In this document: positions 1 to 56,020 of the stretch, piece by piece
Layout of the letters: each line of letters opens with the position of its first letter
How positions within the stretch are numbered: position 1 is the stretch's first letter
Assembly: GCA_050740755.1 (NCBI GenBank)
Contig: JBOIDT010000002.1
Coordinates: 1 to 56,020 of the forward strand
Length of the DNA: 56,020 nucleotides
Source of the DNA: Gammaproteobacteria bacterium
GTDB taxonomy: Bacteria; Pseudomonadota; Gammaproteobacteria; JACCXJ01
Reading direction: 5' to 3'
Program-made: the position numbers and the translations under genes
Notes under the pieces: model-generated
What the model saw: only the letters and a program-made list of their open reading frames with translations
Databases searched by the model: none
What the model was told of the DNA's origin: nothing

Positions 1-153
1 GGGCTCGTGCCCCGACAGCTTCTCACTCGCATTAGGCCGAGGATCGTCTGCCAGTCCTTCGATACGCCTGAGAATCCGCACGACATCCCGCTTCTGGATT
101 GGGCGCAAATCCTTAGAAACTGACCTTTTAAAGACCAGCCTATAATTTGCCAT
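1..153 (-). CDS. RelE/ParE-family type II toxin (C-terminal end lies outside the window)
   Basis: ATG at 151-153 (minus). Translation MANYRLVFKRSVSKDLRPIQKRDVVRILRRIEGLADDPRPNASEKLSGHEP resembles the usual RelE/ParE N-terminus. It begins 7 nt after the stop of the RHH antitoxin ORF. Confidence 0.7.
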   Translation of the reverse strand, partial: MANYRLVFKRSVSKDLRPIQKRDVVRILRRIEGLADDPRPNASEKLSGHEP

Positions 154-159
154 TGGCTT

Positions 160-372
160 TTAGGTCTTCAGAAGCTCTTCATAGCTCAGCGTGGGCTCAG
201 ACGCGCGCTCTTCGAACGCCGCCAAATCCTCCTGATCCTCTGCCAGTGCTGCCCGGACCGCTTCGTTAACAATCTCGGACATAGAACGATGAGAGTGGGC
301 CGCCTTGAGACGCAAAGCAGCGTGAAGCTGTGAATCAAAGTAGATTGTGGAACGCTTGAATACTTCGCCCAT
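160..372 (-). CDS. Ribbon-helix-helix (CopG/ParD-like) antitoxin
   Basis: 70-aa ORF. RSTIYFDSQLHAALRLKAAHSHRSMSEIVNEAV is a typical RHH strand-helix-helix. Directly upstream of and co-oriented with the RelE/ParE ORF. Confidence 0.75.
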   Translation of the reverse strand: MGEVFKRSTIYFDSQLHAALRLKAAHSHRSMSEIVNEAVRAALAEDQEDLAAFEERASEPTLSYEELLKT

Positions 373-446
373 GACGCATTTACCTCCTTCAGAGGCGGAT
401 AGTATAGCGTCATAACGTCAAGGCATCAAAACGCAGTAGTGGCAGG

Positions 447-992
447 TTGGGCATAAGCGCAGCGTTGCCCAACACTTCGGGGGACCGAGGGGCGATGCCG
501 CCGCCGTTTATCCGGCGCCGTTGCCGGGTTCGAGCCTGGGAATGTCCGGCATGGGAACACATGCCCGACCTACCCGGCTCATCACATGAACGGCGCCGGG
601 GCAGAGCAGGCGCAAGCGAGGACGGGCGGCGCAGGTGCGCGGCGGGCTGGCCGGCGGCCTCGCCAGCGCGATCCCCGGCCGTCGAGGAGACAGAAGGCGC
701 GCTTCAGGCGGCCATCGAATCGCGCATCGAAGACGGTATGGATCTGCCCATACCCTCGCGTTCACGCAAGGGCGAGCATTCGGTCCATGTGCCAGTCTCG
801 ACCGCTATGAAGGCCGCCCTCTACATCGCCATGCGTGAACAGGGGGTGAGCAAGAGCGAGCTGGCGCGGCGCTTGGGCCTGGATGAAAAGGAAGCGCGGC
901 GCATGCTGAACCCCAGGTACGCGACCAAGGTAGCGGCGCATGAGCGGGCGCTGCATGCGCTCGGCAAACGTGTTGAAGTCGTGGTGGGGTAA
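447..992 (+). CDS. HicB-family antitoxin-like protein; only the C-terminal part (about 681-992) is recognisable, the N-terminal half is Arg/Pro-rich and probably degraded, and no hicA is present
   Basis: C-terminal EGALQAAIESRIEDGMDLPIPS...AALYIAMREQGVSKSELARRLGLDEKEARRMLNPRY...LHALGKRVEVVV matches the HicB linker plus HTH domain. Upstream frames show no HicA-like ORF. Confidence 0.45.
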   Translation: MGISAALPNTSGDRGAMPPPFIRRRCRVRAWECPAWEHMPDLPGSSHERRRGRAGASEDGRRRCAAGWPAASPARSPAVEETEGALQAAIESRIEDGMDLPIPSRSRKGEHSVHVPVSTAMKAALYIAMREQGVSKSELARRLGLDEKEARRMLNPRYATKVAAHERALHALGKRVEVVVG

Positions 993-1385
993 ACCGTGAG
1001 TTCTGTGGTGAGCTATAGCAAAAGAGGCGCGAATCCTCGACGCGCGTAATGCGGAAGGGTAGGGGGTTCCGAGCGGCTACGGTGCACCGGATTGATGATC
1101 CGCGTGCGCACCGCAAACAGCGCGATGCACACCCTACGACTGACCAGCCCGCCCCGGTGGACCTGGCGCGGCCGGCAACGCACGGTGAGTGGCTACCGCG
1201 GTTGGTTCGGAGATCCTCTGGACGAGGAGACGATCGGGGGCGTACTCGGCACGGGATGGTCTTGGCTAAGCTGGCTAGGCATGCTAAGATGAAATCCATT
1301 GCGAACGGAGAACGCCGATGCAAGTCAATGTATTGGGGTCGATAGGTAGCTTACGATTTCAAGTAGGTTTCGCTAGACTTGCGGC

Positions 1386-1769
1386 ATGGAGATATTCAAG
1401 GAGTTTTCGATCGAGGCGGCCCACTACCTACCGAACCTGCCGGTGGGCCACAAGTGCCGGCGGCTGCACGGGCACTCGTTTCGGATCGGGGTGTACGTGC
1501 GCGGGGATTGCGACCCCAAGAGCGGCTGGGTCATGGACTTCGCCGACATCACGGAGAAGTTTCAGCCGCTCTTCGAGCGCTTGGACCATTATTGCCTGAA
1601 CGAGGTCCAAGGGCTCGAGAACCCGACGAGCGAGAACCTGGCGCGCTGGGTGTGGACACGGCTCGCAGCCGAGATCCCGGGACTCACCCAGATCGTGATC
1701 CGTGAGACCTGCAGTGCCGGCTGCGTCTACCGCGGCGAGGCCGAGCAGAGCCAACATAGGTGTTTTTAA
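1386..1769 (+). CDS. queD: 6-carboxy-5,6,7,8-tetrahydropterin synthase (6-pyruvoyl-tetrahydropterin synthase family)
   Basis: MEIFKEFSIEAAHYLPNLPVGHKCRRLHGHSF...VMDFADI...LDHYCLNE is the QueD/PTPS signature, including the CxxxHGH zinc site. Confidence 0.9.
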   Translation: MEIFKEFSIEAAHYLPNLPVGHKCRRLHGHSFRIGVYVRGDCDPKSGWVMDFADITEKFQPLFERLDHYCLNEVQGLENPTSENLARWVWTRLAAEIPGLTQIVIRETCSAGCVYRGEAEQSQHRCF

Positions 1770-1791
1770 GATACCGCGCCAGGAGGCGTTG

Positions 1792-2145
1792 ATGACCCAG
1801 CTTGCAGGAAGGCGTTGTAAACCCTGTGAAGGCGGCACACCGTGTCTCGGTGCTGCGGAGGCCCGGGCGCTCCTTCGCGACACCGTCGGCTGGCGGCTCG
1901 ACGAGCCGGGCGGGACCATCAGCAAGGTCTACCCGTTTCGGAACTACTACGAGACCCTGGCCTTCGCCAACGCCGTGGCCTTCGTCGCCCACCGGGAGGA
2001 CCATCACCCGGTGATGATCGTCGGCTACCGGCAGTGCGAGGTGCGCTACACCACCCATGCCATCTCGGGCTTGTCGGAGAACGACTTCATCTGCGCGGCC
2101 AAGGTCGATCAGCTTTTCGGTGCAGCCCCCGAGGGCTCGAGCTGA
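1792..2145 (+). CDS. phhB: 4a-hydroxytetrahydrobiopterin (pterin-4a-carbinolamine) dehydratase
   Basis: ATG at 1792 follows AGGAGG at 1781-1786. YYETLAFANAVAFVAHREDHHPVMIVGYRQCEVRYTTHAISGLSENDF is the PCD motif. Confidence 0.85.
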   Translation: MTQLAGRRCKPCEGGTPCLGAAEARALLRDTVGWRLDEPGGTISKVYPFRNYYETLAFANAVAFVAHREDHHPVMIVGYRQCEVRYTTHAISGLSENDFICAAKVDQLFGAAPEGSS

Positions 2146-2249
2146 CCGATCCAGCCGGGTGGGCCGACCGGCCCGGCTCGTCGCGACCCGGCCGATCGGG
2201 CGCGTATACTAGGCGCTCCGTCGGCGAGCAAGCCGCCCAAAAAGACCCC

Positions 2250-3257
2250 ATGGCACTGACCGATAGCCTCGGACGCCCGCTGCGCGATCTGCGCATCTCG
2301 GTCACCGACCGCTGCAACTTCCGCTGTCCCTATTGCATGCCCAAGGAGGTGTTCGGGCGGGAATGGGCGTTCCTGCCGCGCCGCGAGCTCCTGTCCTTCG
2401 AGGAGATCACGCGTCTGTCGCGCCTGTTCGCGGGACACGGGGTGAGCAAGATCCGCGTCACCGGGGGCGAGCCGCTGCTGCGTCGGGATCTGCCGAGGCT
2501 CATCGCCGGGCTCGTGGATATCGAGGGGGTGCGGGAGGTGACACTGACCACCAACGGCTCGCTCCTCGGCCGCATGGCCGCGGGACTGAGATCGGCGGGT
2601 CTGACCCGCCTCACCGTGAGCCTGGATGCCCTGGAGGACGGGGTCTTCCGCGCCATGAACGATGTCGATTTCCCCGTGGAGCGGGTGCTCGAAGGGATCT
2701 CCGCGGCCGCGAACGTCGGGTTCAGCCCCATCAAGATCAACATGGTCGTCAAGCGCGGCGTGAACGAGCAGGCGCTCCCGGAGATGGCGCGTTACTGCCG
2801 CGCCGGTGCCCATGTCCTGCGCTGCATCGAGTACATGGACGTGGGCCATACCAACGGTTGGCGGCTCGAGGACGTGGTGCCGGCGCCCGAGATCCTGGCG
2901 ATCCTCGGGTCGGAATGGCCGCTCGAAGCACTCGCGCCGGGCTATTTCGGGGAGGTCGCGAGCCGCTACCGTTATCGGGACGGTGGCGGGGAGATCGGTA
3001 TCATCGCCTCCGTGACCCAGCCCTTCTGCCGCGCCTGCACCCGCGTGCGGGTGACCGCCGATGGGCACCTCTACACCTGCCTGTTCGCGACCCGCGGCCA
3101 CGATCTGCGCGGCCTCCTGCGGGGCGGCGCGAGCGATGACGATATCGCGGCTCTCCTCTGCGCCCTGTGGCACCGGCGCACCGATCGCTACTCGGAGCGG
3201 CGCAGTGCCGAGACCGTGGGGCTGCGCAAGGTCGAGATGTCGCGCGTGGGCGGTTGA
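2250..3257 (+). CDS. moaA: GTP 3',8-cyclase (molybdenum cofactor biosynthesis protein A)
   Basis: MALTDSLGRPLRDLRISVTDRCNFRCPYCMP contains the radical-SAM CxxxCxxC motif, with a C-terminal CRACTRVRVTADGHLYTCLF cluster. The 471-aa ORF in the track is an upstream extension overlapping phhB. Confidence 0.92.
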   Translation: MALTDSLGRPLRDLRISVTDRCNFRCPYCMPKEVFGREWAFLPRRELLSFEEITRLSRLFAGHGVSKIRVTGGEPLLRRDLPRLIAGLVDIEGVREVTLTTNGSLLGRMAAGLRSAGLTRLTVSLDALEDGVFRAMNDVDFPVERVLEGISAAANVGFSPIKINMVVKRGVNEQALPEMARYCRAGAHVLRCIEYMDVGHTNGWRLEDVVPAPEILAILGSEWPLEALAPGYFGEVASRYRYRDGGGEIGIIASVTQPFCRACTRVRVTADGHLYTCLFATRGHDLRGLLRGGASDDDIAALLCALWHRRTDRYSERRSAETVGLRKVEMSRVGG

Positions 3258-3340
3258 GCCCGCGGGTCCTGTAACGGCGCCATGGGGTTGAAGACCCTTC
3301 CGGCGAACCGCGTCCAACGATCGAATACGCCGCAGCGGGG

Positions 3341-4354
3341 CTAACGCGGGCTCTCGGTGAGGATGGTTTCGTCATCTGCCTTGGAGGGCCTGGCCACCTG
3401 GAGGAGCTTCAGGGTCAGGACCCGGCCGACCTCGATCCGGGCCCCCGCGCGGACCTGGACGGACGCCCCCTTCGATACCGCGGCACCGTCGATGGCGGTG
3501 GTCCCGTCGGACACCTGGTACAGGTATAGGCCCTCGGGTCGGCGTCGCAACTCGAAGTGCCACCGCCCGATGCGCTGCAACTGGTTGGGGTCCGGGCAAG
3601 ACAGCACGATATCGTTGGCCGTCGCACCTTCGAACTCGGCGAGCCGGCCACAGGTCACGGTATCCTGCTCGGGGATCTTCAGCACCTCATCGCTCTCTTC
3701 CACCAACATGGCGGTCGGGAACAGGCTGCGGTCGCGCCAGTCGAGCACGAAGATCTCCACCGGTTGCGACACGCCCTTCACCGTCGCCGCCGGGAGCGCA
3801 CGGCAGGAGCGACGGCGCGCGGACGACAGCTCCTGGAATGCGGCGCGGGTGAGCCGGATCTCGGAACCGCTGGCGGTGCCCGTGACCCGCGAGCACAGGT
3901 TCACCGAATCCCCGGTGACCATGCTCCCATCGGTCAAGGTCCGGCCGTAATGCAGCCCGACGCGAACGGTGAGCTGGTGGTCGCGCGTGCGCGCGATGTT
4001 CTCGCGGGCCAGGGCCGTCTGCAGCTCGATGAAGGCATTGACGGCCTGTTCGGTCGCCTGAAAGCAGGTGAAGGCCCCGTCACCCGCGGTGTCGACGATG
4101 CGGCCACCCTGCTCGCGGGCGATCTGGCCCACCAGATCGATGTGGCGCTGCTGCAGCTTGCGTCCCGCCTCGTCCCCGAAGCGCGCGAAATAGGGGGTGG
4201 AGCCCACGATGTCGGAGAACGCCAGCGCCATCGAGCGTTCGAAACGCTGAGACAGGAGGCGGGAAATCTCGTTCTGCAGGCGGATCAGCTCGGTGAGCGA
4301 AAGGTCCTGCATGCGGTCGGCCAGGGTGCTCGGTTCCACGGTGCTCGGTTCCAT
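3341..4354 (-). CDS. Class III adenylate/guanylate cyclase fused to a C-terminal FHA domain
   Basis: Cyclase motifs ALAFSDIVGSTPYF, DTAGDGAFTCF and RVGLHYG lie in the N-terminal half. The C-terminal VTCGRLAEFEGATANDIVLSCPDPNQLQRIGRWHFEL...DGTTAIDGAAV is FHA-like. Confidence 0.8.
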   Translation of the reverse strand: MEPSTVEPSTLADRMQDLSLTELIRLQNEISRLLSQRFERSMALAFSDIVGSTPYFARFGDEAGRKLQQRHIDLVGQIAREQGGRIVDTAGDGAFTCFQATEQAVNAFIELQTALARENIARTRDHQLTVRVGLHYGRTLTDGSMVTGDSVNLCSRVTGTASGSEIRLTRAAFQELSSARRRSCRALPAATVKGVSQPVEIFVLDWRDRSLFPTAMLVEESDEVLKIPEQDTVTCGRLAEFEGATANDIVLSCPDPNQLQRIGRWHFELRRRPEGLYLYQVSDGTTAIDGAAVSKGASVQVRAGARIEVGRVLTLKLLQVARPSKADDETILTESPR

Positions 4355-4389
4355 GGGTGAAGAGCGCGAGGCGGCAGGAATGGTGTCGG

Positions 4390-4860
4390 TCAGGGGCGGG
4401 ACGCGATGGTGTCGGCGGCCGCCTCTGCCTTATCGCCTTCCCAACTTCCTTTACGGACCTCCCAACTGCCGGGACAACCGTAGATGTCCTGCCAGCTCCC
4501 CGTCCCCGCCCGGTTCCCCAACGTGCCCTCGAAGGTGGCGGCGTCATAGCCCTCGTAGGTGAACGCCCCGGTCATGCGGCCGCGGGCGTCGATGTTCCCT
4601 TCCAGCACGTAGCCGTAGCCCGAGTCGTCTTGCAGCTCGCCGGTGATGGTCGAGCCCTTGATCGTGAGCCGGCCCGTACCGGTCCCGTAGCCGCAGTCCT
4701 CTGCGGCGCCCGGATGAGACGCGGCGGTCTTGCCGACGACGTCCCACACGCCATCGAAGCGTGTCAGGGCGGGATCGGCCGGGGTCGCGTTGATCTCGCT
4801 ACAGCCGTTGAGAGCGCTCGCAACGAGCGGCAGGACACACCACATCATCTTTGTTTTCAT
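4390..4860 (-). CDS. Hypothetical lipoprotein
   Basis: MKTKMMWCVLPLVASALNGC is a signal peptide with a lipobox. 156 aa, Gly/Thr-rich, no family recognised. Confidence 0.55.
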   Translation of the reverse strand: MKTKMMWCVLPLVASALNGCSEINATPADPALTRFDGVWDVVGKTAASHPGAAEDCGYGTGTGRLTIKGSTITGELQDDSGYGYVLEGNIDARGRMTGAFTYEGYDAATFEGTLGNRAGTGSWQDIYGCPGSWEVRKGSWEGDKAEAAADTIASRP

Positions 4861-5111
4861 CGACGCTCCACCCACCAAGAGACCGTTGACCCGGTGATAT
4901 CTCCGGCCCGTGATATCTCCGGTATGCGCGGCGCTTCCCCGCCCCGTGCCCGCGAATCTACACCACGACGAACGCGAATTCCAGGACCAGGGATCCAGGA
5001 CTATGGGGCAGGACGGTCCCGATGGAGCGATTGCCTGGCAGGGGGCGAGCGGGCACAATGGCTCGCGGGGCTCTCGCGAACGATAGCCCGAGCACGAGCG
5101 GAGGAGTAGCC

Positions 5112-5567
5112 ATGTCCAACATGACCGAGCAGCATTCGGGCTCGCTGTCCGAATCGACGCGTTCCCCTCAGGCACGCATCGCACGAGTGGTGAGCGAGGC
5201 GAGCGGCCGGATCGGCGAGGTCGTGGGTGAGGCCGCGAGCGACATCGCGGTGGCGGTGCGGGACGAGGTCGGGCGGCTCGCCGCCCTGTTCAGGCCGGAG
5301 CTCCTCACGGTCGGCAAGGGCCTCGCGGCGCTCTGCGTCGCGGCGCTCGGAGGCCTCCTGGCGTTGGTGTTTGCGAACGTCGCGCTCCTCAATCTGCTCA
5401 CCGAGATGTTGCCGCTGCCATGGGCGGCGCTGGTGTTGGCCGGGATGTGGGCCGCCGTCGCTCTGGTGTGCCTCCGCTTTGCCCGGACCCAGCTGCAGCG
5501 GCTGATGGATCACAAGGGCGATCTCAAGAGGACGCCCGGCGATGCCCGCCCTCCGCCCGCAGGCTAG
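5112..5567 (+). CDS. Phage holin family (Holin-X / superfamily III-like) membrane protein
   Basis: GGAGGA sits before the ATG at 5112. An amphipathic N-region is followed by two TM helices (GLAALCVAALGGLLALVFANVALL, LPWAALVLAGMWAAVALVCL) and then a basic tail. Confidence 0.5.
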   Translation: MSNMTEQHSGSLSESTRSPQARIARVVSEASGRIGEVVGEAASDIAVAVRDEVGRLAALFRPELLTVGKGLAALCVAALGGLLALVFANVALLNLLTEMLPLPWAALVLAGMWAAVALVCLRFARTQLQRLMDHKGDLKRTPGDARPPPAG

Positions 5568-5595
5568 CCGGCGGCGGGCCCTGGCTCCCGCCCCG

Positions 5596-7191
5596 TCACG
5601 CGCGCTTGAAGGCCACGGCCTCGAACTGTTTGGACTCTTCGAACTCTCTGGACAGGGCCATGGGGATCTTGTAAATGTCGAAATGCCCGGAGGCATCGTA
5701 GCTCTCGTACATCTCCTGAAACTCGTGCATCCATAGCCCGAAGAAGAAGGCCAGGTCCACGTGCCTCGGGCGATGGACAAGGGTCCAGCGCACCAGTGAC
5801 CAGAAATTTCGCCGGCCTTTGCCCCTGATCCCGATGTGGTAGACCATGCGGACCACGATCCCGAAGTAACGCCGGAGCAAGGGGAGGGTCCAGCCGCCGA
5901 CGTTCTCGTGCGACGCGATCGGGCTTTGCCGGTAATCCAGGAGCATCGTCTTGGCGCGCTCGCGGACATATTCGGGGGCGTATATCGATCGCAGGACCTT
6001 CTTGTAGCCCGCCGAGAGTACCCCGGCGTCCATCTTGGGCACGATGTTGGTCTGGCTCTCGTGGAAGTCGAATTCGTAGACCAAGCGGCCCTCGCGCTTC
6101 ATGCGCTCGTAGAGCTCGGTTCCCGGGGGGGCCTTGAGCACGCTGACGCCAGCGATGACGATCCCGCTGTCCTGGATGAATTCGATCTGGCGGTCGAAGA
6201 TCGTCGGGGTGTCGGTGTCGAATCCGACGATGAAGCCGGCCGTGACCAGGAAGCCGGCCTGGTGCAGCGCACGTACGTTGTCGAGCATGTTGCGGCGCGT
6301 GTTCTGGCTCTTCTTGCAGGCCAGGAGGCCGACCTCGTCCGGGGTCTCGATGCCGACGAAGATGTGTCTGAAACCCGCTTGGCGCATGAGGTCCATGAGC
6401 TCGGTGTCGTCGGCCAGGTTGATCGTCACCTGGGTCGCGAAGCCGACGGCGGGGCGCTTCCGGCGGCGCCACTCGATGAGCGCGGGGAGCAGATCGGACT
6501 TGAGCAGTTTCTTGTTGCCGATGAGATTATCGTCCGCGAACACCACCAGATCGAAGCGGTCGAGGTCCCCCAGGGCCTCGATCTCGGCGATCATCTGCGC
6601 GGCGGTCTTGGTCCGCGGGCGGCGGCCGAAGAGGGCGGTGACATCGCAGAAATCGCACATATACGGGCAGCCGCGGGAATACTGGACGATGGCGAAACCG
6701 TAGCGGTCGAGATCGCAGAGCTCCCAGAGCGGGACCGGCGTTTGGTGTACGTCGGCCAGCTCCGATGAGCGGTAGATGGGCTTGAGACAACCTGCTTCGA
6801 GGTCCGCGACGAAGGGCGGGAGGGTCACCTCGGCCTCATTCAAGACGAAGTGATCGACTCCTGGGAAGTTCTGGTGCTCGTGGGTGAAGAGCGGTCCGCC
6901 GGCCACTACCTTGACGCCGGCCCGGCGGCAGCGCGCGATGATCTCGCGGGCCGAGCCGGCCTGGACGTTCATGGCCCCGATGAAGGCACAATCGGCCCAC
7001 GCCAGATCGTCCTCGGTGAGCGGGTCGAGGTTGAGGTCGACGAGCCGCTTGCGCCACTCCGGCGGCAACATCGCGGCCACTGTCAGCAGCCCGACGGGCG
7101 GGTAGTTCGCCTGTTTGCCGGCCATCTTCAGGAGCTGGCTCATGGACCAGAACGCGAACGGCATCTTGGGGTAGAGGAAGAGGATGTTCAT
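5596..7191 (-). CDS. B12-binding-domain radical SAM protein with DUF4070-like C-terminus
   Basis: MNILFLYPKMP...PPVGLLTVAAML resembles a cobalamin-binding domain. YSRGCPYMCDFCDV is CxxxCxxC. The C-terminal region is conserved-looking. Confidence 0.85.
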   Translation of the reverse strand: MNILFLYPKMPFAFWSMSQLLKMAGKQANYPPVGLLTVAAMLPPEWRKRLVDLNLDPLTEDDLAWADCAFIGAMNVQAGSAREIIARCRRAGVKVVAGGPLFTHEHQNFPGVDHFVLNEAEVTLPPFVADLEAGCLKPIYRSSELADVHQTPVPLWELCDLDRYGFAIVQYSRGCPYMCDFCDVTALFGRRPRTKTAAQMIAEIEALGDLDRFDLVVFADDNLIGNKKLLKSDLLPALIEWRRRKRPAVGFATQVTINLADDTELMDLMRQAGFRHIFVGIETPDEVGLLACKKSQNTRRNMLDNVRALHQAGFLVTAGFIVGFDTDTPTIFDRQIEFIQDSGIVIAGVSVLKAPPGTELYERMKREGRLVYEFDFHESQTNIVPKMDAGVLSAGYKKVLRSIYAPEYVRERAKTMLLDYRQSPIASHENVGGWTLPLLRRYFGIVVRMVYHIGIRGKGRRNFWSLVRWTLVHRPRHVDLAFFFGLWMHEFQEMYESYDASGHFDIYKIPMALSREFEESKQFEAVAFKRA

Positions 7192-7517
7192 GCGGGCCTC
7201 CGCGCGGGGAGATCGGGTTGCCTTGTTATGCCACCCGTCACGCATGCCCGCGGTCCGCCGTGGCCCGCGGCCTGAATTAAGGTGAATGGCGCGAGGGCTA
7301 GGGTATCCCGATCCGAGCGCTTGTCAAATCGCGCGCTCGGCATATCTATAACTCTGGAGGCTCGGGCACGCGCGTCCGTTGCCCGCCCGGGTCCGGCGAC
7401 GGGCGAATCCAGCAGCGAGAACCCGCCTCAATAAGCGCAGCTAATATGATGAGCCATGGGTTCTTACTTCTGGCACGTTATGGTAGGCTCGGCGGATTGG
7501 GGAGGGGAGTGCGAACG

Positions 7518-9749
7518 ATGGCGGCGAACGCCAGCCGGCCGGCACGTCGCCGGTCGCCACGCCGGATAACGACGATTGCCGCCCGCTGGTGGGTCGCGGT
7601 GTGCCTGGGCGTCGTCGCGCTCTCTGCGTGTACGACTGTGTCGCGGCGCGCGCAGCCACCGCCGCCTCGGCCGGCCACCGCCGCCCCGCCGGCCGAGGCC
7701 GGGAGGACCCCCGCGCCGGCGATGACCGAGATCACGCTCGAAGACGAGGACAAGAAGCCGCCGCGTCCTGATATCGAGTTGTACCCCGGCACCGGGACCT
7801 TCGTGAATCCGAAGGCGGCGGTGCCACGCCCGGCAGGTACGGGCGGGGAATACACGCTCAACTTCGAGGCCACCGATCTCCAGGAGGTCGTCAAGGCGGT
7901 GCTCGGCGATCTCCTCAAGGAGAGCTATTTCATCGACCCCAAGGTGACCGGTCAGGTCACCATCCAGACCAGCCGGCCGCTCAAACGCGCCGAGCTGCTC
8001 CCCACCCTCGAGAACCTGCTGCGCCTGAACGGGGCGGTGCTGCTGCGTTCCGACGGGCTCTACAAGGTCATGCCGGGGCCCCAGGCGACGCGCGGCTCGC
8101 CCCCGGCCTCGGTGCAGCGCGTCGCGGCGGCGCGGGGGTATGGGATCCGGGTCGTGCCGCTGCGGTATATCTCGGCCCGCGAGCTGCACAAGCTCATCGA
8201 GCCGTTCCTGCCCCCGGATGCGCCCCAGATCGTGGACGAGCAGCGCAATTTGTTGATCCTGACGGGCACCGAGCAGGAGCTCGAGTCCACCCTGGAGCTC
8301 GTGGAGATCTTCGATGTGGACTGGCTGAACGGCATGTCGGTCGGTCTCTTCAAGCTCAAGGACGCCGAGGTGAAGACCCTGCACGCGGAGATGGAGAAGA
8401 TCTTCGGGGACAAGGACAGCCCGGTCTCCGGGGTGGTGCGCATGGTCCCCGTGGAGCGCCTCAATGCCCTCCTGGTCGTGACCTCCCGGCCCGGATATCT
8501 GGAACACGCCCGCGAATGGGTCGAGCGCCTGGACCAGGTCGCGGACGCGGTGGGACCGCGGCTCTTCGTGTACCGGGTGCAGAACGGCAAGGCCGCGGAC
8601 CTCGCGACCGTCCTCGGCGGGATCTTCGGCGCCGAGGCGACGCGGGAAGGCGGACCGCCCGCGGCCGAGCTCGCCCCCGGCGAGGAGCCCACCACCCTGG
8701 ACAGCGGCAACCCGAGCACCTCGGAGCGCGAGGGAGGGCTGGGTGAGGAGGCCGGGTTCGGAAAGCGCGGCGGCGGGCGTTCCAAGGAGCCGGCGGTGTC
8801 CGTGGTCTCGACCGAGAACCTCAAGATCATCGCCGACGAGTCCACCAACTCGCTCGTGATCCTGGCGCGGACCCAGGACTACAAGATGATCGAGACGGCG
8901 CTCAGGAACCTGGACGTGGTACCCCTGCAGGTCCTGATCGAGGCGAAGGTCATCGAGGTGACCCTGACCGACACCCTGAGCTACGGGGTCGAGTGGTTCT
9001 TCAGGAACGAGACCCCAGGCGGGGGCAGGGCCGAGGGGGCGTTCGACCTGTCGGGTATTGTGGGTCGTGCAGCCAGGACTGGGGTAGCGGGTCCAGCTGG
9101 TTTTTCCTATGCGTTGTTTGACGACCTTAACAGGGTCAGGGCCGTCATCACCGCCATAGCCGACCAGACCAAGCTCGATGTGCTATCCTCGCCGTCGGTG
9201 ATGGTGCTGGACAACCAAACGGCGACGATAGAGGTGGTCGATGAGGTGTCGGTCACCACGCAGCAGAATATACCGGTAGAGCAGAACCAGGCTACCCTCA
9301 ACCAACTCCAGTCCACCGAATTCAAGGACGTCGGCGTGATCCTCGAGGTTACGCCGCGCGTCAACCTCGGCGGACGCATCACCCTCGACCTCAGCCAGGA
9401 AGTTTCCGAAATCAATACCGCCGTGGACCCTAGAACACAGCCTGGCGGAAACCAGGCGTTCATCAAACGCAAGATCGAGAGCACCGTCACCGTCCAGAGC
9501 GGCGAGACCCTCGTGCTCGGCGGCTTGATCAGCGAGAACAAGAGCAATACCGACACCGGTATCCCTTTCCTCAAGGATATGCCCGTGCTCGGCGGCCTGT
9601 TCAGCAGGACGTCGGATAACACTGACCGCACGGAGCTTATACTCCTCTTGACCCCCAAGGCCGTGCGCGATCAGAGCGAGGCGCGCGCCGTAACCAAGGA
9701 GTTCCGGCAGCGCCTCAAGGAGCTGGAGGCGGTTCGGCCCGGGGGCTAG
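7518..9749 (+). CDS. gspD: Type II secretion-type secretin (GspD family) with a lipoprotein-like signal peptide
   Basis: N-domains (LNALLVVTSRPGYLEHAREWVERLD) and a secretin domain (VLSSPSVMVLDNQTATIEVVDEVSV, TLVLGGLISE...GIPFLKDMPVLGGLF). N-terminal WWVAVCLGVVALSAC. The start could also be 7446. Confidence 0.85.
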   Translation: MAANASRPARRRSPRRITTIAARWWVAVCLGVVALSACTTVSRRAQPPPPRPATAAPPAEAGRTPAPAMTEITLEDEDKKPPRPDIELYPGTGTFVNPKAAVPRPAGTGGEYTLNFEATDLQEVVKAVLGDLLKESYFIDPKVTGQVTIQTSRPLKRAELLPTLENLLRLNGAVLLRSDGLYKVMPGPQATRGSPPASVQRVAAARGYGIRVVPLRYISARELHKLIEPFLPPDAPQIVDEQRNLLILTGTEQELESTLELVEIFDVDWLNGMSVGLFKLKDAEVKTLHAEMEKIFGDKDSPVSGVVRMVPVERLNALLVVTSRPGYLEHAREWVERLDQVADAVGPRLFVYRVQNGKAADLATVLGGIFGAEATREGGPPAAELAPGEEPTTLDSGNPSTSEREGGLGEEAGFGKRGGGRSKEPAVSVVSTENLKIIADESTNSLVILARTQDYKMIETALRNLDVVPLQVLIEAKVIEVTLTDTLSYGVEWFFRNETPGGGRAEGAFDLSGIVGRAARTGVAGPAGFSYALFDDLNRVRAVITAIADQTKLDVLSSPSVMVLDNQTATIEVVDEVSVTTQQNIPVEQNQATLNQLQSTEFKDVGVILEVTPRVNLGGRITLDLSQEVSEINTAVDPRTQPGGNQAFIKRKIESTVTVQSGETLVLGGLISENKSNTDTGIPFLKDMPVLGGLFSRTSDNTDRTELILLLTPKAVRDQSEARAVTKEFRQRLKELEAVRPGG

Positions 9750-9769
9750 GGAGCCTGCGACCCGCCGGA

Positions 9770-9970
9770 CCCCCACCCCCACCCGCCCCCGCTCCGCAGG
9801 TCCGCAGGAGAGGGAGCCCGGAGACTCCCTCCCCTGTCCACGCTTTTTGTGGACGGGGGAGGGTGGGGTGGGGGCCAGGCGCGACGTTCGCTGACCAAGC
9901 CCGTTCCCCGCCGCAGCGCCTTCTCCCCCACCCTACCCCTTGTCCCCCAGCGCGGGGAAGGGTCAGGGGG
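9770..9970. repeat. GC-rich nested inverted repeats with G-tract/C-tract (G-quadruplex-type) motifs
   Basis: 9770-9792 (CCCCCACCCCCACCCGCCCCCG) is the near reverse complement of 9854-9876 (CGGGGGAGGGTGGGGTGGGGG). Inner hairpins are GAGGGAG/CTCCCTC and GTCCAC-GCTTTTT-GTGGAC. A second C-tract/G-tract pair lies at 9936-9970. Confidence 0.6.
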
Positions 9971-10179
9971 GTAACGCCACCGTCACAGATTGTCCTATAC
10001 TCACGCCCGCCAGCGGGCGTGCAGTTCCGGGGCACAAGAACCATATCGCGCGTGCCGTCCATCGTTCCCCGACATCATCCCCCGATCTCATTCAGGGGCT
10101 TGCGTCCCGGGTCGTCCTCGGGGCGAAGGGCGGATCGGTACATCACCCGCGATCCAGACCGATCGTTGGAGGGCTTTGC

Positions 10180-11592
10180 ATGACACCGAAAGAAGTGATG
10201 GACCTTATCAAAGGCAAGAACATCGAGATCGTGGACCTCAAGTTCCAGGACTTTCCGGGGACCTGGCAGCACTTCTCGATCCCGATCAGCGAGGTGACAC
10301 CCGACATCTTCGACGAGGGGCTGGGCTTCGACGGCTCCAGCATCCGCGGCTGGCAGGCCATTCACGCGAGCGACATGATGGTCGTGCCCGACCCGGTGAC
10401 CGCCATCGTCGACCCCTTCACGGAACGGCCTACCCTCTCCATGATCTGCAACATCGTGGACCCGGTGACCCGCGAGCGCTATTCACGCGATCCGCGCTAC
10501 GTCGCCGACAAGGCGGAAAGCTATCTCAAGAGCACCGGCATCGGCGACATCGCCTACTTCGGACCGGAGGCTGAGTTCTTCATCTTCGATGGCGTGCGCT
10601 TCGATCAGAACGCCCATTGTGGCTTTTACTATGTCGAGTCGGAGGAGGGGATCTGGGAGTCGGGCAGCGACCGGGGCCCCAACCTCGGGCACAAACCCCG
10701 CCACAAGGAGGGCTATTTCCCCGTCGCCCCCGTCGATTCGCAGCAGGACATCCGCACCGAGATGATCCTCGAGATGGAGAAGGCCGGCATCCATGTGGAG
10801 AAGCACCACCACGAGGTGGCGACGGCCGGGCAGGCGGAGATCGATCTCCGCTACGACTCCCTCACCCGCATGGCCGACAAGATGATGCTCTACAAGTACA
10901 TCACCAAGAACGTGGCGCTGCGCTACGGCAAGACCGTGACCTTCATGCCCAAGCCCATTTTTGGCGACAACGGCTCGGGGATGCACACCCACCAGAGCAT
11001 CTGGAAGGACGGGCAGCCGCTCTTCGCCGGCAACAAGTACGCCGGGATCAGCGATCTGTGCCTGCATTACATCGGCGGGATCCTGAAGCATGCGCCGGCC
11101 CTGTGCGCGTTCGTGGCCCCCACCACCAACTCCTACAAGCGCCTGGTGCCGGGATTCGAGGCGCCCGTCAACCTGGCCTATTCCTCGCGCAATCGATCGG
11201 CGGGGGTCCGCATACCGCTCTATTCGCCGAGCCCCAAGGCCAAGCGCATCGAGGTGCGGTTCCCCGATCCGTCCTGCAACCCCTATCTCGCCTTCGCGGC
11301 GATGTTGCTGGCGGGGATCGACGGCATCGAAAACAAGATCGACCCGGGCGAGCCGCTCGACAAGAACCTCTACGACCTGCCCCCCGAGGAGCTCGCGAAG
11401 GTCCCGAGCTGTCCAGCCTCACTGGAGGCCTCGCTCGGCGCCCTGGAGCGCGACCATGAGTTTTTGACCAAGGGCAATGTGTTCACGCAGGACGTCATCG
11501 ACACCTGGCTCGACTACAAGCGCACCAAGGAGTGCGATCCCGTGCGCCTGCGTCCCCACCCCCACGAGTTCGCCCTCTACTACGATTGCTAA
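10180..11592 (+). CDS. glnA: Glutamine synthetase type I
   Basis: [35 protein letters not shown]..., 470 aa of full-length GlnA-like sequence. GGAGGG precedes the ATG at 10180. Confidence 0.95.
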
Positions 11593-11702
11593 CTGCGGGC
11601 GATTGCTAACTGCGGGCGATTGCTAACTGCGGGCGATTGCTAACTGCGGGCGATTGCTAACGGCAGGCGATTGCTGACGGCGGGCCACTGCTAGCCGCGG
11701 GT
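11584..11702. repeat. 17-bp tandem repeat (GATTGCTAACTGCGGGC), about 7 copies with the last 2-3 degenerate, starting in the last three codons of glnA
   Basis: Read directly: four exact units at 11584-11651, then GATTGCTAACGGCAGGC, GATTGCTGACGGCGGGC and CACTGCTAGCCGCGGGT. Confidence 0.9.
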
Positions 11703-11714
11703 CGGCAAGCCGAC

Positions 11715-11750
11715 GCCACCTCCGCCTGCGGGCGGAGGTGGCGTTTCGGC
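11715..11750 (+). terminator. Putative glnA terminator hairpin
   Basis: GCCACCTCCGCC-TGCG-GGCGGAGGTGGC is a perfect 12-bp stem followed by GTTTCGG. The U-tract is weak. Confidence 0.45.
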
Positions 11751-11763
11751 GTGCTTAAAGGTA

Positions 11764-12249
11764 ATGTGCCAGAGCACGCAGGACCCCATCATGAGCGACG
11801 ACGTCACCGAAGAGGCCCCCCCCTGGGATACCCCGATTGCGGTGACCTTGACCCCCGAGACCATTATGAACACGGTGTTCTCCTCGGCGGGGAGCGTCCA
11901 CACCGGGTGGGAGTCGTGCGTCGACGATGCGCTGGTGGTCGAGGAGACGGTGGTCGCCGATGAGGCGAGCGCCGACCACTGCCGCCTGGCCCAGCAGGAA
12001 TACGCCGATTCCGATGCGGCCGACGACACCTGGCACGACTGGACCATCGAGCTGCGGCTGGGGACCGTCTACGTCATGGCCCACTGGCGGGCGCGCGCGC
12101 CGGGCAGCCCCGCGGATTGGGACTGGTGCGCGGCCGAGGCCGAGCAGGCCTTCATGAACGCCTGCGTCCTGCTCGGCAGGCGCGTCCGACGCGGGCTCCT
12201 CGTGGACATGCCGCCGCACACGGACCGCCCCTCGCGCACCCGGCACTGA
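11764..12249 (+). CDS. Hypothetical acidic protein
   Basis: ORF with high third-position GC typical of coding sequence here. No family recognised. The start may be the internal ATG at 11791. Confidence 0.4.
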   Translation: MCQSTQDPIMSDDVTEEAPPWDTPIAVTLTPETIMNTVFSSAGSVHTGWESCVDDALVVEETVVADEASADHCRLAQQEYADSDAADDTWHDWTIELRLGTVYVMAHWRARAPGSPADWDWCAAEAEQAFMNACVLLGRRVRRGLLVDMPPHTDRPSRTRH

Positions 12250-12405
12250 GCGCCCGGGGCCGCCCCGCTTGCACGTGTTCCTCACGCACCACACGGTGGA
12301 CTTCAGGTAGCGAGCGACACGAAACGGTCCTGCGCTCGTAGAGGATCCCGGCACCGACTCCGCGCGCCGTGAGCCGCTCGCGCGCTGGCGAGGCCGCCGT
12401 CGCTA

Positions 12406-12435
12406 TTGACAAGCGCGCGTGACGTCGGAGATAGT
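12406..12435 (+). promoter_or_regulatory. Putative sigma70 promoter of the btuB leader
   Basis: TTGACA (12406-12411), an 18-nt spacer, then GATAGT (12430-12435). The same arrangement is conserved in the duplicated leader at 16120-16149. Confidence 0.4.
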
Positions 12436-12650
12436 GTGCCGGCTTCAGGTGTCCCGGAGGACCTTCGTCCGATGGGATGAAACGGGAAGCCGGTGCGCTC
12501 CGGGAATCGATCCGCGAGCAATGCTGGCGCTGCCCCCGCAACGGTAAGCAAGCAAAGGAGCGGCACTACGCCACTGTGCTACGGCATGGGAAGGCGCCGC
12601 CCCAGGGTCCCACCCGCTTGCGAGCCCGGAGACCGGCCTGAAGGGATTGC
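12425..12650 (+). promoter_or_regulatory. Cobalamin (B12) riboswitch, copy 1
   Basis: Conserved core elements GGGAAGCCGGTGCG, GCTGCCCCCGCAACGGTAAG, GCCACTG, GGGAAGGCG and the B12 box GAGCCCGGAGACCGGCC. Located upstream of a TonB-dependent receptor. Confidence 0.85.
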
Positions 12651-12773
12651 AATGGCATTGCGGAGGGTGATGCCGGGGCGCCCGGGCCATCGTTTCCACC
12701 TCCCGCTTTGCCCCCTTCCTCTGCGTGCCTTGCCCGAGCTTGCTGCGCGGGTGTGCGCGCGGAGGAGAAAATC

Positions 12774-14765
12774 ATGCGATTGCGCCGATTGCCGGCCGTC
12801 CTGCTGCCCCTGGGTCCCCTGTCTTATTGCCCCCTATCTTGTACCCCCGTCTTCGCCGCCGAAGAGCCGGTCGAGCTGGATCCGATCATCGTCACCGCCA
12901 CCCGGCTCGAGACGCCTCTCGATCAGATCCCCGCTTCGGTGTCCGTGGTGGAAGGCGAGGACATCGAACGCGAGCAGGTCGCGGATACGCTCGAGGTCCT
13001 GCGCGACATCCCGGGATTCACCATCGTGCAGAGCGGGAGCCGCGGCGGCGCGACCTCGCTCTTCGTCCGAGGCGGCGAGTCGGACTACAATCAAGTCTTG
13101 ATCGACGGCGTCAAGGTGAACCAGGCGGGAGGCTTTTTCGATTTCTCGGACCTCACGACCGACGGGGTCGAGCGCATCGAGATCGTGCGCGGGCCGCAGA
13201 GCGCGCTCTACGGCTCGGACGCGATCACCTCGGTGGTGCAGCTCTTCACCCGCCGCGGCGACGGGCCACTAGCCGCTCGCTTCGGCTTCGCCGGCGGCGA
13301 GTTCGAGACCTTCGAGGAGCATGGCGGGATCTCGGGTGGCACCGAGCGCTACGGCTACGCTGTCGATGTCGGACGCATCGACACCGACGGGATCCTCGAC
13401 TTCAACAATCGCTATGGGAACACGACCGTCGCCTCGCGTTTCGATTGGAGCCCGATCGAGACGCTCGACCTCACGACCACGGTGCGCTACAACGACTCGC
13501 GCTTCGAGACACCGAGCGAAATCGCGGGAGATCGGTTCCCGCCGCTCGATCCGAACCAGTTCACGGAGCGGGACAGGCTGATCGTCGGGCCGCGCGCGGT
13601 TTGGAACCCCGTTCCCTGGTGGCGCCACTCTCTCCAGCTCGGGTTCTACCACGAGGATTTTACTTTCGACGATCCCTTGGATACACGCGTCGATATCGGA
13701 TCCTCCCAAAGCGACACGACCCAGGAGCGCCTGTCGGCCGATTACAATTCGACTTTTTTCCTGCCGTCCTTCGCCGGCATCGCGCCGACCGTGACGCTCG
13801 GGGGCTATGGAGAGGCGGAGTCCTTCGAACAGGACTCGCTGTTCCTGTTTCCGGGTTTTAGATTGTCGGACCGCGCCGACGAGACTCGGAATGCGGGGGC
13901 CTTTTATTCGCAGATGATCCTCGACTGGCAAGAGCGGGTGACGCTGATCGCCGGCTTCCGGCTCGATGAAAGCTCGACCTACGGCACCGAGGTGAACCCG
14001 CGAGTCGGGCTCTCCTATCGCCTCCCGGGGACCGAGACCAAGCTCCGCGCGAGCTACGGGACCGGAATCAAGAACCCGACCTTCTTCGAGAACTTCGGCA
14101 GGACGCAGTTCGGGAGGGGTGACGAAGACCTCGATCCCGAGCGCTCGGAGAGCTGGGAGGTCGGCGTCGACCAGCCGCTGCCCTTAAGCGATTATCCGGT
14201 CGAGGTGTCCGCGACGTACTTCTCCTCGGATTTCGACGACCTGATCAGCTTCATCCCGCAGAGTGATCCTAACGATATCGCCTTGTTCAACATCCAGGAG
14301 GCACAGAGCCGCGGCGTCGAGGTCGGTTTGCGGATCGTGACCCCGATCGGCATCGGCCTCCGCGGCAGCTATACCTATCTCGACACCGAAGTGGTCGACT
14401 CCGGCCCATCGGGGGGCACGCTGTTCGTCGAGGGCGAGCCGCTCCTGCGCCGCCCCGAGCATTCCGGCGCCTTCACCCTCGACTATTCCGCCGACCGCTG
14501 GACGGCCAGCTTCAACCTGAGCATCAAGGGAAGCTCGATCGACCGCGATTTCAACGCCGACCCGGGCGGCGCCCGTGTCGGCCTCGACGGATACACGAAG
14601 GCCGACGTCGCCCTCGCTTATCGCCTGATCGAGAACCAGTTCGGCATGGAGTCCTTCTCGATCACCGCCAAGGGTCAGAATATATTTGACGAGGACTACG
14701 AGGAGGCGTTCGGCTTCTCGACCGCGGGGGCGAGCTTCCTGATCGGCTTCCGCGCCGAGATGTGA
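12774..14765 (+). CDS. btuB: TonB-dependent vitamin B12/corrinoid outer-membrane receptor
   Basis: GGAGGA precedes the ATG at 12774. Signal peptide, TonB box DPIIVTATR, plug and barrel motifs, C-terminal ...FLIGFRAEM. Sits under a cobalamin riboswitch. Confidence 0.9.
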   Translation: MRLRRLPAVLLPLGPLSYCPLSCTPVFAAEEPVELDPIIVTATRLETPLDQIPASVSVVEGEDIEREQVADTLEVLRDIPGFTIVQSGSRGGATSLFVRGGESDYNQVLIDGVKVNQAGGFFDFSDLTTDGVERIEIVRGPQSALYGSDAITSVVQLFTRRGDGPLAARFGFAGGEFETFEEHGGISGGTERYGYAVDVGRIDTDGILDFNNRYGNTTVASRFDWSPIETLDLTTTVRYNDSRFETPSEIAGDRFPPLDPNQFTERDRLIVGPRAVWNPVPWWRHSLQLGFYHEDFTFDDPLDTRVDIGSSQSDTTQERLSADYNSTFFLPSFAGIAPTVTLGGYGEAESFEQDSLFLFPGFRLSDRADETRNAGAFYSQMILDWQERVTLIAGFRLDESSTYGTEVNPRVGLSYRLPGTETKLRASYGTGIKNPTFFENFGRTQFGRGDEDLDPERSESWEVGVDQPLPLSDYPVEVSATYFSSDFDDLISFIPQSDPNDIALFNIQEAQSRGVEVGLRIVTPIGIGLRGSYTYLDTEVVDSGPSGGTLFVEGEPLLRRPEHSGAFTLDYSADRWTASFNLSIKGSSIDRDFNADPGGARVGLDGYTKADVALAYRLIENQFGMESFSITAKGQNIFDEDYEEAFGFSTAGASFLIGFRAEM

Positions 14766-14861
14766 GAACAGCTACGACAACATCAGCTTGTTCGTGACCC
14801 TAGAGGACCGACCGGATAGACTGTGACCCCAAGTGATACCCACCGCAAGAGGAAGAAACCC

Positions 14862-15446
14862 ATGATCGACAAGACCATCCGCCACACCGCTCTTATCGCC
14901 ATAGCCCTGGCCCTCTGCATGGCCGCCACCCGCAGCGAACACTTCGCAGGCGAATGGCACCTCCCCGATGCCTCCGCCGCGGTGTTCTTCCTCGCCGGGG
15001 TGTATCTGCGCCCGATGTGGATGCTGCCGGCCCTCTTGGTCGAGGCGGCGCTCATCGACTACCTCGCCATCGCCTTCGGCGGTGTGTCGAGCTTCTGCAT
15101 GAGCCCCGCTTACGGATTTCTCCTACCCGCTTACGGGGCGCTGTGGCTCGCCGGCCGCTGGTACGCGGTTCGCCATCGTTTTGCTTTCTCGACCTTGCTG
15201 CCCCTGGCCGCGAGCGTCGTCATCGGCGGCGTGGTGAGCGAGTTGTTTTCCAGCGGCGGCTTCTATTTCTTCTCCGGGCGTTTCGAGCCGAATCTCGCGG
15301 AATTCGGCACGCGGATCGTGAGATACTTCCCATCCTCCCTGGCCACGCTCGCGTTCTACGTCGCCGTCGCGGCGATCGTGCATGCCGCGCTCGGCGCCGT
15401 GCGCCTGTCGGGGGCGCGTGAAAGACGGGCGCTGGGCGGGAACTGA
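14862..15446 (+). CDS. Polytopic membrane protein, candidate BtuM-like (solitary ECF S-component-like) cobalamin transporter
   Basis: About 194 aa with about 6 hydrophobic helices. Lies between btuB and cobO in the riboswitch operon. Has a Cys near residue 79 (SSFCMSPAY). The family assignment is inferred from context and my recollection of BtuM, not from a search. Confidence 0.5.
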   Translation: MIDKTIRHTALIAIALALCMAATRSEHFAGEWHLPDASAAVFFLAGVYLRPMWMLPALLVEAALIDYLAIAFGGVSSFCMSPAYGFLLPAYGALWLAGRWYAVRHRFAFSTLLPLAASVVIGGVVSELFSSGGFYFFSGRFEPNLAEFGTRIVRYFPSSLATLAFYVAVAAIVHAALGAVRLSGARERRALGGN

Positions 15447-15451
15447 GAATC

Positions 15452-16069
15452 GTGGATCCCCCCATGGATCCCCTCGCCCGGGAAGAACGTCACCGGCTGC
15501 GCATGCAGCGCAAAAAGGCGGTCATCGACGCCGCCATCGCCCGCGCCTCCGCGGACAAGGGATTGCTCCTGGTCCTGACCGGCAACGGCAAGGGCAAGTC
15601 CAGCTCGGCCTTCGGCATGGTAGCGCGCGCCCTGGGGCACGGCATGAGAGTCGGGGTCGTCCAGTTCATCAAGGGGCGCATTCCGACCGGGGAGGCGGCG
15701 TTCCTCCGCCGCGTTCCCGATCTCGGGTACCACGTCATGGGTGAGGGCTATACCTGGGAGACCCAGGACCGCGGGCGCGATGGGGAGGCCGCTCGGGCGG
15801 CATGGCAGGTGTCGCGCCGGATGTTGCAGGACCCGGATCTCCATCTCGTGGTACTTGATGAGTTGACCCTGGTGCTGAAATATGGATATTTAAGCACGGA
15901 AGAGGTGCTGCATGATCTCGAGCTGCGCCCGCCGATGCAGCATGTCGTCGTCACCGGCCGCGGCGCCCCGGCCGGGTTGATCGAGGCCGCCGATACCGTG
16001 ACCGAGATGCGGGCGGTCAAGCACGCCTTCGAGGCCGGCGTCCGGGCCCAGAAGGGCATAGAGCTCTGA
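15452..16069 (+). CDS. cobO: Cob(I)yrinic acid a,c-diamide / cob(I)alamin adenosyltransferase
   Basis: LLLVLTGNGKGKSSSAFGM P-loop, VVQFIKG, LVVLDELT, VVTGR. CobO/BtuR family. The start is GTG 15452 or ATG 15464. Confidence 0.9.
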   Translation: MDPPMDPLAREERHRLRMQRKKAVIDAAIARASADKGLLLVLTGNGKGKSSSAFGMVARALGHGMRVGVVQFIKGRIPTGEAAFLRRVPDLGYHVMGEGYTWETQDRGRDGEAARAAWQVSRRMLQDPDLHLVVLDELTLVLKYGYLSTEEVLHDLELRPPMQHVVVTGRGAPAGLIEAADTVTEMRAVKHAFEAGVRAQKGIEL

Positions 16070-16118
16070 CCGCCCAAGGCGTTCGAGGTATGGGCACCCC
16101 GGCGGGGCCGTCATCGCT
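15986..16118. repeat. Direct repeat copy 1: 3' end of cobO plus downstream hairpin, repeated at 20130-20268
   Basis: By-eye alignment shows GCCGATACCGTGACCGAGATGC.GGC.GTCAAGCACGCCTTC.AGGC.GGC.TCCGGGCCCAGAA.GGCATAGA..T.CTGACCGCCCAAGGCGT...GGGCACCCC...CATCGCTA shared by both copies. Confidence 0.8.
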
Positions 16119-16119
16119 A

Positions 16120-16149
16120 TTGACAGGCGTGCGTTACGTCGGAGATAGT
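16120..16149 (+). promoter_or_regulatory. Putative sigma70 promoter, duplicate of the btuB leader promoter
   Basis: TTGACA (16120-16125), an 18-nt spacer, then GATAGT (16144-16149). Confidence 0.4.
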
Positions 16150-16372
16150 GTGCCGGCTTCAGGTGTCCCGGAGGACCTTCGTCCGATGGGATGAAACGGG
16201 AAGTCGGTGCGCTCCGGGGATCGATCCGCGAGCAATGCCGGCGCTGCCCCCGCAACGGTAAGCAAGCAAAGGAGCGGCACTACGCCACTGTGCTACGGCA
16301 TGGGAAGGCGCCGCCCCAGGGTACACACCCGCTTGCGAGCCCGGAGACCGGCCTGAAGGGTGTTGCAATGGC
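16140..16372 (+). promoter_or_regulatory. Cobalamin (B12) riboswitch, copy 2
   Basis: Nearly identical to copy 1, with about a dozen differences over about 290 nt by eye. All core elements and the B12 box GAGCCCGGAGACCGGCC (about 16337-16353) are retained. Confidence 0.85.
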
Positions 16373-16615
16373 ATTGCGGAGGGTGATGCCGGGGCGCCCA
16401 GGCCGTTATCTCTTTCCCGCCCCGCCGCCATTTCTCCGCGGGCCTTGCTCTGTGTACCGTTGTTGCGCGGGTGTGCGCGGCGGAAAAAACCTATGGTATT
16501 GCGCCGACTATCGGAGTCTCGAGGAGACCCACGATTCGAGCCACCGAGATCTACCGGGCCGAGTGACGCTGACCGCGGAGGAAATGGCGGGGCCGGAGGA
16601 CATGCGTGGAAGCTC

Positions 16616-18058
16616 TTGAGGCCGCTAGGCAGGGCTCTCACCGTGATTGCAATCATCGAGCTTAGCGCCGGCGGCGGCCCGGCGGTCGCCGACGACCGGG
16701 GGGAGATCAAGGCGTTGCACGAGACGGTGAGGCAGTTGCAACGCCAGATCGATGAACTTCGAGAAAGGCTACCCACGCCGAGCGAACGGGAGGAAAGGTT
16801 CCGGGACGAGGTGAGGACGCTCCGGGAGGAGCTGAGCGAGCTTCGCTCGCGGGCGATGCCGGTGGAACCCGTCCAAGAGATAAAACGAATCACCGAATGG
16901 GTCTGCGAGCACGGGCACACGTTCTCCGCCGCGCCGGAAGGTGGGCGCTGCCCATTCGATCAGACTCCAGTCGTCGCCCGTCTCGAGTATCGAAAGGTGA
17001 AGCTCGACCGCCGCGAGACGGTCTCGGAGAAAATCGAAGCCCGGCTCGCCAAAGAGGCGCGCCGCGGCGTCGCGCTCGGCCTCTCCGCCACGGGCATCGT
17101 GCAGCAGACCGCCGGCGCAGGGCCTGACCGACTCCGGGGCGTCGGCTCCGCGGACGTCATTTTGCTCGCGCGTCCCGCCCTGGAGACCACCTTCTTCGTG
17201 GATCTCGAGGCCATCGGGGGTGACGGACCCGATCCCTTGCTGGGCTCGGCCTCGGGTCTCAACGCCGACGCGGGATCTCTCCAGGATTCGGATCTGGCCG
17301 ACCGGGTGACCCTGCGCGAAGCCTGGCTGGCGGCGACGTTCTTCGGAGGTCACCTGAGCGCCGTCGGTGGAAAGCTCGACCTCACGAACTACTTCGACCG
17401 TAACGCCGCCGCCAACGACGAGACCCGCCAGTTCATTTCGGGCATGTTCGTCAACAACCCGCTCCTCGGCCAACCTGTCCAGGGCGTGGGCCACCAGGCG
17501 AACGCCCCTGGGCTCCATTTCGCCTGGGATACGTTTCGCGAGCTCAAGTTCGGGATCGGAGCGCAGGCGCCCGAGGACTCGGGCGACGCGCTCGGCCGGA
17601 CCCCGTTTCTGATCGGCGAGATCGACTACTCGACCTCGATGCTCGGGGGGCCCGGCAACTACCGGCTGTGGGGCCGGCGCAACGGCGGAGACGATCGTTC
17701 CGGCGCAATCGGTGCCAACTTCGACCAGTCGGTGGGCGCCCGGGCTCGTGGTTTCGGTCGATACGGCTTCCAATTCGGCGGCCGGGAACGAGATCGGCAC
17801 GCGTGGAGCCTGGGGCTCGGGCTGCAAGCTCTGCCGACCCTCCGTCCCCGGGACGAGACCGGCCTCGCCTACGGCTGGCTACGCGCGGCGAATGGCCGAG
17901 TCGAGGATCTCGCGGAGATCTACCACCGTTTCTACTTGACCGACCACCTCTCTCTGAGCCTGCTCGCGCAGTACGTCTTTCACCTCGCGGGCGACGAGGA
18001 GATAGAGCCGCTGGAGGGCGTATTCCTCGGCGGTTTTCGCACCCAGGTGAATTTCTGA
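16616..18058 (+). CDS. Outer-membrane porin, OprB (carbohydrate-selective porin)-like beta-barrel with an N-terminal coiled coil
   Basis: A TTG start at 16616 gives the signal peptide MRPLGRALTVIAIIELSAGGGPAVA/DD. A heptad-like segment (LHETVRQLQRQIDELRERL...LREELSELR) follows. GKLDLTNYFDRNAAANDETRQFISGMFVNNP is OprB-like. The C-terminal RTQVNF is a barrel signature. An alternative ATG at 16493 is homologous to the btuB start, but its codon usage up to 16615 looks non-coding. Confidence 0.65.
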   Translation: MRPLGRALTVIAIIELSAGGGPAVADDRGEIKALHETVRQLQRQIDELRERLPTPSEREERFRDEVRTLREELSELRSRAMPVEPVQEIKRITEWVCEHGHTFSAAPEGGRCPFDQTPVVARLEYRKVKLDRRETVSEKIEARLAKEARRGVALGLSATGIVQQTAGAGPDRLRGVGSADVILLARPALETTFFVDLEAIGGDGPDPLLGSASGLNADAGSLQDSDLADRVTLREAWLAATFFGGHLSAVGGKLDLTNYFDRNAAANDETRQFISGMFVNNPLLGQPVQGVGHQANAPGLHFAWDTFRELKFGIGAQAPEDSGDALGRTPFLIGEIDYSTSMLGGPGNYRLWGRRNGGDDRSGAIGANFDQSVGARARGFGRYGFQFGGRERDRHAWSLGLGLQALPTLRPRDETGLAYGWLRAANGRVEDLAEIYHRFYLTDHLSLSLLAQYVFHLAGDEEIEPLEGVFLGGFRTQVNF

Positions 18059-18080
18059 CACCAAGAAAAGGAGAAATGAA

Positions 18081-19289
18081 ATGAAGACAGATGCAAGATC
18101 GATGGCGCGGCGGATCGCCGTCGCGCTCGCGACGTGCGGGACCTTGATGATGGCTACGTTGCCTAGCCAGGCAGCGGGCGTGGACGCACAAACGACGCTC
18201 TTCGTCACCAACCGGGACTCGAGCGACGTCACGATGATAGACACGAGAAGCGACCGGATCGTGGGCCGGATCGCGCTCGGCGAGCTGGTCAATCCCCACA
18301 TGGCGATGGTCACTCCCGACGGCAAGCGCCTCCTGGTCGCGGGGACGAGGCGGAACCAGGCCTTGATCGTCGACCTTGCGGCCTTGGAGGTCGCGAAGCG
18401 GATCCCGATCGGCATTGATCCCGAACACTTCGACATTTCGGACGATGGCAGGCTTGCGCTCATGGGAAATCTCGAAGAGGGCACGGTGTCGGTCCTGGAC
18501 CTGGTCGCAGGGATCGAGATCAAGCGCATGGGCGACTTCTCGGAGCCCCACGGCTTCGCCTTCCTGCCCGGCGGGAAGAAGGCCTACGTATCGAGCTTCG
18601 GCGCTCACGAGGTCGCCGCCGTCGCCACCGCCGCCGTGGAGACGATCGCGATCGCGCGAAGATTCGCGGTCGGATCGAGTCACCTTCTTGCCGGCGCTAA
18701 CCCGGATCGCTACTTGACCGAGATCAAGGGGATCGCCAACCCGACCCCGACCCTCGACGGGCGATTCGTGTACGCCGCCGACGGCGACTCCGGAGAAATA
18801 GCGGTGATCGACACCGCGACCGACCAGGTCGTGAAGACGATTCGGGTCGGCGAGGAGCCCTGGCGGGCCTACCCCTCTCCCGATGGCGCGAAGATGCTCG
18901 TGCCCAACAACGGCGACGAGACGATTTCGGTGATCGACGTCGCGAAGCAAACCGTGATCGCCACACTGCGCGGAGGGCCCGGCATGACCGGTATCAACTT
19001 CGACCTCAAGGGCCGCAAGGCCTACGCCTTCAGCTCGGGCGAATACGGGACGGTCCTCATCTACGATCTCGCGGACCTGCGGGAAGCCAGTCAGAGACGC
19101 CTCGGCCCGAACTTTAGCCTGGAGACCGCGACGACGACCCCCGACGGTCGAAAGATCTATCTCGCGTCTTCCACCGACAACTCGGTCTACGTGATCCACA
19201 CCGCGACCGATGAGATCACGAGGATCCCGAACGTCGGTGCGTCGCCCTGGGCGACGACTATGCTCGGGACTTACCAGTACTGTCACTGA
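18081..19289 (+). CDS. Secreted YVTN-family beta-propeller repeat protein
   Basis: AAGGAG RBS. Signal peptide ...ATLPSQA/AG. Repeated approximately 40-aa units (LFVTNRDSSDVTMIDTRSDRIV, YAADGDSGEIAVIDTATDQVVKTI, LVPNNGDETISVIDVAKQTVIATL, YLASSTDNSVYVIHTATDEI). Confidence 0.75.
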   Translation: MKTDARSMARRIAVALATCGTLMMATLPSQAAGVDAQTTLFVTNRDSSDVTMIDTRSDRIVGRIALGELVNPHMAMVTPDGKRLLVAGTRRNQALIVDLAALEVAKRIPIGIDPEHFDISDDGRLALMGNLEEGTVSVLDLVAGIEIKRMGDFSEPHGFAFLPGGKKAYVSSFGAHEVAAVATAAVETIAIARRFAVGSSHLLAGANPDRYLTEIKGIANPTPTLDGRFVYAADGDSGEIAVIDTATDQVVKTIRVGEEPWRAYPSPDGAKMLVPNNGDETISVIDVAKQTVIATLRGGPGMTGINFDLKGRKAYAFSSGEYGTVLIYDLADLREASQRRLGPNFSLETATTTPDGRKIYLASSTDNSVYVIHTATDEITRIPNVGASPWATTMLGTYQYCH

Positions 19290-19307
19290 GCCGGCCCGCG
19301 GACGCCA

Positions 19308-20102
19308 ATGCAGTTCCGCCTCTTCTGCGTCATCGCGCTGGCTCTCGTGATCGGTCCTGCCGGTGGACGCGCGGCCGACTCCGGCGGTGAGGATGCCCGG
19401 GCGGCTCGATTGCGGGAGATCGTAGAAGAGCACTTCCTGGGGCAGTGTTGCACCGCCTGCGGCACGAAGTGCTCGGTCGAGGAGATCCTTGCGTCTCTCG
19501 ATCCCGCGAGCCAGATGGTGATTGGTCCCGCGCCCGATCTCGACTTCATCCGGGGCCTTTCGCCCGACGTCCCGCCTCCGGAGGTGCAGGTCGATTCGGG
19601 CGGCGGGGTGTCGATCCGGCTCGCTTCCTTCGGCAGGCGGACCGGCCGCCAGTTTCTGGCGGCGACCGGATCGCTCGACCCTTCTCGGCTCTCATCGATG
19701 AGGCTCGACCTCCGCGGGAACGGCGGCGGTTGCCTCGAAAGCGCGCTCGAGATCGCCGGGGCCTTCGCCCCTCGCGGAGCGCTCCTCCTCGATATCGCGG
19801 GCCGCTCGGGCGTGCGCATTTTCCAAAGCCGCGGCCCGCGGCGCTTCGCCGGCCTGCCGGTCCAAGTGCTGGTCGACGAGAGAACCGCGAGCAGCGCCGA
19901 AGTTCTCGCATGGCTACTCCGCCGCTACGCGGGTGCCCGGATCCTCGGGCGGCGCACCGCCGGCAAGGGCACGGTCCAGGAGGTCTACCGGGTCGATCCT
20001 CGCGCCCGCCTGGTCCTGACGACCGGCGTCTACCGTCTGCCGGACGGGACCCCGCTCGGGGGCACGGGCATCGAGCCCGATTCTGAGGAGCGAAACGAAT
20101 GA
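19308..20102 (+). CDS. Secreted S41-family (C-terminal processing peptidase-like) serine peptidase domain protein lacking a PDZ domain
   Basis: Signal peptide MQFRLFCVIALALVIGPAGGRA. LDLRGNGGG, VLVDERTASSAEVLA (Ser nucleophile context) and RRTAGKGTVQE (Lys). Cys-rich GQCCTACGTKCS near the N-terminus. Confidence 0.65.
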   Translation: MQFRLFCVIALALVIGPAGGRAADSGGEDARAARLREIVEEHFLGQCCTACGTKCSVEEILASLDPASQMVIGPAPDLDFIRGLSPDVPPPEVQVDSGGGVSIRLASFGRRTGRQFLAATGSLDPSRLSSMRLDLRGNGGGCLESALEIAGAFAPRGALLLDIAGRSGVRIFQSRGPRRFAGLPVQVLVDERTASSAEVLAWLLRRYAGARILGRRTAGKGTVQEVYRVDPRARLVLTTGVYRLPDGTPLGGTGIEPDSEERNE

Positions 20103-20129
20103 GTCCCGCGAAGCTCCAGGCCTACGCTG

Positions 20130-20268
20130 GCTGCCGATACCGTGACCGAGATGCAGGCCGTCAAGCACGCCTTCAAGGCGGGCATCCGGGCCCAGAAAGG
20201 CATAGAATTCTGACCGCCCAAGGCGTCCGCGTAGTCCGCGTAGGGGCACCCCTCGTGGGTGCCCCCAT
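20130..20268. repeat. Direct repeat copy 2 of the cobO 3' end plus hairpin
   Basis: Aligns with 15986-16118, roughly 85-90 percent identical by eye. Contains a 9-bp tandem TCCGCGTAG x2 and a perfect hairpin GGGGCACCC-CTCGT-GGGTGCCCC (20243-20265). Confidence 0.8.
20131..20213 (+). pseudogene. cobO 3'-terminal fragment (last ~27 codons and stop)
   Basis: Encodes ...ADTVTEMQAVKHAFKAGIRAQKGIEF*, versus the intact cobO ending ...ADTVTEMRAVKHAFEAGVRAQKGIEL*. Confidence 0.8.
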
Positions 20269-20318
20269 CGCTAGAAGCGCATAGCGCTGAACGCCCAAGG
20301 CCTTCGACGGAGGTCGCC

Positions 20319-20867
20319 ATGAATGAAACGCAAACGCCCCGCCGCGAGATCGTCGACAACCCGGACGGGACGGTGACCGAATACACCGATTTCGAGCCCG
20401 CGGAGCCACAGATGCAAAGGCTCGCCGATCTCCTGTTCAAGGAGCACTGGGGCGAGATCACCGTGGGGCCGTGCATTCAGGGCGCGGTTTTCGAGATCCG
20501 GTTCAAGGATCCGCCCAAGGTCTCGCTCTTCGATGGCTATCTGACCGTGGACCTCGGTCACTGGCACTTCCACCTCTGCATCGGGACGCACAAAGGCACG
20601 CCCTCGCCGGAACTGGCGGCGAAGCGCCGCGTGGCGCGCGCCGCGTTCTTCGAGACGCGCGGTGGAAAATGCGGCGGGGGCCGGAGCTGGGGCCTGCGCC
20701 TCTGGAACGGCTTCGGCGAGCAGATGACCACCGTGTTCCTCCCGAGCCCGTTCTTGTCGGAGGACCTCAAGGTGCTGAAAGAGCCGCGCTGGGAGCGGCT
20801 GCGCCTCTGGTACGCGCTGCGCGAGACGTTTCTGGGCGAGCCGATGCCGGAGGACTTGAACGGCTGA
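20319..20867 (+). CDS. Conserved hypothetical protein (GHWHFHLCIG motif)
   Basis: GGAGG precedes the ATG at 20319. 182 aa with good coding composition and no family recognised. It would directly follow cobO if the cassette were removed. Confidence 0.55.
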   Translation: MNETQTPRREIVDNPDGTVTEYTDFEPAEPQMQRLADLLFKEHWGEITVGPCIQGAVFEIRFKDPPKVSLFDGYLTVDLGHWHFHLCIGTHKGTPSPELAAKRRVARAAFFETRGGKCGGGRSWGLRLWNGFGEQMTTVFLPSPFLSEDLKVLKEPRWERLRLWYALRETFLGEPMPEDLNG

Positions 20868-21102
20868 GCCTGTATCATCCGAGGCGGCACCGCAAGTAAC
20901 TGACTGGACGGGATCTAGGCGGCTGTCTGTGTAAGTTGACTTACGAGAACTGACCGCGCGAAGTGGGGGAAAGATAGCGAATTTAGGGCGCCACGGGCGA
21001 TCACTTCCGCTTTCGCGTCAGCACCCAGTGGAGCCCGAAGGCGACGGCCAAGCCGACGTGCGGGCGGGATCCACGTGCCGGGGAACGCGGGGAGTAGAGG
21101 GG

Positions 21103-21330
21103 CTAGTCGGTCAGCTCCAGACGCCGTTCGATACGCTCGATGCGTGCATCGATGGCTCGAAAGCGGTCGTGGCCGGCATAAAACGCTGTGGCCAGGCCGG
21201 CCACCTGTTGCCCGAGGGCGCTGATCTCGAGACGTAGACCTGTCTGGCCGTCCTTGAGCTCGGCGATGTCCTTGCGGATCGCGCGAAGCTGCTCCAGCGC
21301 CAGGTTGTTGTCGCTCTCGGTGTCGCTCAT
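21103..21330 (-). CDS. Small coiled-coil hypothetical protein
   Basis: MSDTESDNNLALEQLRAIRKDIAELKDGQTGLRLEISALGQQVAGL...IERIERRLELTD is heptad-like. The upstream extension in the track is Pro/Gly-rich junk. Confidence 0.45.
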   Translation of the reverse strand: MSDTESDNNLALEQLRAIRKDIAELKDGQTGLRLEISALGQQVAGLATAFYAGHDRFRAIDARIERIERRLELTD

Positions 21331-21492
21331 GTCTTCCCCTTCTTCCCCGCCCGGGGGATCTCGGTGGTGCGGAGGGGGCGGGGCACCGTGCCGCGTTTCT
21401 CCGTGACATCCATTGTTGGGGTTCATTGCATTCGCCCCAACCTACAGGGCCTCCGGCCATGCGAGCACGGCGCTCGGGGCCGCTCGCTCGCG

Positions 21493-22356
21493 TTACCGCC
21501 GCAAAAGAAAATCGGCCCAGATCCCCGCGAACACCGCGGCCCCCAGCCAGTGGCTCGTGCGGAAGGCGCGCAGGCACCCTTCCGCGTCCCGCCCGCGGAT
21601 GAGATATTGATGATACGCGCACAGGCCGGCCGCCACCGCGACGCCCAGGTGGTAGGGGAGGCCCAGCTTGGCCTTTGAACCGACGACGAAGAGGACCGCC
21701 AGCAGGAGGGCCTGGACAATCCCGATGATCAGACGATCGGCCTCGTCGAAGAGGATCGCGGTGGACTTCACGCCGGCGCGGATATCCTCCTCGCGGTCGG
21801 CCATGGCGTACATGGTGTCGTAGACCACGGCCCATAGCACGGTCGCGATGTAGAGCAGCCACGCGATCCGCGGCGTGCCCCCGGTCTGTGCCGCGAAGGC
21901 CATGGGCACCGCCCACCCGAAGGCCATCCCGAGGTGGACCTGGGGCAGATAGGTGTAGCGCTTGCTGAACGGGTAGGTAATCGCGAGCAAGGCGCCGCCG
22001 AAGGCCAGGAGGATGGTCAGTGGGTTCATCGTGAGGCACAGGAGATAGGCCAGGGTCACGAGCGCGATGAACACGTACAACGCCTCGCGCGGGCCGACCC
22101 GGCCGGCGGCGATGGGCCGGTCCCGGGTGCGCGCCACATGAGGATCGAAACGGCGGTCGGCATAGTCGTTGATCACGCAGCCCGCCGAGCGCATCAAGAC
22201 CACGCCCAGCACGAACACCACGACCACCCCGGGATCCGGCCGGCCCAGGCCGGCGATCCAGAGCGCCCAGAGCGTCGGCCACAGGAGCAGGAAGATCCCG
22301 ACGGGTTTATCCAGCCGCATGAGGCGTGCGTACTGCCCCGCCCGCTCGCGGATCAC
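21493..22356 (-). CDS. ubiA: 4-hydroxybenzoate polyprenyltransferase
   Basis: [31 protein letters not shown] and [13 protein letters not shown] motifs. A GTG start at 22356 gives 287 aa. An alternative GTG at 22443 overlaps the recG stop (GTGA). Confidence 0.88.
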
Positions 22357-22439
22357 CGGTAGGGACGGGTGCCTCGCAATTCGCCCCGCGAGGGCCGCGA
22401 GCTTCGCGGCCGGTCGATCGGGGTTATGGCGCCTTGGTA

Positions 22440-24560
22440 TCACACCGAGCCGTAGTGTAGAGAGTCGCCGAGCCAGCGCCGGATGAGGGCCTCGACGCAC
22501 TCGGGGTGACGGCGCAAGAGCACCCGGCCGGCGCCCTCGACCACCGTGAGGAGATCCCCGTCGCGCCCGAGATCGGCGACCTTGAGGCGGTGCAGGCCGG
22601 CCTGACGCGTCCCCAGGAGCTCGCCGGGGCCGCGCAGCTCCAGGTCCCGGCGGGCGATCTCGAAACCGTCCTGCGTCCCGCGGATCGCGGACAGGCGCGC
22701 CCGCGCCGGCTCCGAGAGCGGCGCGTGATAGAGCAGCACGCAGTCGCTGTGGCGGGTGCCGCGTCCCACCCGGCCGCGCAACTGGTGGAGCTGGGCGAGC
22801 CCGAGGCGCTCCGCGTTCTCGATGATCATGAGGCTCGCGTCGGGCACATCGACGCCCACCTCGATCACCGTGGTGGCGACCAGGAGGTCGATCGAGCCCC
22901 CCCGGAACTCCCCCATGACCCGGTCGCGTTCCTCGGCCTTCATGCGTCCATGGACCAGCCCCACGCGCACCCCCGGCAGATCGTCGGCGAGCGCCGCCGC
23001 GGTGTCGGTCGCCGCCTGACACGCCAGGGTCTCGGATCCCTCGATGAGCGTACACACCCAGTACACCTGCCGGCCTTCGCCACAGGCATGGGCGATGCGC
23101 CCGATCACCTCCGCGCGGCGCGCATCGGGCACCACCACGGTGGTTACCGGCCGGCGCCCGGGGGGCAGCTCGTCGATGAGCGAGACGTCGAGATCGGCGT
23201 AGGCGGTCATGGCGAGCGTGCGGGGGATGGGCGTCGCCGTCATGATCAACTGGTGGGGTACGATGCCGTCCCGGCCTTTGTCGCGGAGCGCCAGCCGCTG
23301 CTGTACCCCGAAGCGATGCTGCTCGTCGATGATGGCGAGGCCGAGCCTTTGAAACCTCACGTCGTCCTGAAACAGCGCGTGGGTCCCGACGGTGAGGTGC
23401 AAGGTGCCCTCTGCGATGCCCGAGAGCATCGCGCGCCGCTCGGACCTTCCCAGCCGGCTCCCCAACCACCCGACCTCGATGCCGAGCGCTTCGAACCAGC
23501 CCCGGAAGCCGCGCAGGTGTTGCTCGGCGAGCAATTCGGTGGGCGCCATCACCGCGGCCTGGGCACCGGCTTCGATGGCCCGGAGCGCCGCGCAGGCCGC
23601 GACCACGGTCTTGCCCGAGCCCACATCGCCTTGCAGTAGCCGGAGCATCGGGGCGGTCTTGGCGAGATCGGCCTCGATCTCCGCCACCACCCGCACCTGG
23701 GCGGCCGTGAGGAGGAAGGGCAGGGTCGACAGGAAGCGCGCCTTAAGCCTGCCCACTGCGAGCAGTGCCGCGGAGGCGTGTGCCCGGATCTCGCCGCGCA
23801 CGCGCCTGAGGCTCAAGTGGTGCGCCAAGAGCTCCTCGAAGGCCAGTCGTCGCCGCGCCGGGTGGGCGCAAAGCCCGAGCGCATCCAAGGAGACCTCGGG
23901 CGGCGGCCGGTGCAAGGCAGTGACGGCCTCGGCAAACCCCGGCAGCCGCCATCGATCCAGGACCTCTTTGGGGAGATCGTGCGCGGCGGCCAAGAGGCCG
24001 AACGCGCGCTGCACCAGTTGCCGCAGGACCCTTTGGCTCAGGCCTTCGGTGGTCGGATAGACCGGGGTCAGGCAGTCGTCGAGCGGCGGTTCCGATCCCG
24101 CCCCCAGGAACACACACTCGGGATGTACCATCTCGAACTGATAGGGCCCCTGACTCACCCCACCGAAACAGCGCAGGCGCGGCCCCCGGGCCAGGCGCGC
24201 CGCCTGTGCCGGACTGAAATGGAAGAAGCGTAGCTGGATGGCCCCGCTCGCGTCCCGCAGCCCCACGACGAGGGCGCGGCGCCGGCCGCGGCCTTGCTCG
24301 GCATATTCCACCTGCCCCTGCACCAGGGCCGACTGGCCGAGGCGCAGATCGCGCAGCGAGGTGATGCGGGTGCGGTCCTCGTAGCGGATCGGCAGATGCG
24401 CGAGGAGGTCCTGCACCCGCAGGATACCGAGCTTTTTCAAGCGCTCGGCGGTTGCCGGCCCGACCATCTCCAGGGCCGTGACCGGCGCCTCCAGGCCCGC
24501 TACCTCGTTAAGCTGTGAGGTCGGCTCCGGCACATCGGGGCGCCGCGCGCCGTGCATCAT
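22440..24560 (-). CDS. recG: ATP-dependent DNA helicase RecG
   Basis: Wedge domain followed by helicase motifs [25 protein letters not shown] and [12 protein letters not shown]. 706 aa. Confidence 0.95.
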
Positions 24561-24585
24561 CGAGAAGTGCTGGTAACGCCCCGGG

Positions 24586-24987
24586 CTAGCGACCGAGAAA
24601 CATGACCGCGTCTATCTCGACCGCCGCGCCGCGCGGCAGGGCCGCGACACCCACGGCCGCGCGCGCCGGGTAGGGCTCGCTGAAATACCCCGCCATCACC
24701 TCGTTCACGACCGGGAAGTGGGTCAGATCGGTCAGGTAGACGTTGAGCTTCACGACGTCGGAGAGCCCACCCTCCGCGGCCTCGGCCACCGCCTCGAGAT
24801 TGTCGAAGACCCGCGCGATCTGGGTCCGGAGGTCGCCCGACACCAGCTCCATGGTCGCCGGGTCGAGCGGGATCTGTCCCGACAGGTATACCGTGTCCCC
24901 CGCCCGCACGGCCTGGGAATAGGTGCCGATGGCCTTTGGGGCCAGAGCGGTCGAAATGACGCTGCGGGCCAGAGTGGGATTGGACAT
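24586..24987 (-). CDS. ridA: RidA family (YjgF/TdcF) enamine/imine deaminase
   Basis: [26 protein letters not shown]...[39 protein letters not shown]. Three in-frame ATGs 15 nt apart (24987, 25002, 25017). The shortest form is called. Confidence 0.85.
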
Positions 24988-25293
24988 TGGGGGATTCGAC
25001 ATTGGGGGAATGGACATTGGCTGTACCCAACAAGTTGAAGTCGATGGGCTACTAGGATAACCGCTCATCCGGCGCGGACACAGCGCCGCCTGGTCGAGGC
25101 GGGGAGTATGGAGAACTGAAACGTCACTGCGGCATCGACCGCAGCCATCAGTGCCTCCGGCACGGTCGCGGCCGCAAAGGGCCGCACCGCAAGGATGATC
25201 CGGGGCAGCTCCTGCGAACGTCCGGTGTGGCCATTGCGACCGTAGCACGAGACCGGCGTTAGCGTACCCCTGGCTAGTCTTGCTCCAATGAGA

Positions 25294-25319
25294 GTATTAC
25301 GATTAACATACGGTAATAC
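25294..25319 (+). promoter_or_regulatory. Inverted repeat, candidate operator of the AbrB-type antitoxin
   Basis: GTATTAC (25294-25300) and GTAATAC (25313-25319) in an AT-rich patch just upstream of the antitoxin start. Confidence 0.35.
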
Positions 25320-25338
25320 CTATTTCGAGGAAGCCGGC

Positions 25339-25587
25339 ATGAGCACTACCCTTACCGCCAAGGGACAGGTCACCATTCCCAAGAAGATACGCGAGGTTCT
25401 GGGTCTTGCTCCGGGCACCGCCGTCGACTTCGATGTGGACGAACAAGGACGGATCGTCATCTGTAAGGCGAGCGAGAAGCCTAGCCGCCCGAACCAAAGC
25501 CGCGATCGTTTTGACCGCGTCCGCGGGCGGGCCACGGTCAAGTGGCGTACGGAAGAGTTGATGCGCCTTCTGCGCGCGGACGAATGA
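25339..25587 (+). CDS. AbrB/MazE/SpoVT-family antitoxin (VapB-like)
   Basis: MSTTLTAKGQVTIPKKIREVLGLAPGTAVDFDVDEQGRIVI is the swapped-hairpin AbrB fold signature. Confidence 0.75.
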   Translation: MSTTLTAKGQVTIPKKIREVLGLAPGTAVDFDVDEQGRIVICKASEKPSRPNQSRDRFDRVRGRATVKWRTEELMRLLRADE

Positions 25588-25653
25588 GTGGTCGTCGACA
25601 CCAACGTCCTGGTGGATGGCGAACCTCTCGGTGAAGGTTATTCAGGGAAGTAA
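25588..25653 (+). pseudogene. Truncated PIN-domain (VapC) toxin remnant, 21 codons only
   Basis: A GTG immediately after the antitoxin stop encodes VVVDTNVLVD (canonical VapC start with the first acidic residue). The frame then ends after 21 codons, 13 nt from the ruvA stop. Confidence 0.6.
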
Positions 25654-25665
25654 TAATAGGTATGG

Positions 25666-26268
25666 CTAAGTCTGCAATTGCCCGCGCAGCACGGCGCGGA
25701 TGATGGCCTCGCTCGACAGGCCCTCGGTGTCGAGGGACTGGACGTGGCGGCTGGCCTCCTGGGGTTTGTAGCCGAGCGCCACGAGGCCGCTGATCGCATC
25801 CATTCTTGCGTCGCTGAAAGCATCGCCGGCCGCTGCCGCGCCGCCCACAAGCACGCCGAGCCGCCAGTCGGTGATCCGATCGCAGAGCTCGACGACGAGG
25901 CGCTCGGCGGTCTTCTTCCCGATCCCGGGGAGGCGGGTGAGCCGGGTCAGGTCCTTGGTCTCGATCCAGACCGCGAATTCCTCGGGGCTGGTCCCCGACA
26001 GGACCCCGAGCGCGGTGCGCGCGCCGACGCCATTGACCTTGATCAAAGCCCGGAACAGGCGGCGCTCGGTCTCGGTCAGGAAGCCGAACAGTAAATGGGT
26101 GTCCTCGCGGACCGACAGGTGGGTGTAGAGTCGCAGCTCGCTCAGGGGCTTGGGCAGGCGCTCGAAGGTGCTGAGCGGGGCCTCGATCTCGTAGCCCACG
26201 CCCCCGACCTCGAGGAGCAGATGCGGCGGGCTCGCCTCCAGCAGGACGCCGCGGATCCGGCCAATCAT
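25666..26268 (-). CDS. ruvA: Holliday junction branch migration complex subunit RuvA
   Basis: MIGRIRGVLLEASPPHLLLEVGGVGYEIEAPLSTF... plus HhH motifs (VNGVGARTALGVLS, LPGIGKKTAERL). Confidence 0.93.
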   Translation of the reverse strand: MIGRIRGVLLEASPPHLLLEVGGVGYEIEAPLSTFERLPKPLSELRLYTHLSVREDTHLLFGFLTETERRLFRALIKVNGVGARTALGVLSGTSPEEFAVWIETKDLTRLTRLPGIGKKTAERLVVELCDRITDWRLGVLVGGAAAAGDAFSDARMDAISGLVALGYKPQEASRHVQSLDTEGLSSEAIIRAVLRGQLQT

Positions 26269-26774
26269 GCCCGGCGCTTGGGGCGCATGCGCCGGTAGGG
26301 GAGGGAAGCACTGCGGGTGTGCCCATGGCACAGGGCGACGGCGAGCGCGTCGGCGGCGTCGGACGGGGGTGTCGCATCGAGCCGCAGCAAGACCTTCACC
26401 ATCTGCTGGACCTGGGCCTTGTCGGCGCGGCCGAGCCCCACGATGGCGAGCTTGACCTCGGCCGGGGTGAATTCGAATACCGGGAGATCGGCGAGCGCAC
26501 CGGCGACCACCGCGACGCCCCGTGCCTGGCCGAGTTTCAAGGCCGAATCGGGGTTGCGATACATGAACACCAACTCGACCGCCATCTCATCCGGCCGATA
26601 GTGTCGCACCACGCGACCGACGCCCTCGAAGATGAGCCGCAGGCGATCGGCGAGCGTTCCGGACTCGACGTCGAGGCAGCCGTGGGCGACATGGGCGCTC
26701 TGCTGGCCGTCGCTGTCGATGACCCCGTAGCCCGTGACGCGGGATCCCGGGTCGATGCCGAGGATACGGGTCAA
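26265..26774 (-). CDS. ruvC: Crossover junction endodeoxyribonuclease RuvC
   Basis: MTRILGIDPGSRVTGYGVI... and ...SDAADALAVALCH. 4-nt overlap with the ruvA start. Confidence 0.93.
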   Translation of the reverse strand: MTRILGIDPGSRVTGYGVIDSDGQQSAHVAHGCLDVESGTLADRLRLIFEGVGRVVRHYRPDEMAVELVFMYRNPDSALKLGQARGVAVVAGALADLPVFEFTPAEVKLAIVGLGRADKAQVQQMVKVLLRLDATPPSDAADALAVALCHGHTRSASLPYRRMRPKRRA

Positions 26775-26794
26775 AGGCGCGAGCGTTTCAGGCC

Positions 26795-27538
26795 TTACAG
26801 GCGCGCGAGGGTCGCTTCGTCGATGTCGGCGTTCGAGTAGACGCGCTGCACGTCGTCGAGGTCCTCCAGGGCCTCCAGGAGCCGGGTCATCTTCTGCGCA
26901 TCCTCGAATTCGAGCCTCGCGCTCGTCGTCGCCCGCATGGTGACCTCGGCCAGCTCAGGTATAAAACCCTGAGCGGCCATGGCGTCCTTTACCTGTCCGA
27001 ACGATTCCGGCGTGGCCAGGACATCGATCGACCCCTCGTCGTTGACTACCACATCATCGGCCCCGGCCTCCAACGCCGCGGATGTCAGGCGGTCCTCGTC
27101 GCTCCCCGTCGGGTAGCCGAGCACCCCTTGCTTCTTGAAGAGATAGGCCACGGAGCCGTCGGTGCCCATGCTCCCGCCCGCCTTGGTGAAGGCGTGCCGT
27201 ACTTCGGAAACGGTGCGGTTGCGGTTGTTGGTCATGCAGTCCACCAGGATCGCGACCCCGCCCGGCCCATAGCCCTCGTACCGGATCTCCTCGTAGTCCT
27301 CGCCCGGCCCGCCGCCGACACCGCGTTTGATGGCGCGCTCCACGGTGTCCTTGGTCATGTTGTTGGCGAGCGCGCCGTCCATGGCCGCGCGCAGGCGTGG
27401 GTTCGCCGACGGGTCGCCCCCGCCCATGCGCGCGGCGACCGTGATCTCGCGGATGAGGCGGGTGAAGAGCTTGCCCCGCTTGGCGTCCTGCTTGCCCTTG
27501 CGGTGCTGAATATTCGCCCATTTGCTATGACCGGCCAT
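26795..27538 (-). CDS. yebC: YebC/PmpR family DNA-binding transcriptional regulator
   Basis: [37 protein letters not shown]..., 247 aa. Confidence 0.93.
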
Positions 27539-27609
27539 CGCCTGCTGCGCCCTGGAAAAGACCGGCGACAGTGTACCCGAAGTCAAGTGGCGCGGGACTC
27601 CCGCTCGTG

Positions 27610-27975
27610 TCAGTGTTTGTGCCGGCCGCGCTCGGCGAGATAACGCTCGGCCTTGGCCTGGTTGAACGACTTGATCTTGGCGTCGGCCTCGCCCTGATCG
27701 ATGGTAGCGGGTGGCCGTTGCGCCGCCGGATGCCGGCGGTGGTCCGGCCATCGCGACCACAGGCGGAAGAGCGCCGACACCGCGGCGCCCACGCCGGCCC
27801 CGATCGCGGCGTAATGATGGAGCGCCATGACGTCCAACAGCATTTCGGGCAGCGGTACGGCCGTGAGCGATGCCCCGGATGTGTAAAGGATATAGCTGCG
27901 GTACAGAAACACACCGAGGACCAGCACGAGCGCCCCGCAGAGTGCCCCGCGCACGAGACCAAAAACGAACTTCAT
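27610..27975 (-). CDS. Hypothetical membrane protein
   Basis: [25 protein letters not shown] plus a second hydrophobic segment. 121 aa, no family recognised. Confidence 0.45.
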
Positions 27976-28395
27976 GTCGTCGGGAGGGCGTACCGGACCT
28001 TCATGAGATACCCGGTGGGAGGCACGTGCCCCGCTCTCGGAAATTACCCTGCAGCACAACGTGTCTCATCTGAGTATCAGTAACGAGGCCATGGAACAGC
28101 GGCGACGCGCTCGCAACAAACATCGAAGAAACCCTCCAGTTTCGGGTCGCCACGCCCCGATTTCCGCCCCTCGGCATACCGGGCACGCAGCGGTACGTGT
28201 GTCTGCCGCGTCCGGGGCGGATGGGGGTCTTGTCCCGCCGCAGCCGAGGCACTATGCTCGCACGTCCACGCAAGGCATGGGATCCGGCCGGGCAATTGCT
28301 TGTCAAGCGCGGTCAGGGGAACGAAAATGCCCGTCACGGTCACAGTCTAACGGCGGGCGACTTCAGCCTTACGGCATCCAAGAGTCTAGATCACC

Positions 28396-29454
28396 ATGTA
28401 CGAGTCGTTCTACAAACTGACCGGCAAGCCCTTCCGCTTGAACCCCGACCCGCGGATGTTCTTCAACAGCCACAGCCACAAGCGGGCGATGTCCTACCTC
28501 CTCTACGGGGTCAAGCAGGGCGAAGGCTTCATCGTGATCACCGGGGATGTCGGTACCGGGAAGACGATGCTGGTGGGCGCGCTCTCGTCCATGCTGGAGC
28601 GCCAGAACGTGGCCGTCGCCCACATCGTCACGACCCAGATCGAGGCCGAGGACCTCTTGCGGGTCGCGGCGGCCGAGTTCGGGCTGGACTACCGGTCGGA
28701 GTCCAAGGCTATCATCCTCAAGAACCTGGAGTCGTATTTCAAGGAGTGCGCGCATCTCGGCAAACGCGCGCTCTTGCTCGTCGACGAGGCCCAGAACCTC
28801 CCCCCGTGCTCGGTGGAGGAGTTGCGCATGCTCTCCAACTTCCAAATGAACGGGCGCTCGCTGGTGCAGAGCTTCCTCCTCGGTCAGAAGGAGTTTCGGA
28901 ACGTGATGCGCTCCCAAGATTTCGTGCAGCTCCGGCAGCGCGTCATCGCCGCCTATCACCTGCGCCCCTTGGACACGGCGGAAACGCGGGCTTACATCGA
29001 GCACCGGTTGCGGGTCGTCGGTTGGAAGAACGACCCCCGGTTTGTGGACGAGGTGTTTCCCCTCATCCATCGCATCGCCCAGGGGGTCCCACGGCGCATC
29101 AACCTGTTCTGCGACCGGCTCCTCCTGTTCGCCTCCCTGGAGGACAAACGGGTCATAGACGCGGCCGTCGTGACCGCAGTGACCAACGACCTGGATCAGG
29201 AAGACCTGTTGATCTCCGATGAGGCGCCCGAGACCAAGGATGGGCCGTCGGCGCAAGTCGCGGTACTCCACCGCGGATCTGCGACGAGCACCCCCGGGGC
29301 CAAGCGCCTGGACGCCATCGAAGACTCGCTGGAGTCGCTTGGCAACATCGTGCGGCGCGAGCTCGTCATGCTGCGCAAGGCGATAGTTGACACCAAGAAG
29401 GCCCCCGGTGACGGCACCACCACCACCGTCGGGATGACCCGCCAGAAGACCTGA
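28396..29454 (+). CDS. ExeA/GspA-like AAA ATPase (resembles the XrtA/PEP-CTERM-locus-associated secretion ATPase subfamily)
   Basis: MYESFYKLTGKPFRLNPDPRMFF..., ITGDVGTGKT Walker A, LLLVDEAQNL Walker B, VPRRINLFCDRLL. Confidence 0.8.
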   Translation: MYESFYKLTGKPFRLNPDPRMFFNSHSHKRAMSYLLYGVKQGEGFIVITGDVGTGKTMLVGALSSMLERQNVAVAHIVTTQIEAEDLLRVAAAEFGLDYRSESKAIILKNLESYFKECAHLGKRALLLVDEAQNLPPCSVEELRMLSNFQMNGRSLVQSFLLGQKEFRNVMRSQDFVQLRQRVIAAYHLRPLDTAETRAYIEHRLRVVGWKNDPRFVDEVFPLIHRIAQGVPRRINLFCDRLLLFASLEDKRVIDAAVVTAVTNDLDQEDLLISDEAPETKDGPSAQVAVLHRGSATSTPGAKRLDAIEDSLESLGNIVRRELVMLRKAIVDTKKAPGDGTTTTVGMTRQKT

Positions 29455-29778
29455 ACGGCATCACTTCAGCCTCACCGCGAGGCGGATGGTGTCGATGCCC
29501 CCCGCGCGCTGTTCCTGACCTCGAAGAAGCCCCGGACCTTCTCGTGCCCTGCTGGATGAGCATTGTCGCGGCCTGCTTGCCTTTCCGCGTGAGCTTGAGG
29601 CACACATTCGTGATCTGACCCGGGACGTTCGTGATGGCGGCGGCGAAGCGGATCCGCTGGTCGCCCTCGCCGATAGCTCGCCGCGATGCGGTACGCGCGG
29701 CTCACCGGCTGAGACTCTACGGACCCGGTGCAATGGATATTTCAGAGGGTGGCATGCGACGCTGGCCACGCCTTCACT

Positions 29779-30441
29779 TCACTCGAGAGGGCCGTCCTCG
29801 CCTTGACCGTAGGTGCGGAACCGGCGCTGGACGTCCTCCATCTCCTCTGCCGAAAGGAGCACCGGCCGGCCGATCTGCACCGCTAGACCGTAGATCTTCG
29901 CCAGATACTCGACCTCCCTCGTCACCTCCAGCGCCTGGTCCAGATCGGCGCCGACCGCCGTCACCCCGTGGTTGGCCATGAGGCAGGCCCTGCGTCCCTC
30001 GAGCGCCCCGAGCACGTGATCCGACAGTGCCTGCGTCCCGAAGGTGGCATACGGCGCACAGGGGATCCCCGCGGAGCCGGCCCGGGCCACCATGTAGTGA
30101 AACGGCGGGATCCCGAGCCGGCAGCACGCGAGCGCCGTGGCGTGGGGCGAATGCGTGTGGATGACCGCGCCGATCTCCGGCCGGCATCGATAGATGTCGC
30201 GGTGGATGCGCCATTCGCTGGAAGGCCGGCGGCTCTGGGCTTGGGCCACGATCCCATCGCCCCCGACCTCGACGATCTGTTCGGCACCGAGTCCCTCGTA
30301 GGGCACACCGGTCGGCGTGATGAAAATCGTCTCCCCCGAGCGCGCACTGATATTGCCGGAGGTCCCCTCCGCGAGCCCAGAGCGGTGGAGCGCACGGGCG
30401 GTGGCGACCACCGCCTCACGAAGCCCGGTCGTTCCCGTCAT
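29779..30441 (-). CDS. Class II aldolase/adducin family protein
   Basis: GTSGNISAR, PSSEWRIHRDIY, VIHTHSP and ANHGVTAVG motifs. Confidence 0.85.
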   Translation of the reverse strand: MTGTTGLREAVVATARALHRSGLAEGTSGNISARSGETIFITPTGVPYEGLGAEQIVEVGGDGIVAQAQSRRPSSEWRIHRDIYRCRPEIGAVIHTHSPHATALACCRLGIPPFHYMVARAGSAGIPCAPYATFGTQALSDHVLGALEGRRACLMANHGVTAVGADLDQALEVTREVEYLAKIYGLAVQIGRPVLLSAEEMEDVQRRFRTYGQGEDGPLE

Positions 30442-30512
30442 GGCCTAGGGCAGTCGGTCGAGTTCAACGGGGTCCAACCACGCGGGTGCCGCTCGGGGCG
30501 GGGCAGGCACGC

Positions 30513-32027
30513 TCAATGTAAAAACATGGCGTAGGCAGGATTGCCGGACTCCTCCACGTGCACGAGGCCCAGGTCGTCGAGAAACCCCTGAAACGCCGCC
30601 GCGTGCGCCGCGGGCACCTGGATCCCCATCAGCACCCGCCCGTAGGCCGCACCGTGGTTCCGATAGTGGAACAGGCTGATGTTCCAGCGATCGTCGAGCT
30701 GCGTGAGGAAATGCAGGAGCGCCCCCGGGCGCTCGGGGAACTCGAAGCGAAACAGCCGCTCATCGCCGAGCCGCCCGGCAGGACCGCCCACCATGTAGCG
30801 CACGTGCAGCTTGGCCATCTCATTGTTGGAGAGGTCCGCGACCCGGTAGCCCTTGTCGATGAGCGCGGCGATCAAGGCGTTCTTCTCCGTCACCCCGCCG
30901 CGCAACTGCACCCCGGTGAAGACATGCGCTTCTTGGGCGTCGGCATAACGGTAATTGAATTCGGTGATGGCGCGCGGCCCCAGGGCATGGCAGAACGCCC
31001 GAAAGCTCCCCGGCCGCTCGGGGATGGTCACGCCCAAGAGGGCCTCGCGGTGCTCGCCGAGCGTGGCCAGCTCGGCGATATGCCGCAGCCGATCGAAGTT
31101 GACGTTGGCGCCGCTGAAGATCGCGACCAGGTCCTGGTTCGAGACCCGCTCGCGTGCCACGTACTGCTTGAGCCCGGCGAGCGCCAGGGCGCCGGCCGGC
31201 TCGGCGATGGAACGGGTGTCCTCGAAGGTGTCCTTGACCGCCGAGCAGATCTCATCGACGCTGACCTCCAGAACCTCATCGACACAGGCGCGGGCGATGC
31301 GAAACGGCTCCTCGCCCACCTGCCTCACCGCCGCGCCGTCGGCGAAGGTGCCGATGCGGTCCAGGACGACGCGCTCGCCCATCTCCAGCGCCCGCTTCAT
31401 GCTCGGGGCCTCATCGCACTCGACGCCGATGACCCGGATGGCGGGGAGCAGGTGTTTCACGTAGGCCGCCACACCGGCGATGAGGCCGCCCCCGCCGACC
31501 GGTACGAAGATGATGTCGAGATCGCCCGCGCGCTGCTCCAGGATCTCTTTGCCGACCGTGCCCTGTCCGGCGATCACCAGCGGATGGTCATAGGGATGGA
31601 CGAAGCACAGGCCGCGCTCGGCTTGCAGGCGGCGGGCATGCTCGCAGGCGTCGTCATAGGTGTTTCCGTGCAGGACGATCTCGGCGCCGAATCTCCGCAC
31701 CGCCGCGATCTTGATCTCGGGGGTGGTCTTCGGCATCACGATGAGCGCCGCGACGCAGAGGCGCTGGGCCGCGAGCGCCACCCCCTGGGCATGATTGCCG
31801 GCCGAGGCCGCCACCACCCCGCGCGCGCGCTCCGCGGGCGTGAGGTGGACCATGAGATTGTAGGCCCCGCGGAGTTTATAGGAGAATACCGGCTGCAGGT
31901 CCTCACGCTTGATCCACACCCGGTTGCCGAGACGGCGCGACAGCTCCGGTGCCGGATCGAGCGGCGTTTTCCGGGCCACGTCGTACACCCGCGCGGTGAG
32001 AATCAGTTTTACGTAGTGCTGCAACAT
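30513..32027 (-). CDS. ilvA: Threonine ammonia-lyase, biosynthetic
   Basis: [13 protein letters not shown]-lysine motif, ASAGNHAQGVA, and two C-terminal ACT-like regulatory repeats. 504 aa. Confidence 0.95.
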   Translation of the reverse strand: MLQHYVKLILTARVYDVARKTPLDPAPELSRRLGNRVWIKREDLQPVFSYKLRGAYNLMVHLTPAERARGVVAASAGNHAQGVALAAQRLCVAALIVMPKTTPEIKIAAVRRFGAEIVLHGNTYDDACEHARRLQAERGLCFVHPYDHPLVIAGQGTVGKEILEQRAGDLDIIFVPVGGGGLIAGVAAYVKHLLPAIRVIGVECDEAPSMKRALEMGERVVLDRIGTFADGAAVRQVGEEPFRIARACVDEVLEVSVDEICSAVKDTFEDTRSIAEPAGALALAGLKQYVARERVSNQDLVAIFSGANVNFDRLRHIAELATLGEHREALLGVTIPERPGSFRAFCHALGPRAITEFNYRYADAQEAHVFTGVQLRGGVTEKNALIAALIDKGYRVADLSNNEMAKLHVRYMVGGPAGRLGDERLFRFEFPERPGALLHFLTQLDDRWNISLFHYRNHGAAYGRVLMGIQVPAAHAAAFQGFLDDLGLVHVEESGNPAYAMFLH

Positions 32028-32078
32028 CGCTTATAAGATACCACCGACAGACCGACTGCGAGGCGCTTGCGCATGAAC
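31851..32078. repeat. 228-bp direct repeat copy A (ilvA 5' end + ilvA/rpiA intergenic region + first 6 nt of rpiA)
   Basis: Aligns base for base with 33025-33252 at a constant offset of 1174. I count 3 mismatches. Confidence 0.9.
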
Positions 32079-32287
32079 GCGACCTAGACCCTGGCCACAC
32101 CGCATAGACCGGGTGCGGCCGGCACCGAGTGAGTGACGACAGCGCGTGTTTTCTCGATTGAAGACCTTCATGCATGTGGCGCCGGGTACTGTCGGCTTCA
32201 GCCTCGGCGCGCTGGCCCAGCCCGTGATACGGGAACCGGCTGCTCGAGGGCGAGCATCCGTCTCCGGAGCCGAGAGGCGCGGGAAGG

Positions 32288-32305
32288 AACATCATATATG
32301 ATGTT
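32288..32305 (+). promoter_or_regulatory. Perfect 18-bp palindrome, candidate TA operator
   Basis: AACATCATATATGATGTT ends 3 nt before the PIN start codon. Confidence 0.45.
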
Positions 32306-32308
32306 ATT

Positions 32309-32728
32309 ATGCGGCTGGTACTGGATACCGACGTGCTTATCGCTGGCTTGCGCAGCCCGACGGGGGCATCCGCCGAGCTGATGCGGTTAGCCCGCCGCGG
32401 CAAGGTGTCCTTGCTGGCGAGCGTGTCCCTGTTCATGGAATACGAGGCCCAGTGCCTGGAAGCCGAACACTGCATGGCCGCGGGCCTGTCCGAAACCGAT
32501 ATGCGTCGTTTCCTCGATGCATTCGCCGCGCTGATCGAGCCGGTCACCACGCATTACCTGTGGCGACCTCAGTTGCGCGACCCGGCGGACGAGATGGTGC
32601 TCGAAGTCGCGGTGAACGGTCGTGCGGATGCGCTGGTGAGCTTCAACCACCGCGATTTCGGTGCCGCTCCCGCGAGATTCGGCATCGCACTACTGCTTCC
32701 CTCGGAAGCGCTCAGGAGAATGAGATGA
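32309..32728 (+). CDS. PIN-domain toxin (PIN_3-type putative TA toxin)
   Basis: [24 protein letters not shown]..., ...[27 protein letters not shown] with conserved acidic residues. Confidence 0.8.
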
Positions 32729-32970
32729 AGGCACAATCGACTTACCCGCTGCGTCTGCCGCGCTCGATCAAGGCAGCGGTGGAGCGGATCAGCAAGGAAG
32801 AAGGCACCAGCATCAACCAATTCGTCGCCACGGCCGTGGCCGAGAAGCTGGCCGCCATGGAAGCGGTCGCCTTCTTCGAGGAACGCCGCCGCCGCGCCGA
32901 CCTCGCCGGATTCGACGCCATTATGGCGCGTGAGGGCGGCGGCCCGCCTCGACCGGGCGACGAGCGATAA
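32725..32970 (+). CDS. RHH/Arc-like antitoxin (HicB-like antitoxin family)
   Basis: ATGA overlap with the PIN stop. [41 protein letters not shown]. Confidence 0.75.
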
Positions 32971-33024
32971 GCGGCCTTTCCGGCTAAGACGGAAGCCCAT
33001 GGTGGGCGTTCCGCCGAAGTCGTA

Positions 33025-33252
33025 CATCAGATTGTAGGCCCCGCGGAGTTTATAGGAGAATACCGGCTGCAGGTCCTCACGCTTGATCCACACCCGGTTG
33101 CCGAGACGGCGCGACAGCTCCGGTGCCGGATCGAGCGGCGTTTTCCGGGCCACGTCGTACACCCGCGCGGTGAGGATCAGTTTTACGTAGTGCTGCAACA
33201 TCGCTTATAAGATACCACCGACAGACCGACTGCGAGGAGCTTGCGCATGAAC
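33025..33252. repeat. 228-bp direct repeat copy B
   Basis: See copy A. This copy is attached to the intact rpiA. Confidence 0.9.
33026..33201 (-). pseudogene. Duplicated ilvA 5' fragment (first ~58 codons)
   Basis: [59 protein letters not shown] is identical to the ilvA N-terminus, then diverges. Confidence 0.85.
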
Positions 33253-33903
33253 CAGGATGCCAACAAGCGGCGCGCCGCAGAGGCCGCCCTCGATCACATC
33301 GAGGACGGGAGCGTGATCGGGGTCGGTACGGGCAGCACCGTCGAGCGGTTCGTCGAGGCCCTGGCGCGCGTGAGGCAGCGCATCGAGGGTGCGGTCGCGA
33401 GCTCCCAGACCACCGAGGCACTGCTCCGCAGGCACAACATCCCCGTGGTCGATCTCAATAGCGCCGGCGATCTGCCCCTGTATATCGACGGCGCCGATGA
33501 GGCCACGCGTTTCCTGCACCTCATCAAGGGTGGCGGGGGGGCCCTGACCCGCGAGAAGATCATCGCCGCCGCGAGCCGCCTGTTCGTCTGCATCATCGAC
33601 GACTCCAAGCTCGTCGATGTCCTGGGGCGCTTCCCCCTGCCGGTCGAGGTGATCCCCATGGCACGGAGCTTCGTGGCCCGACGGCTCGTCAAGCTCGGCG
33701 GACAGCCACGCTGGCGCCAGGGCTTCGTCACCGATAACGGCAACGTGATCCTGGATGTCCATCACACGAAGATCCCGGACCCCGCGCGCCTGGAGGGCGA
33801 GATCGACCAGATCCCCGGGGTGGTGTGTAACGGCGTGTTCGCGCGCCGCCCGGCCGATCTCCTGCTCGTCGGTTCTGAACGCGGTGTCGAAACGTTGCGC
33901 TGA
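33247..33903 (+). CDS. rpiA: Ribose-5-phosphate isomerase A
   Basis: [32 protein letters not shown]..., [18 protein letters not shown]. Confidence 0.93.
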
Positions 33904-33909
33904 TGAGGC

Positions 33910-34110
33910 ATGGCACGGACCCTCATCATCCTCGGCGCCGTCCTGCTCGTGGCCGGACTCCTGTGGCCGTGGATCCTGAAGCTGGGCCTGGGCCGGCTGC
34001 CGGGCGACATCGTCATCGAGCGCGAAGGGTTCCGCTTCTACTTCCCGATCGTGACTGGGCTCCTCGTGAGCCTCGTCGTATCCGCGGTGCTGTGGCTGTT
34101 CCGGCGCTGA
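33910..34110 (+). CDS. DUF2905 family small membrane protein
   Basis: LGRLPGDIVIEREGFRFYFPIVTGLLVSLVVS pattern. 66 aa. Confidence 0.7.
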   Translation: MARTLIILGAVLLVAGLLWPWILKLGLGRLPGDIVIEREGFRFYFPIVTGLLVSLVVSAVLWLFRR

Positions 34111-34128
34111 AACCACTCCTCTAACCGC

Positions 34129-34986
34129 ATGGGTCGCCCGCTTCGGCTACCCTACCTCGACCAGATCCTGGGCGCGCTGGCCCATTCGCCCGATCCGTCG
34201 GCTTCCCCGCTGCTCCGGGCGCTCGGCAGCCGGCACGTGCACTGGGGCTATTATCGAGACCCGGAAACGGCGGACGATTCCCTGGAAGGGCTCGCGGCGG
34301 CCCAGGAGGCGCTGTCCGAGCGGCTCCTCTGCCTCGCGGGTGTCGGAAACGGCCAGCGCATCCTGGAGGTGGGCTGCGGGCTGGGTGGCACCCTCGCGCT
34401 GCTCGACGGGCGCTACACGGATCTCACCCTGCACGGCCTCAACATCGACCCGCGGCAGATCGCAGAGGCGCGGCGCTTCCTCACCCCGAGGCACGGCAAC
34501 GGCGTGAGTCTCGTAGCCGCCGATGCCTGCAAGCTGCCCTATGGCGATGGCGGCTTCCACGTGGTGCTGGCCGTCGAGTGCATCTTTCATTTCGCGACTC
34601 GCCTGGGGTTCTTCCGTGAGGCTCGGCGAGTCTTGGCGCGGGGCGGGCGGTTGGCTCTATCGGATTTCGTCCCGCGGGCATGGACGGCACCGTGGCTCGG
34701 CCCCTGGCTCCTGTGTTATGCCCGAGATATCTCGCGTTTCTATGGGCGGATGAACTACTTCTCGCCCTCGACGGTGTCCGGTTACCGGATGCTGGCTCGC
34801 CTGACCGGGTTTCGCCTCGCCGTGAACGACGACATCACTCGGAACACCCTGCCCACCTATCCGGCCCTCTTGCGCGTGTTCCGCGAGATCGACCACCCGG
34901 TCGCGGCGCGCGCCACCGAGTTCGTGGCCAGGGTCAGCCGAGCCGGGCTGGTCCGCTACCGGGATCTCGTCTTCGAGGCGATCTGA
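34129..34986 (+). CDS. Class I SAM-dependent methyltransferase
   Basis: ILEVGCGLGG motif I, then DACKLPY..GFHVVLAVECIFH. Confidence 0.8.
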   Translation: MGRPLRLPYLDQILGALAHSPDPSASPLLRALGSRHVHWGYYRDPETADDSLEGLAAAQEALSERLLCLAGVGNGQRILEVGCGLGGTLALLDGRYTDLTLHGLNIDPRQIAEARRFLTPRHGNGVSLVAADACKLPYGDGGFHVVLAVECIFHFATRLGFFREARRVLARGGRLALSDFVPRAWTAPWLGPWLLCYARDISRFYGRMNYFSPSTVSGYRMLARLTGFRLAVNDDITRNTLPTYPALLRVFREIDHPVAARATEFVARVSRAGLVRYRDLVFEAI

Positions 34987-35022
34987 GCGGGGTGGAGGCG
35001 ATCGGGTCGGGGTGCCGCACGG

Positions 35023-35790
35023 CTAATACCAGAACCGAACCCCGGCCACGAAGGCCGGGATGTCGATGTCCTCGCCGCGCCGGCGCGCCAGATCGGCGGT
35101 TCGGCCGACCTTTCGTTCCCACACGAATCCCACGTAGGGTGCGAACTCACGCACGATCTCATAGCGGAGCCGTAACCCCAGCTCGACCTGACTGAGCCCG
35201 GGCCCGATCCCAATCTCCTCGACCTCCTGAACGGCGAAATCGAGCTCCAACGCCGGTTGCAGGATCAAACGCTGGGTGATGAGGATCGGGTATTCGACCT
35301 CGAGCCGCGCCGATACGTCGCCATCCTCGCTGATGAAGGCATCGGCGTCCACCTCGTAGAGATAGGGCGCGAGCCCGTGGGCGGCAAACACCGCAAAGCC
35401 GCGCGACGGCTCGGGTTCCAGGTCATAGCGCACGCCCACGGCCAGCTCCCAGAAGGCCGTGACCAGGCGGCTGTAGCGGAGCTGCAACTCCGCGGTTTCC
35501 ACGGGACCGTCGAGGAGATGATCCCCTTGTGTCTTGAACCACAAGCGGTCGTAGTCCCCGCCGATCCAGCCTCGCACATCCCAGCTATACGTTTCCGAAT
35601 CCTCGTCCGTGACGCGGAGCTCCGATTGTTCGGCCTGGAGGTAGGCCAGGACCCGATCGGCGTGCGGCGTCGCGGACGGTTCGGCTGCCAGGAGGTTCGT
35701 TACCTTGATCCATAGCAGTGCCGTGCAGATCGTCTGCATGGCCGCATTTCTCGCCCGCATTGGCGTGCGTTCCCGAACGGGTACGCTCAT
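35023..35790 (-). CDS. copB: Copper resistance protein B (outer-membrane CopB/PcoB)
   Basis: WDVRGWIGGDYDRLWFKTQGD..., C-terminal AGVRFWY. ATGA overlap with the copA stop. Confidence 0.85.
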   Translation of the reverse strand: MSVPVRERTPMRARNAAMQTICTALLWIKVTNLLAAEPSATPHADRVLAYLQAEQSELRVTDEDSETYSWDVRGWIGGDYDRLWFKTQGDHLLDGPVETAELQLRYSRLVTAFWELAVGVRYDLEPEPSRGFAVFAAHGLAPYLYEVDADAFISEDGDVSARLEVEYPILITQRLILQPALELDFAVQEVEEIGIGPGLSQVELGLRLRYEIVREFAPYVGFVWERKVGRTADLARRRGEDIDIPAFVAGVRFWY

Positions 35791-37514
35791 CCTCGGGCAG
35801 CCGCATCATCCTGGGTGACGATGACCCTGCGGAACATGCCGGCCTCCATGTGATAGAGCAAATGACAATGGAAGGCCCACTCGCCGAGCGCATCGGCCGT
35901 CACCTCGAAGGACAGGCGCTCGGCGGGCTTGATGTTGATCACGTGCTTGCGGGGTTGGTAGGCGCCGGCACCATTGTCCAGCTCGCTCCACATCCCATGG
36001 AGATGCAGGGGATGATTCATCATGGTGTCGTTGACGAATAGGAACCGCACCCGTTCCCCATAGCGGAGCCGGATCGGATCGGCCTCGGAGGATTTCTTTC
36101 CGTCGAATCCCCAGATGAAGCGCTGCATATTGCCGGTGAGGTGCAATTCGATCTGGCGGTTGGGCGCGCGCCGGTCGTAACCGGGTCTGGTACTCCGCAG
36201 ATCGGTATAGACCAGGACGCGCCGTTCCCTGCCATCGAGGCCGATGCCGGGCTCGTCGAGTCTATCCATGGGCATCATCGCGACCATATCGGTGCCGCGG
36301 CCGTGCTCGTCGGGGCCGTGCATCGAAGCGCTCGCATCGTCGGATGCACGCGCGTCCATCCCGTCATGCGCCGTGCCGTGCATGGCGTTCGGGTGTGAGG
36401 CGTGGTCCATTCCGGTCATGGCGTGTGAGGCGTTCAGCGGGTCATGGGCCATGCCCATATCGGCCATGGTGAGCACCGGCGGTGGCCGCAGTTCCGGGAT
36501 GGGCGCCGCACGGCCCGCCCGCGAGGCGAGAGTGCCGCGCGCGTAGCCGCTGCGGTCCATGGCCTCGGCGAAGATCGTATAGGCCCGGTCGGCGACCGGC
36601 TCGACCAGCACGTCGTAGGTCTCGGCCACCGCGATGCGCAACTCATCGACCGTGACCGACTCGATATCTTGGCCGTCGGCCTGCACGACGGTCATTTTCA
36701 AACCGGGGATACGGACATCGAAATAGGTCATGGCCGCGCCGTTGATGAGCCTGAGCCGTATCCGATCTCCTGGCCGGTAGAGCGCGGTCCAGTTGGCGTC
36801 CGGCGGCTTCCCATTCACGAGAAACGTGTAGGTGTAGCCCGTGACATCGGCGATGTCCGTCGGGTCCATGCGCATGCGGTCCCAGTCGATCCGCTCTGAT
36901 ATCGCCGCTCCCAACCCCCGGCCGGACACGTCGCGAAAAAAATCGAATACCGTGCGTTTGTTGAAGTTGTAGTAACCGCTCTGCTTTTTCAGCTTGGCGA
37001 AGACCCGAGCGGGATCTTCGTCGGTCCAATCCGAGAGCATCACGATATAATCGCGATCGTAGCGGTAGGCTTCGGGTTCGGCGGGCGCGATGATGATTGG
37101 CGCGTACATGCCCGCCTGCTCTTGGAACTCCGAATGGCTGTGATACCAATAGGTCCCGCTCTGCCGCACCAGGAAGCGATACGTAAAGCTTCCGCCGGGC
37201 GCGATGCCCGGGAAGCTCAGTCCGGGCACGCCGTCCATGCCGGCCGGGAGGATGATCCCATGCCAATGAAGGGAGGTCGGGACCTCGAGGCGATTGCGCA
37301 CGCGGATCTCGACGTCCTCGCCCTCGCGCCACCTCAACACCGGTCCCGGCACGGAACCGTTGATCTGCGGGACCCGCTTTTCCCGGCCCGTCACGTTCAA
37401 CGGCTTTTCTTCGATAACCAGCTCGTATTCGCCGGCGAGCACGCCGCCGCTCGGGCTGGATGCGGCCAAGACCGATAACAAAACGGCTGAGCACCGCATT
37501 TTCGATGGGTTCAT
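35787..37514 (-). CDS. copA: Copper resistance system multicopper oxidase CopA/PcoA
   Basis: HWHGI, WYHSH, HPLHLHG and HCHLLYHMEAGM copper-site motifs. Met/His-rich insert (MADMGMAHDPLNASHAMTGMDHASHPNAMHG). Confidence 0.93.
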   Translation of the reverse strand: MNPSKMRCSAVLLSVLAASSPSGGVLAGEYELVIEEKPLNVTGREKRVPQINGSVPGPVLRWREGEDVEIRVRNRLEVPTSLHWHGIILPAGMDGVPGLSFPGIAPGGSFTYRFLVRQSGTYWYHSHSEFQEQAGMYAPIIIAPAEPEAYRYDRDYIVMLSDWTDEDPARVFAKLKKQSGYYNFNKRTVFDFFRDVSGRGLGAAISERIDWDRMRMDPTDIADVTGYTYTFLVNGKPPDANWTALYRPGDRIRLRLINGAAMTYFDVRIPGLKMTVVQADGQDIESVTVDELRIAVAETYDVLVEPVADRAYTIFAEAMDRSGYARGTLASRAGRAAPIPELRPPPVLTMADMGMAHDPLNASHAMTGMDHASHPNAMHGTAHDGMDARASDDASASMHGPDEHGRGTDMVAMMPMDRLDEPGIGLDGRERRVLVYTDLRSTRPGYDRRAPNRQIELHLTGNMQRFIWGFDGKKSSEADPIRLRYGERVRFLFVNDTMMNHPLHLHGMWSELDNGAGAYQPRKHVINIKPAERLSFEVTADALGEWAFHCHLLYHMEAGMFRRVIVTQDDAAARG

Positions 37515-37648
37515 GATTGCATCCTATCGACCCGCGGAGCCGCGGGTCGTTGTCTCAAAAAGTGTTTCTGGTCAACCCCGCCGACGGTCGAGACCACCAC
37601 GAACCCGTACCACGAAAAAGGGTCGTCGTGATGGCGCTCGGCGGAACG

Positions 37649-38245
37649 TCATACGACAAGTCCCCGCCGCAGAGCCCGCGCTGGCTTCGGTGCCCCTGAG
37701 TCCACCGGTTCGCATCGGGAACGCTGGCCTTCGCAACGGTGCGCCGGGGACCCGCCGACAGAAAATGCGCCGCCCATGGCGGCGGCATGGGCGTAGAATT
37801 CTGGATAGGCGAGCTCTTTTCCGGCTTCCTTGTCGAGAAACCTCGCGCGCATGACCACGGCGGAACTGCCCGCGAATGCGCCCGCAAAAAACCGTTGGCC
37901 ACCGCCCACGAATTTCAGATCGGTGATCACGGGTTCGATAAGCAATGTGCGGGCCGGGGTGTCGAGTGGTTTGGCGTTCCACCCGTCCAGTCTCGCTTTC
38001 AGACGGTCATCGATATTTTCTTGTATCTTTGCGAGCGCATCATGGTAAGCGGCGCCTTCGGACTGCGCGCTTTTCAGCGGTGCCACCTCGAATCGATTGA
38101 AGGCGGAAAAATTCTCGGCAGGCGCCGGATTCTGCGATGTGCTCGGCTGGATGTTGGTGACGCAGCCCGTCATCAGGAAAAGGGTGCCGCTAATGACACC
38201 GGTCAGGAACGAGGCGCGATGCCGCGTGGACGATTGAGCTTTCAT
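37649..38245 (-). CDS. Hypothetical lipoprotein (DUF4410-like?)
   Basis: SFLTGVISGTLFLMTGC lipobox. 198 aa. The C-terminal ~35 aa are Arg/Cys-rich and may be aberrant. Confidence 0.5.
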   Translation of the reverse strand: MKAQSSTRHRASFLTGVISGTLFLMTGCVTNIQPSTSQNPAPAENFSAFNRFEVAPLKSAQSEGAAYHDALAKIQENIDDRLKARLDGWNAKPLDTPARTLLIEPVITDLKFVGGGQRFFAGAFAGSSAVVMRARFLDKEAGKELAYPEFYAHAAAMGGAFSVGGSPAHRCEGQRSRCEPVDSGAPKPARALRRGLVV

Positions 38246-38321
38246 GGTCCTGGCGCTCCTTTCGGGATAGAGGGTTCTTCCAAGGATAGGAAAGGCAACG
38301 CGGTTTCGGAAGCCCGCCGGA

Positions 38322-40034
38322 TCATGCGAAGTCCGCCCGCCAAAGGTGTACGGCGCGCTCCGTTAGCCGATGCTGGCGTGCGTCGAGGAGATCGAGCGTC
38401 CATTGCTCGGGCGCGATCTCCGGGATCTTTCGCGTCAAGGCATAAGCGCTTTGGCTGTACGCCCCGAGCTTCTCGATAAAGGTCGCGTTGCCGACTCGGC
38501 AGTTCGCGGCCGATTCGAGCAATGTCAGATTGCCGAGCCGATAGACCGCCGCTTCCCATCTCTCGCGAGGAAAGTGCTGTGCCCAATCGTCTAGCGGGTT
38601 CTCGGGGAGGACGTGCTCGATGGTGGCCGGATCTGTGTCCGGGTCGCAAGACCGACCGGACGCATCTTCTTCGAGCCGGGCCAAGATGTACTTGACCAGC
38701 TTCTTGCGCTGCCCTCCGGTGTCCACGCTGAGCAGGGCGAAGTCGTTTCGGAACTTGCCATCGTCCACGTAGATGGGTTCCAAGCGCTCGAAGAGCGTCG
38801 CGAGATTGGTCGCTTTCCCATCGAGAACGGCCTTGGCCGCCTCGTGATAGGCGGGCTCCAGCGCGTTGGGATTGAGGCCGCTCACGACCGTGTAGCGGAA
38901 GGAAATAACGCTCACAAGCTTCACTACCCGAACGAAGTCCTCCCGCGAGAACCGCTCCCAGGTCGCAAAGAGGACCGGTGTCATCTGCCGCACGCGAAAG
39001 AGGTTCAGATCGCGAACGAACGGTTTCGCACTTGGCAGCTCAGCCCAGTAGCCATGATTCGGATCTTCGAGCGCGGCAAAGAGCTCGGCACGAACTTCTA
39101 GCGCGTCGAGGAGCGCGAAGACGTCCTGCGGCGTTCTCACCCGATCGCGCACGAGCTTGAAAAGGCGTGGGCTTCGGATCTTCGGCTGCTCGCAAAGCAA
39201 GTGGTAGCGAAGAAACTCGGGAAAGCGCTCCGTGGCCACTGTGGCGATGAGCGAGCGCCATCGTCGCTGGAGTGCGTCCAGATCGGACGACACCTTCACC
39301 CTGGAGAAGAGGTAGTTCTTCAGGAGGTCGGTCGTCGTGAGCTCCAGCCCGCGGGCGTTGAGCGTCTCGAACACCGTGTAGGCGTTGAGCTCGTCATCCA
39401 CCGTAATAAGAATGAAAAGGAGCTGGCGGGCGACGGTTTCCGAAAGGACCCTCGCTAAGGCCTCGCCGTCGTCCTTGAGCTCGGAGACTTTGTCAAGCTG
39501 CGCTCCAAGGTACCGGAAGCAGTCCCACAATAATCGATTGGACTTCGGCAGGCCGCGCGGATTGAGCGGTTGTCTCAACTGGACGAGGTAATCCTGGTAG
39601 AACGCGTTGTCGGTCGCGTTGAGGCAGAGCCTGCTGCTCTCGATAAGCGAAGCCGGATCCTTCTCGCCGATGAAGCGATTGCGCAGCTCGTTGGCCCGTT
39701 CCCGGTTAGGCGCTGGCTCGACACCGCGGTCGGCCATCGCCAGGAGCTTGCCGATCACCGCCAGTGCAAGAATGCTGAGCGTCGCCATCCGCTGCTGGCC
39801 GTCGATGATGAGGAACTCGCGGTCGCTAGTCCCCTCGACCACCAGGGCCCCCATGTAGTGACGGTCGTCAGGCCGACCACGAAGCTCCCGAACGTCATTC
39901 CAGAGGTCTTCCCACTGCTCCTCGGACCACGAGTAATCGCGCTGGTAGGGCGGCACGCGATACCCCTTGCCGTTCCCGATCAACTCCAGGTAGTTGATCG
40001 TTCGCGTATTGAGTATGTTGGCTCGGCTCATCAC
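38322..40034 (-). CDS. DUF262 + DUF1524 protein, GmrSD-like (type IV modification-dependent restriction endonuclease family)
   Basis: N-terminal YRVPPYQRDYSW and IIDGQQRMATL (DUF262). C-terminal IEHVLPEN...LGNLTLLESAANCRVGN (His-Me finger, DUF1524). GC looks somewhat lower than in the neighbours. Confidence 0.8.
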   Translation of the reverse strand: MMSRANILNTRTINYLELIGNGKGYRVPPYQRDYSWSEEQWEDLWNDVRELRGRPDDRHYMGALVVEGTSDREFLIIDGQQRMATLSILALAVIGKLLAMADRGVEPAPNRERANELRNRFIGEKDPASLIESSRLCLNATDNAFYQDYLVQLRQPLNPRGLPKSNRLLWDCFRYLGAQLDKVSELKDDGEALARVLSETVARQLLFILITVDDELNAYTVFETLNARGLELTTTDLLKNYLFSRVKVSSDLDALQRRWRSLIATVATERFPEFLRYHLLCEQPKIRSPRLFKLVRDRVRTPQDVFALLDALEVRAELFAALEDPNHGYWAELPSAKPFVRDLNLFRVRQMTPVLFATWERFSREDFVRVVKLVSVISFRYTVVSGLNPNALEPAYHEAAKAVLDGKATNLATLFERLEPIYVDDGKFRNDFALLSVDTGGQRKKLVKYILARLEEDASGRSCDPDTDPATIEHVLPENPLDDWAQHFPRERWEAAVYRLGNLTLLESAANCRVGNATFIEKLGAYSQSAYALTRKIPEIAPEQWTLDLLDARQHRLTERAVHLWRADFA

Positions 40035-40128
40035 AAACCCCTTAACCTCTTTGGTCGCCGTCTAAGAATTCCACGATGGCGGGGGTGAAAGGACCCGTTC
40101 ACGGCCCGGGCGATGTCCGGGTACCTGT

Positions 40129-40920
40129 TTATTGGTCCTGTTCATCGTGCCACCGAGGTTTGCGTCTTTCGAGGAAGGCCGAGAGGCCCTCCCGGGCCTC
40201 GTCTGAGGTCCAGAGCCGGGCGAGTAGCTCGGCGGAGGCCGTTCGTTCTGCCTCGATCGGCACGTCTTTTAGCGCGCGACGCTTGCAATGGGCAAGGGCC
40301 TCGGGCCCGCCGGCGAGCAGGCAGCCGACCTCGGCCTCGACGGCCTCGTCGAGAACGGTGACCGGAACGACGCGGTGCACGAGGCCGAGGCGCTGGGCCT
40401 CGTGGGCGTCGATACGGGCCGCGGTCAGGAACAGGCGCCGCGCCTGCCGTTGGCCCACGGCGCCGATGACATAGGGGGCGATGACCGCGGGGGCGAGGCC
40501 GAGCCGGGCCTCGCTCAAGGCGAAGACGGAGGTCTCGGAGGCGATGGCGATGTCGCAACACGCGATGAGCCCGACCGCACCGCCATAGGCCGGGCCCTGG
40601 ACGCGGGCGATCGTCGGTTTCGAGAGGCCGTTCAGACGCTGCATGAGATCGGCGAGTGTCTCGGCATGCACGCGGTTGGCCTCCGGGGTGTCCAAAAGAC
40701 GCGCCCGCATCCAGTCGATGTCGGCGCCGCTGCAGAAGGCGCCCCCGGCCCCCCTGAGCACCACCACGCGGACCTCGGGATCGTCCTCGATCGCCTCGAT
40801 GCGTGCCAGGAGGGCGCCTACCAACTCCCCGTCGAAGGCGTTGCGGCGCTCGGGGCGGTTGAGCGTGAGCCGGGCGACGCCGCGGCGGTCGTTCTGATAG
40901 ATCAGAGGCTCGGCCATCAT
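40129..40920 (-). CDS. liuC: Enoyl-CoA hydratase family; by operon context methylglutaconyl-CoA hydratase
   Basis: LTLNRPERRNAF, FCSGADI, GPAYGGAVGL crotonase motifs. Its ATGATG start abuts a relic of the liuB stop codon. Confidence 0.8.
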   Translation of the reverse strand: MMAEPLIYQNDRRGVARLTLNRPERRNAFDGELVGALLARIEAIEDDPEVRVVVLRGAGGAFCSGADIDWMRARLLDTPEANRVHAETLADLMQRLNGLSKPTIARVQGPAYGGAVGLIACCDIAIASETSVFALSEARLGLAPAVIAPYVIGAVGQRQARRLFLTAARIDAHEAQRLGLVHRVVPVTVLDEAVEAEVGCLLAGGPEALAHCKRRALKDVPIEAERTASAELLARLWTSDEAREGLSAFLERRKPRWHDEQDQ

Positions 40921-40945
40921 CTACATGCGGAAAACACCGGACCGT

Positions 40946-43054
40946 CTAGCCCGCCGCGCGGGTGGCGAGTGGGGACGCCAGCGCTGCGCCCGCTTCTCGA
41001 GCCCGCAGAGCCCGGTCCTCGACACCGATGTCCGCATAGATCCGGGCCGCCTCGGCAAAGGCCGCGCGAGCGCCTTCGGTTCGATCGAGGGACCGTAGGA
41101 GCTCAGCGTGGGAATAAAGGCATCCTGCCTCCCCGAGCCGATCGCCCATCTCGCGGTAGAGGGGGAGGGCCGCCTGATACCGCGCCCTGGCCTCGTCGTA
41201 GCGGGCGCGTTGCAAGGCCACATCGCCCAGGCTTTTGATGCAGTTCGCCTCCCCGAGACGGTCGCCGATCTCCCGGTAGAGGGATAGCGCCGTCTCGTAT
41301 CGCGCTTGCGCGTTCTCGTACCACGCGCGTTGTAAGGCCACATCGCCGAGTCTTTTAATGCAGTGCGCCTCCCCAAGCCGGGCGCCGATCTCGCGGTAAA
41401 GGGGCACCGCCGTCTCGTAGTGCGCCTCGGCGTCTTCGTACCGGCCGCGCATGCGGGCTAAATCGCCCAGGCTTTGGATACAGTGCGCTTCCCCAAGCCG
41501 GGCGCCGATCTCCCGGTAAAGGGGCAGCGCCGTCTCGTAGTGCGCCTCGGCGTCTTCGTATCGGGCGCGGCGCAAGGCCACATTGCCCAGATTGCGAATG
41601 CAGTTCGCCTCCCCGAGCCGTTCGCCGATCTCGCGGTAGAGAGACAGCGCTGCTTGATAGTGCGACTCGGCCTCCTCGTAGCGGGCGCGCCGTAAGGCCA
41701 TATGGCCGAGGGTTCTAAGGCAGGTCGCCTCACCGCGCCGATCACCTATCTCCTGGTAGAGCGGTAGCGCCAATTGATAACACGCCTCGGCTTCGTCATA
41801 ACGCGCGCAGTTGCGGGCCACGTCGCCGAGGGCTTTACTGCAGTCCGCCTCCCCGAGCCGTTCGCCGATCTCGCGGTAGAGGGACAGCGCCGCTTGATAG
41901 TGCGACTCGGCCTCCTCGTAGCGGGCGCGCCGTAAGGCCACATCGCCGAGGCTCTTAATGCACTTTGCCACGCCAAACCGGTCCCCGATTTCGGTGTAGA
42001 CCGATAACGCGGTTTCATAGCGCGCCTCCGCGTCCTCATAACTCGCACCGCGGCGCCAGGCTACGTCGCCGAGGCTTCGAATGCAGTTCGCCTCACCAAG
42101 CCGGTCCCCGATTCCCCGGTAGACGGACAACGCGGTTTCATAGCCCGCCTCGGCGTCTACATAACGAGAGCGGCTAAAGGCCACATCCCCAAGGGCTTTA
42201 CTAGAGTTCGCCTGCTCGATCAAAGCGCCGATCTCGCGGTAGATCGCCAGCGCCGCTTGATAGCGCGACTCGGCCTCCTTGTAGCGGGCGCGCCGCAGGG
42301 CCACATCGCCGAGGCTTTGGATGCAGTCAGCCTCCCCGAGGCGGTCGCCGATCTCGCGGTACAGGGAAAGCGCGCGCTCGAGGTACTGCGCTTGCGCGGC
42401 GCCGTCACCCTCGAATCCGGCAGCACGGGCGAGGAGATACAGCACTTCGGCTAGCTCCCTGGAGGCACCGGCGGGCTCGAGCTCGGCTAGCACTTGTAGC
42501 AACACCTCCTTGCGCTCGCGCTTGTCCTTGAGACCAAGCGACCAGTCGTAGCCTGCTTCCTGCTCGGCCAGCGTCGCACGAGCCTCCTCGCCCGTGCCCT
42601 CGAAATGGTAGACCCCCGAGCGCCCCGACCAGGTGTCGATGGCCTGGCGCGCGAATTCACGCAAGACGAAACGGGGGCCAAAAAACACCACGGGCCAGGG
42701 AAAGCGGCGGATGCAATAGCCGCGGTTGAGATTGAGCATCGCGAGCGGCTGGCTCTCGGCGCGTGTCAGGTCCAGCAGGGTTTCGAGGCCGAAGACGAAC
42801 ATCGCCCCGGGCGCTCGGCCCGACGCCGTTTCGAGCTGTGCCACGATGCTCGACCCGGGCTGGAGCGTCACCTCGACGATCTCCGTGTCCGGCAACTCGC
42901 TCCGGATCGCGGCCACGAGCCGCTCCCGCAATCGCCGGTGCGCCACGCTCGCGAACGCCAGGGCAAAACCGCCGGCCCTGCGCAAGAGGTTGCAGAGCCG
43001 TTTGAGCTCGACTCGGTTTTGGAGCGTGAGGTCCACGGCGGCCGCGGCCTTCAC
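40946..43054 (-). CDS. TPR-repeat protein: ~300-aa P-loop-less N-terminal module plus about 11 tandem 40-aa TPR units
   Basis: A GTG at 43054 overlaps the upstream gene's stop (GTGA). N-terminal GGFALAFASVAHRRLRERLVAAIRSELPDTEIVEVTL...MFVFGLETL. Repeats are of the type RYEEAESHYQAALSLYREIGERLGEANCIRNLGNVALRRA. Confidence 0.7.
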   Translation of the reverse strand: MKAAAAVDLTLQNRVELKRLCNLLRRAGGFALAFASVAHRRLRERLVAAIRSELPDTEIVEVTLQPGSSIVAQLETASGRAPGAMFVFGLETLLDLTRAESQPLAMLNLNRGYCIRRFPWPVVFFGPRFVLREFARQAIDTWSGRSGVYHFEGTGEEARATLAEQEAGYDWSLGLKDKRERKEVLLQVLAELEPAGASRELAEVLYLLARAAGFEGDGAAQAQYLERALSLYREIGDRLGEADCIQSLGDVALRRARYKEAESRYQAALAIYREIGALIEQANSSKALGDVAFSRSRYVDAEAGYETALSVYRGIGDRLGEANCIRSLGDVAWRRGASYEDAEARYETALSVYTEIGDRFGVAKCIKSLGDVALRRARYEEAESHYQAALSLYREIGERLGEADCSKALGDVARNCARYDEAEACYQLALPLYQEIGDRRGEATCLRTLGHMALRRARYEEAESHYQAALSLYREIGERLGEANCIRNLGNVALRRARYEDAEAHYETALPLYREIGARLGEAHCIQSLGDLARMRGRYEDAEAHYETAVPLYREIGARLGEAHCIKRLGDVALQRAWYENAQARYETALSLYREIGDRLGEANCIKSLGDVALQRARYDEARARYQAALPLYREMGDRLGEAGCLYSHAELLRSLDRTEGARAAFAEAARIYADIGVEDRALRAREAGAALASPLATRAAG

Positions 43055-44335
43055 CGTGGTAGCTCGTCCAAGAGCGGGTTCGGGGTATACCAGAGGCCCT
43101 GCTCGTCCTGATAGCAGAAAACGAAGAGGTCGCGCTGCAGGGCGTACCAGAGCGCCTCGCCTTCGCCCTCGACCGGTGCCTGCGTTTTCCTGATCTCGTC
43201 GAGGAGCGCCCACTCGGCCGTGCGCAGGGGCAGGGCCAGGTTCTGGGCGCCGGCGCGGACGGCCCGCTCGAGGACTTGCGGGGGGCACGGGTAGCGTGTC
43301 GCAGCGGTCCAGGGCCTCGCGCAGCATCACGAAGAGGCTGCGCACATGGCCCCCGGACAGCCGGCAGAGCCGCTCGAGCGACGGCTCGTTCATGAGCTCC
43401 CCCGGCTTCAGCCCGGCCCTGGCGGCGCGGCGCTGCACGATCTCACAGAGCGCTCTTACCCCTCCTTTATTTGGACTCCCGTCGCGGCGCAAGACCGGAA
43501 GCACGGGCAGGGACAAGACCTCGGATCCATAGGTGTTGCGAAGGCGGATCCGGCACCGGCTGTAGGCCAGCTCGATGGGGATCGTATAGAGCACCCCGCA
43601 ATTGAGCGCCCGCAGGATCCCGGCCTGGTCCAGGAACAGACTCTCGTGGTTGGTCAGATCCTCGTGCAGCACCTTCTGCGGGACGCGGTCGAGCTGATCG
43701 ACGATGATGAGCACATCGTCGTAGCCTTTTTTTCTCAGCTCCTCGCGGGCGGGCTTGAGGATCTCGTTGTTCACCAGATCGTAGATGCGTGGCAGGCGCT
43801 CTTCGAGGAGCTTGCGCAGCTCGGCACGCGCGCCGGGCACCTCCTTGAGGGCGATGCTGAGGCTCACGGGGTCCGTGGAGATCTCCATCCCTTCGAGCTG
43901 CAAGGCCTTGATGCGATCGAGCAGGCTGCCCAGGAACTGCTTGAATTTCGTGAGGCCGAAGCCGATGCCGGCGCGGGCGTCGAGATCGGCCAGTAATTGC
44001 CACACCATGTGATAGACCACGTCCTGGGGCTGGACGTCCGCGAGGTCCAGCCAGCGCTCCGCCTCCACGAACGATACGAACAGCTTGCGGGGCGCGGCAC
44101 CCGTTTCTAGGCCATGTTTCACCCGGTACAGCTCGGTGGTCTTGCCGCACCCACGGTGGCCGGTGAAGAGCCGCGTGTAGGGCAGATCCCCGCTGCGCGC
44201 CAGGCTGCGGATCAGTCTTCCCTTGACGTCGTCGGCCCCGAGCGCCTTCTGCCAGTCGACGTAGAGGTCCTGCTCGGTCGCCTCCAGGGGTTTCAGGGGA
44301 TCGATGAGCTGGTAGAAGGCCGTGAGCTTGTCCAT
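43051..44335 (-). pseudogene. P-loop ATPase (AAA/ORC-like), reading frame interrupted by one extra base in the G6 run at 43280-43285 (true frameshift or homopolymer sequencing error)
   Basis: MDKLTAFYQLIDPL..., Walker A GHRGCGKTTEL, Walker B VLIIVDQLDR. After ...DRCDTLPVP the annotated frame becomes Arg/Pro junk. The other frame reads QVLERAVRAGAQNLALPLRTAEWALLDEIRKTQAPVEGEGEALWYALQRDLFVFCYQDEQGLWYTPNPLLDELPR* and stops at 43051-43053. Confidence 0.65.
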
Positions 44336-44372
44336 AGAAGGATTATAAAGACTGCGGTACTCATCCTCACGG

Positions 44373-45995
44373 CTACATGCGGAACACGCCGAAACGCGTC
44401 CGCCGGCTCGGCGCGCCGGCGCAGATGCGGAGCGCCTGCGCCAGCACCTCGCGGGTGCGCGCGGGGTCGATGATTCCGTCGTCCCAGAGCCGGGCGGTGG
44501 CGTAGTAGGGGTGACCCTGGGTCTCGTATTGATCTCGGATCTCGGCGCGGTAGGCGGCCTCATCTTCGGTGCCCCACTCGGCGCCCCGCGCCTTCAGTGA
44601 CTCGCGCCGGACCACCGACAGCACCGAGGCCGCGACCTCGCCGCCCATGACCGAGATGCGGGCGTTCGGCCACATCCACAGGAAACGCGGGTCGTAGGCC
44701 CGGCCGCACATGGCATAGTTGCCGGCGCCGAACGAGCCGCCGATGACGACGGTGAGCTTGGGGACCTCCGCGCAGGCGACCGCCGCGACCATCTTGGCGC
44801 CGTCCTTGGCGATCCCGCCCGATTCGTATTTCTTGCCCACCATGAACCCCGTGACGTTCTGGAGGAACACCAGCGGCGTGCCGCGCTGGCATGCGATCTC
44901 GATGAAATGGCTGCCCTTGAGCGCCGATTCGGAGAACAGGATCCCGTTGTTGGCGAGGATGCCGACGGGATGACCCGCGATGCGGGCGAAGCCGCACACC
45001 AAGGTCTTGCCGTAGAGGGCCTTGAACTCGTGGAGGTCCGAGCCGTCCACGATGCGCGCGATGACCTCGCGCACGTCGTACTGGAAACGCGGGTCCCTGG
45101 GGACGATCCCGTAGATCTCCTCCGCCGGATAGCGAGGGTCGACACACGTTTTCGGCTCCTCGGAGCCCCTTATTACTTTTGGTGTCGGGCGCGACGGGAG
45201 ATGGGACACGATGTCGCGGGCCATGCGAAGGGCATGGGCGTCGTCTTCGGCGAGGTGATCCGCGACCCCCGAGGTGCGGCAGTGCAGATCCCCGCCGCCC
45301 AGGGTCTCGGCATCCACGACCTCGCCGGTCGCGGCCTGCACGAGCTGTGGACCGCCGAGATAGATCGTCCCCTGGTTCCGCACGATGATGGCCTCGTCCG
45401 ACATCGCCGGCACATAGGCGCCGCCCGCGACGCAATTACCCATGACCACCGCGATCTGGGGGATCCGGAGCGCCGACAGCCGGGCCTGGTGATAGAAGAT
45501 CCGGCCGAAGTGCTCGCGGTCGGGAAACACCTCTGCCTGGAGCGGAAGAAAGGCCCCGCCCGAATCGACCAGATAAATGCACGGCAGCCGGTTCTCCTCT
45601 GCGATCGCCTGCGCCCGCAGGTGTTTCTTGGCGGTGATCGGATAGTAAGTCCCGCCTTTCACCGTGGCGTCGTTCGCGACCACCACGACGTGCCGGCCGT
45701 GTATCTGGCCGATCCCGGTGATGATGCCGCCCGCGGGCAGCTCGCCGTCATAGAGGCCGAGGCCGGCCAGCGGCGACAGTTCCAGGAACGCGCTGTCCGG
45801 ATCGAGCAAGGTCGCGATGCGCGCGCGCGCCAGGAGCTTGCCGCGCTTCTGGTGCCGTTCACGCGCCGCCTCGGGGCCGCCGCAGAGCGCCTTGGCGAGG
45901 CGTTCGTTCAGGTCCGCAACGAGCCCGCAGAGGTGGGATGCGTTCTCGGCGAACCCGGTCGCACTGGAATCGATGCGCGTCGAGAGGACCGGCAT
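44373..45995 (-). CDS. liuB: Methylcrotonyl-CoA carboxylase carboxyltransferase (beta) subunit
   Basis: [19 protein letters not shown]..., 540 aa of carboxyltransferase-family sequence. Lies in an operon with ivd and the hydratase. The 840-aa ORF in the track is an artefactual upstream extension. Confidence 0.88.
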
Positions 45996-45997
45996 CG

Positions 45998-47158
45998 TCA
46001 GAGACACTCGATGGCCAGGGCCGTGGCCTCGCCCCCGCCGATGCAGAGCGAGGCCACGCCGCGTTTCTGCCCGCGGGCCCGCAACGCATGCAACAGGGTC
46101 ACGAGGATGCGCGCGCCCGTGGCCCCGATGGGGTGCCCGAGGGCACAGCCCCCCCCGTGGACGTTGACCCGCTCGGGCCGGAGCCCGAGCTCCCGGATCG
46201 CGGCCAGCGCCACGGCCGCGAAGGCCTCGTTGATCTCGTAGAGATCGGCGTCCGCCGTGCCCCAGCCAAGCCGGTCGAGGAGCCGCCGGATGGCGCCGAT
46301 CGGTGCCGTCGTGAACGCCGCGGGCGCCTGTGCCACCGTGGCATGCGCGAGGATGCGGGCGAGCGTAGGGAGGCCGAGCTTCCCGGCCGTGGGTTCGGCC
46401 ATCAAGAGGAGCGCGGCGGCGCCGTCCGAGATGCTGGAGGCATTGGCCGCGGTTACCGTGCCCCCGTCCTTGCGGAAGGCGGGCTTGAGCCTCGTGATGC
46501 GGGTGAGATCGCAGCGCCCCGGCCCTTCGTCCTCGGAGACCGTCTTGCCCTTTACCTCGACGGGGACGATCTCCGCGTGGAACGCCCCGTCCGCGATGGC
46601 GCAGAGGCTGCGCCGCACGGACTCGGCGGCGTAGGCGTCCTGCTCCGCCCGTGTGAAATGAAATCGGTCGGCGCACTGCTCGGCGAAGAAGCCCATCGGC
46701 TCGCCGCTTTCCGGGTCTTCCAGCCCGTCGTAGGACATGTGGTCGAGGAGGCGCGCATGCCCCATGCGTTGGGCGCGCGGCACCAGATAGGGGGCCCGGC
46801 TCATGGACTCCATCCCGCCCGCGACCACGATCTCGGCGGCACCGGCGCGGATCTGATCGAAACCCAGCATGACCGCCTTCATGCCCGAGCCGCACATCTT
46901 GTTCACCGTGGTTGCCGGCACGCCGATCGGGATCCCGGCCTTCAAGGCGGCCTGGCGGGCCGGTGCCTGGCCGAGCCCGGCGGGCAGCACACAGCCCATC
47001 AGCACCTCGTCGATGCGGGCCGGATCGATGCCGCTCTCCTCGATCACCGCGCGTATGGCAGCGGCGCCGAGCTCGGTCGCCGGGACCGCGGAAAATGCGC
47101 CCAGGAATGCGGCGATGGGCGTCCGTCTCGCGGCGCAGATCACGATTTCGTCCGGCAT
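45998..47158 (-). CDS. Acetyl-CoA C-acetyltransferase (thiolase II)
   Basis: [12 protein letters not shown] (active-site Cys), [33 protein letters not shown]. Confidence 0.9.
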
Positions 47159-47159
47159 C

Positions 47160-48317
47160 TCACAGCCCTCGTTCCGAAAGCCCTCGTTCAACCAGCTCGC
47201 GCCCGATCAACCAGCGCCGGATCTCGTTCGTGCCGCCGCCGATGTCGTACACCTTGGCGTCGCGCAGGAGGCGTCCGGCGGGTGATTCGTTCATGTAACC
47301 CCTGGCGCCCAGGCACTGGATGGTTTCCAGGGCGACGCGCACCGCCGACTCGGAGGCGAACAAGAGGCACGCGGCAGCGTCTTTGCGGCTACGTTCGCCC
47401 CGATCGAATTGCGCGGCGACGCGATAGGTCATGGCACGGGCGGCTTCGAGTGCGGTGTACATGTCCGCGAGCTTGCCCTGCATCAGCTCGAAGCTCCCGA
47501 TGGCCTGGCCGAACTGCCGTCGTGCGCGCACATAGGGGAGGACAAGGTCTAGGGCGGCCTGCATGATCCCGAGCGGCCCACCGGAGAGCACCAGGCGCTC
47601 GCTGTCCAGGCCGCGCATCAAGATCCGCGTGCCCTCGTCGACCGTGCCGAGCACGTGCGCTTCGGGTAGCTCGCAGTCCTCGAAGACGAGCTCGCAGGTG
47701 TTCGAGCCGCGCATGCCGAGTTTATCGGTCTTCGAGCCCTTGCGGAAACCCGGCGTGCCGTCCTCGATCAGGAACGCCGTGATGGAGCGGGAGCCGGCCT
47801 CGAGAGGCGCGGTGCGCATATAGACGATGAGGAGACGCGCCTCGGGGCCGTTCGTGATCCATTTCTTGGTGCCGTTCGCGACGAAGCCCCGGCCGCGCCG
47901 CTCTGCCCGGCAGTCCATCGCCCCGATGATGTCCGATCCCGCACCGGCCTCGGACATGGCGAGCGCACCTACCCATTCCCCGCGGCACAGGAGCGGTAGA
48001 TAACAGCCCTTCTGGGCCTCGGAGCCGTTCTCGTAGAGGGTGTTGACGCACAGGTTGGAGTGGGCGGCGTAGGACAGGCCGACCGATCCCGAGGCGCGTG
48101 AGACCTCCTCCATGGCGATCACGTGCGCCAGGTATCCGAGCCCGCGTCCCCCGTACTCGGGGGCGACGGTGAGCCCGAGCAGGCCGGCTTTCCCGAGCTT
48201 GGCCCAGAGATGACCCGGGAACGCGTTGTCACGGTCGATGGCCTCGGCATGCGGCTCTACCTCGGCCTCGGCGAAGGCCCGTACGGCTTGTCGAAACCCC
48301 TGCAGATCCACGGTCAC
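47160..48317 (-). CDS. liuA: Isovaleryl-CoA dehydrogenase
   Basis: Acyl-CoA dehydrogenase motifs (ALAMSEAGAGSD, KWITNGP, YDIGGGTNEIRR). GTG start at 48317. liu operon context. Confidence 0.88.
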   Translation of the reverse strand: MTVDLQGFRQAVRAFAEAEVEPHAEAIDRDNAFPGHLWAKLGKAGLLGLTVAPEYGGRGLGYLAHVIAMEEVSRASGSVGLSYAAHSNLCVNTLYENGSEAQKGCYLPLLCRGEWVGALAMSEAGAGSDIIGAMDCRAERRGRGFVANGTKKWITNGPEARLLIVYMRTAPLEAGSRSITAFLIEDGTPGFRKGSKTDKLGMRGSNTCELVFEDCELPEAHVLGTVDEGTRILMRGLDSERLVLSGGPLGIMQAALDLVLPYVRARRQFGQAIGSFELMQGKLADMYTALEAARAMTYRVAAQFDRGERSRKDAAACLLFASESAVRVALETIQCLGARGYMNESPAGRLLRDAKVYDIGGGTNEIRRWLIGRELVERGLSERGL

Positions 48318-48498
48318 GCTAGTCTACCTCCATTAGAGTATGGATAATGGCGGCGCCCATTGCCTCCCGGCAGCGGTCCCGGGGATCGCGGCCCGGACTC
48401 CCCACGGACATCCCAATGGGACATCCAACCGGGCCGGGCTCGCGTAATGATCCTGGGACGGGCGGTCCCGACCTCTCTAGCCAAGAAGGAGTAAAGCC

Positions 48499-48954
48499 AT
48501 GCATCCGAAGAGTTTCAGACAGCTTCTCTCGATCACCGCACTGTCGGCCGTACTGGTGGCCGCGGGCTGCAACTCGACGGCCCCTAAGCCCGAGACCAGC
48601 CTGTATCAACGACTCGGGGGAAGAGAGGCCATCACCGCCGTGGTCGATGACTTCGTCGCCAATGTCGCCGCCGACTCGCGTATCAACGGCCGCTTTGCGA
48701 CCACCGACCTCCCGAGACTCAAGCGCCTCTTGGTCGAGCAGATCTGCGCCGGCAGCGGCGGGCCTTGCACCTACACCGGCCGGGACATGAAGACCACGCA
48801 TGCGGGCATGGGGATTAACGACGCGGAGTTCGATGCCCTGGTCGAGGACCTGGTTCGGAGCCTGGATAAGTTCAAGGTGCCGGCCGCGGAGAAGGAGGAG
48901 CTGCTCGGCATCCTGGGCCCCATGAAGGCGGACATCGTGGAGCCGGGGGCGTGA
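48499..48954 (+). CDS. Group 1 truncated hemoglobin with a lipoprotein signal peptide
   Basis: Lipobox [39 protein letters not shown]...[10 protein letters not shown] is the trHbN pattern. Confidence 0.8.
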
Positions 48955-48989
48955 AGTAAGCAAGGGCGGGTACGAGACCCGCCCCTACG

Positions 48990-49397
48990 TCAGCGTCCGG
49001 GTCCGAGCAGGTCCTTGAGCGCGGCGAAGGGGCGATGGGTGGCCGCCGCCGTCTCCTCGTGTTTCAGGCAGACGCCCTCCCCGCGTACGAGATCGGCGTG
49101 GCGGGCATGCTCGTTGTCATGACAGTAACGGCACAGCAACTCCCAGTTGCTCCCGTCGGGCGGGTTGTGGTCGTGGTCGTGGTCGCGGTGGTGGACGGTC
49201 AGCTCGTGGAGGTTGATGCGATCGAAGCCGCGCCCGCAGCGGCCGCACACCCAGGGGTAGAGCTTGAGCGCCTGCTCGCGATAGCCTTCCATGCGCTCGG
49301 CGTGGCCGCGCCGTGCCTCCGCGACGATCTGATCGAGCCGGTTGGCATCGAGCGCGCCGCGCGCGGGTTTCGGGGGACGGGGGTATTTGTCGGCCAT
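48990..49397 (-). CDS. yajD: YajD-family HNH nuclease
   Basis: CGRCG...LTVHHRDHDHDHNPPDGSNWELLCRYCHDNEH. Confidence 0.8.
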   Translation of the reverse strand: MADKYPRPPKPARGALDANRLDQIVAEARRGHAERMEGYREQALKLYPWVCGRCGRGFDRINLHELTVHHRDHDHDHNPPDGSNWELLCRYCHDNEHARHADLVRGEGVCLKHEETAAATHRPFAALKDLLGPGR

Positions 49398-49596
49398 GTC
49401 GGTGCTCGCTTGCCGGGGTCCCCTAATGATAGACGAGCGGTCTCACCGATGCCGCACGGCCCGGTTTGGTGATGACCCCATCGTGCGGGGCACCCCCCGT
49501 GGGTGCCATGTCTCACCGACACCGCGCGGCCCGGTTTAGGGCCGGTTGACAGCGCCACGCGCGCGGCTTAGCGTGCCTGCCATCGGAGGGTTTTCA

Positions 49597-50460
49597 ATGC
49601 AACGCGAGATCGATCGCAGCGGGTTACTGGTGACGCCCATCGGCCTCGGGGCCATGCCGCTCTCCCTCGCCGGGCGCCCGGGATCGGAACAGGCGTTCCG
49701 GGTCATCGAGGCTTTCGTCGATGCCGGCGGGGATTTCATCGACACCGCCAACGTCTATTGTCTCGACGATGGCGACATCGGCCATAACGAGCGCCTGATC
49801 GGCAACGCCTTGACGCGCCTCGGACGGCGCGACCAGGTGCTGGTGGCCACCAAGGGCGGGCTGCGCCGGCCGCGCGGGGAGTGGACCGTGGACGGGAGCC
49901 CCGAGTCGTTGCGCGCGTCGTGCGAAGAGAGCCTCGCGGCCCTGGGCACGGACGTCATCACCCTCTACCAGCTCCATGCCGTGGACCCGGCGGTGGATTT
50001 CCTGGAAACCTTGGGGGCGCTCATCGCGCTCAAGGCGGAAGGGAAGATCCGGCACATCGGCCTCTCGAACGTGGACCCCGGGCAGCTCGAGACGGCGCTC
50101 GCGCTCACCGCCATCGCCTCGGTCCAAAACCGCTGTAATCCGTTCTCGCAAGGGGATTTCAAGAACGGCCTCGTGGATCTATGCAGGGCGCGTGGGGTGA
50201 CCTACATCGCCTACAGTCCCGTCGGCGGCCACTTCGGCCACCGGCGTCTGGAAGCCGATCCCTTGTTGGCCCGGCTGGCCGCGAAGTATGCCTTCTCGCC
50301 GCCGTGCATCGCGCTCACCTGGCTGCTCCACAAGGGCGATCACATCCTCCCCATCCCGGGCGCCAGCAAGCCGGCGAGCATCCTGGACAGCCTGAAGGCC
50401 ATGGACCTCGTCCTGGAAACCCCGGACATCGAGGCCATCGACCGCCTGCCGCGCGGTTAG
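49597..50460 (+). CDS. Aldo/keto reductase
   Basis: GGAGGG precedes the ATG at 49597. FIDTANVY, ATKGG, LYQLHAVD, IRHIGLSN, IPIPGASK. Confidence 0.88.
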   Translation: MQREIDRSGLLVTPIGLGAMPLSLAGRPGSEQAFRVIEAFVDAGGDFIDTANVYCLDDGDIGHNERLIGNALTRLGRRDQVLVATKGGLRRPRGEWTVDGSPESLRASCEESLAALGTDVITLYQLHAVDPAVDFLETLGALIALKAEGKIRHIGLSNVDPGQLETALALTAIASVQNRCNPFSQGDFKNGLVDLCRARGVTYIAYSPVGGHFGHRRLEADPLLARLAAKYAFSPPCIALTWLLHKGDHILPIPGASKPASILDSLKAMDLVLETPDIEAIDRLPRG

Positions 50461-50495
50461 TGTGCGGCCTTTGGACGAGCCCGCCCCGGAAGGAG

Positions 50496-50751
50496 ATGTT
50501 GGTCGTAAGATCGCGAAACGGCGTTGCGGTGCGTTTAACCGAAGTGCGATGGCAGCATATCATCCACCGCCATCCGGAAATGATCGAGCAACGGGAGCCG
50601 GTGCTCGAAACCGGATCCGGAACTGGTTCAGGAGGCTGATTACGGTGCGTTACTGGCGATCCGGCTTTTTCCGCGGACGCCGTTGACGAAGAAATACCGG
50701 GTCGTCGTCCGAGAGGTTCCCACACGGTTCGGAGGGCGGGGAGGGCGCTAG
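50496..50751 (+). pseudogene. Small conserved hypothetical gene interrupted by a 1-nt frameshift
   Basis: AAGGAG RBS. Frame 1 reads MLVVRSRNGVAVRLTEVRWQHIIHRHPEMIEQREPVLET, then junk. The next frame continues DPELVQEADYGALLAIRLFPRTPLTKKYRVVVREV. The two halves read as one protein if one G near 50615 is removed. Confidence 0.5.
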
Positions 50752-51035
50752 CCCTTCGCGACCCCTATCTGCCCACCCGCCGGTACGGCCGTGCGGCTCT
50801 GCGTGTGCGGGGCCCACAGGTCGGGACTGCCCTTGAACGGCGATCTGCTCCGGCTCGGTGCGCGGTTCCTTGGGCCGGCGCGCACGGCGCCGCATTACCC
50901 CCTTTACTTCTCGATGCCTTTGCGCCCCCGCGGCCGGGGCTCCTGCGCCAGGAGCCCGGCCTAGCGACGCACAAACCCATGGCGCTACCCTGTGCAACCA
51001 GGACGCGGAATTCGCGCTCATTGCGGGGGTAAAAT

Positions 51036-52736
51036 ATGCTGCCAAGACGAAATCCCAGAGGCCTGGATGGAATGCCGTTGATTTCACCGCAAGCATCGAA
51101 GCCCCACACCGCACACGGCAGGGGCCGCGGCCTGCCGCAGGCCATCCTGCTTTTTCTAGTCCTACCGTTGCTTACACCGGCGACGGCCCAGCCGGCATCC
51201 TCCGATCCATTCGAAGCCCCCTTGGAGATGCTCAATGAATCGAGCTTCGTGAAGAAGGCCGAGGCCGTCAAGGCGATCGAGCGCTTGGGCCATCCACGGA
51301 GCCTCCCGGTGCTGCGCGCCTTGCTCCAAGGGGACCTGCATGCCCGTGCGGAGGACCGTAGGCTCTTCATCGTGAAAGTGAAGGGCGGGGAGTTCGAGCG
51401 CACCGATGCCGTTTCCGGCGAGGTGACGGTCACGCCCGCCAAGGACGGGCTCAAGCGGGTCATCATCAATAACCAATTGAGGCTCGCCTTGCGCGGCGCG
51501 GTGGCGCGCCTGAGCCTTTCGAACGAGGACCCCGCGGTGCGGCTTCTGGCCGTCGAGGAGATCATGAACGACCTCGACGAAGCGGCGCTCGGCGTCCTGC
51601 GGGCGGCGCGCGAGCGCGAAGAGGACACGGGGGTGCGCGAGGCCATGGAAAGCGCCCTGGCCCTCGGCGACCTGGACAGCCCCGAGCGCGAGGTGCGGCT
51701 GGCGGCGGTCGGCAAGCTCGGGGAGAGCCTCAGCACCGTCGCGCGCAACCGGCTGACCAGCCTGATGGACGAGGCCACCGAGGACTCGGCGGTGCGTGCG
51801 GCGGCGCGGCGGGCGGTGAGCGCGATGCGGTTCCGCCTTCAGATCTACGGCTTCTTCGAGACGGTATTTTTCGGTCTGAGCCTCGGCGCGGTCCTGGTGC
51901 TCGCCTCCATCGGGCTCGCCATCACCTTCGGGGTCATGGGGGTCATCAACATGGCCCATGGCGAGCTCATGATGCTCGGCGCCTACACGACCTACCTGGT
52001 GCAGCAATGGATGCCGGGACATCTCGATGTATCGCTGTTCGTCGCCATCCCGCTGGCCTTTCTGGTGTCCGGTCTGGCAGGGGTCGCTATCGAGCGCGGC
52101 GTCATCCGGTTCCTGTACGGCCGCCCGCTCGAGACCCTGCTCGCGACCTTCGGGATCAGCCTGGTCTTGCAGCAGGCGGTGCGGACCATCTTCTCGCCGC
52201 TCAACCGCTCGGTCTCGACACCCGCCTGGATGAGCGGATCGCTCGAGGTCAACAACGCCCTGTCGCTGACCTACAACCGCCTCTACATCACCGCCTTCGG
52301 GCTCCTCGTGTTCGCGGGTGTGGTCATGCTCTTGAAACGGACGCGGCTCGGCCTGGAGGTGCGAGCCGTGGCGCAGAACCGCTCGATGGCCAAGGCCATG
52401 GGGATCCGCACCGAGTGGGTCGATGCCATGACCTTCGGCCTGGGCTCGGGGATCGCCGGCGTCGCGGGGGTGGCCTTGAGCCAGCTTACCAACGTCGGCC
52501 CGAACCTCGGCCAGTCCTACATCGTCGATTGCTTCATGGTGGTGGTGTTCGGCGGGGTGGGGAACCTGTGGGGCACCTTGGTCGGGGGCCTTTCGCTCGG
52601 GATCGTGAACAAGTTCCTGGAACCCTATGCGGGTGCCGTGCTCGCCAAGATCCTGGTGCTCGTCTTCATCATCGTCTACATCCAGAAACGCCCGCGCGGA
52701 TTATTCCCGCAGAAGGGCCGGGCGGCAGAGAGCTAG
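51036..52736 (+). CDS. urtB: Urea ABC transporter permease UrtB (long form with an N-terminal signal peptide and HEAT-like repeat domain)
   Basis: The C-terminal ~300 aa form a LivH-type permease (GVINMAHGELMMLGAY...). The N-terminal ~270 aa contain repeats such as AVKAIERLGHPRSLPVLRALL and DPAVRLLAVEEI. Confidence 0.85.
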   Translation: MLPRRNPRGLDGMPLISPQASKPHTAHGRGRGLPQAILLFLVLPLLTPATAQPASSDPFEAPLEMLNESSFVKKAEAVKAIERLGHPRSLPVLRALLQGDLHARAEDRRLFIVKVKGGEFERTDAVSGEVTVTPAKDGLKRVIINNQLRLALRGAVARLSLSNEDPAVRLLAVEEIMNDLDEAALGVLRAAREREEDTGVREAMESALALGDLDSPEREVRLAAVGKLGESLSTVARNRLTSLMDEATEDSAVRAAARRAVSAMRFRLQIYGFFETVFFGLSLGAVLVLASIGLAITFGVMGVINMAHGELMMLGAYTTYLVQQWMPGHLDVSLFVAIPLAFLVSGLAGVAIERGVIRFLYGRPLETLLATFGISLVLQQAVRTIFSPLNRSVSTPAWMSGSLEVNNALSLTYNRLYITAFGLLVFAGVVMLLKRTRLGLEVRAVAQNRSMAKAMGIRTEWVDAMTFGLGSGIAGVAGVALSQLTNVGPNLGQSYIVDCFMVVVFGGVGNLWGTLVGGLSLGIVNKFLEPYAGAVLAKILVLVFIIVYIQKRPRGLFPQKGRAAES

Positions 52737-52739
52737 GGC

Positions 52740-53822
52740 ATGCTCGGGCTCACGACACGCGATACCGGCGGGAGCATCCTCCTCGGCATCCTAGGTCTCG
52801 CCATCGTGATTGTCCCGGTCCTGAACCTGCTCGTTCCCGAGACCTCGGCGCTGCACCTCTCGACCTACACGGTCACGCTCTTCGGCAAGTATCTGACCTA
52901 TGCCCTCCTGGCCGTGGCCCTGGACCTCATCTGGGGTTATTGCGGGATCATGAGCCTCGGGCACGGTGCCTTCTTCGCCCTCGGGGGCTATGCCATGGGC
53001 ATGTATCTCATGCGCCAGATCGGCCCGCGCGGGGTCTATGGCCACCCGGTGCTGCCGGACTTCATGGTGTTTTTGGACTGGCCGGCGCTGCCGTGGTATT
53101 GGCATGGCTTCGATCGGTTCTGGTTCGCGATGCTCATGGTGGTCCTGGTGCCCGGGCTCCTGGCGCTCGTCTTCGGGTGGCTCGCGTTTCGCTCGCGCGT
53201 CACCGGTGTCTACCTCTCGATCATCACCCAGGCCCTGACCTACGCCCTCATGCTCGCCTTCTTCCGCAACGACATGGGCTTCGGCGGCAACAACGGGCTC
53301 ACGGACTTCAAAGACCTCCTGGGTTTCGGCGTGCATGCGAATGGGACGCGCGTCGCCCTCTTCGTGATCTCGGCGCTCGCGCTCATGGTCGGCTATCTCG
53401 CCTGTCGCGCGGTGGTCGAATCCAAGCTCGGACGGGTGGTGGTGGCCATCCGCGACGCCGAGGACCGCACCCGCTTCCTGGGCTACCGGGTCGAACTCTA
53501 CAAGCTCTGGGTCTTCGTGCTCTCGGCGGTGCTCGCCGGGATCGCCGGGGCCCTGTACGTCCCCCAGGTCGGGATCATCAACCCGAGCGAGTTCTCACCT
53601 TTGAACTCCATCGAGATGGTGATCTGGGTGTCGATGGGCGGGCGCGCCACGCTCTACGGCGCGGTGGTCGGGGCCATCGTCGTGAACTACGCGAAGACCT
53701 GGATGACCGGAGCGCTGCCCGAGATGTGGGTGTTCGCGTTGGGCGCGATGTTCGTCCTGGTCACGGTGTTTCTGCCGCGCGGGATCGTCGGTCTCCTCAA
53801 GGCGCGCAAGGGGGCCGAGTGA
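52740..53822 (+). CDS. urtC: Urea ABC transporter permease UrtC
   Basis: LivM-type permease (GIMSLGHGAFFALGGY, NGLTDF). Follows urtB. Confidence 0.88.
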   Translation: MLGLTTRDTGGSILLGILGLAIVIVPVLNLLVPETSALHLSTYTVTLFGKYLTYALLAVALDLIWGYCGIMSLGHGAFFALGGYAMGMYLMRQIGPRGVYGHPVLPDFMVFLDWPALPWYWHGFDRFWFAMLMVVLVPGLLALVFGWLAFRSRVTGVYLSIITQALTYALMLAFFRNDMGFGGNNGLTDFKDLLGFGVHANGTRVALFVISALALMVGYLACRAVVESKLGRVVVAIRDAEDRTRFLGYRVELYKLWVFVLSAVLAGIAGALYVPQVGIINPSEFSPLNSIEMVIWVSMGGRATLYGAVVGAIVVNYAKTWMTGALPEMWVFALGAMFVLVTVFLPRGIVGLLKARKGAE

Positions 53823-54697
53823 TGGCCCTGCCCTCACGCCCCCCGGCGCACTACCGCAAGGTGGACCTGATGCAGTATGGCTTCGGCCAGGCGCAGGGCC
53901 CGGTGCTCGACACCGGGCCGGGCACGATCCTCTATATCGAGGACCTCACCGTCTCCTTCGACGGCTTCAAGGCCCTGAACGGACTCAGCTTGTACGTGGA
54001 CGACGGCGAGCTGCGTTGCCTGATCGGCCCGAACGGCGCCGGCAAGACCACGCTCATGGACGTCATCACCGGCAAGACCCGGCCCCAGCGCGGTACGGCT
54101 TATTTTGGCCATAACATCGACCTCCTGCGCCTTTCCGAGCCCGAGATCGCAAAGGCCGGGATCGGACGCAAGTTCCAGCGCCCCACGGTGTTCGAGCACC
54201 AGACGGTATTCGAAAACCTGTGGCTCGCACTCCACACCAACAAGGCGGTTTGGCCGACCTTGGTCGCGCGACTCAGCCGTGAGGCGCGCGAGCGCATCGA
54301 CGAGGTGCTCGCGATCATCGGCCTGTCGGGCGTCCGCGAGCGGCGCGCAGAGGTGCTCGCCCACGGCCAGAAGCAATGGCTCGAGATCGGGATGCTGCTC
54401 ATGCAGGACCCGAGGCTCCTGCTCCTCGATGAGCCGGTCGCGGGGATGACACATCAGGAGATCGAGCACACCGCGGCGCTGCTCCAATCCCTGGCCGGCC
54501 GCCACACGATCATCGTGGTTGAGCACGATATGGAGTTTGTCCGCTCCATCGGGCGTCGGGTCACGGTGCTTCATGAGGGGAGGGTGCTCGCCGAGGGCAA
54601 GATGCAGGACGTGCAGCAGAACCCCGAGGTGATAGAAGTCTACTTAGGAGATACGGCCGGGGGCGATCCAGGGAAGGCACATGCTCTCCATCACTGA
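53822..54697 (+). CDS. urtD: Urea ABC transporter ATP-binding protein UrtD
   Basis: The ATG overlaps the urtC stop (TGATG). GPNGAGKTT, LLLLDEPVAGM. Confidence 0.88.
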   Translation: MALPSRPPAHYRKVDLMQYGFGQAQGPVLDTGPGTILYIEDLTVSFDGFKALNGLSLYVDDGELRCLIGPNGAGKTTLMDVITGKTRPQRGTAYFGHNIDLLRLSEPEIAKAGIGRKFQRPTVFEHQTVFENLWLALHTNKAVWPTLVARLSREARERIDEVLAIIGLSGVRERRAEVLAHGQKQWLEIGMLLMQDPRLLLLDEPVAGMTHQEIEHTAALLQSLAGRHTIIVVEHDMEFVRSIGRRVTVLHEGRVLAEGKMQDVQQNPEVIEVYLGDTAGGDPGKAHALHH

Positions 54698-55415
54698 TCT
54701 CAACCAGTATTACGGTGAGAGTCACACGCTCTGGGACCTGAGCTTGGAGGTCCCGGAGGGCTCCTGCACCTGCCTCATGGGCCGCAATGGGGTCGGCAAG
54801 AGCACGCTCCTCAAGTGCGCGATGGGCCTCCTCCCGATCCGATCGGGTACCCTGCGGTTCGATGGCCGGGAGCTGACGCGCCTGCCGGCGCATGAGCGCG
54901 CGGCGCTCGGGATCGGCTATGTGCCGCAGGGGCGCGAGATCTTCCCCCTGCTCACGGTCGAGGAGAACCTGCGGGTGGGTCTGGGCGTCAAAACCAGGCG
55001 CGCCCGTCGCAGCCGTACCGGCCGTGGTCGTGCCAGCGGTAATCAAGGAATTCCGGCGCTGGTCTTCGAGACCTTCCCGGTGCTCGAGGACATGCTCCAC
55101 CGGCGCGGCGGCGATCTCTCGGGTGGCCAGCAGCAGCAGCTCGCCATCGGCCGCGCGCTGGTCCTGGAGCCGCGGCTCCTCGTGCTCGATGAGCCGACCG
55201 AGGGCATCCAGCCCAACATCGTCGCCGAGATCGGCGACATCATCCTGCGCCTCAACCGCGACCAGGGCCTCACGGTGCTCCTCGTCGAGCAGAAGCTGCC
55301 CTTCGCGCGACGGGTCGCGGATCGGTTTTACCTCATGGAGAGGGGGCGGCTGGTGGCCGGCGGCGCGATCGGCGAATTGCACGAGGAACTGGTGCGGCGG
55401 CATTTGACCGTCTAG
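54681..55415 (+). CDS. urtE: Urea ABC transporter ATP-binding protein UrtE (with an Arg-rich ~15-aa insertion)
   Basis: GRNGVGKST, LSGGQQQQLAIGRAL, LLVLDEPTEGIQP. Confidence 0.88.
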   Translation: MLSITDLNQYYGESHTLWDLSLEVPEGSCTCLMGRNGVGKSTLLKCAMGLLPIRSGTLRFDGRELTRLPAHERAALGIGYVPQGREIFPLLTVEENLRVGLGVKTRRARRSRTGRGRASGNQGIPALVFETFPVLEDMLHRRGGDLSGGQQQQLAIGRALVLEPRLLVLDEPTEGIQPNIVAEIGDIILRLNRDQGLTVLLVEQKLPFARRVADRFYLMERGRLVAGGAIGELHEELVRRHLTV

Positions 55416-55454
55416 AGTACTTGCATCATGAACTATGGTGCAAATGAGTCAAGT

Positions 55455-56020
55455 TTATCCGGCGGCGAGTTGTGCCTCCTGACAGGCTTGGTCGATGAGG
55501 GTTTGAAGCCTCTCGAAGGCAGCGCGGATAGGGGAGCGGGCGGATGGCGCGTTGGGAGCGATGCCGGCGAGGATAGGTCGCAAGAGCCGGGTGTAGGTGC
55601 GGGAGAAGAACAGCGCCACGCGTAATCCCAGGGTCGTGGGTTCGTACCGTCACCGGACGGTCGAGCACCTGGGTCAGAGAGAATTCGGCTTGCAGGATCG
55701 ACACCTGATAGCGGTATTCCGCCCGACGGTCCTTGGCAGAGTAGGGGTGGGGGAGCTTCCACAGCCACTTCCTCAACAGGGCGTCGAGCGTCGAAGCAGA
55801 CAATCCGTCGCACAGGGCTTGGGCGCGTCTCGGGTCCTCACAGGACAAGACTCCGTTGTCCAGCGCCTCATAGGCAACCCCCCGTTGCGTGAGCCGCCGC
55901 TTGAGGTACTCGTGCCCGTTCAAACACAACTTGGCGGTGTAGGGAAAGTAGGTGCAGAACTTCAAGAAGAACGGACCGAAGTCCCGGTCCACACAGTACA
56001 CATAGAAGTGATTGACCATC
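55455..56020 (-). pseudogene. Remnant of a conserved hypothetical gene (family not named), internally deleted or frameshifted and cut by the window edge
   Basis: The N-part VNHFYVYCVDRDFGPFFLKFCTYFPYTAKLCLNGHEYLKRRL...LSILQAEFSLTQVLDRPVT turns to junk. Another frame reads YEPTTLGLRVALFFSRTYTRLLRPILAGIAPN...AFERLQTLIDQACQEAQLAAG* and ends at 55455. Confidence 0.45.

Follow-up and report, generated by a model that had tools for sequence, protein, structure and literature searches.

In the window, which is the whole 56,020-nt stretch of DNA analysed, a cobalamin riboswitch precedes genes for an OprB-family porin, an exported β-propeller, and an S41 peptidase (Table 1). The three products all appear to start with hydrophobic signal-like segments, as read from their sequences. 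The first-pass annotation had named this riboswitch as the second at the locus, and the Rfam scan agrees, returning a full-length match above the gathering score of RF00174 (31.5 bits). The TTGACA of the adjoining promoter-like site is kept in the leaders of relatives.

Table 1 Features of the trio (unit 2) and of the neighbouring unit 1
Feature	Position	Strand	Details
Unit 1, paralogous, whole	12406..16069	+	Promoter-like site, riboswitch, TonB-dependent receptor, BtuM homologue, CobO
Promoter-like site, unit 1	12406-12435	+	Before riboswitch 1; identical to unit 2 site
Riboswitch 1	12430-12655	+	RF00174 region of unit 1
TonB-dependent receptor, unit 1	12775..14765	+	
BtuM homologue, unit 1	14862..15446	+	
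CobO, unit 1	15452..16069	+	
Promoter-like site, unit 2	16120-16149	+	TTGACA-18-GATAGT, 10/12 matches
Cobalamin riboswitch aptamer, copy 2	16144-16370	+	RF00174 full model 1-189, 109.5 bits, E 1.4e-26
Expression platform, copy 2	16371..16495	+	Anti-SD/SD pairing
OprB-family porin	16493..18058	+	Predicted signal peptide, periplasmic coiled coil, Cys/His knuckle, 16-stranded barrel
Eight-bladed propeller, haem-d1/YVTN type	18081..19289	+	Exported; 22 nt 3' of porin; Pfam, NCBIfam, AF2
S41 serine peptidase, PDZ-less	19308..20102	+	Signal peptide, Cys-rich N-terminal segment; 18 nt 3' of propeller
Relic of cobO 3' end	20129..20229	+	90% identical to 15985-16085

In the expression platform, the anti-Shine-Dalgarno (anti-SD) segment UUUCUCCGCG (16431-16440) base-pairs with CGCGGCGGAA (16477-16486), a segment that spans the Shine-Dalgarno (SD) sequence just 5' of the ATG at 16493. 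The consensus helix is found in seven of seven gammaproteobacterial leaders, receptor-type as well as porin-type; one pair is broken in the window, because its SD reads GGCGG and not GGAGG. No terminator-like site is found on the + strand of the platform. We infer that B12 binding turns expression of the trio off, through a helix that the leader has in common with that of the paralogous TonB-dependent receptor. When adenosylcobalamin is scarce, the riboswitch would leave the SD free, and porin, propeller, and peptidase would be made.

The riboswitch of the trio is nearly a copy of riboswitch 1 (95% identity over 229 nt between 12380-12608 and 16094-16322). In unit 1, the BtuM homologue matches PDB 8c7p and 8ovv, deposited as 'Cobalamin ABC transporter', with an E-value of 1.9e-46. 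Unit 1 (BtuB-BtuM-CobO) is a corrinoid salvage unit and provides a complete corrinoid route beside the trio. On the other side, the cobO relic shows where a rearrangement bounds the module; at the corresponding place, a relative (L009) carries S41-CobO-CbiX.

Porin, propeller, and peptidase

For the porin, the longest open reading frame begins at 16445. The ATG at 16493 corresponds by homology to the start codons that relatives use, and an alternative start, TTG at 16613, is found immediately 5' of the signal-like segment. The OprB family of Pfam matches the C-terminal part only (41.4 bits, cut-off 22.9); homologues score 60-81 bits. The protein contains WVCEHGHTFSAAPEGGRCPFD, with Cys138, His140, His142, and Cys153 (numbering from ATG 16493). 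The OprB-like barrel with a periplasmic coiled coil and a C...H...C segment, as annotated at first pass, is thus recovered. The barrel is modelled as a 16-stranded OprB type and carries an invariant acidic loop, DLTNYFD..N..ANDET. Barrels of this type are generally too narrow and unlikely to pass a corrinoid of 1.3 kDa, so that the role of corrinoid conduit previously proposed for the porin is doubtful. A trimeric porin would instead let a small cationic solute in through the acidic constriction loop, and its coiled coil would present the Cys/His knuckle to the periplasm.

The propeller matches Cytochrom_D1 (PF02239; 62 bits, above the cut-off) and YNCE, and its AF2 model has eight blades (pLDDT 89.5), consistent with the signal-peptide YVTN propeller annotated as the second gene. 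The best whole-fold matches in Foldseek are NirN, NirF, and NirS (TM 0.71-0.78), at 14-20% sequence identity, and one His lies within two alignment positions of the proximal His of NirN and NirF. These periplasmic haem-d1 propellers, which share PF02239, bind a modified tetrapyrrole whose early biosynthetic steps are common with those of B12. Unlike them, the propeller is under B12 riboswitch control, and its C-terminal Tyr-Cys-His and other invariant residues are specific to its own family; no nir genes were noticed in passing next to the module. A partial match to lactonase-type NosZ scores 80.5 bits against a cut-off of 700.

Residues His73, Glu115-His116, Trp261-Arg262, Met302, Glu348, and Trp390 are invariant in the family, and all sequences end in Tyr-Cys-His (Y400-C401-H402 in the window). 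Invariant aromatic and polar residues are predicted to ring the channel. With the C-terminal tail, residues His73, His116, Met302, Glu348, and a pair of Trp at the mouth of the central channel are predicted to form the ligand site, and the propeller is likely the ligand-binding part, as had been proposed. Because a conserved lipobox is missing, the propeller is probably periplasmic.

The first-pass annotation drew an analogy with Bacteroides BtuG, which holds in part. BtuB-BtuG is likewise a B12-riboswitch-controlled envelope system around a YVTN/YncE-repeat propeller, and the profile of the module's propeller weakly matches 8BMX, 8BMY, and 3DSM (E about 2e-6), which are structures of BtuG2, a protein that binds corrinoids in its central cavity (PMC10404256). 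However, the propeller does not belong to the BtuG family: it has eight blades and not seven, and it has no conserved lipobox, whereas BtuG is a surface lipoprotein. In addition, BtuG works with a TonB-dependent transporter in auxotrophic hosts, whereas the propeller accompanies a passive OprB-type porin in hosts that synthesise B12. Nothing in BtuB-BtuG corresponds to the invariant His/Met/Cys-His set or to the S41 partner.

The peptidase matches Peptidase_S41 (104.6 bits, residues 103-259), and no PDZ domain is matched in Pfam. As the earlier description of a PDZ-less S41 enzyme had it, the N-terminus is Cys-rich; the segment, CCTACGTKC, begins at residue 47. The Ser195, Lys220, and Gln224 motifs are kept in 34 partner S41 sequences, and the catalytic residues are intact in the window. 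Like Prc/Tsp and CtpA/B, the protein is an envelope protein with an S41 catalytic domain bearing these motifs, but it lacks PDZ and reaches the cut-off of no named Ctp/Prc model (99 bits for TIGR00225, cut-off 218.6). About half of the loci do without it, and it is predicted to be an active accessory. The peptidase may either mature the system or turn over loaded propeller; it could, for instance, clip the ligand-holding C-terminal tail of the propeller, because tail recognition is the hallmark of its peptidase family.

Recurrence beside B12 riboswitches and B12-synthesis genes

We survey 71 loci drawn from no fewer than eight phyla. Anammox bacteria, Nitrospira, Nitrospina, NC10, and several Proteobacteria are among the hosts, most of which belong to the nitrogen cycle. 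Upstream sequence is long enough in 58 loci, and in 53 of these a cobalamin riboswitch lies 5' of the propeller on the same strand, 20 of them having at least two. Rechecking with Rfam confirms each match examined, namely those in L001, L004, L005, L007, L008, and L064 and all 14 in nine further loci. The expectation that the trio is a B12-regulated envelope module is thereby supported. A porin accompanies the propeller in 45 of the 71 loci and a peptidase in 35, indicating that the propeller is the core of the module and the other two are frequent accessories.

Many loci lie inside cbi/cob operons (cbi in L004, L012, L005, L026, and L064), often adjoining a cobalt chelatase. The orders found are riboswitch-propeller-CbiX in eight Nitrospinota loci, CbiX-DUF3209-porin-propeller in L004 and L012, S41-CbiX in L064, and riboswitch-propeller-S41-CobW-CobN in L065, so that chelatase or chaperone genes adjoin the module in both B12 pathways. 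In Scalindua and Brocadia, a riboswitch-led cbiMNQO is next to the trio. Wherever the genomic context of a host can be seen, it includes B12-synthesis genes, and no host resembles a pure scavenger. The recurrence of the propeller next to B12 switches and genes for B12 synthesis across many phyla makes the module a part of B12 supply. A full-text literature search returns no publication on the module, which appears undescribed, as the first reading had suggested.

Other partners are metal-handling proteins: NosL fused to S41 in anammox bacteria, a cupredoxin-like protein whose H..C-x2-H-x2-M pattern is invariant, including each of the four type-1 ligand positions, and an HMBD adaptor that comes with a CusA/CzcA RND pump (837 bits) bearing a CusA-like TM4 motif. 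Each is limited to certain lineages and absent from the window. In Nitrospinota and a spirochaete, the order porin, propeller, HMBD adaptor, RND pump resembles cusC-cusF-cusB-cusA; the propeller takes the position of the periplasmic metallochaperone CusF, and in this subgroup Leu replaces His157 of the propeller. However, the outer-membrane partner is TolC-like in CusCFBA and an OprB-type barrel here, a B12 riboswitch leads the module operon, and the trio of the window has no pump. L030 and L059 have separate corrinoid routes, made up of TonB-dependent receptors and BtuFCD-like importers. In L001, a BtuM paralogue follows S41 within the trio's own unit. Across the surveyed loci, the module lacks a conserved inner-membrane importer.

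Cobalt supply and its alternatives

We prefer cobalt supply to corrinoid capture and to a copper or redox role: the trio would be the local form of a widespread B12-repressed envelope module that feeds B12 synthesis, most likely by delivering cobalt, to which we assign a probability of roughly 45%. Here we infer what the ligand is, which way transport runs, and what the peptidase does. The periplasmic propeller would capture the solute admitted by the porin, hold free solute low, and hand it to the host's own inner-membrane importer, of whatever kind. The module adjoins cobalt-insertion genes in both pathways, and clustering with the chelatase is the published criterion for predicting cobalt transporters (PMC545781). 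The metal-handling partners, the separate corrinoid routes in the window and elsewhere, the neighbouring cbiMNQO, the B12-synthesis genes of the hosts, and the modelled 16-stranded conduit with its acidic loop also count for cobalt; an OprB-family porin has earlier been predicted as an Fe2+ conduit (PMC545781). CbiMNQO, NiCoT, CbtAB, CbtJKL, and predicted cobalt TonB-dependent receptors share the B12 riboswitch regulation of the module and its position beside cobalt chelatase or CobW-CobN, and occur interchangeably with it across lineages, but they are not homologous to it and either work at the inner membrane or depend on TonB. A cobalt route of porin plus periplasmic propeller has not been described so far, and according to a 2021 review no cobalt-specific outer-membrane receptor is confirmed (PMC7689651). 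Against cobalt, the RND pump is an exporter ill-suited to uptake, and an importer is not conserved alongside the module.

It is possible, but rather unlikely, that the propeller cavity binds cobalamin, cobinamide, or another corrinoid, with Cys401, His402, or His73 axial to cobalt, for hand-over to an inner-membrane importer such as BtuM. In this reading, the porin would be an anchor or a partner, and the peptidase would either release corrinoids from carriers or process the propeller. The eight-bladed fold of haem-d1 binders, the Cytochrom_D1 match, and the His near their proximal His would fit a tetrapyrrole, and the invariant Trp, Arg, Tyr, and Asn could well accommodate an organic ligand. 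The binding of cobalamin by BtuM through a Cys sets a precedent for Cys as a ligand, and a BtuM paralogue shares the unit in L001. BtuG2, whose repeats are related, provides a precedent for B12 in a propeller cavity (PMC10404256). Apart from the Cytochrom_D1 match and the Cys precedent, these points speak against cobalt as well. The ligand need not be the corrinoid proposed at first, however, given the metal-handling partners, the chelatase and chaperone genes adjoining the module, and the canonical corrinoid routes present in the same loci, BtuB-BtuM-CobO in the window among them; the narrow barrel and the B12-synthesising hosts argue in the same direction.

An improbable reading is that the propeller carries a copper or other redox centre, with His, His, Met, and Cys-His as its ligands, that is loaded by NosL and supplied with electrons by the cupredoxin. 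Such a protein might aid B12 supply by removing N2O or NO, by reducing inert Co(III) complexes, or by clearing copper that competes with cobalt. N2O and NO inactivate cobalamin, and the hosts are mostly nitrogen-cycle bacteria. NosL, the cupredoxin, HMBD, and the CusA-like TM4 motif belong to families typical of Cu(I), which weighs against cobalt, and the set of invariant ligands is like that of a copper site. But the partial NosZ match is far under its cut-off, there is no fused cupredoxin domain, the blades number eight versus seven, the partners are lineage-limited, and riboswitch control and position in cbi operons offer no direct rationale for a copper enzyme.

That the trio is unrelated to B12 and gained its riboswitch by recent duplication of the TonB-dependent receptor leader, as the 95% identity of the leaders over the aptamer, the cobO relic, and the weakened SD of copy 2 (GGAGG to GGCGG) could suggest, is refuted by the link to riboswitches and cbi/cob genes, which holds in 53 of 58 loci across eight or more phyla with riboswitches that are not mutual copies.

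Architecture of the riboswitch-led locus

Three co-directional genes follow the second cobalamin riboswitch of the window (copy 2), with gaps of 22 nt between porin and propeller and 18 nt between propeller and peptidase. The first-pass annotation had described this closely spaced arrangement, and the open reading frames bear it out; every sequence detail that it quoted is present in the window. In particular, the cobalamin riboswitch it placed 5' of the trio matches the Rfam model over the whole aptamer. Riboswitch and trio together form unit 2, and a paralogous riboswitch unit (unit 1, led by copy 1) lies next to it.

Features of the two B12 units in the window and of the porin-propeller-adaptor-RND loci (positions in the last five rows are those of the comparison loci)
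Feature	Position	Strand	Match or remark
Promoter-like site, unit 1	from 12406		identical to the site preceding copy 2
Riboswitch copy 1, RF00174	12430-12655		105.1 bits (Rfam)
TonB-dependent receptor, unit 1	12775..14765		Plug and barrel domains (Pfam)
Membrane protein, unit 1	14862..15446		PDB 8c7p/8ovv, E 1.9e-46; no Pfam or NCBIfam match
CobO, unit 1	15452..16069		Pfam
Promoter-like TTGACA-18-GATAGT	16120-16149		5' of riboswitch copy 2
Riboswitch copy 2, RF00174	16144-16370	+	109.5 bits, gathering threshold 31.5; E 1.4e-26; model 1-189 (full)
Porin, OprB (PF04966)	16493..18058	+	41.4 bits, gathering threshold 22.9; C-terminal part
Propeller, Cytochrom_D1 (PF02239)	18081..19289	+	62 bits against 25.5; also YNCE; 402 aa
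S41 peptidase, Peptidase_S41	19308..20102	+	104.6 bits, residues 103-259
cobO 3'-end relic, 101 nt	20129-20229		directly after peptidase gene; 90% identical to 15985-16085
RND locus L050	8326-14890		
RND locus L051	2646-9345		
RND locus L054			
RND locus L055			
RND locus L062	2341-8779	-	

The membrane protein of unit 1 resembles a protein of 199 aa whose deposited name is "Cobalamin ABC transporter", and is read from this similarity as a putative BtuM-type corrinoid importer. Because it stands with a TonB-dependent receptor and CobO, unit 1 would constitute a compact, complete corrinoid salvage unit.

The leaders of units 1 and 2 lie at 12380-12688 and 16094-16404. Over 229 nt they are 95% identical, and they can still be aligned as far as the Shine-Dalgarno (SD) sequence and the first codons. 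In four close relatives, leaders of the receptor type and of the porin type are likewise alignable, with pairwise identities of 72-88%. The repeats of the two units follow the order A-X-B-A-Y-B, a sign that B12 units have recently recombined with each other. The same units are ordered differently in the close relatives L001, L009, and L011, and L009 carries S41-CobO-CbiX at the place of the cobO relic of the window. The near-identical leaders, the relic, and the order in L009 therefore indicate that the locus was rearranged recently. In L001, a group II intron domain is matched immediately 3' of the B12 genes (14951-15119; RF02001, 43.4 bits).

The fold of the whole leader is uninformative (z -1.86), and an alignment fold of seven expression platforms was used in its place. 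It contains a conserved anti-SD/SD helix, in which UUCCUCCGCG pairs with CGCGGAGGAA, the SD; covariation is slight, the sequences being close. No terminator-like site is found in the unit 2 leader. We infer from the sequences that the leader switches translation off, as btuB leaders are known to do. The SD reads GGAGG in all six related leaders versus GGCGG in the porin leader of the window, where one pair of the helix is broken (16477-16495). This substitution is predicted to weaken both ribosome binding and anti-SD pairing.

Several other features of the window are recorded here. A DUF7676 protein lacking a signal peptide (20259..20867) recurs in B12 loci, after CobQ in L001 (1009-1602) and after a riboswitch-led TonB-dependent receptor in L030 (14107-14676), and may be a candidate cytoplasmic B12-related protein. 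A 17-nt unit (CGATTGCTAACTGCGGG) is repeated in tandem about eight times at 11566-11701, directly after a glutamine synthetase gene (9940..11592). On the minus strand, 5596..7245 encodes a radical SAM protein that binds B12, and 35787..37514 a multicopper oxidase with three domains; therefore, the host uses B12 and handles periplasmic copper.

Propeller, porin, and peptidase

At the domain level the second gene product belongs to the d1/YVTN propeller fold class, in line with the YVTN type first assigned to it. Its AF2 model (pLDDT 89.5, pTM 0.86) has the strand pattern of eight four-stranded blades, and the ring is closed by the C-terminal strand, which joins three N-terminal strands. The best whole-fold matches in the PDB (TM 0.71-0.78) are NirN with dihydro-haem d1, NirF, and the d1 domain of NirS (6rtd, 6tv2, and 1nir). 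Like the propeller of the window, these proteins are eight-bladed and belong to PF02239, and each is a periplasmic binder of haem d1 or of its precursor. His73 of the propeller lies, in the profile alignment, two positions from a His of NirN and one position from a His of NirF, which we take to be the proximal haem-d1 ligands. The neighbors of the propeller recognised across loci are cbi/cob genes, the labelling set containing no nir reference proteins.

Most of the conserved residues sit where the innermost strand begins in blade after blade, around the mouth of the central channel. His73, Glu115-His116, Trp261-Arg262, Tyr264, Asn277, Met302, Thr349, and Pro389-Trp390 are invariant in the 64 family members, and Glu348 is kept in 63 of them, with Gln in L051. 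Every one of these sequences ends in Tyr-Cys-His. His176 is variable, and His157 is replaced by Leu in one subgroup, that of the adaptor-RND pump operons.

The first-pass annotation had likened the propeller to BtuG of Bacteroides. The analogy stands as a precedent for corrinoid binding and in a weak similarity (E about 2e-6, 30 bits over ~125 residues), a score that unrelated WD40 proteins equal. Membership of the BtuG family, by contrast, is rejected. BtuG2 has seven blades (PMC10404256) versus eight in the propeller; BtuG carries an N-terminal lipidated Cys and is exposed at the surface on the BtuB transporter, whereas no conserved lipobox Cys is present in the signal region of 28 propeller homologues, and the adjacent outer-membrane gene encodes an OprB-type porin. 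The propeller is also not a lactonase-type N2O reductase (L-NosZ): it scores 80.5 bits on NF052460 against a cut-off of 700, over residues 39-187 only, and at 402 aa lacks the cupredoxin domain.

The porin is an OprB family member at the domain level, as had been proposed for the first gene. Its homologues score 32-81 bits on PF04966, with coverage reaching profile positions 54-372, and its best PDB match is OprB of P. putida (4gey, E 2.2e-16). The AF2 model (pLDDT 79) comprises long N-terminal helices, a hairpin with a Cys/His knuckle, and 16 barrel strands. Two Cys residues in the knuckle recur in 90% or more of the 43 porins, the anammox version of the motif being C-x2-G-H...C-x2-C, and the loop DLTNYFD-x-N-x2-ANDET is invariant or nearly so. 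The knuckle aligns with one HMBD sequence in hhalign (93.7% probability), but a Pfam search of six porins gives no HMBD match even with the E limit raised to 5; we retain this as a resemblance and reject assignment to the HMBD domain. In a sister porin group (proteins P0205-P0239), N-terminal CarboxypepD_reg-like domains are fused to the OprB barrel.

The third gene product is an S41 family member at the domain level, and no PDZ domain is matched in Pfam at E up to 0.01, consistent with its first description as a PDZ-less S41 peptidase. The motifs DLRxNxGG, TAS[SC]AE, and GKGT[IV]Q are kept in 34 partner sequences, and the latter two, with Ser195, Lys220, and Gln224 in the window protein, presumably form the catalytic Ser/Lys dyad motifs of S41. 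The peptidase is thus probably active. Its Cys-rich N-terminus is conserved only as C-x3-4-C, in proteobacterial versions. The C-terminal processing peptidases (S41A; Prc, Ctp) have the catalytic domain in common with it, but the window protein lacks their PDZ domain and scores 99 bits on TIGR00225 against a cut-off of 218.6, and it is not a canonical Ctp/Prc.

Recurrence beside B12 genes and accessory partners

Homologues of the propeller number more than 1500, and full-length relatives from other phyla are 50-57% identical. When the full library was scanned with the propeller profile, giant YVTN proteins with many repeats dominated the result, and among the top 150 matches only about a dozen full-length 50% clusters look orthologous. 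A scan of one genome per species yielded 65 loci, all from metagenome-assembled genomes, in Gamma-, Delta-, and Alphaproteobacteria, Brocadiales including Scalindua, Manganitrophaceae and other Nitrospirota, Nitrospinota, a spirochaete, and an elusimicrobium. Methylomirabilis loci were added through contig look-ups; all relatives are metagenome-derived. To locate riboswitches in the loci, nine seeds confirmed by Rfam were made into an nhmmer profile, and every match that was rechecked with Rfam was confirmed. Genes were taken from our own ORF calls and labelled by phmmer against proteins of known Pfam content, and signal peptides were judged by eye.

The non-redundant set holds 71 loci, 58 of them with at least 2.5 kb of upstream sequence. 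A same-strand riboswitch lies upstream of the propeller in 53 of these 58, within 3.5 kb in 47, and two or more riboswitches are present in 20. Either a riboswitch or cbi/cob genes accompany the propeller in 55/58. The propeller is thus seen downstream of cobalamin riboswitches in other bacteria; the first-pass annotation had named such recurrence of the trio in other proteobacteria as a test. A porin is directly 5' of the propeller in 45 of the 71 loci and a peptidase 3' of it in 35, with both in 30. That the trio came under B12 control merely by local duplication is therefore refuted by the link to riboswitches and cbi/cob genes in many lineages.

The order of genes varies with lineage. Anammox bacteria and Gammaproteobacteria have RS(-RS)-porin-propeller-peptidase, where RS is the riboswitch; Nitrospirota have RS-porin-propeller beside cbi genes; and Nitrospinota have RS-propeller-CbiX-CbiC-CbiD. 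In Methylomirabilis the order CbiET-propeller-peptidase-BluB lies inside a cbi operon, L004 and L012 carry CbiX-DUF3209-porin-propeller-peptidase-CbiD, and a Kiloniellaceae genome using the aerobic pathway carries RS-propeller-peptidase-CobW-CobN. In anammox bacteria the porin is preceded by two or three riboswitches in tandem (20 loci, such as L007 at 7639-7852 and 8030-8238), an arrangement that suggests a response that is steeper or has two inputs. No riboswitch is present in the alphaproteobacterial loci L066 and L072, and their neighbors OmpA and Sel1 offer no B12 clue; in these high-GC loci greedy ORF picking produced mostly spurious frames.

Further partners accompany the module in particular lineages. 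The peptidase has an N-terminal NosL domain in Scalindua, Brocadia, and Anammoxibacter. In nine Brocadiales loci (L013, L016, L017, L020, L023-L025, L032, and L046), a cupredoxin-like protein of 250-300 aa is encoded between propeller and peptidase (in L032 at 4340-5260). Its invariant H-N-L-H and G-C-D-x-H-x-E-M (C-x2-H-x2-M) motifs correspond to what we take to be the ligand pattern of type-1 copper proteins. Pfam matches of this protein to cupredoxin and CarboxypepD_reg are sub-threshold only; its C-terminal part is CarboxypepD_reg-like, a domain type that it has in common with the sister porins.

Four Nitrospinota loci contain an RS-porin-propeller-adaptor-RND pump operon, and the same genes occur in one spirochaete (L051), in which no riboswitch is found. 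The adaptor has a Pfam HMBD domain (8e-14), and the pump exceeds the cut-off of the CusA/CzcA model with 837 bits and has a TM4 motif presumably of CusA type. A heavy-metal efflux pump under B12 control, as in Nitrospinota, has no obvious rationale. A 2Fe-2S thioredoxin-like small protein (PF01257, weak match) flanks the module in L004 (11873-12220), L008 (8044-8373), and about 12 other loci, just 5' of the riboswitch or just 3' of the peptidase.

Corrinoid and cobalt transport genes also lie nearby. Scalindua and Brocadia have a riboswitch-led cbiMNQO operon next to the trio, L001 has a BtuM paralogue after the peptidase, and Nitrospira and Nitrospina loci contain riboswitch-led TonB-dependent receptors with Peripla_BP_2/FecCD/ABC importers. 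In the Nitrospirota locus L044, such a receptor is followed by a 385-aa protein (4549-5706) with a lipobox-like ISGC signal and no Pfam match, which might be a surface partner of that receptor.

Ligand and proposed mechanism

By analogy, the module would work like a riboswitch-controlled micronutrient uptake unit. Its ligand may be a metal ion, most simply cobalt, and we put the probability of cobalt supply at about 0.45, just short of even odds. The module repeatedly adjoins cobalt chelatase or chaperone genes of both B12 pathways, and all hosts with visible context carry B12-synthesis genes. Its partners belong to metal-handling families, and the conduit, as modelled, would be a passive porin that is narrow and has an acidic loop. 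For one OprB-family porin, a role as Fe2+ conduit was predicted earlier (PMC545781).

Capture of a corrinoid, the function first proposed for the trio, is less likely. It accords with the d1-type fold of the propeller, with a His at most two alignment positions from the proximal His of NirN and NirF, with the many invariant aromatic and polar residues, with the BtuG2 precedent, and with the BtuM in the L001 unit. Separate corrinoid routes are present in the same loci, which we count for cobalt. A copper or redox function is improbable: it would suit the partners, whose families typically handle Cu(I), and the propeller partially matches lactonase-type NosZ, far under the cut-off, but such a function gives no direct reason for B12 control.

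In the proposed mechanism, low B12 would free the SD and the module would be made. The porin would admit a small cation, and the periplasmic propeller would bind it at the channel mouth, helped by the C-terminal Cys-His tail, and hand it to an inner-membrane importer. The peptidase would serve in maturation or recycling of the propeller. One possibility is that it clips the ligand-holding tail, an idea suggested because the S41 family recognises C-terminal tails; against this, the PDZ domain, the usual reader of such tails, is missing from the peptidase, and half of the loci have no peptidase. In its most specific form, the proposal is that the propeller family and its dedicated porin are the first dedicated outer-membrane and periplasmic cobalt-acquisition pathway, with cobalt held on a His/His/Met site and the Cys-His tail and released via a tail-specific peptidase or redox partners; this form is tentative, with the odds leaning against it.

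The module is none of the described cobalt importers: the Pfam and NCBIfam matches of the three proteins name none of CbiMNQO, NiCoT, CbtAB, or CbtJKL, and CbiMNQO forms a separate operon in some loci. In the full-text literature we find no paper tying such a propeller, OprB porin, or S41 peptidase to B12 riboswitches, besides Bacteroides BtuG. There is a substantial chance that the module is the first described outer-envelope cobalt route. According to a 2021 review, a cobalt-specific outer-membrane receptor had not yet been confirmed (PMC7689651), and the module is a concrete candidate for cobalt passage across outer membrane and periplasm. Such a pathway, if true, would be used by B12 producers that matter to biogeochemistry worldwide (anammox bacteria, Nitrospira, Nitrospina, NC10, and Manganitrophus). 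Organisms that carry the module drive the nitrogen cycle and are a source of B12 for microbial communities, in many cases where little cobalt is available. Should the ligand instead be a corrinoid, the module would be a second case of B12 capture by a propeller, independent of the first, in producers and not in gut scavengers. With either ligand, metal-handling partners under B12 control, so far without explanation, are flagged, and a conserved protein family with generic source annotations (the propeller being only a "YVTN", "lactonase", or "cytochrome D1 domain" protein) gains a biological context.
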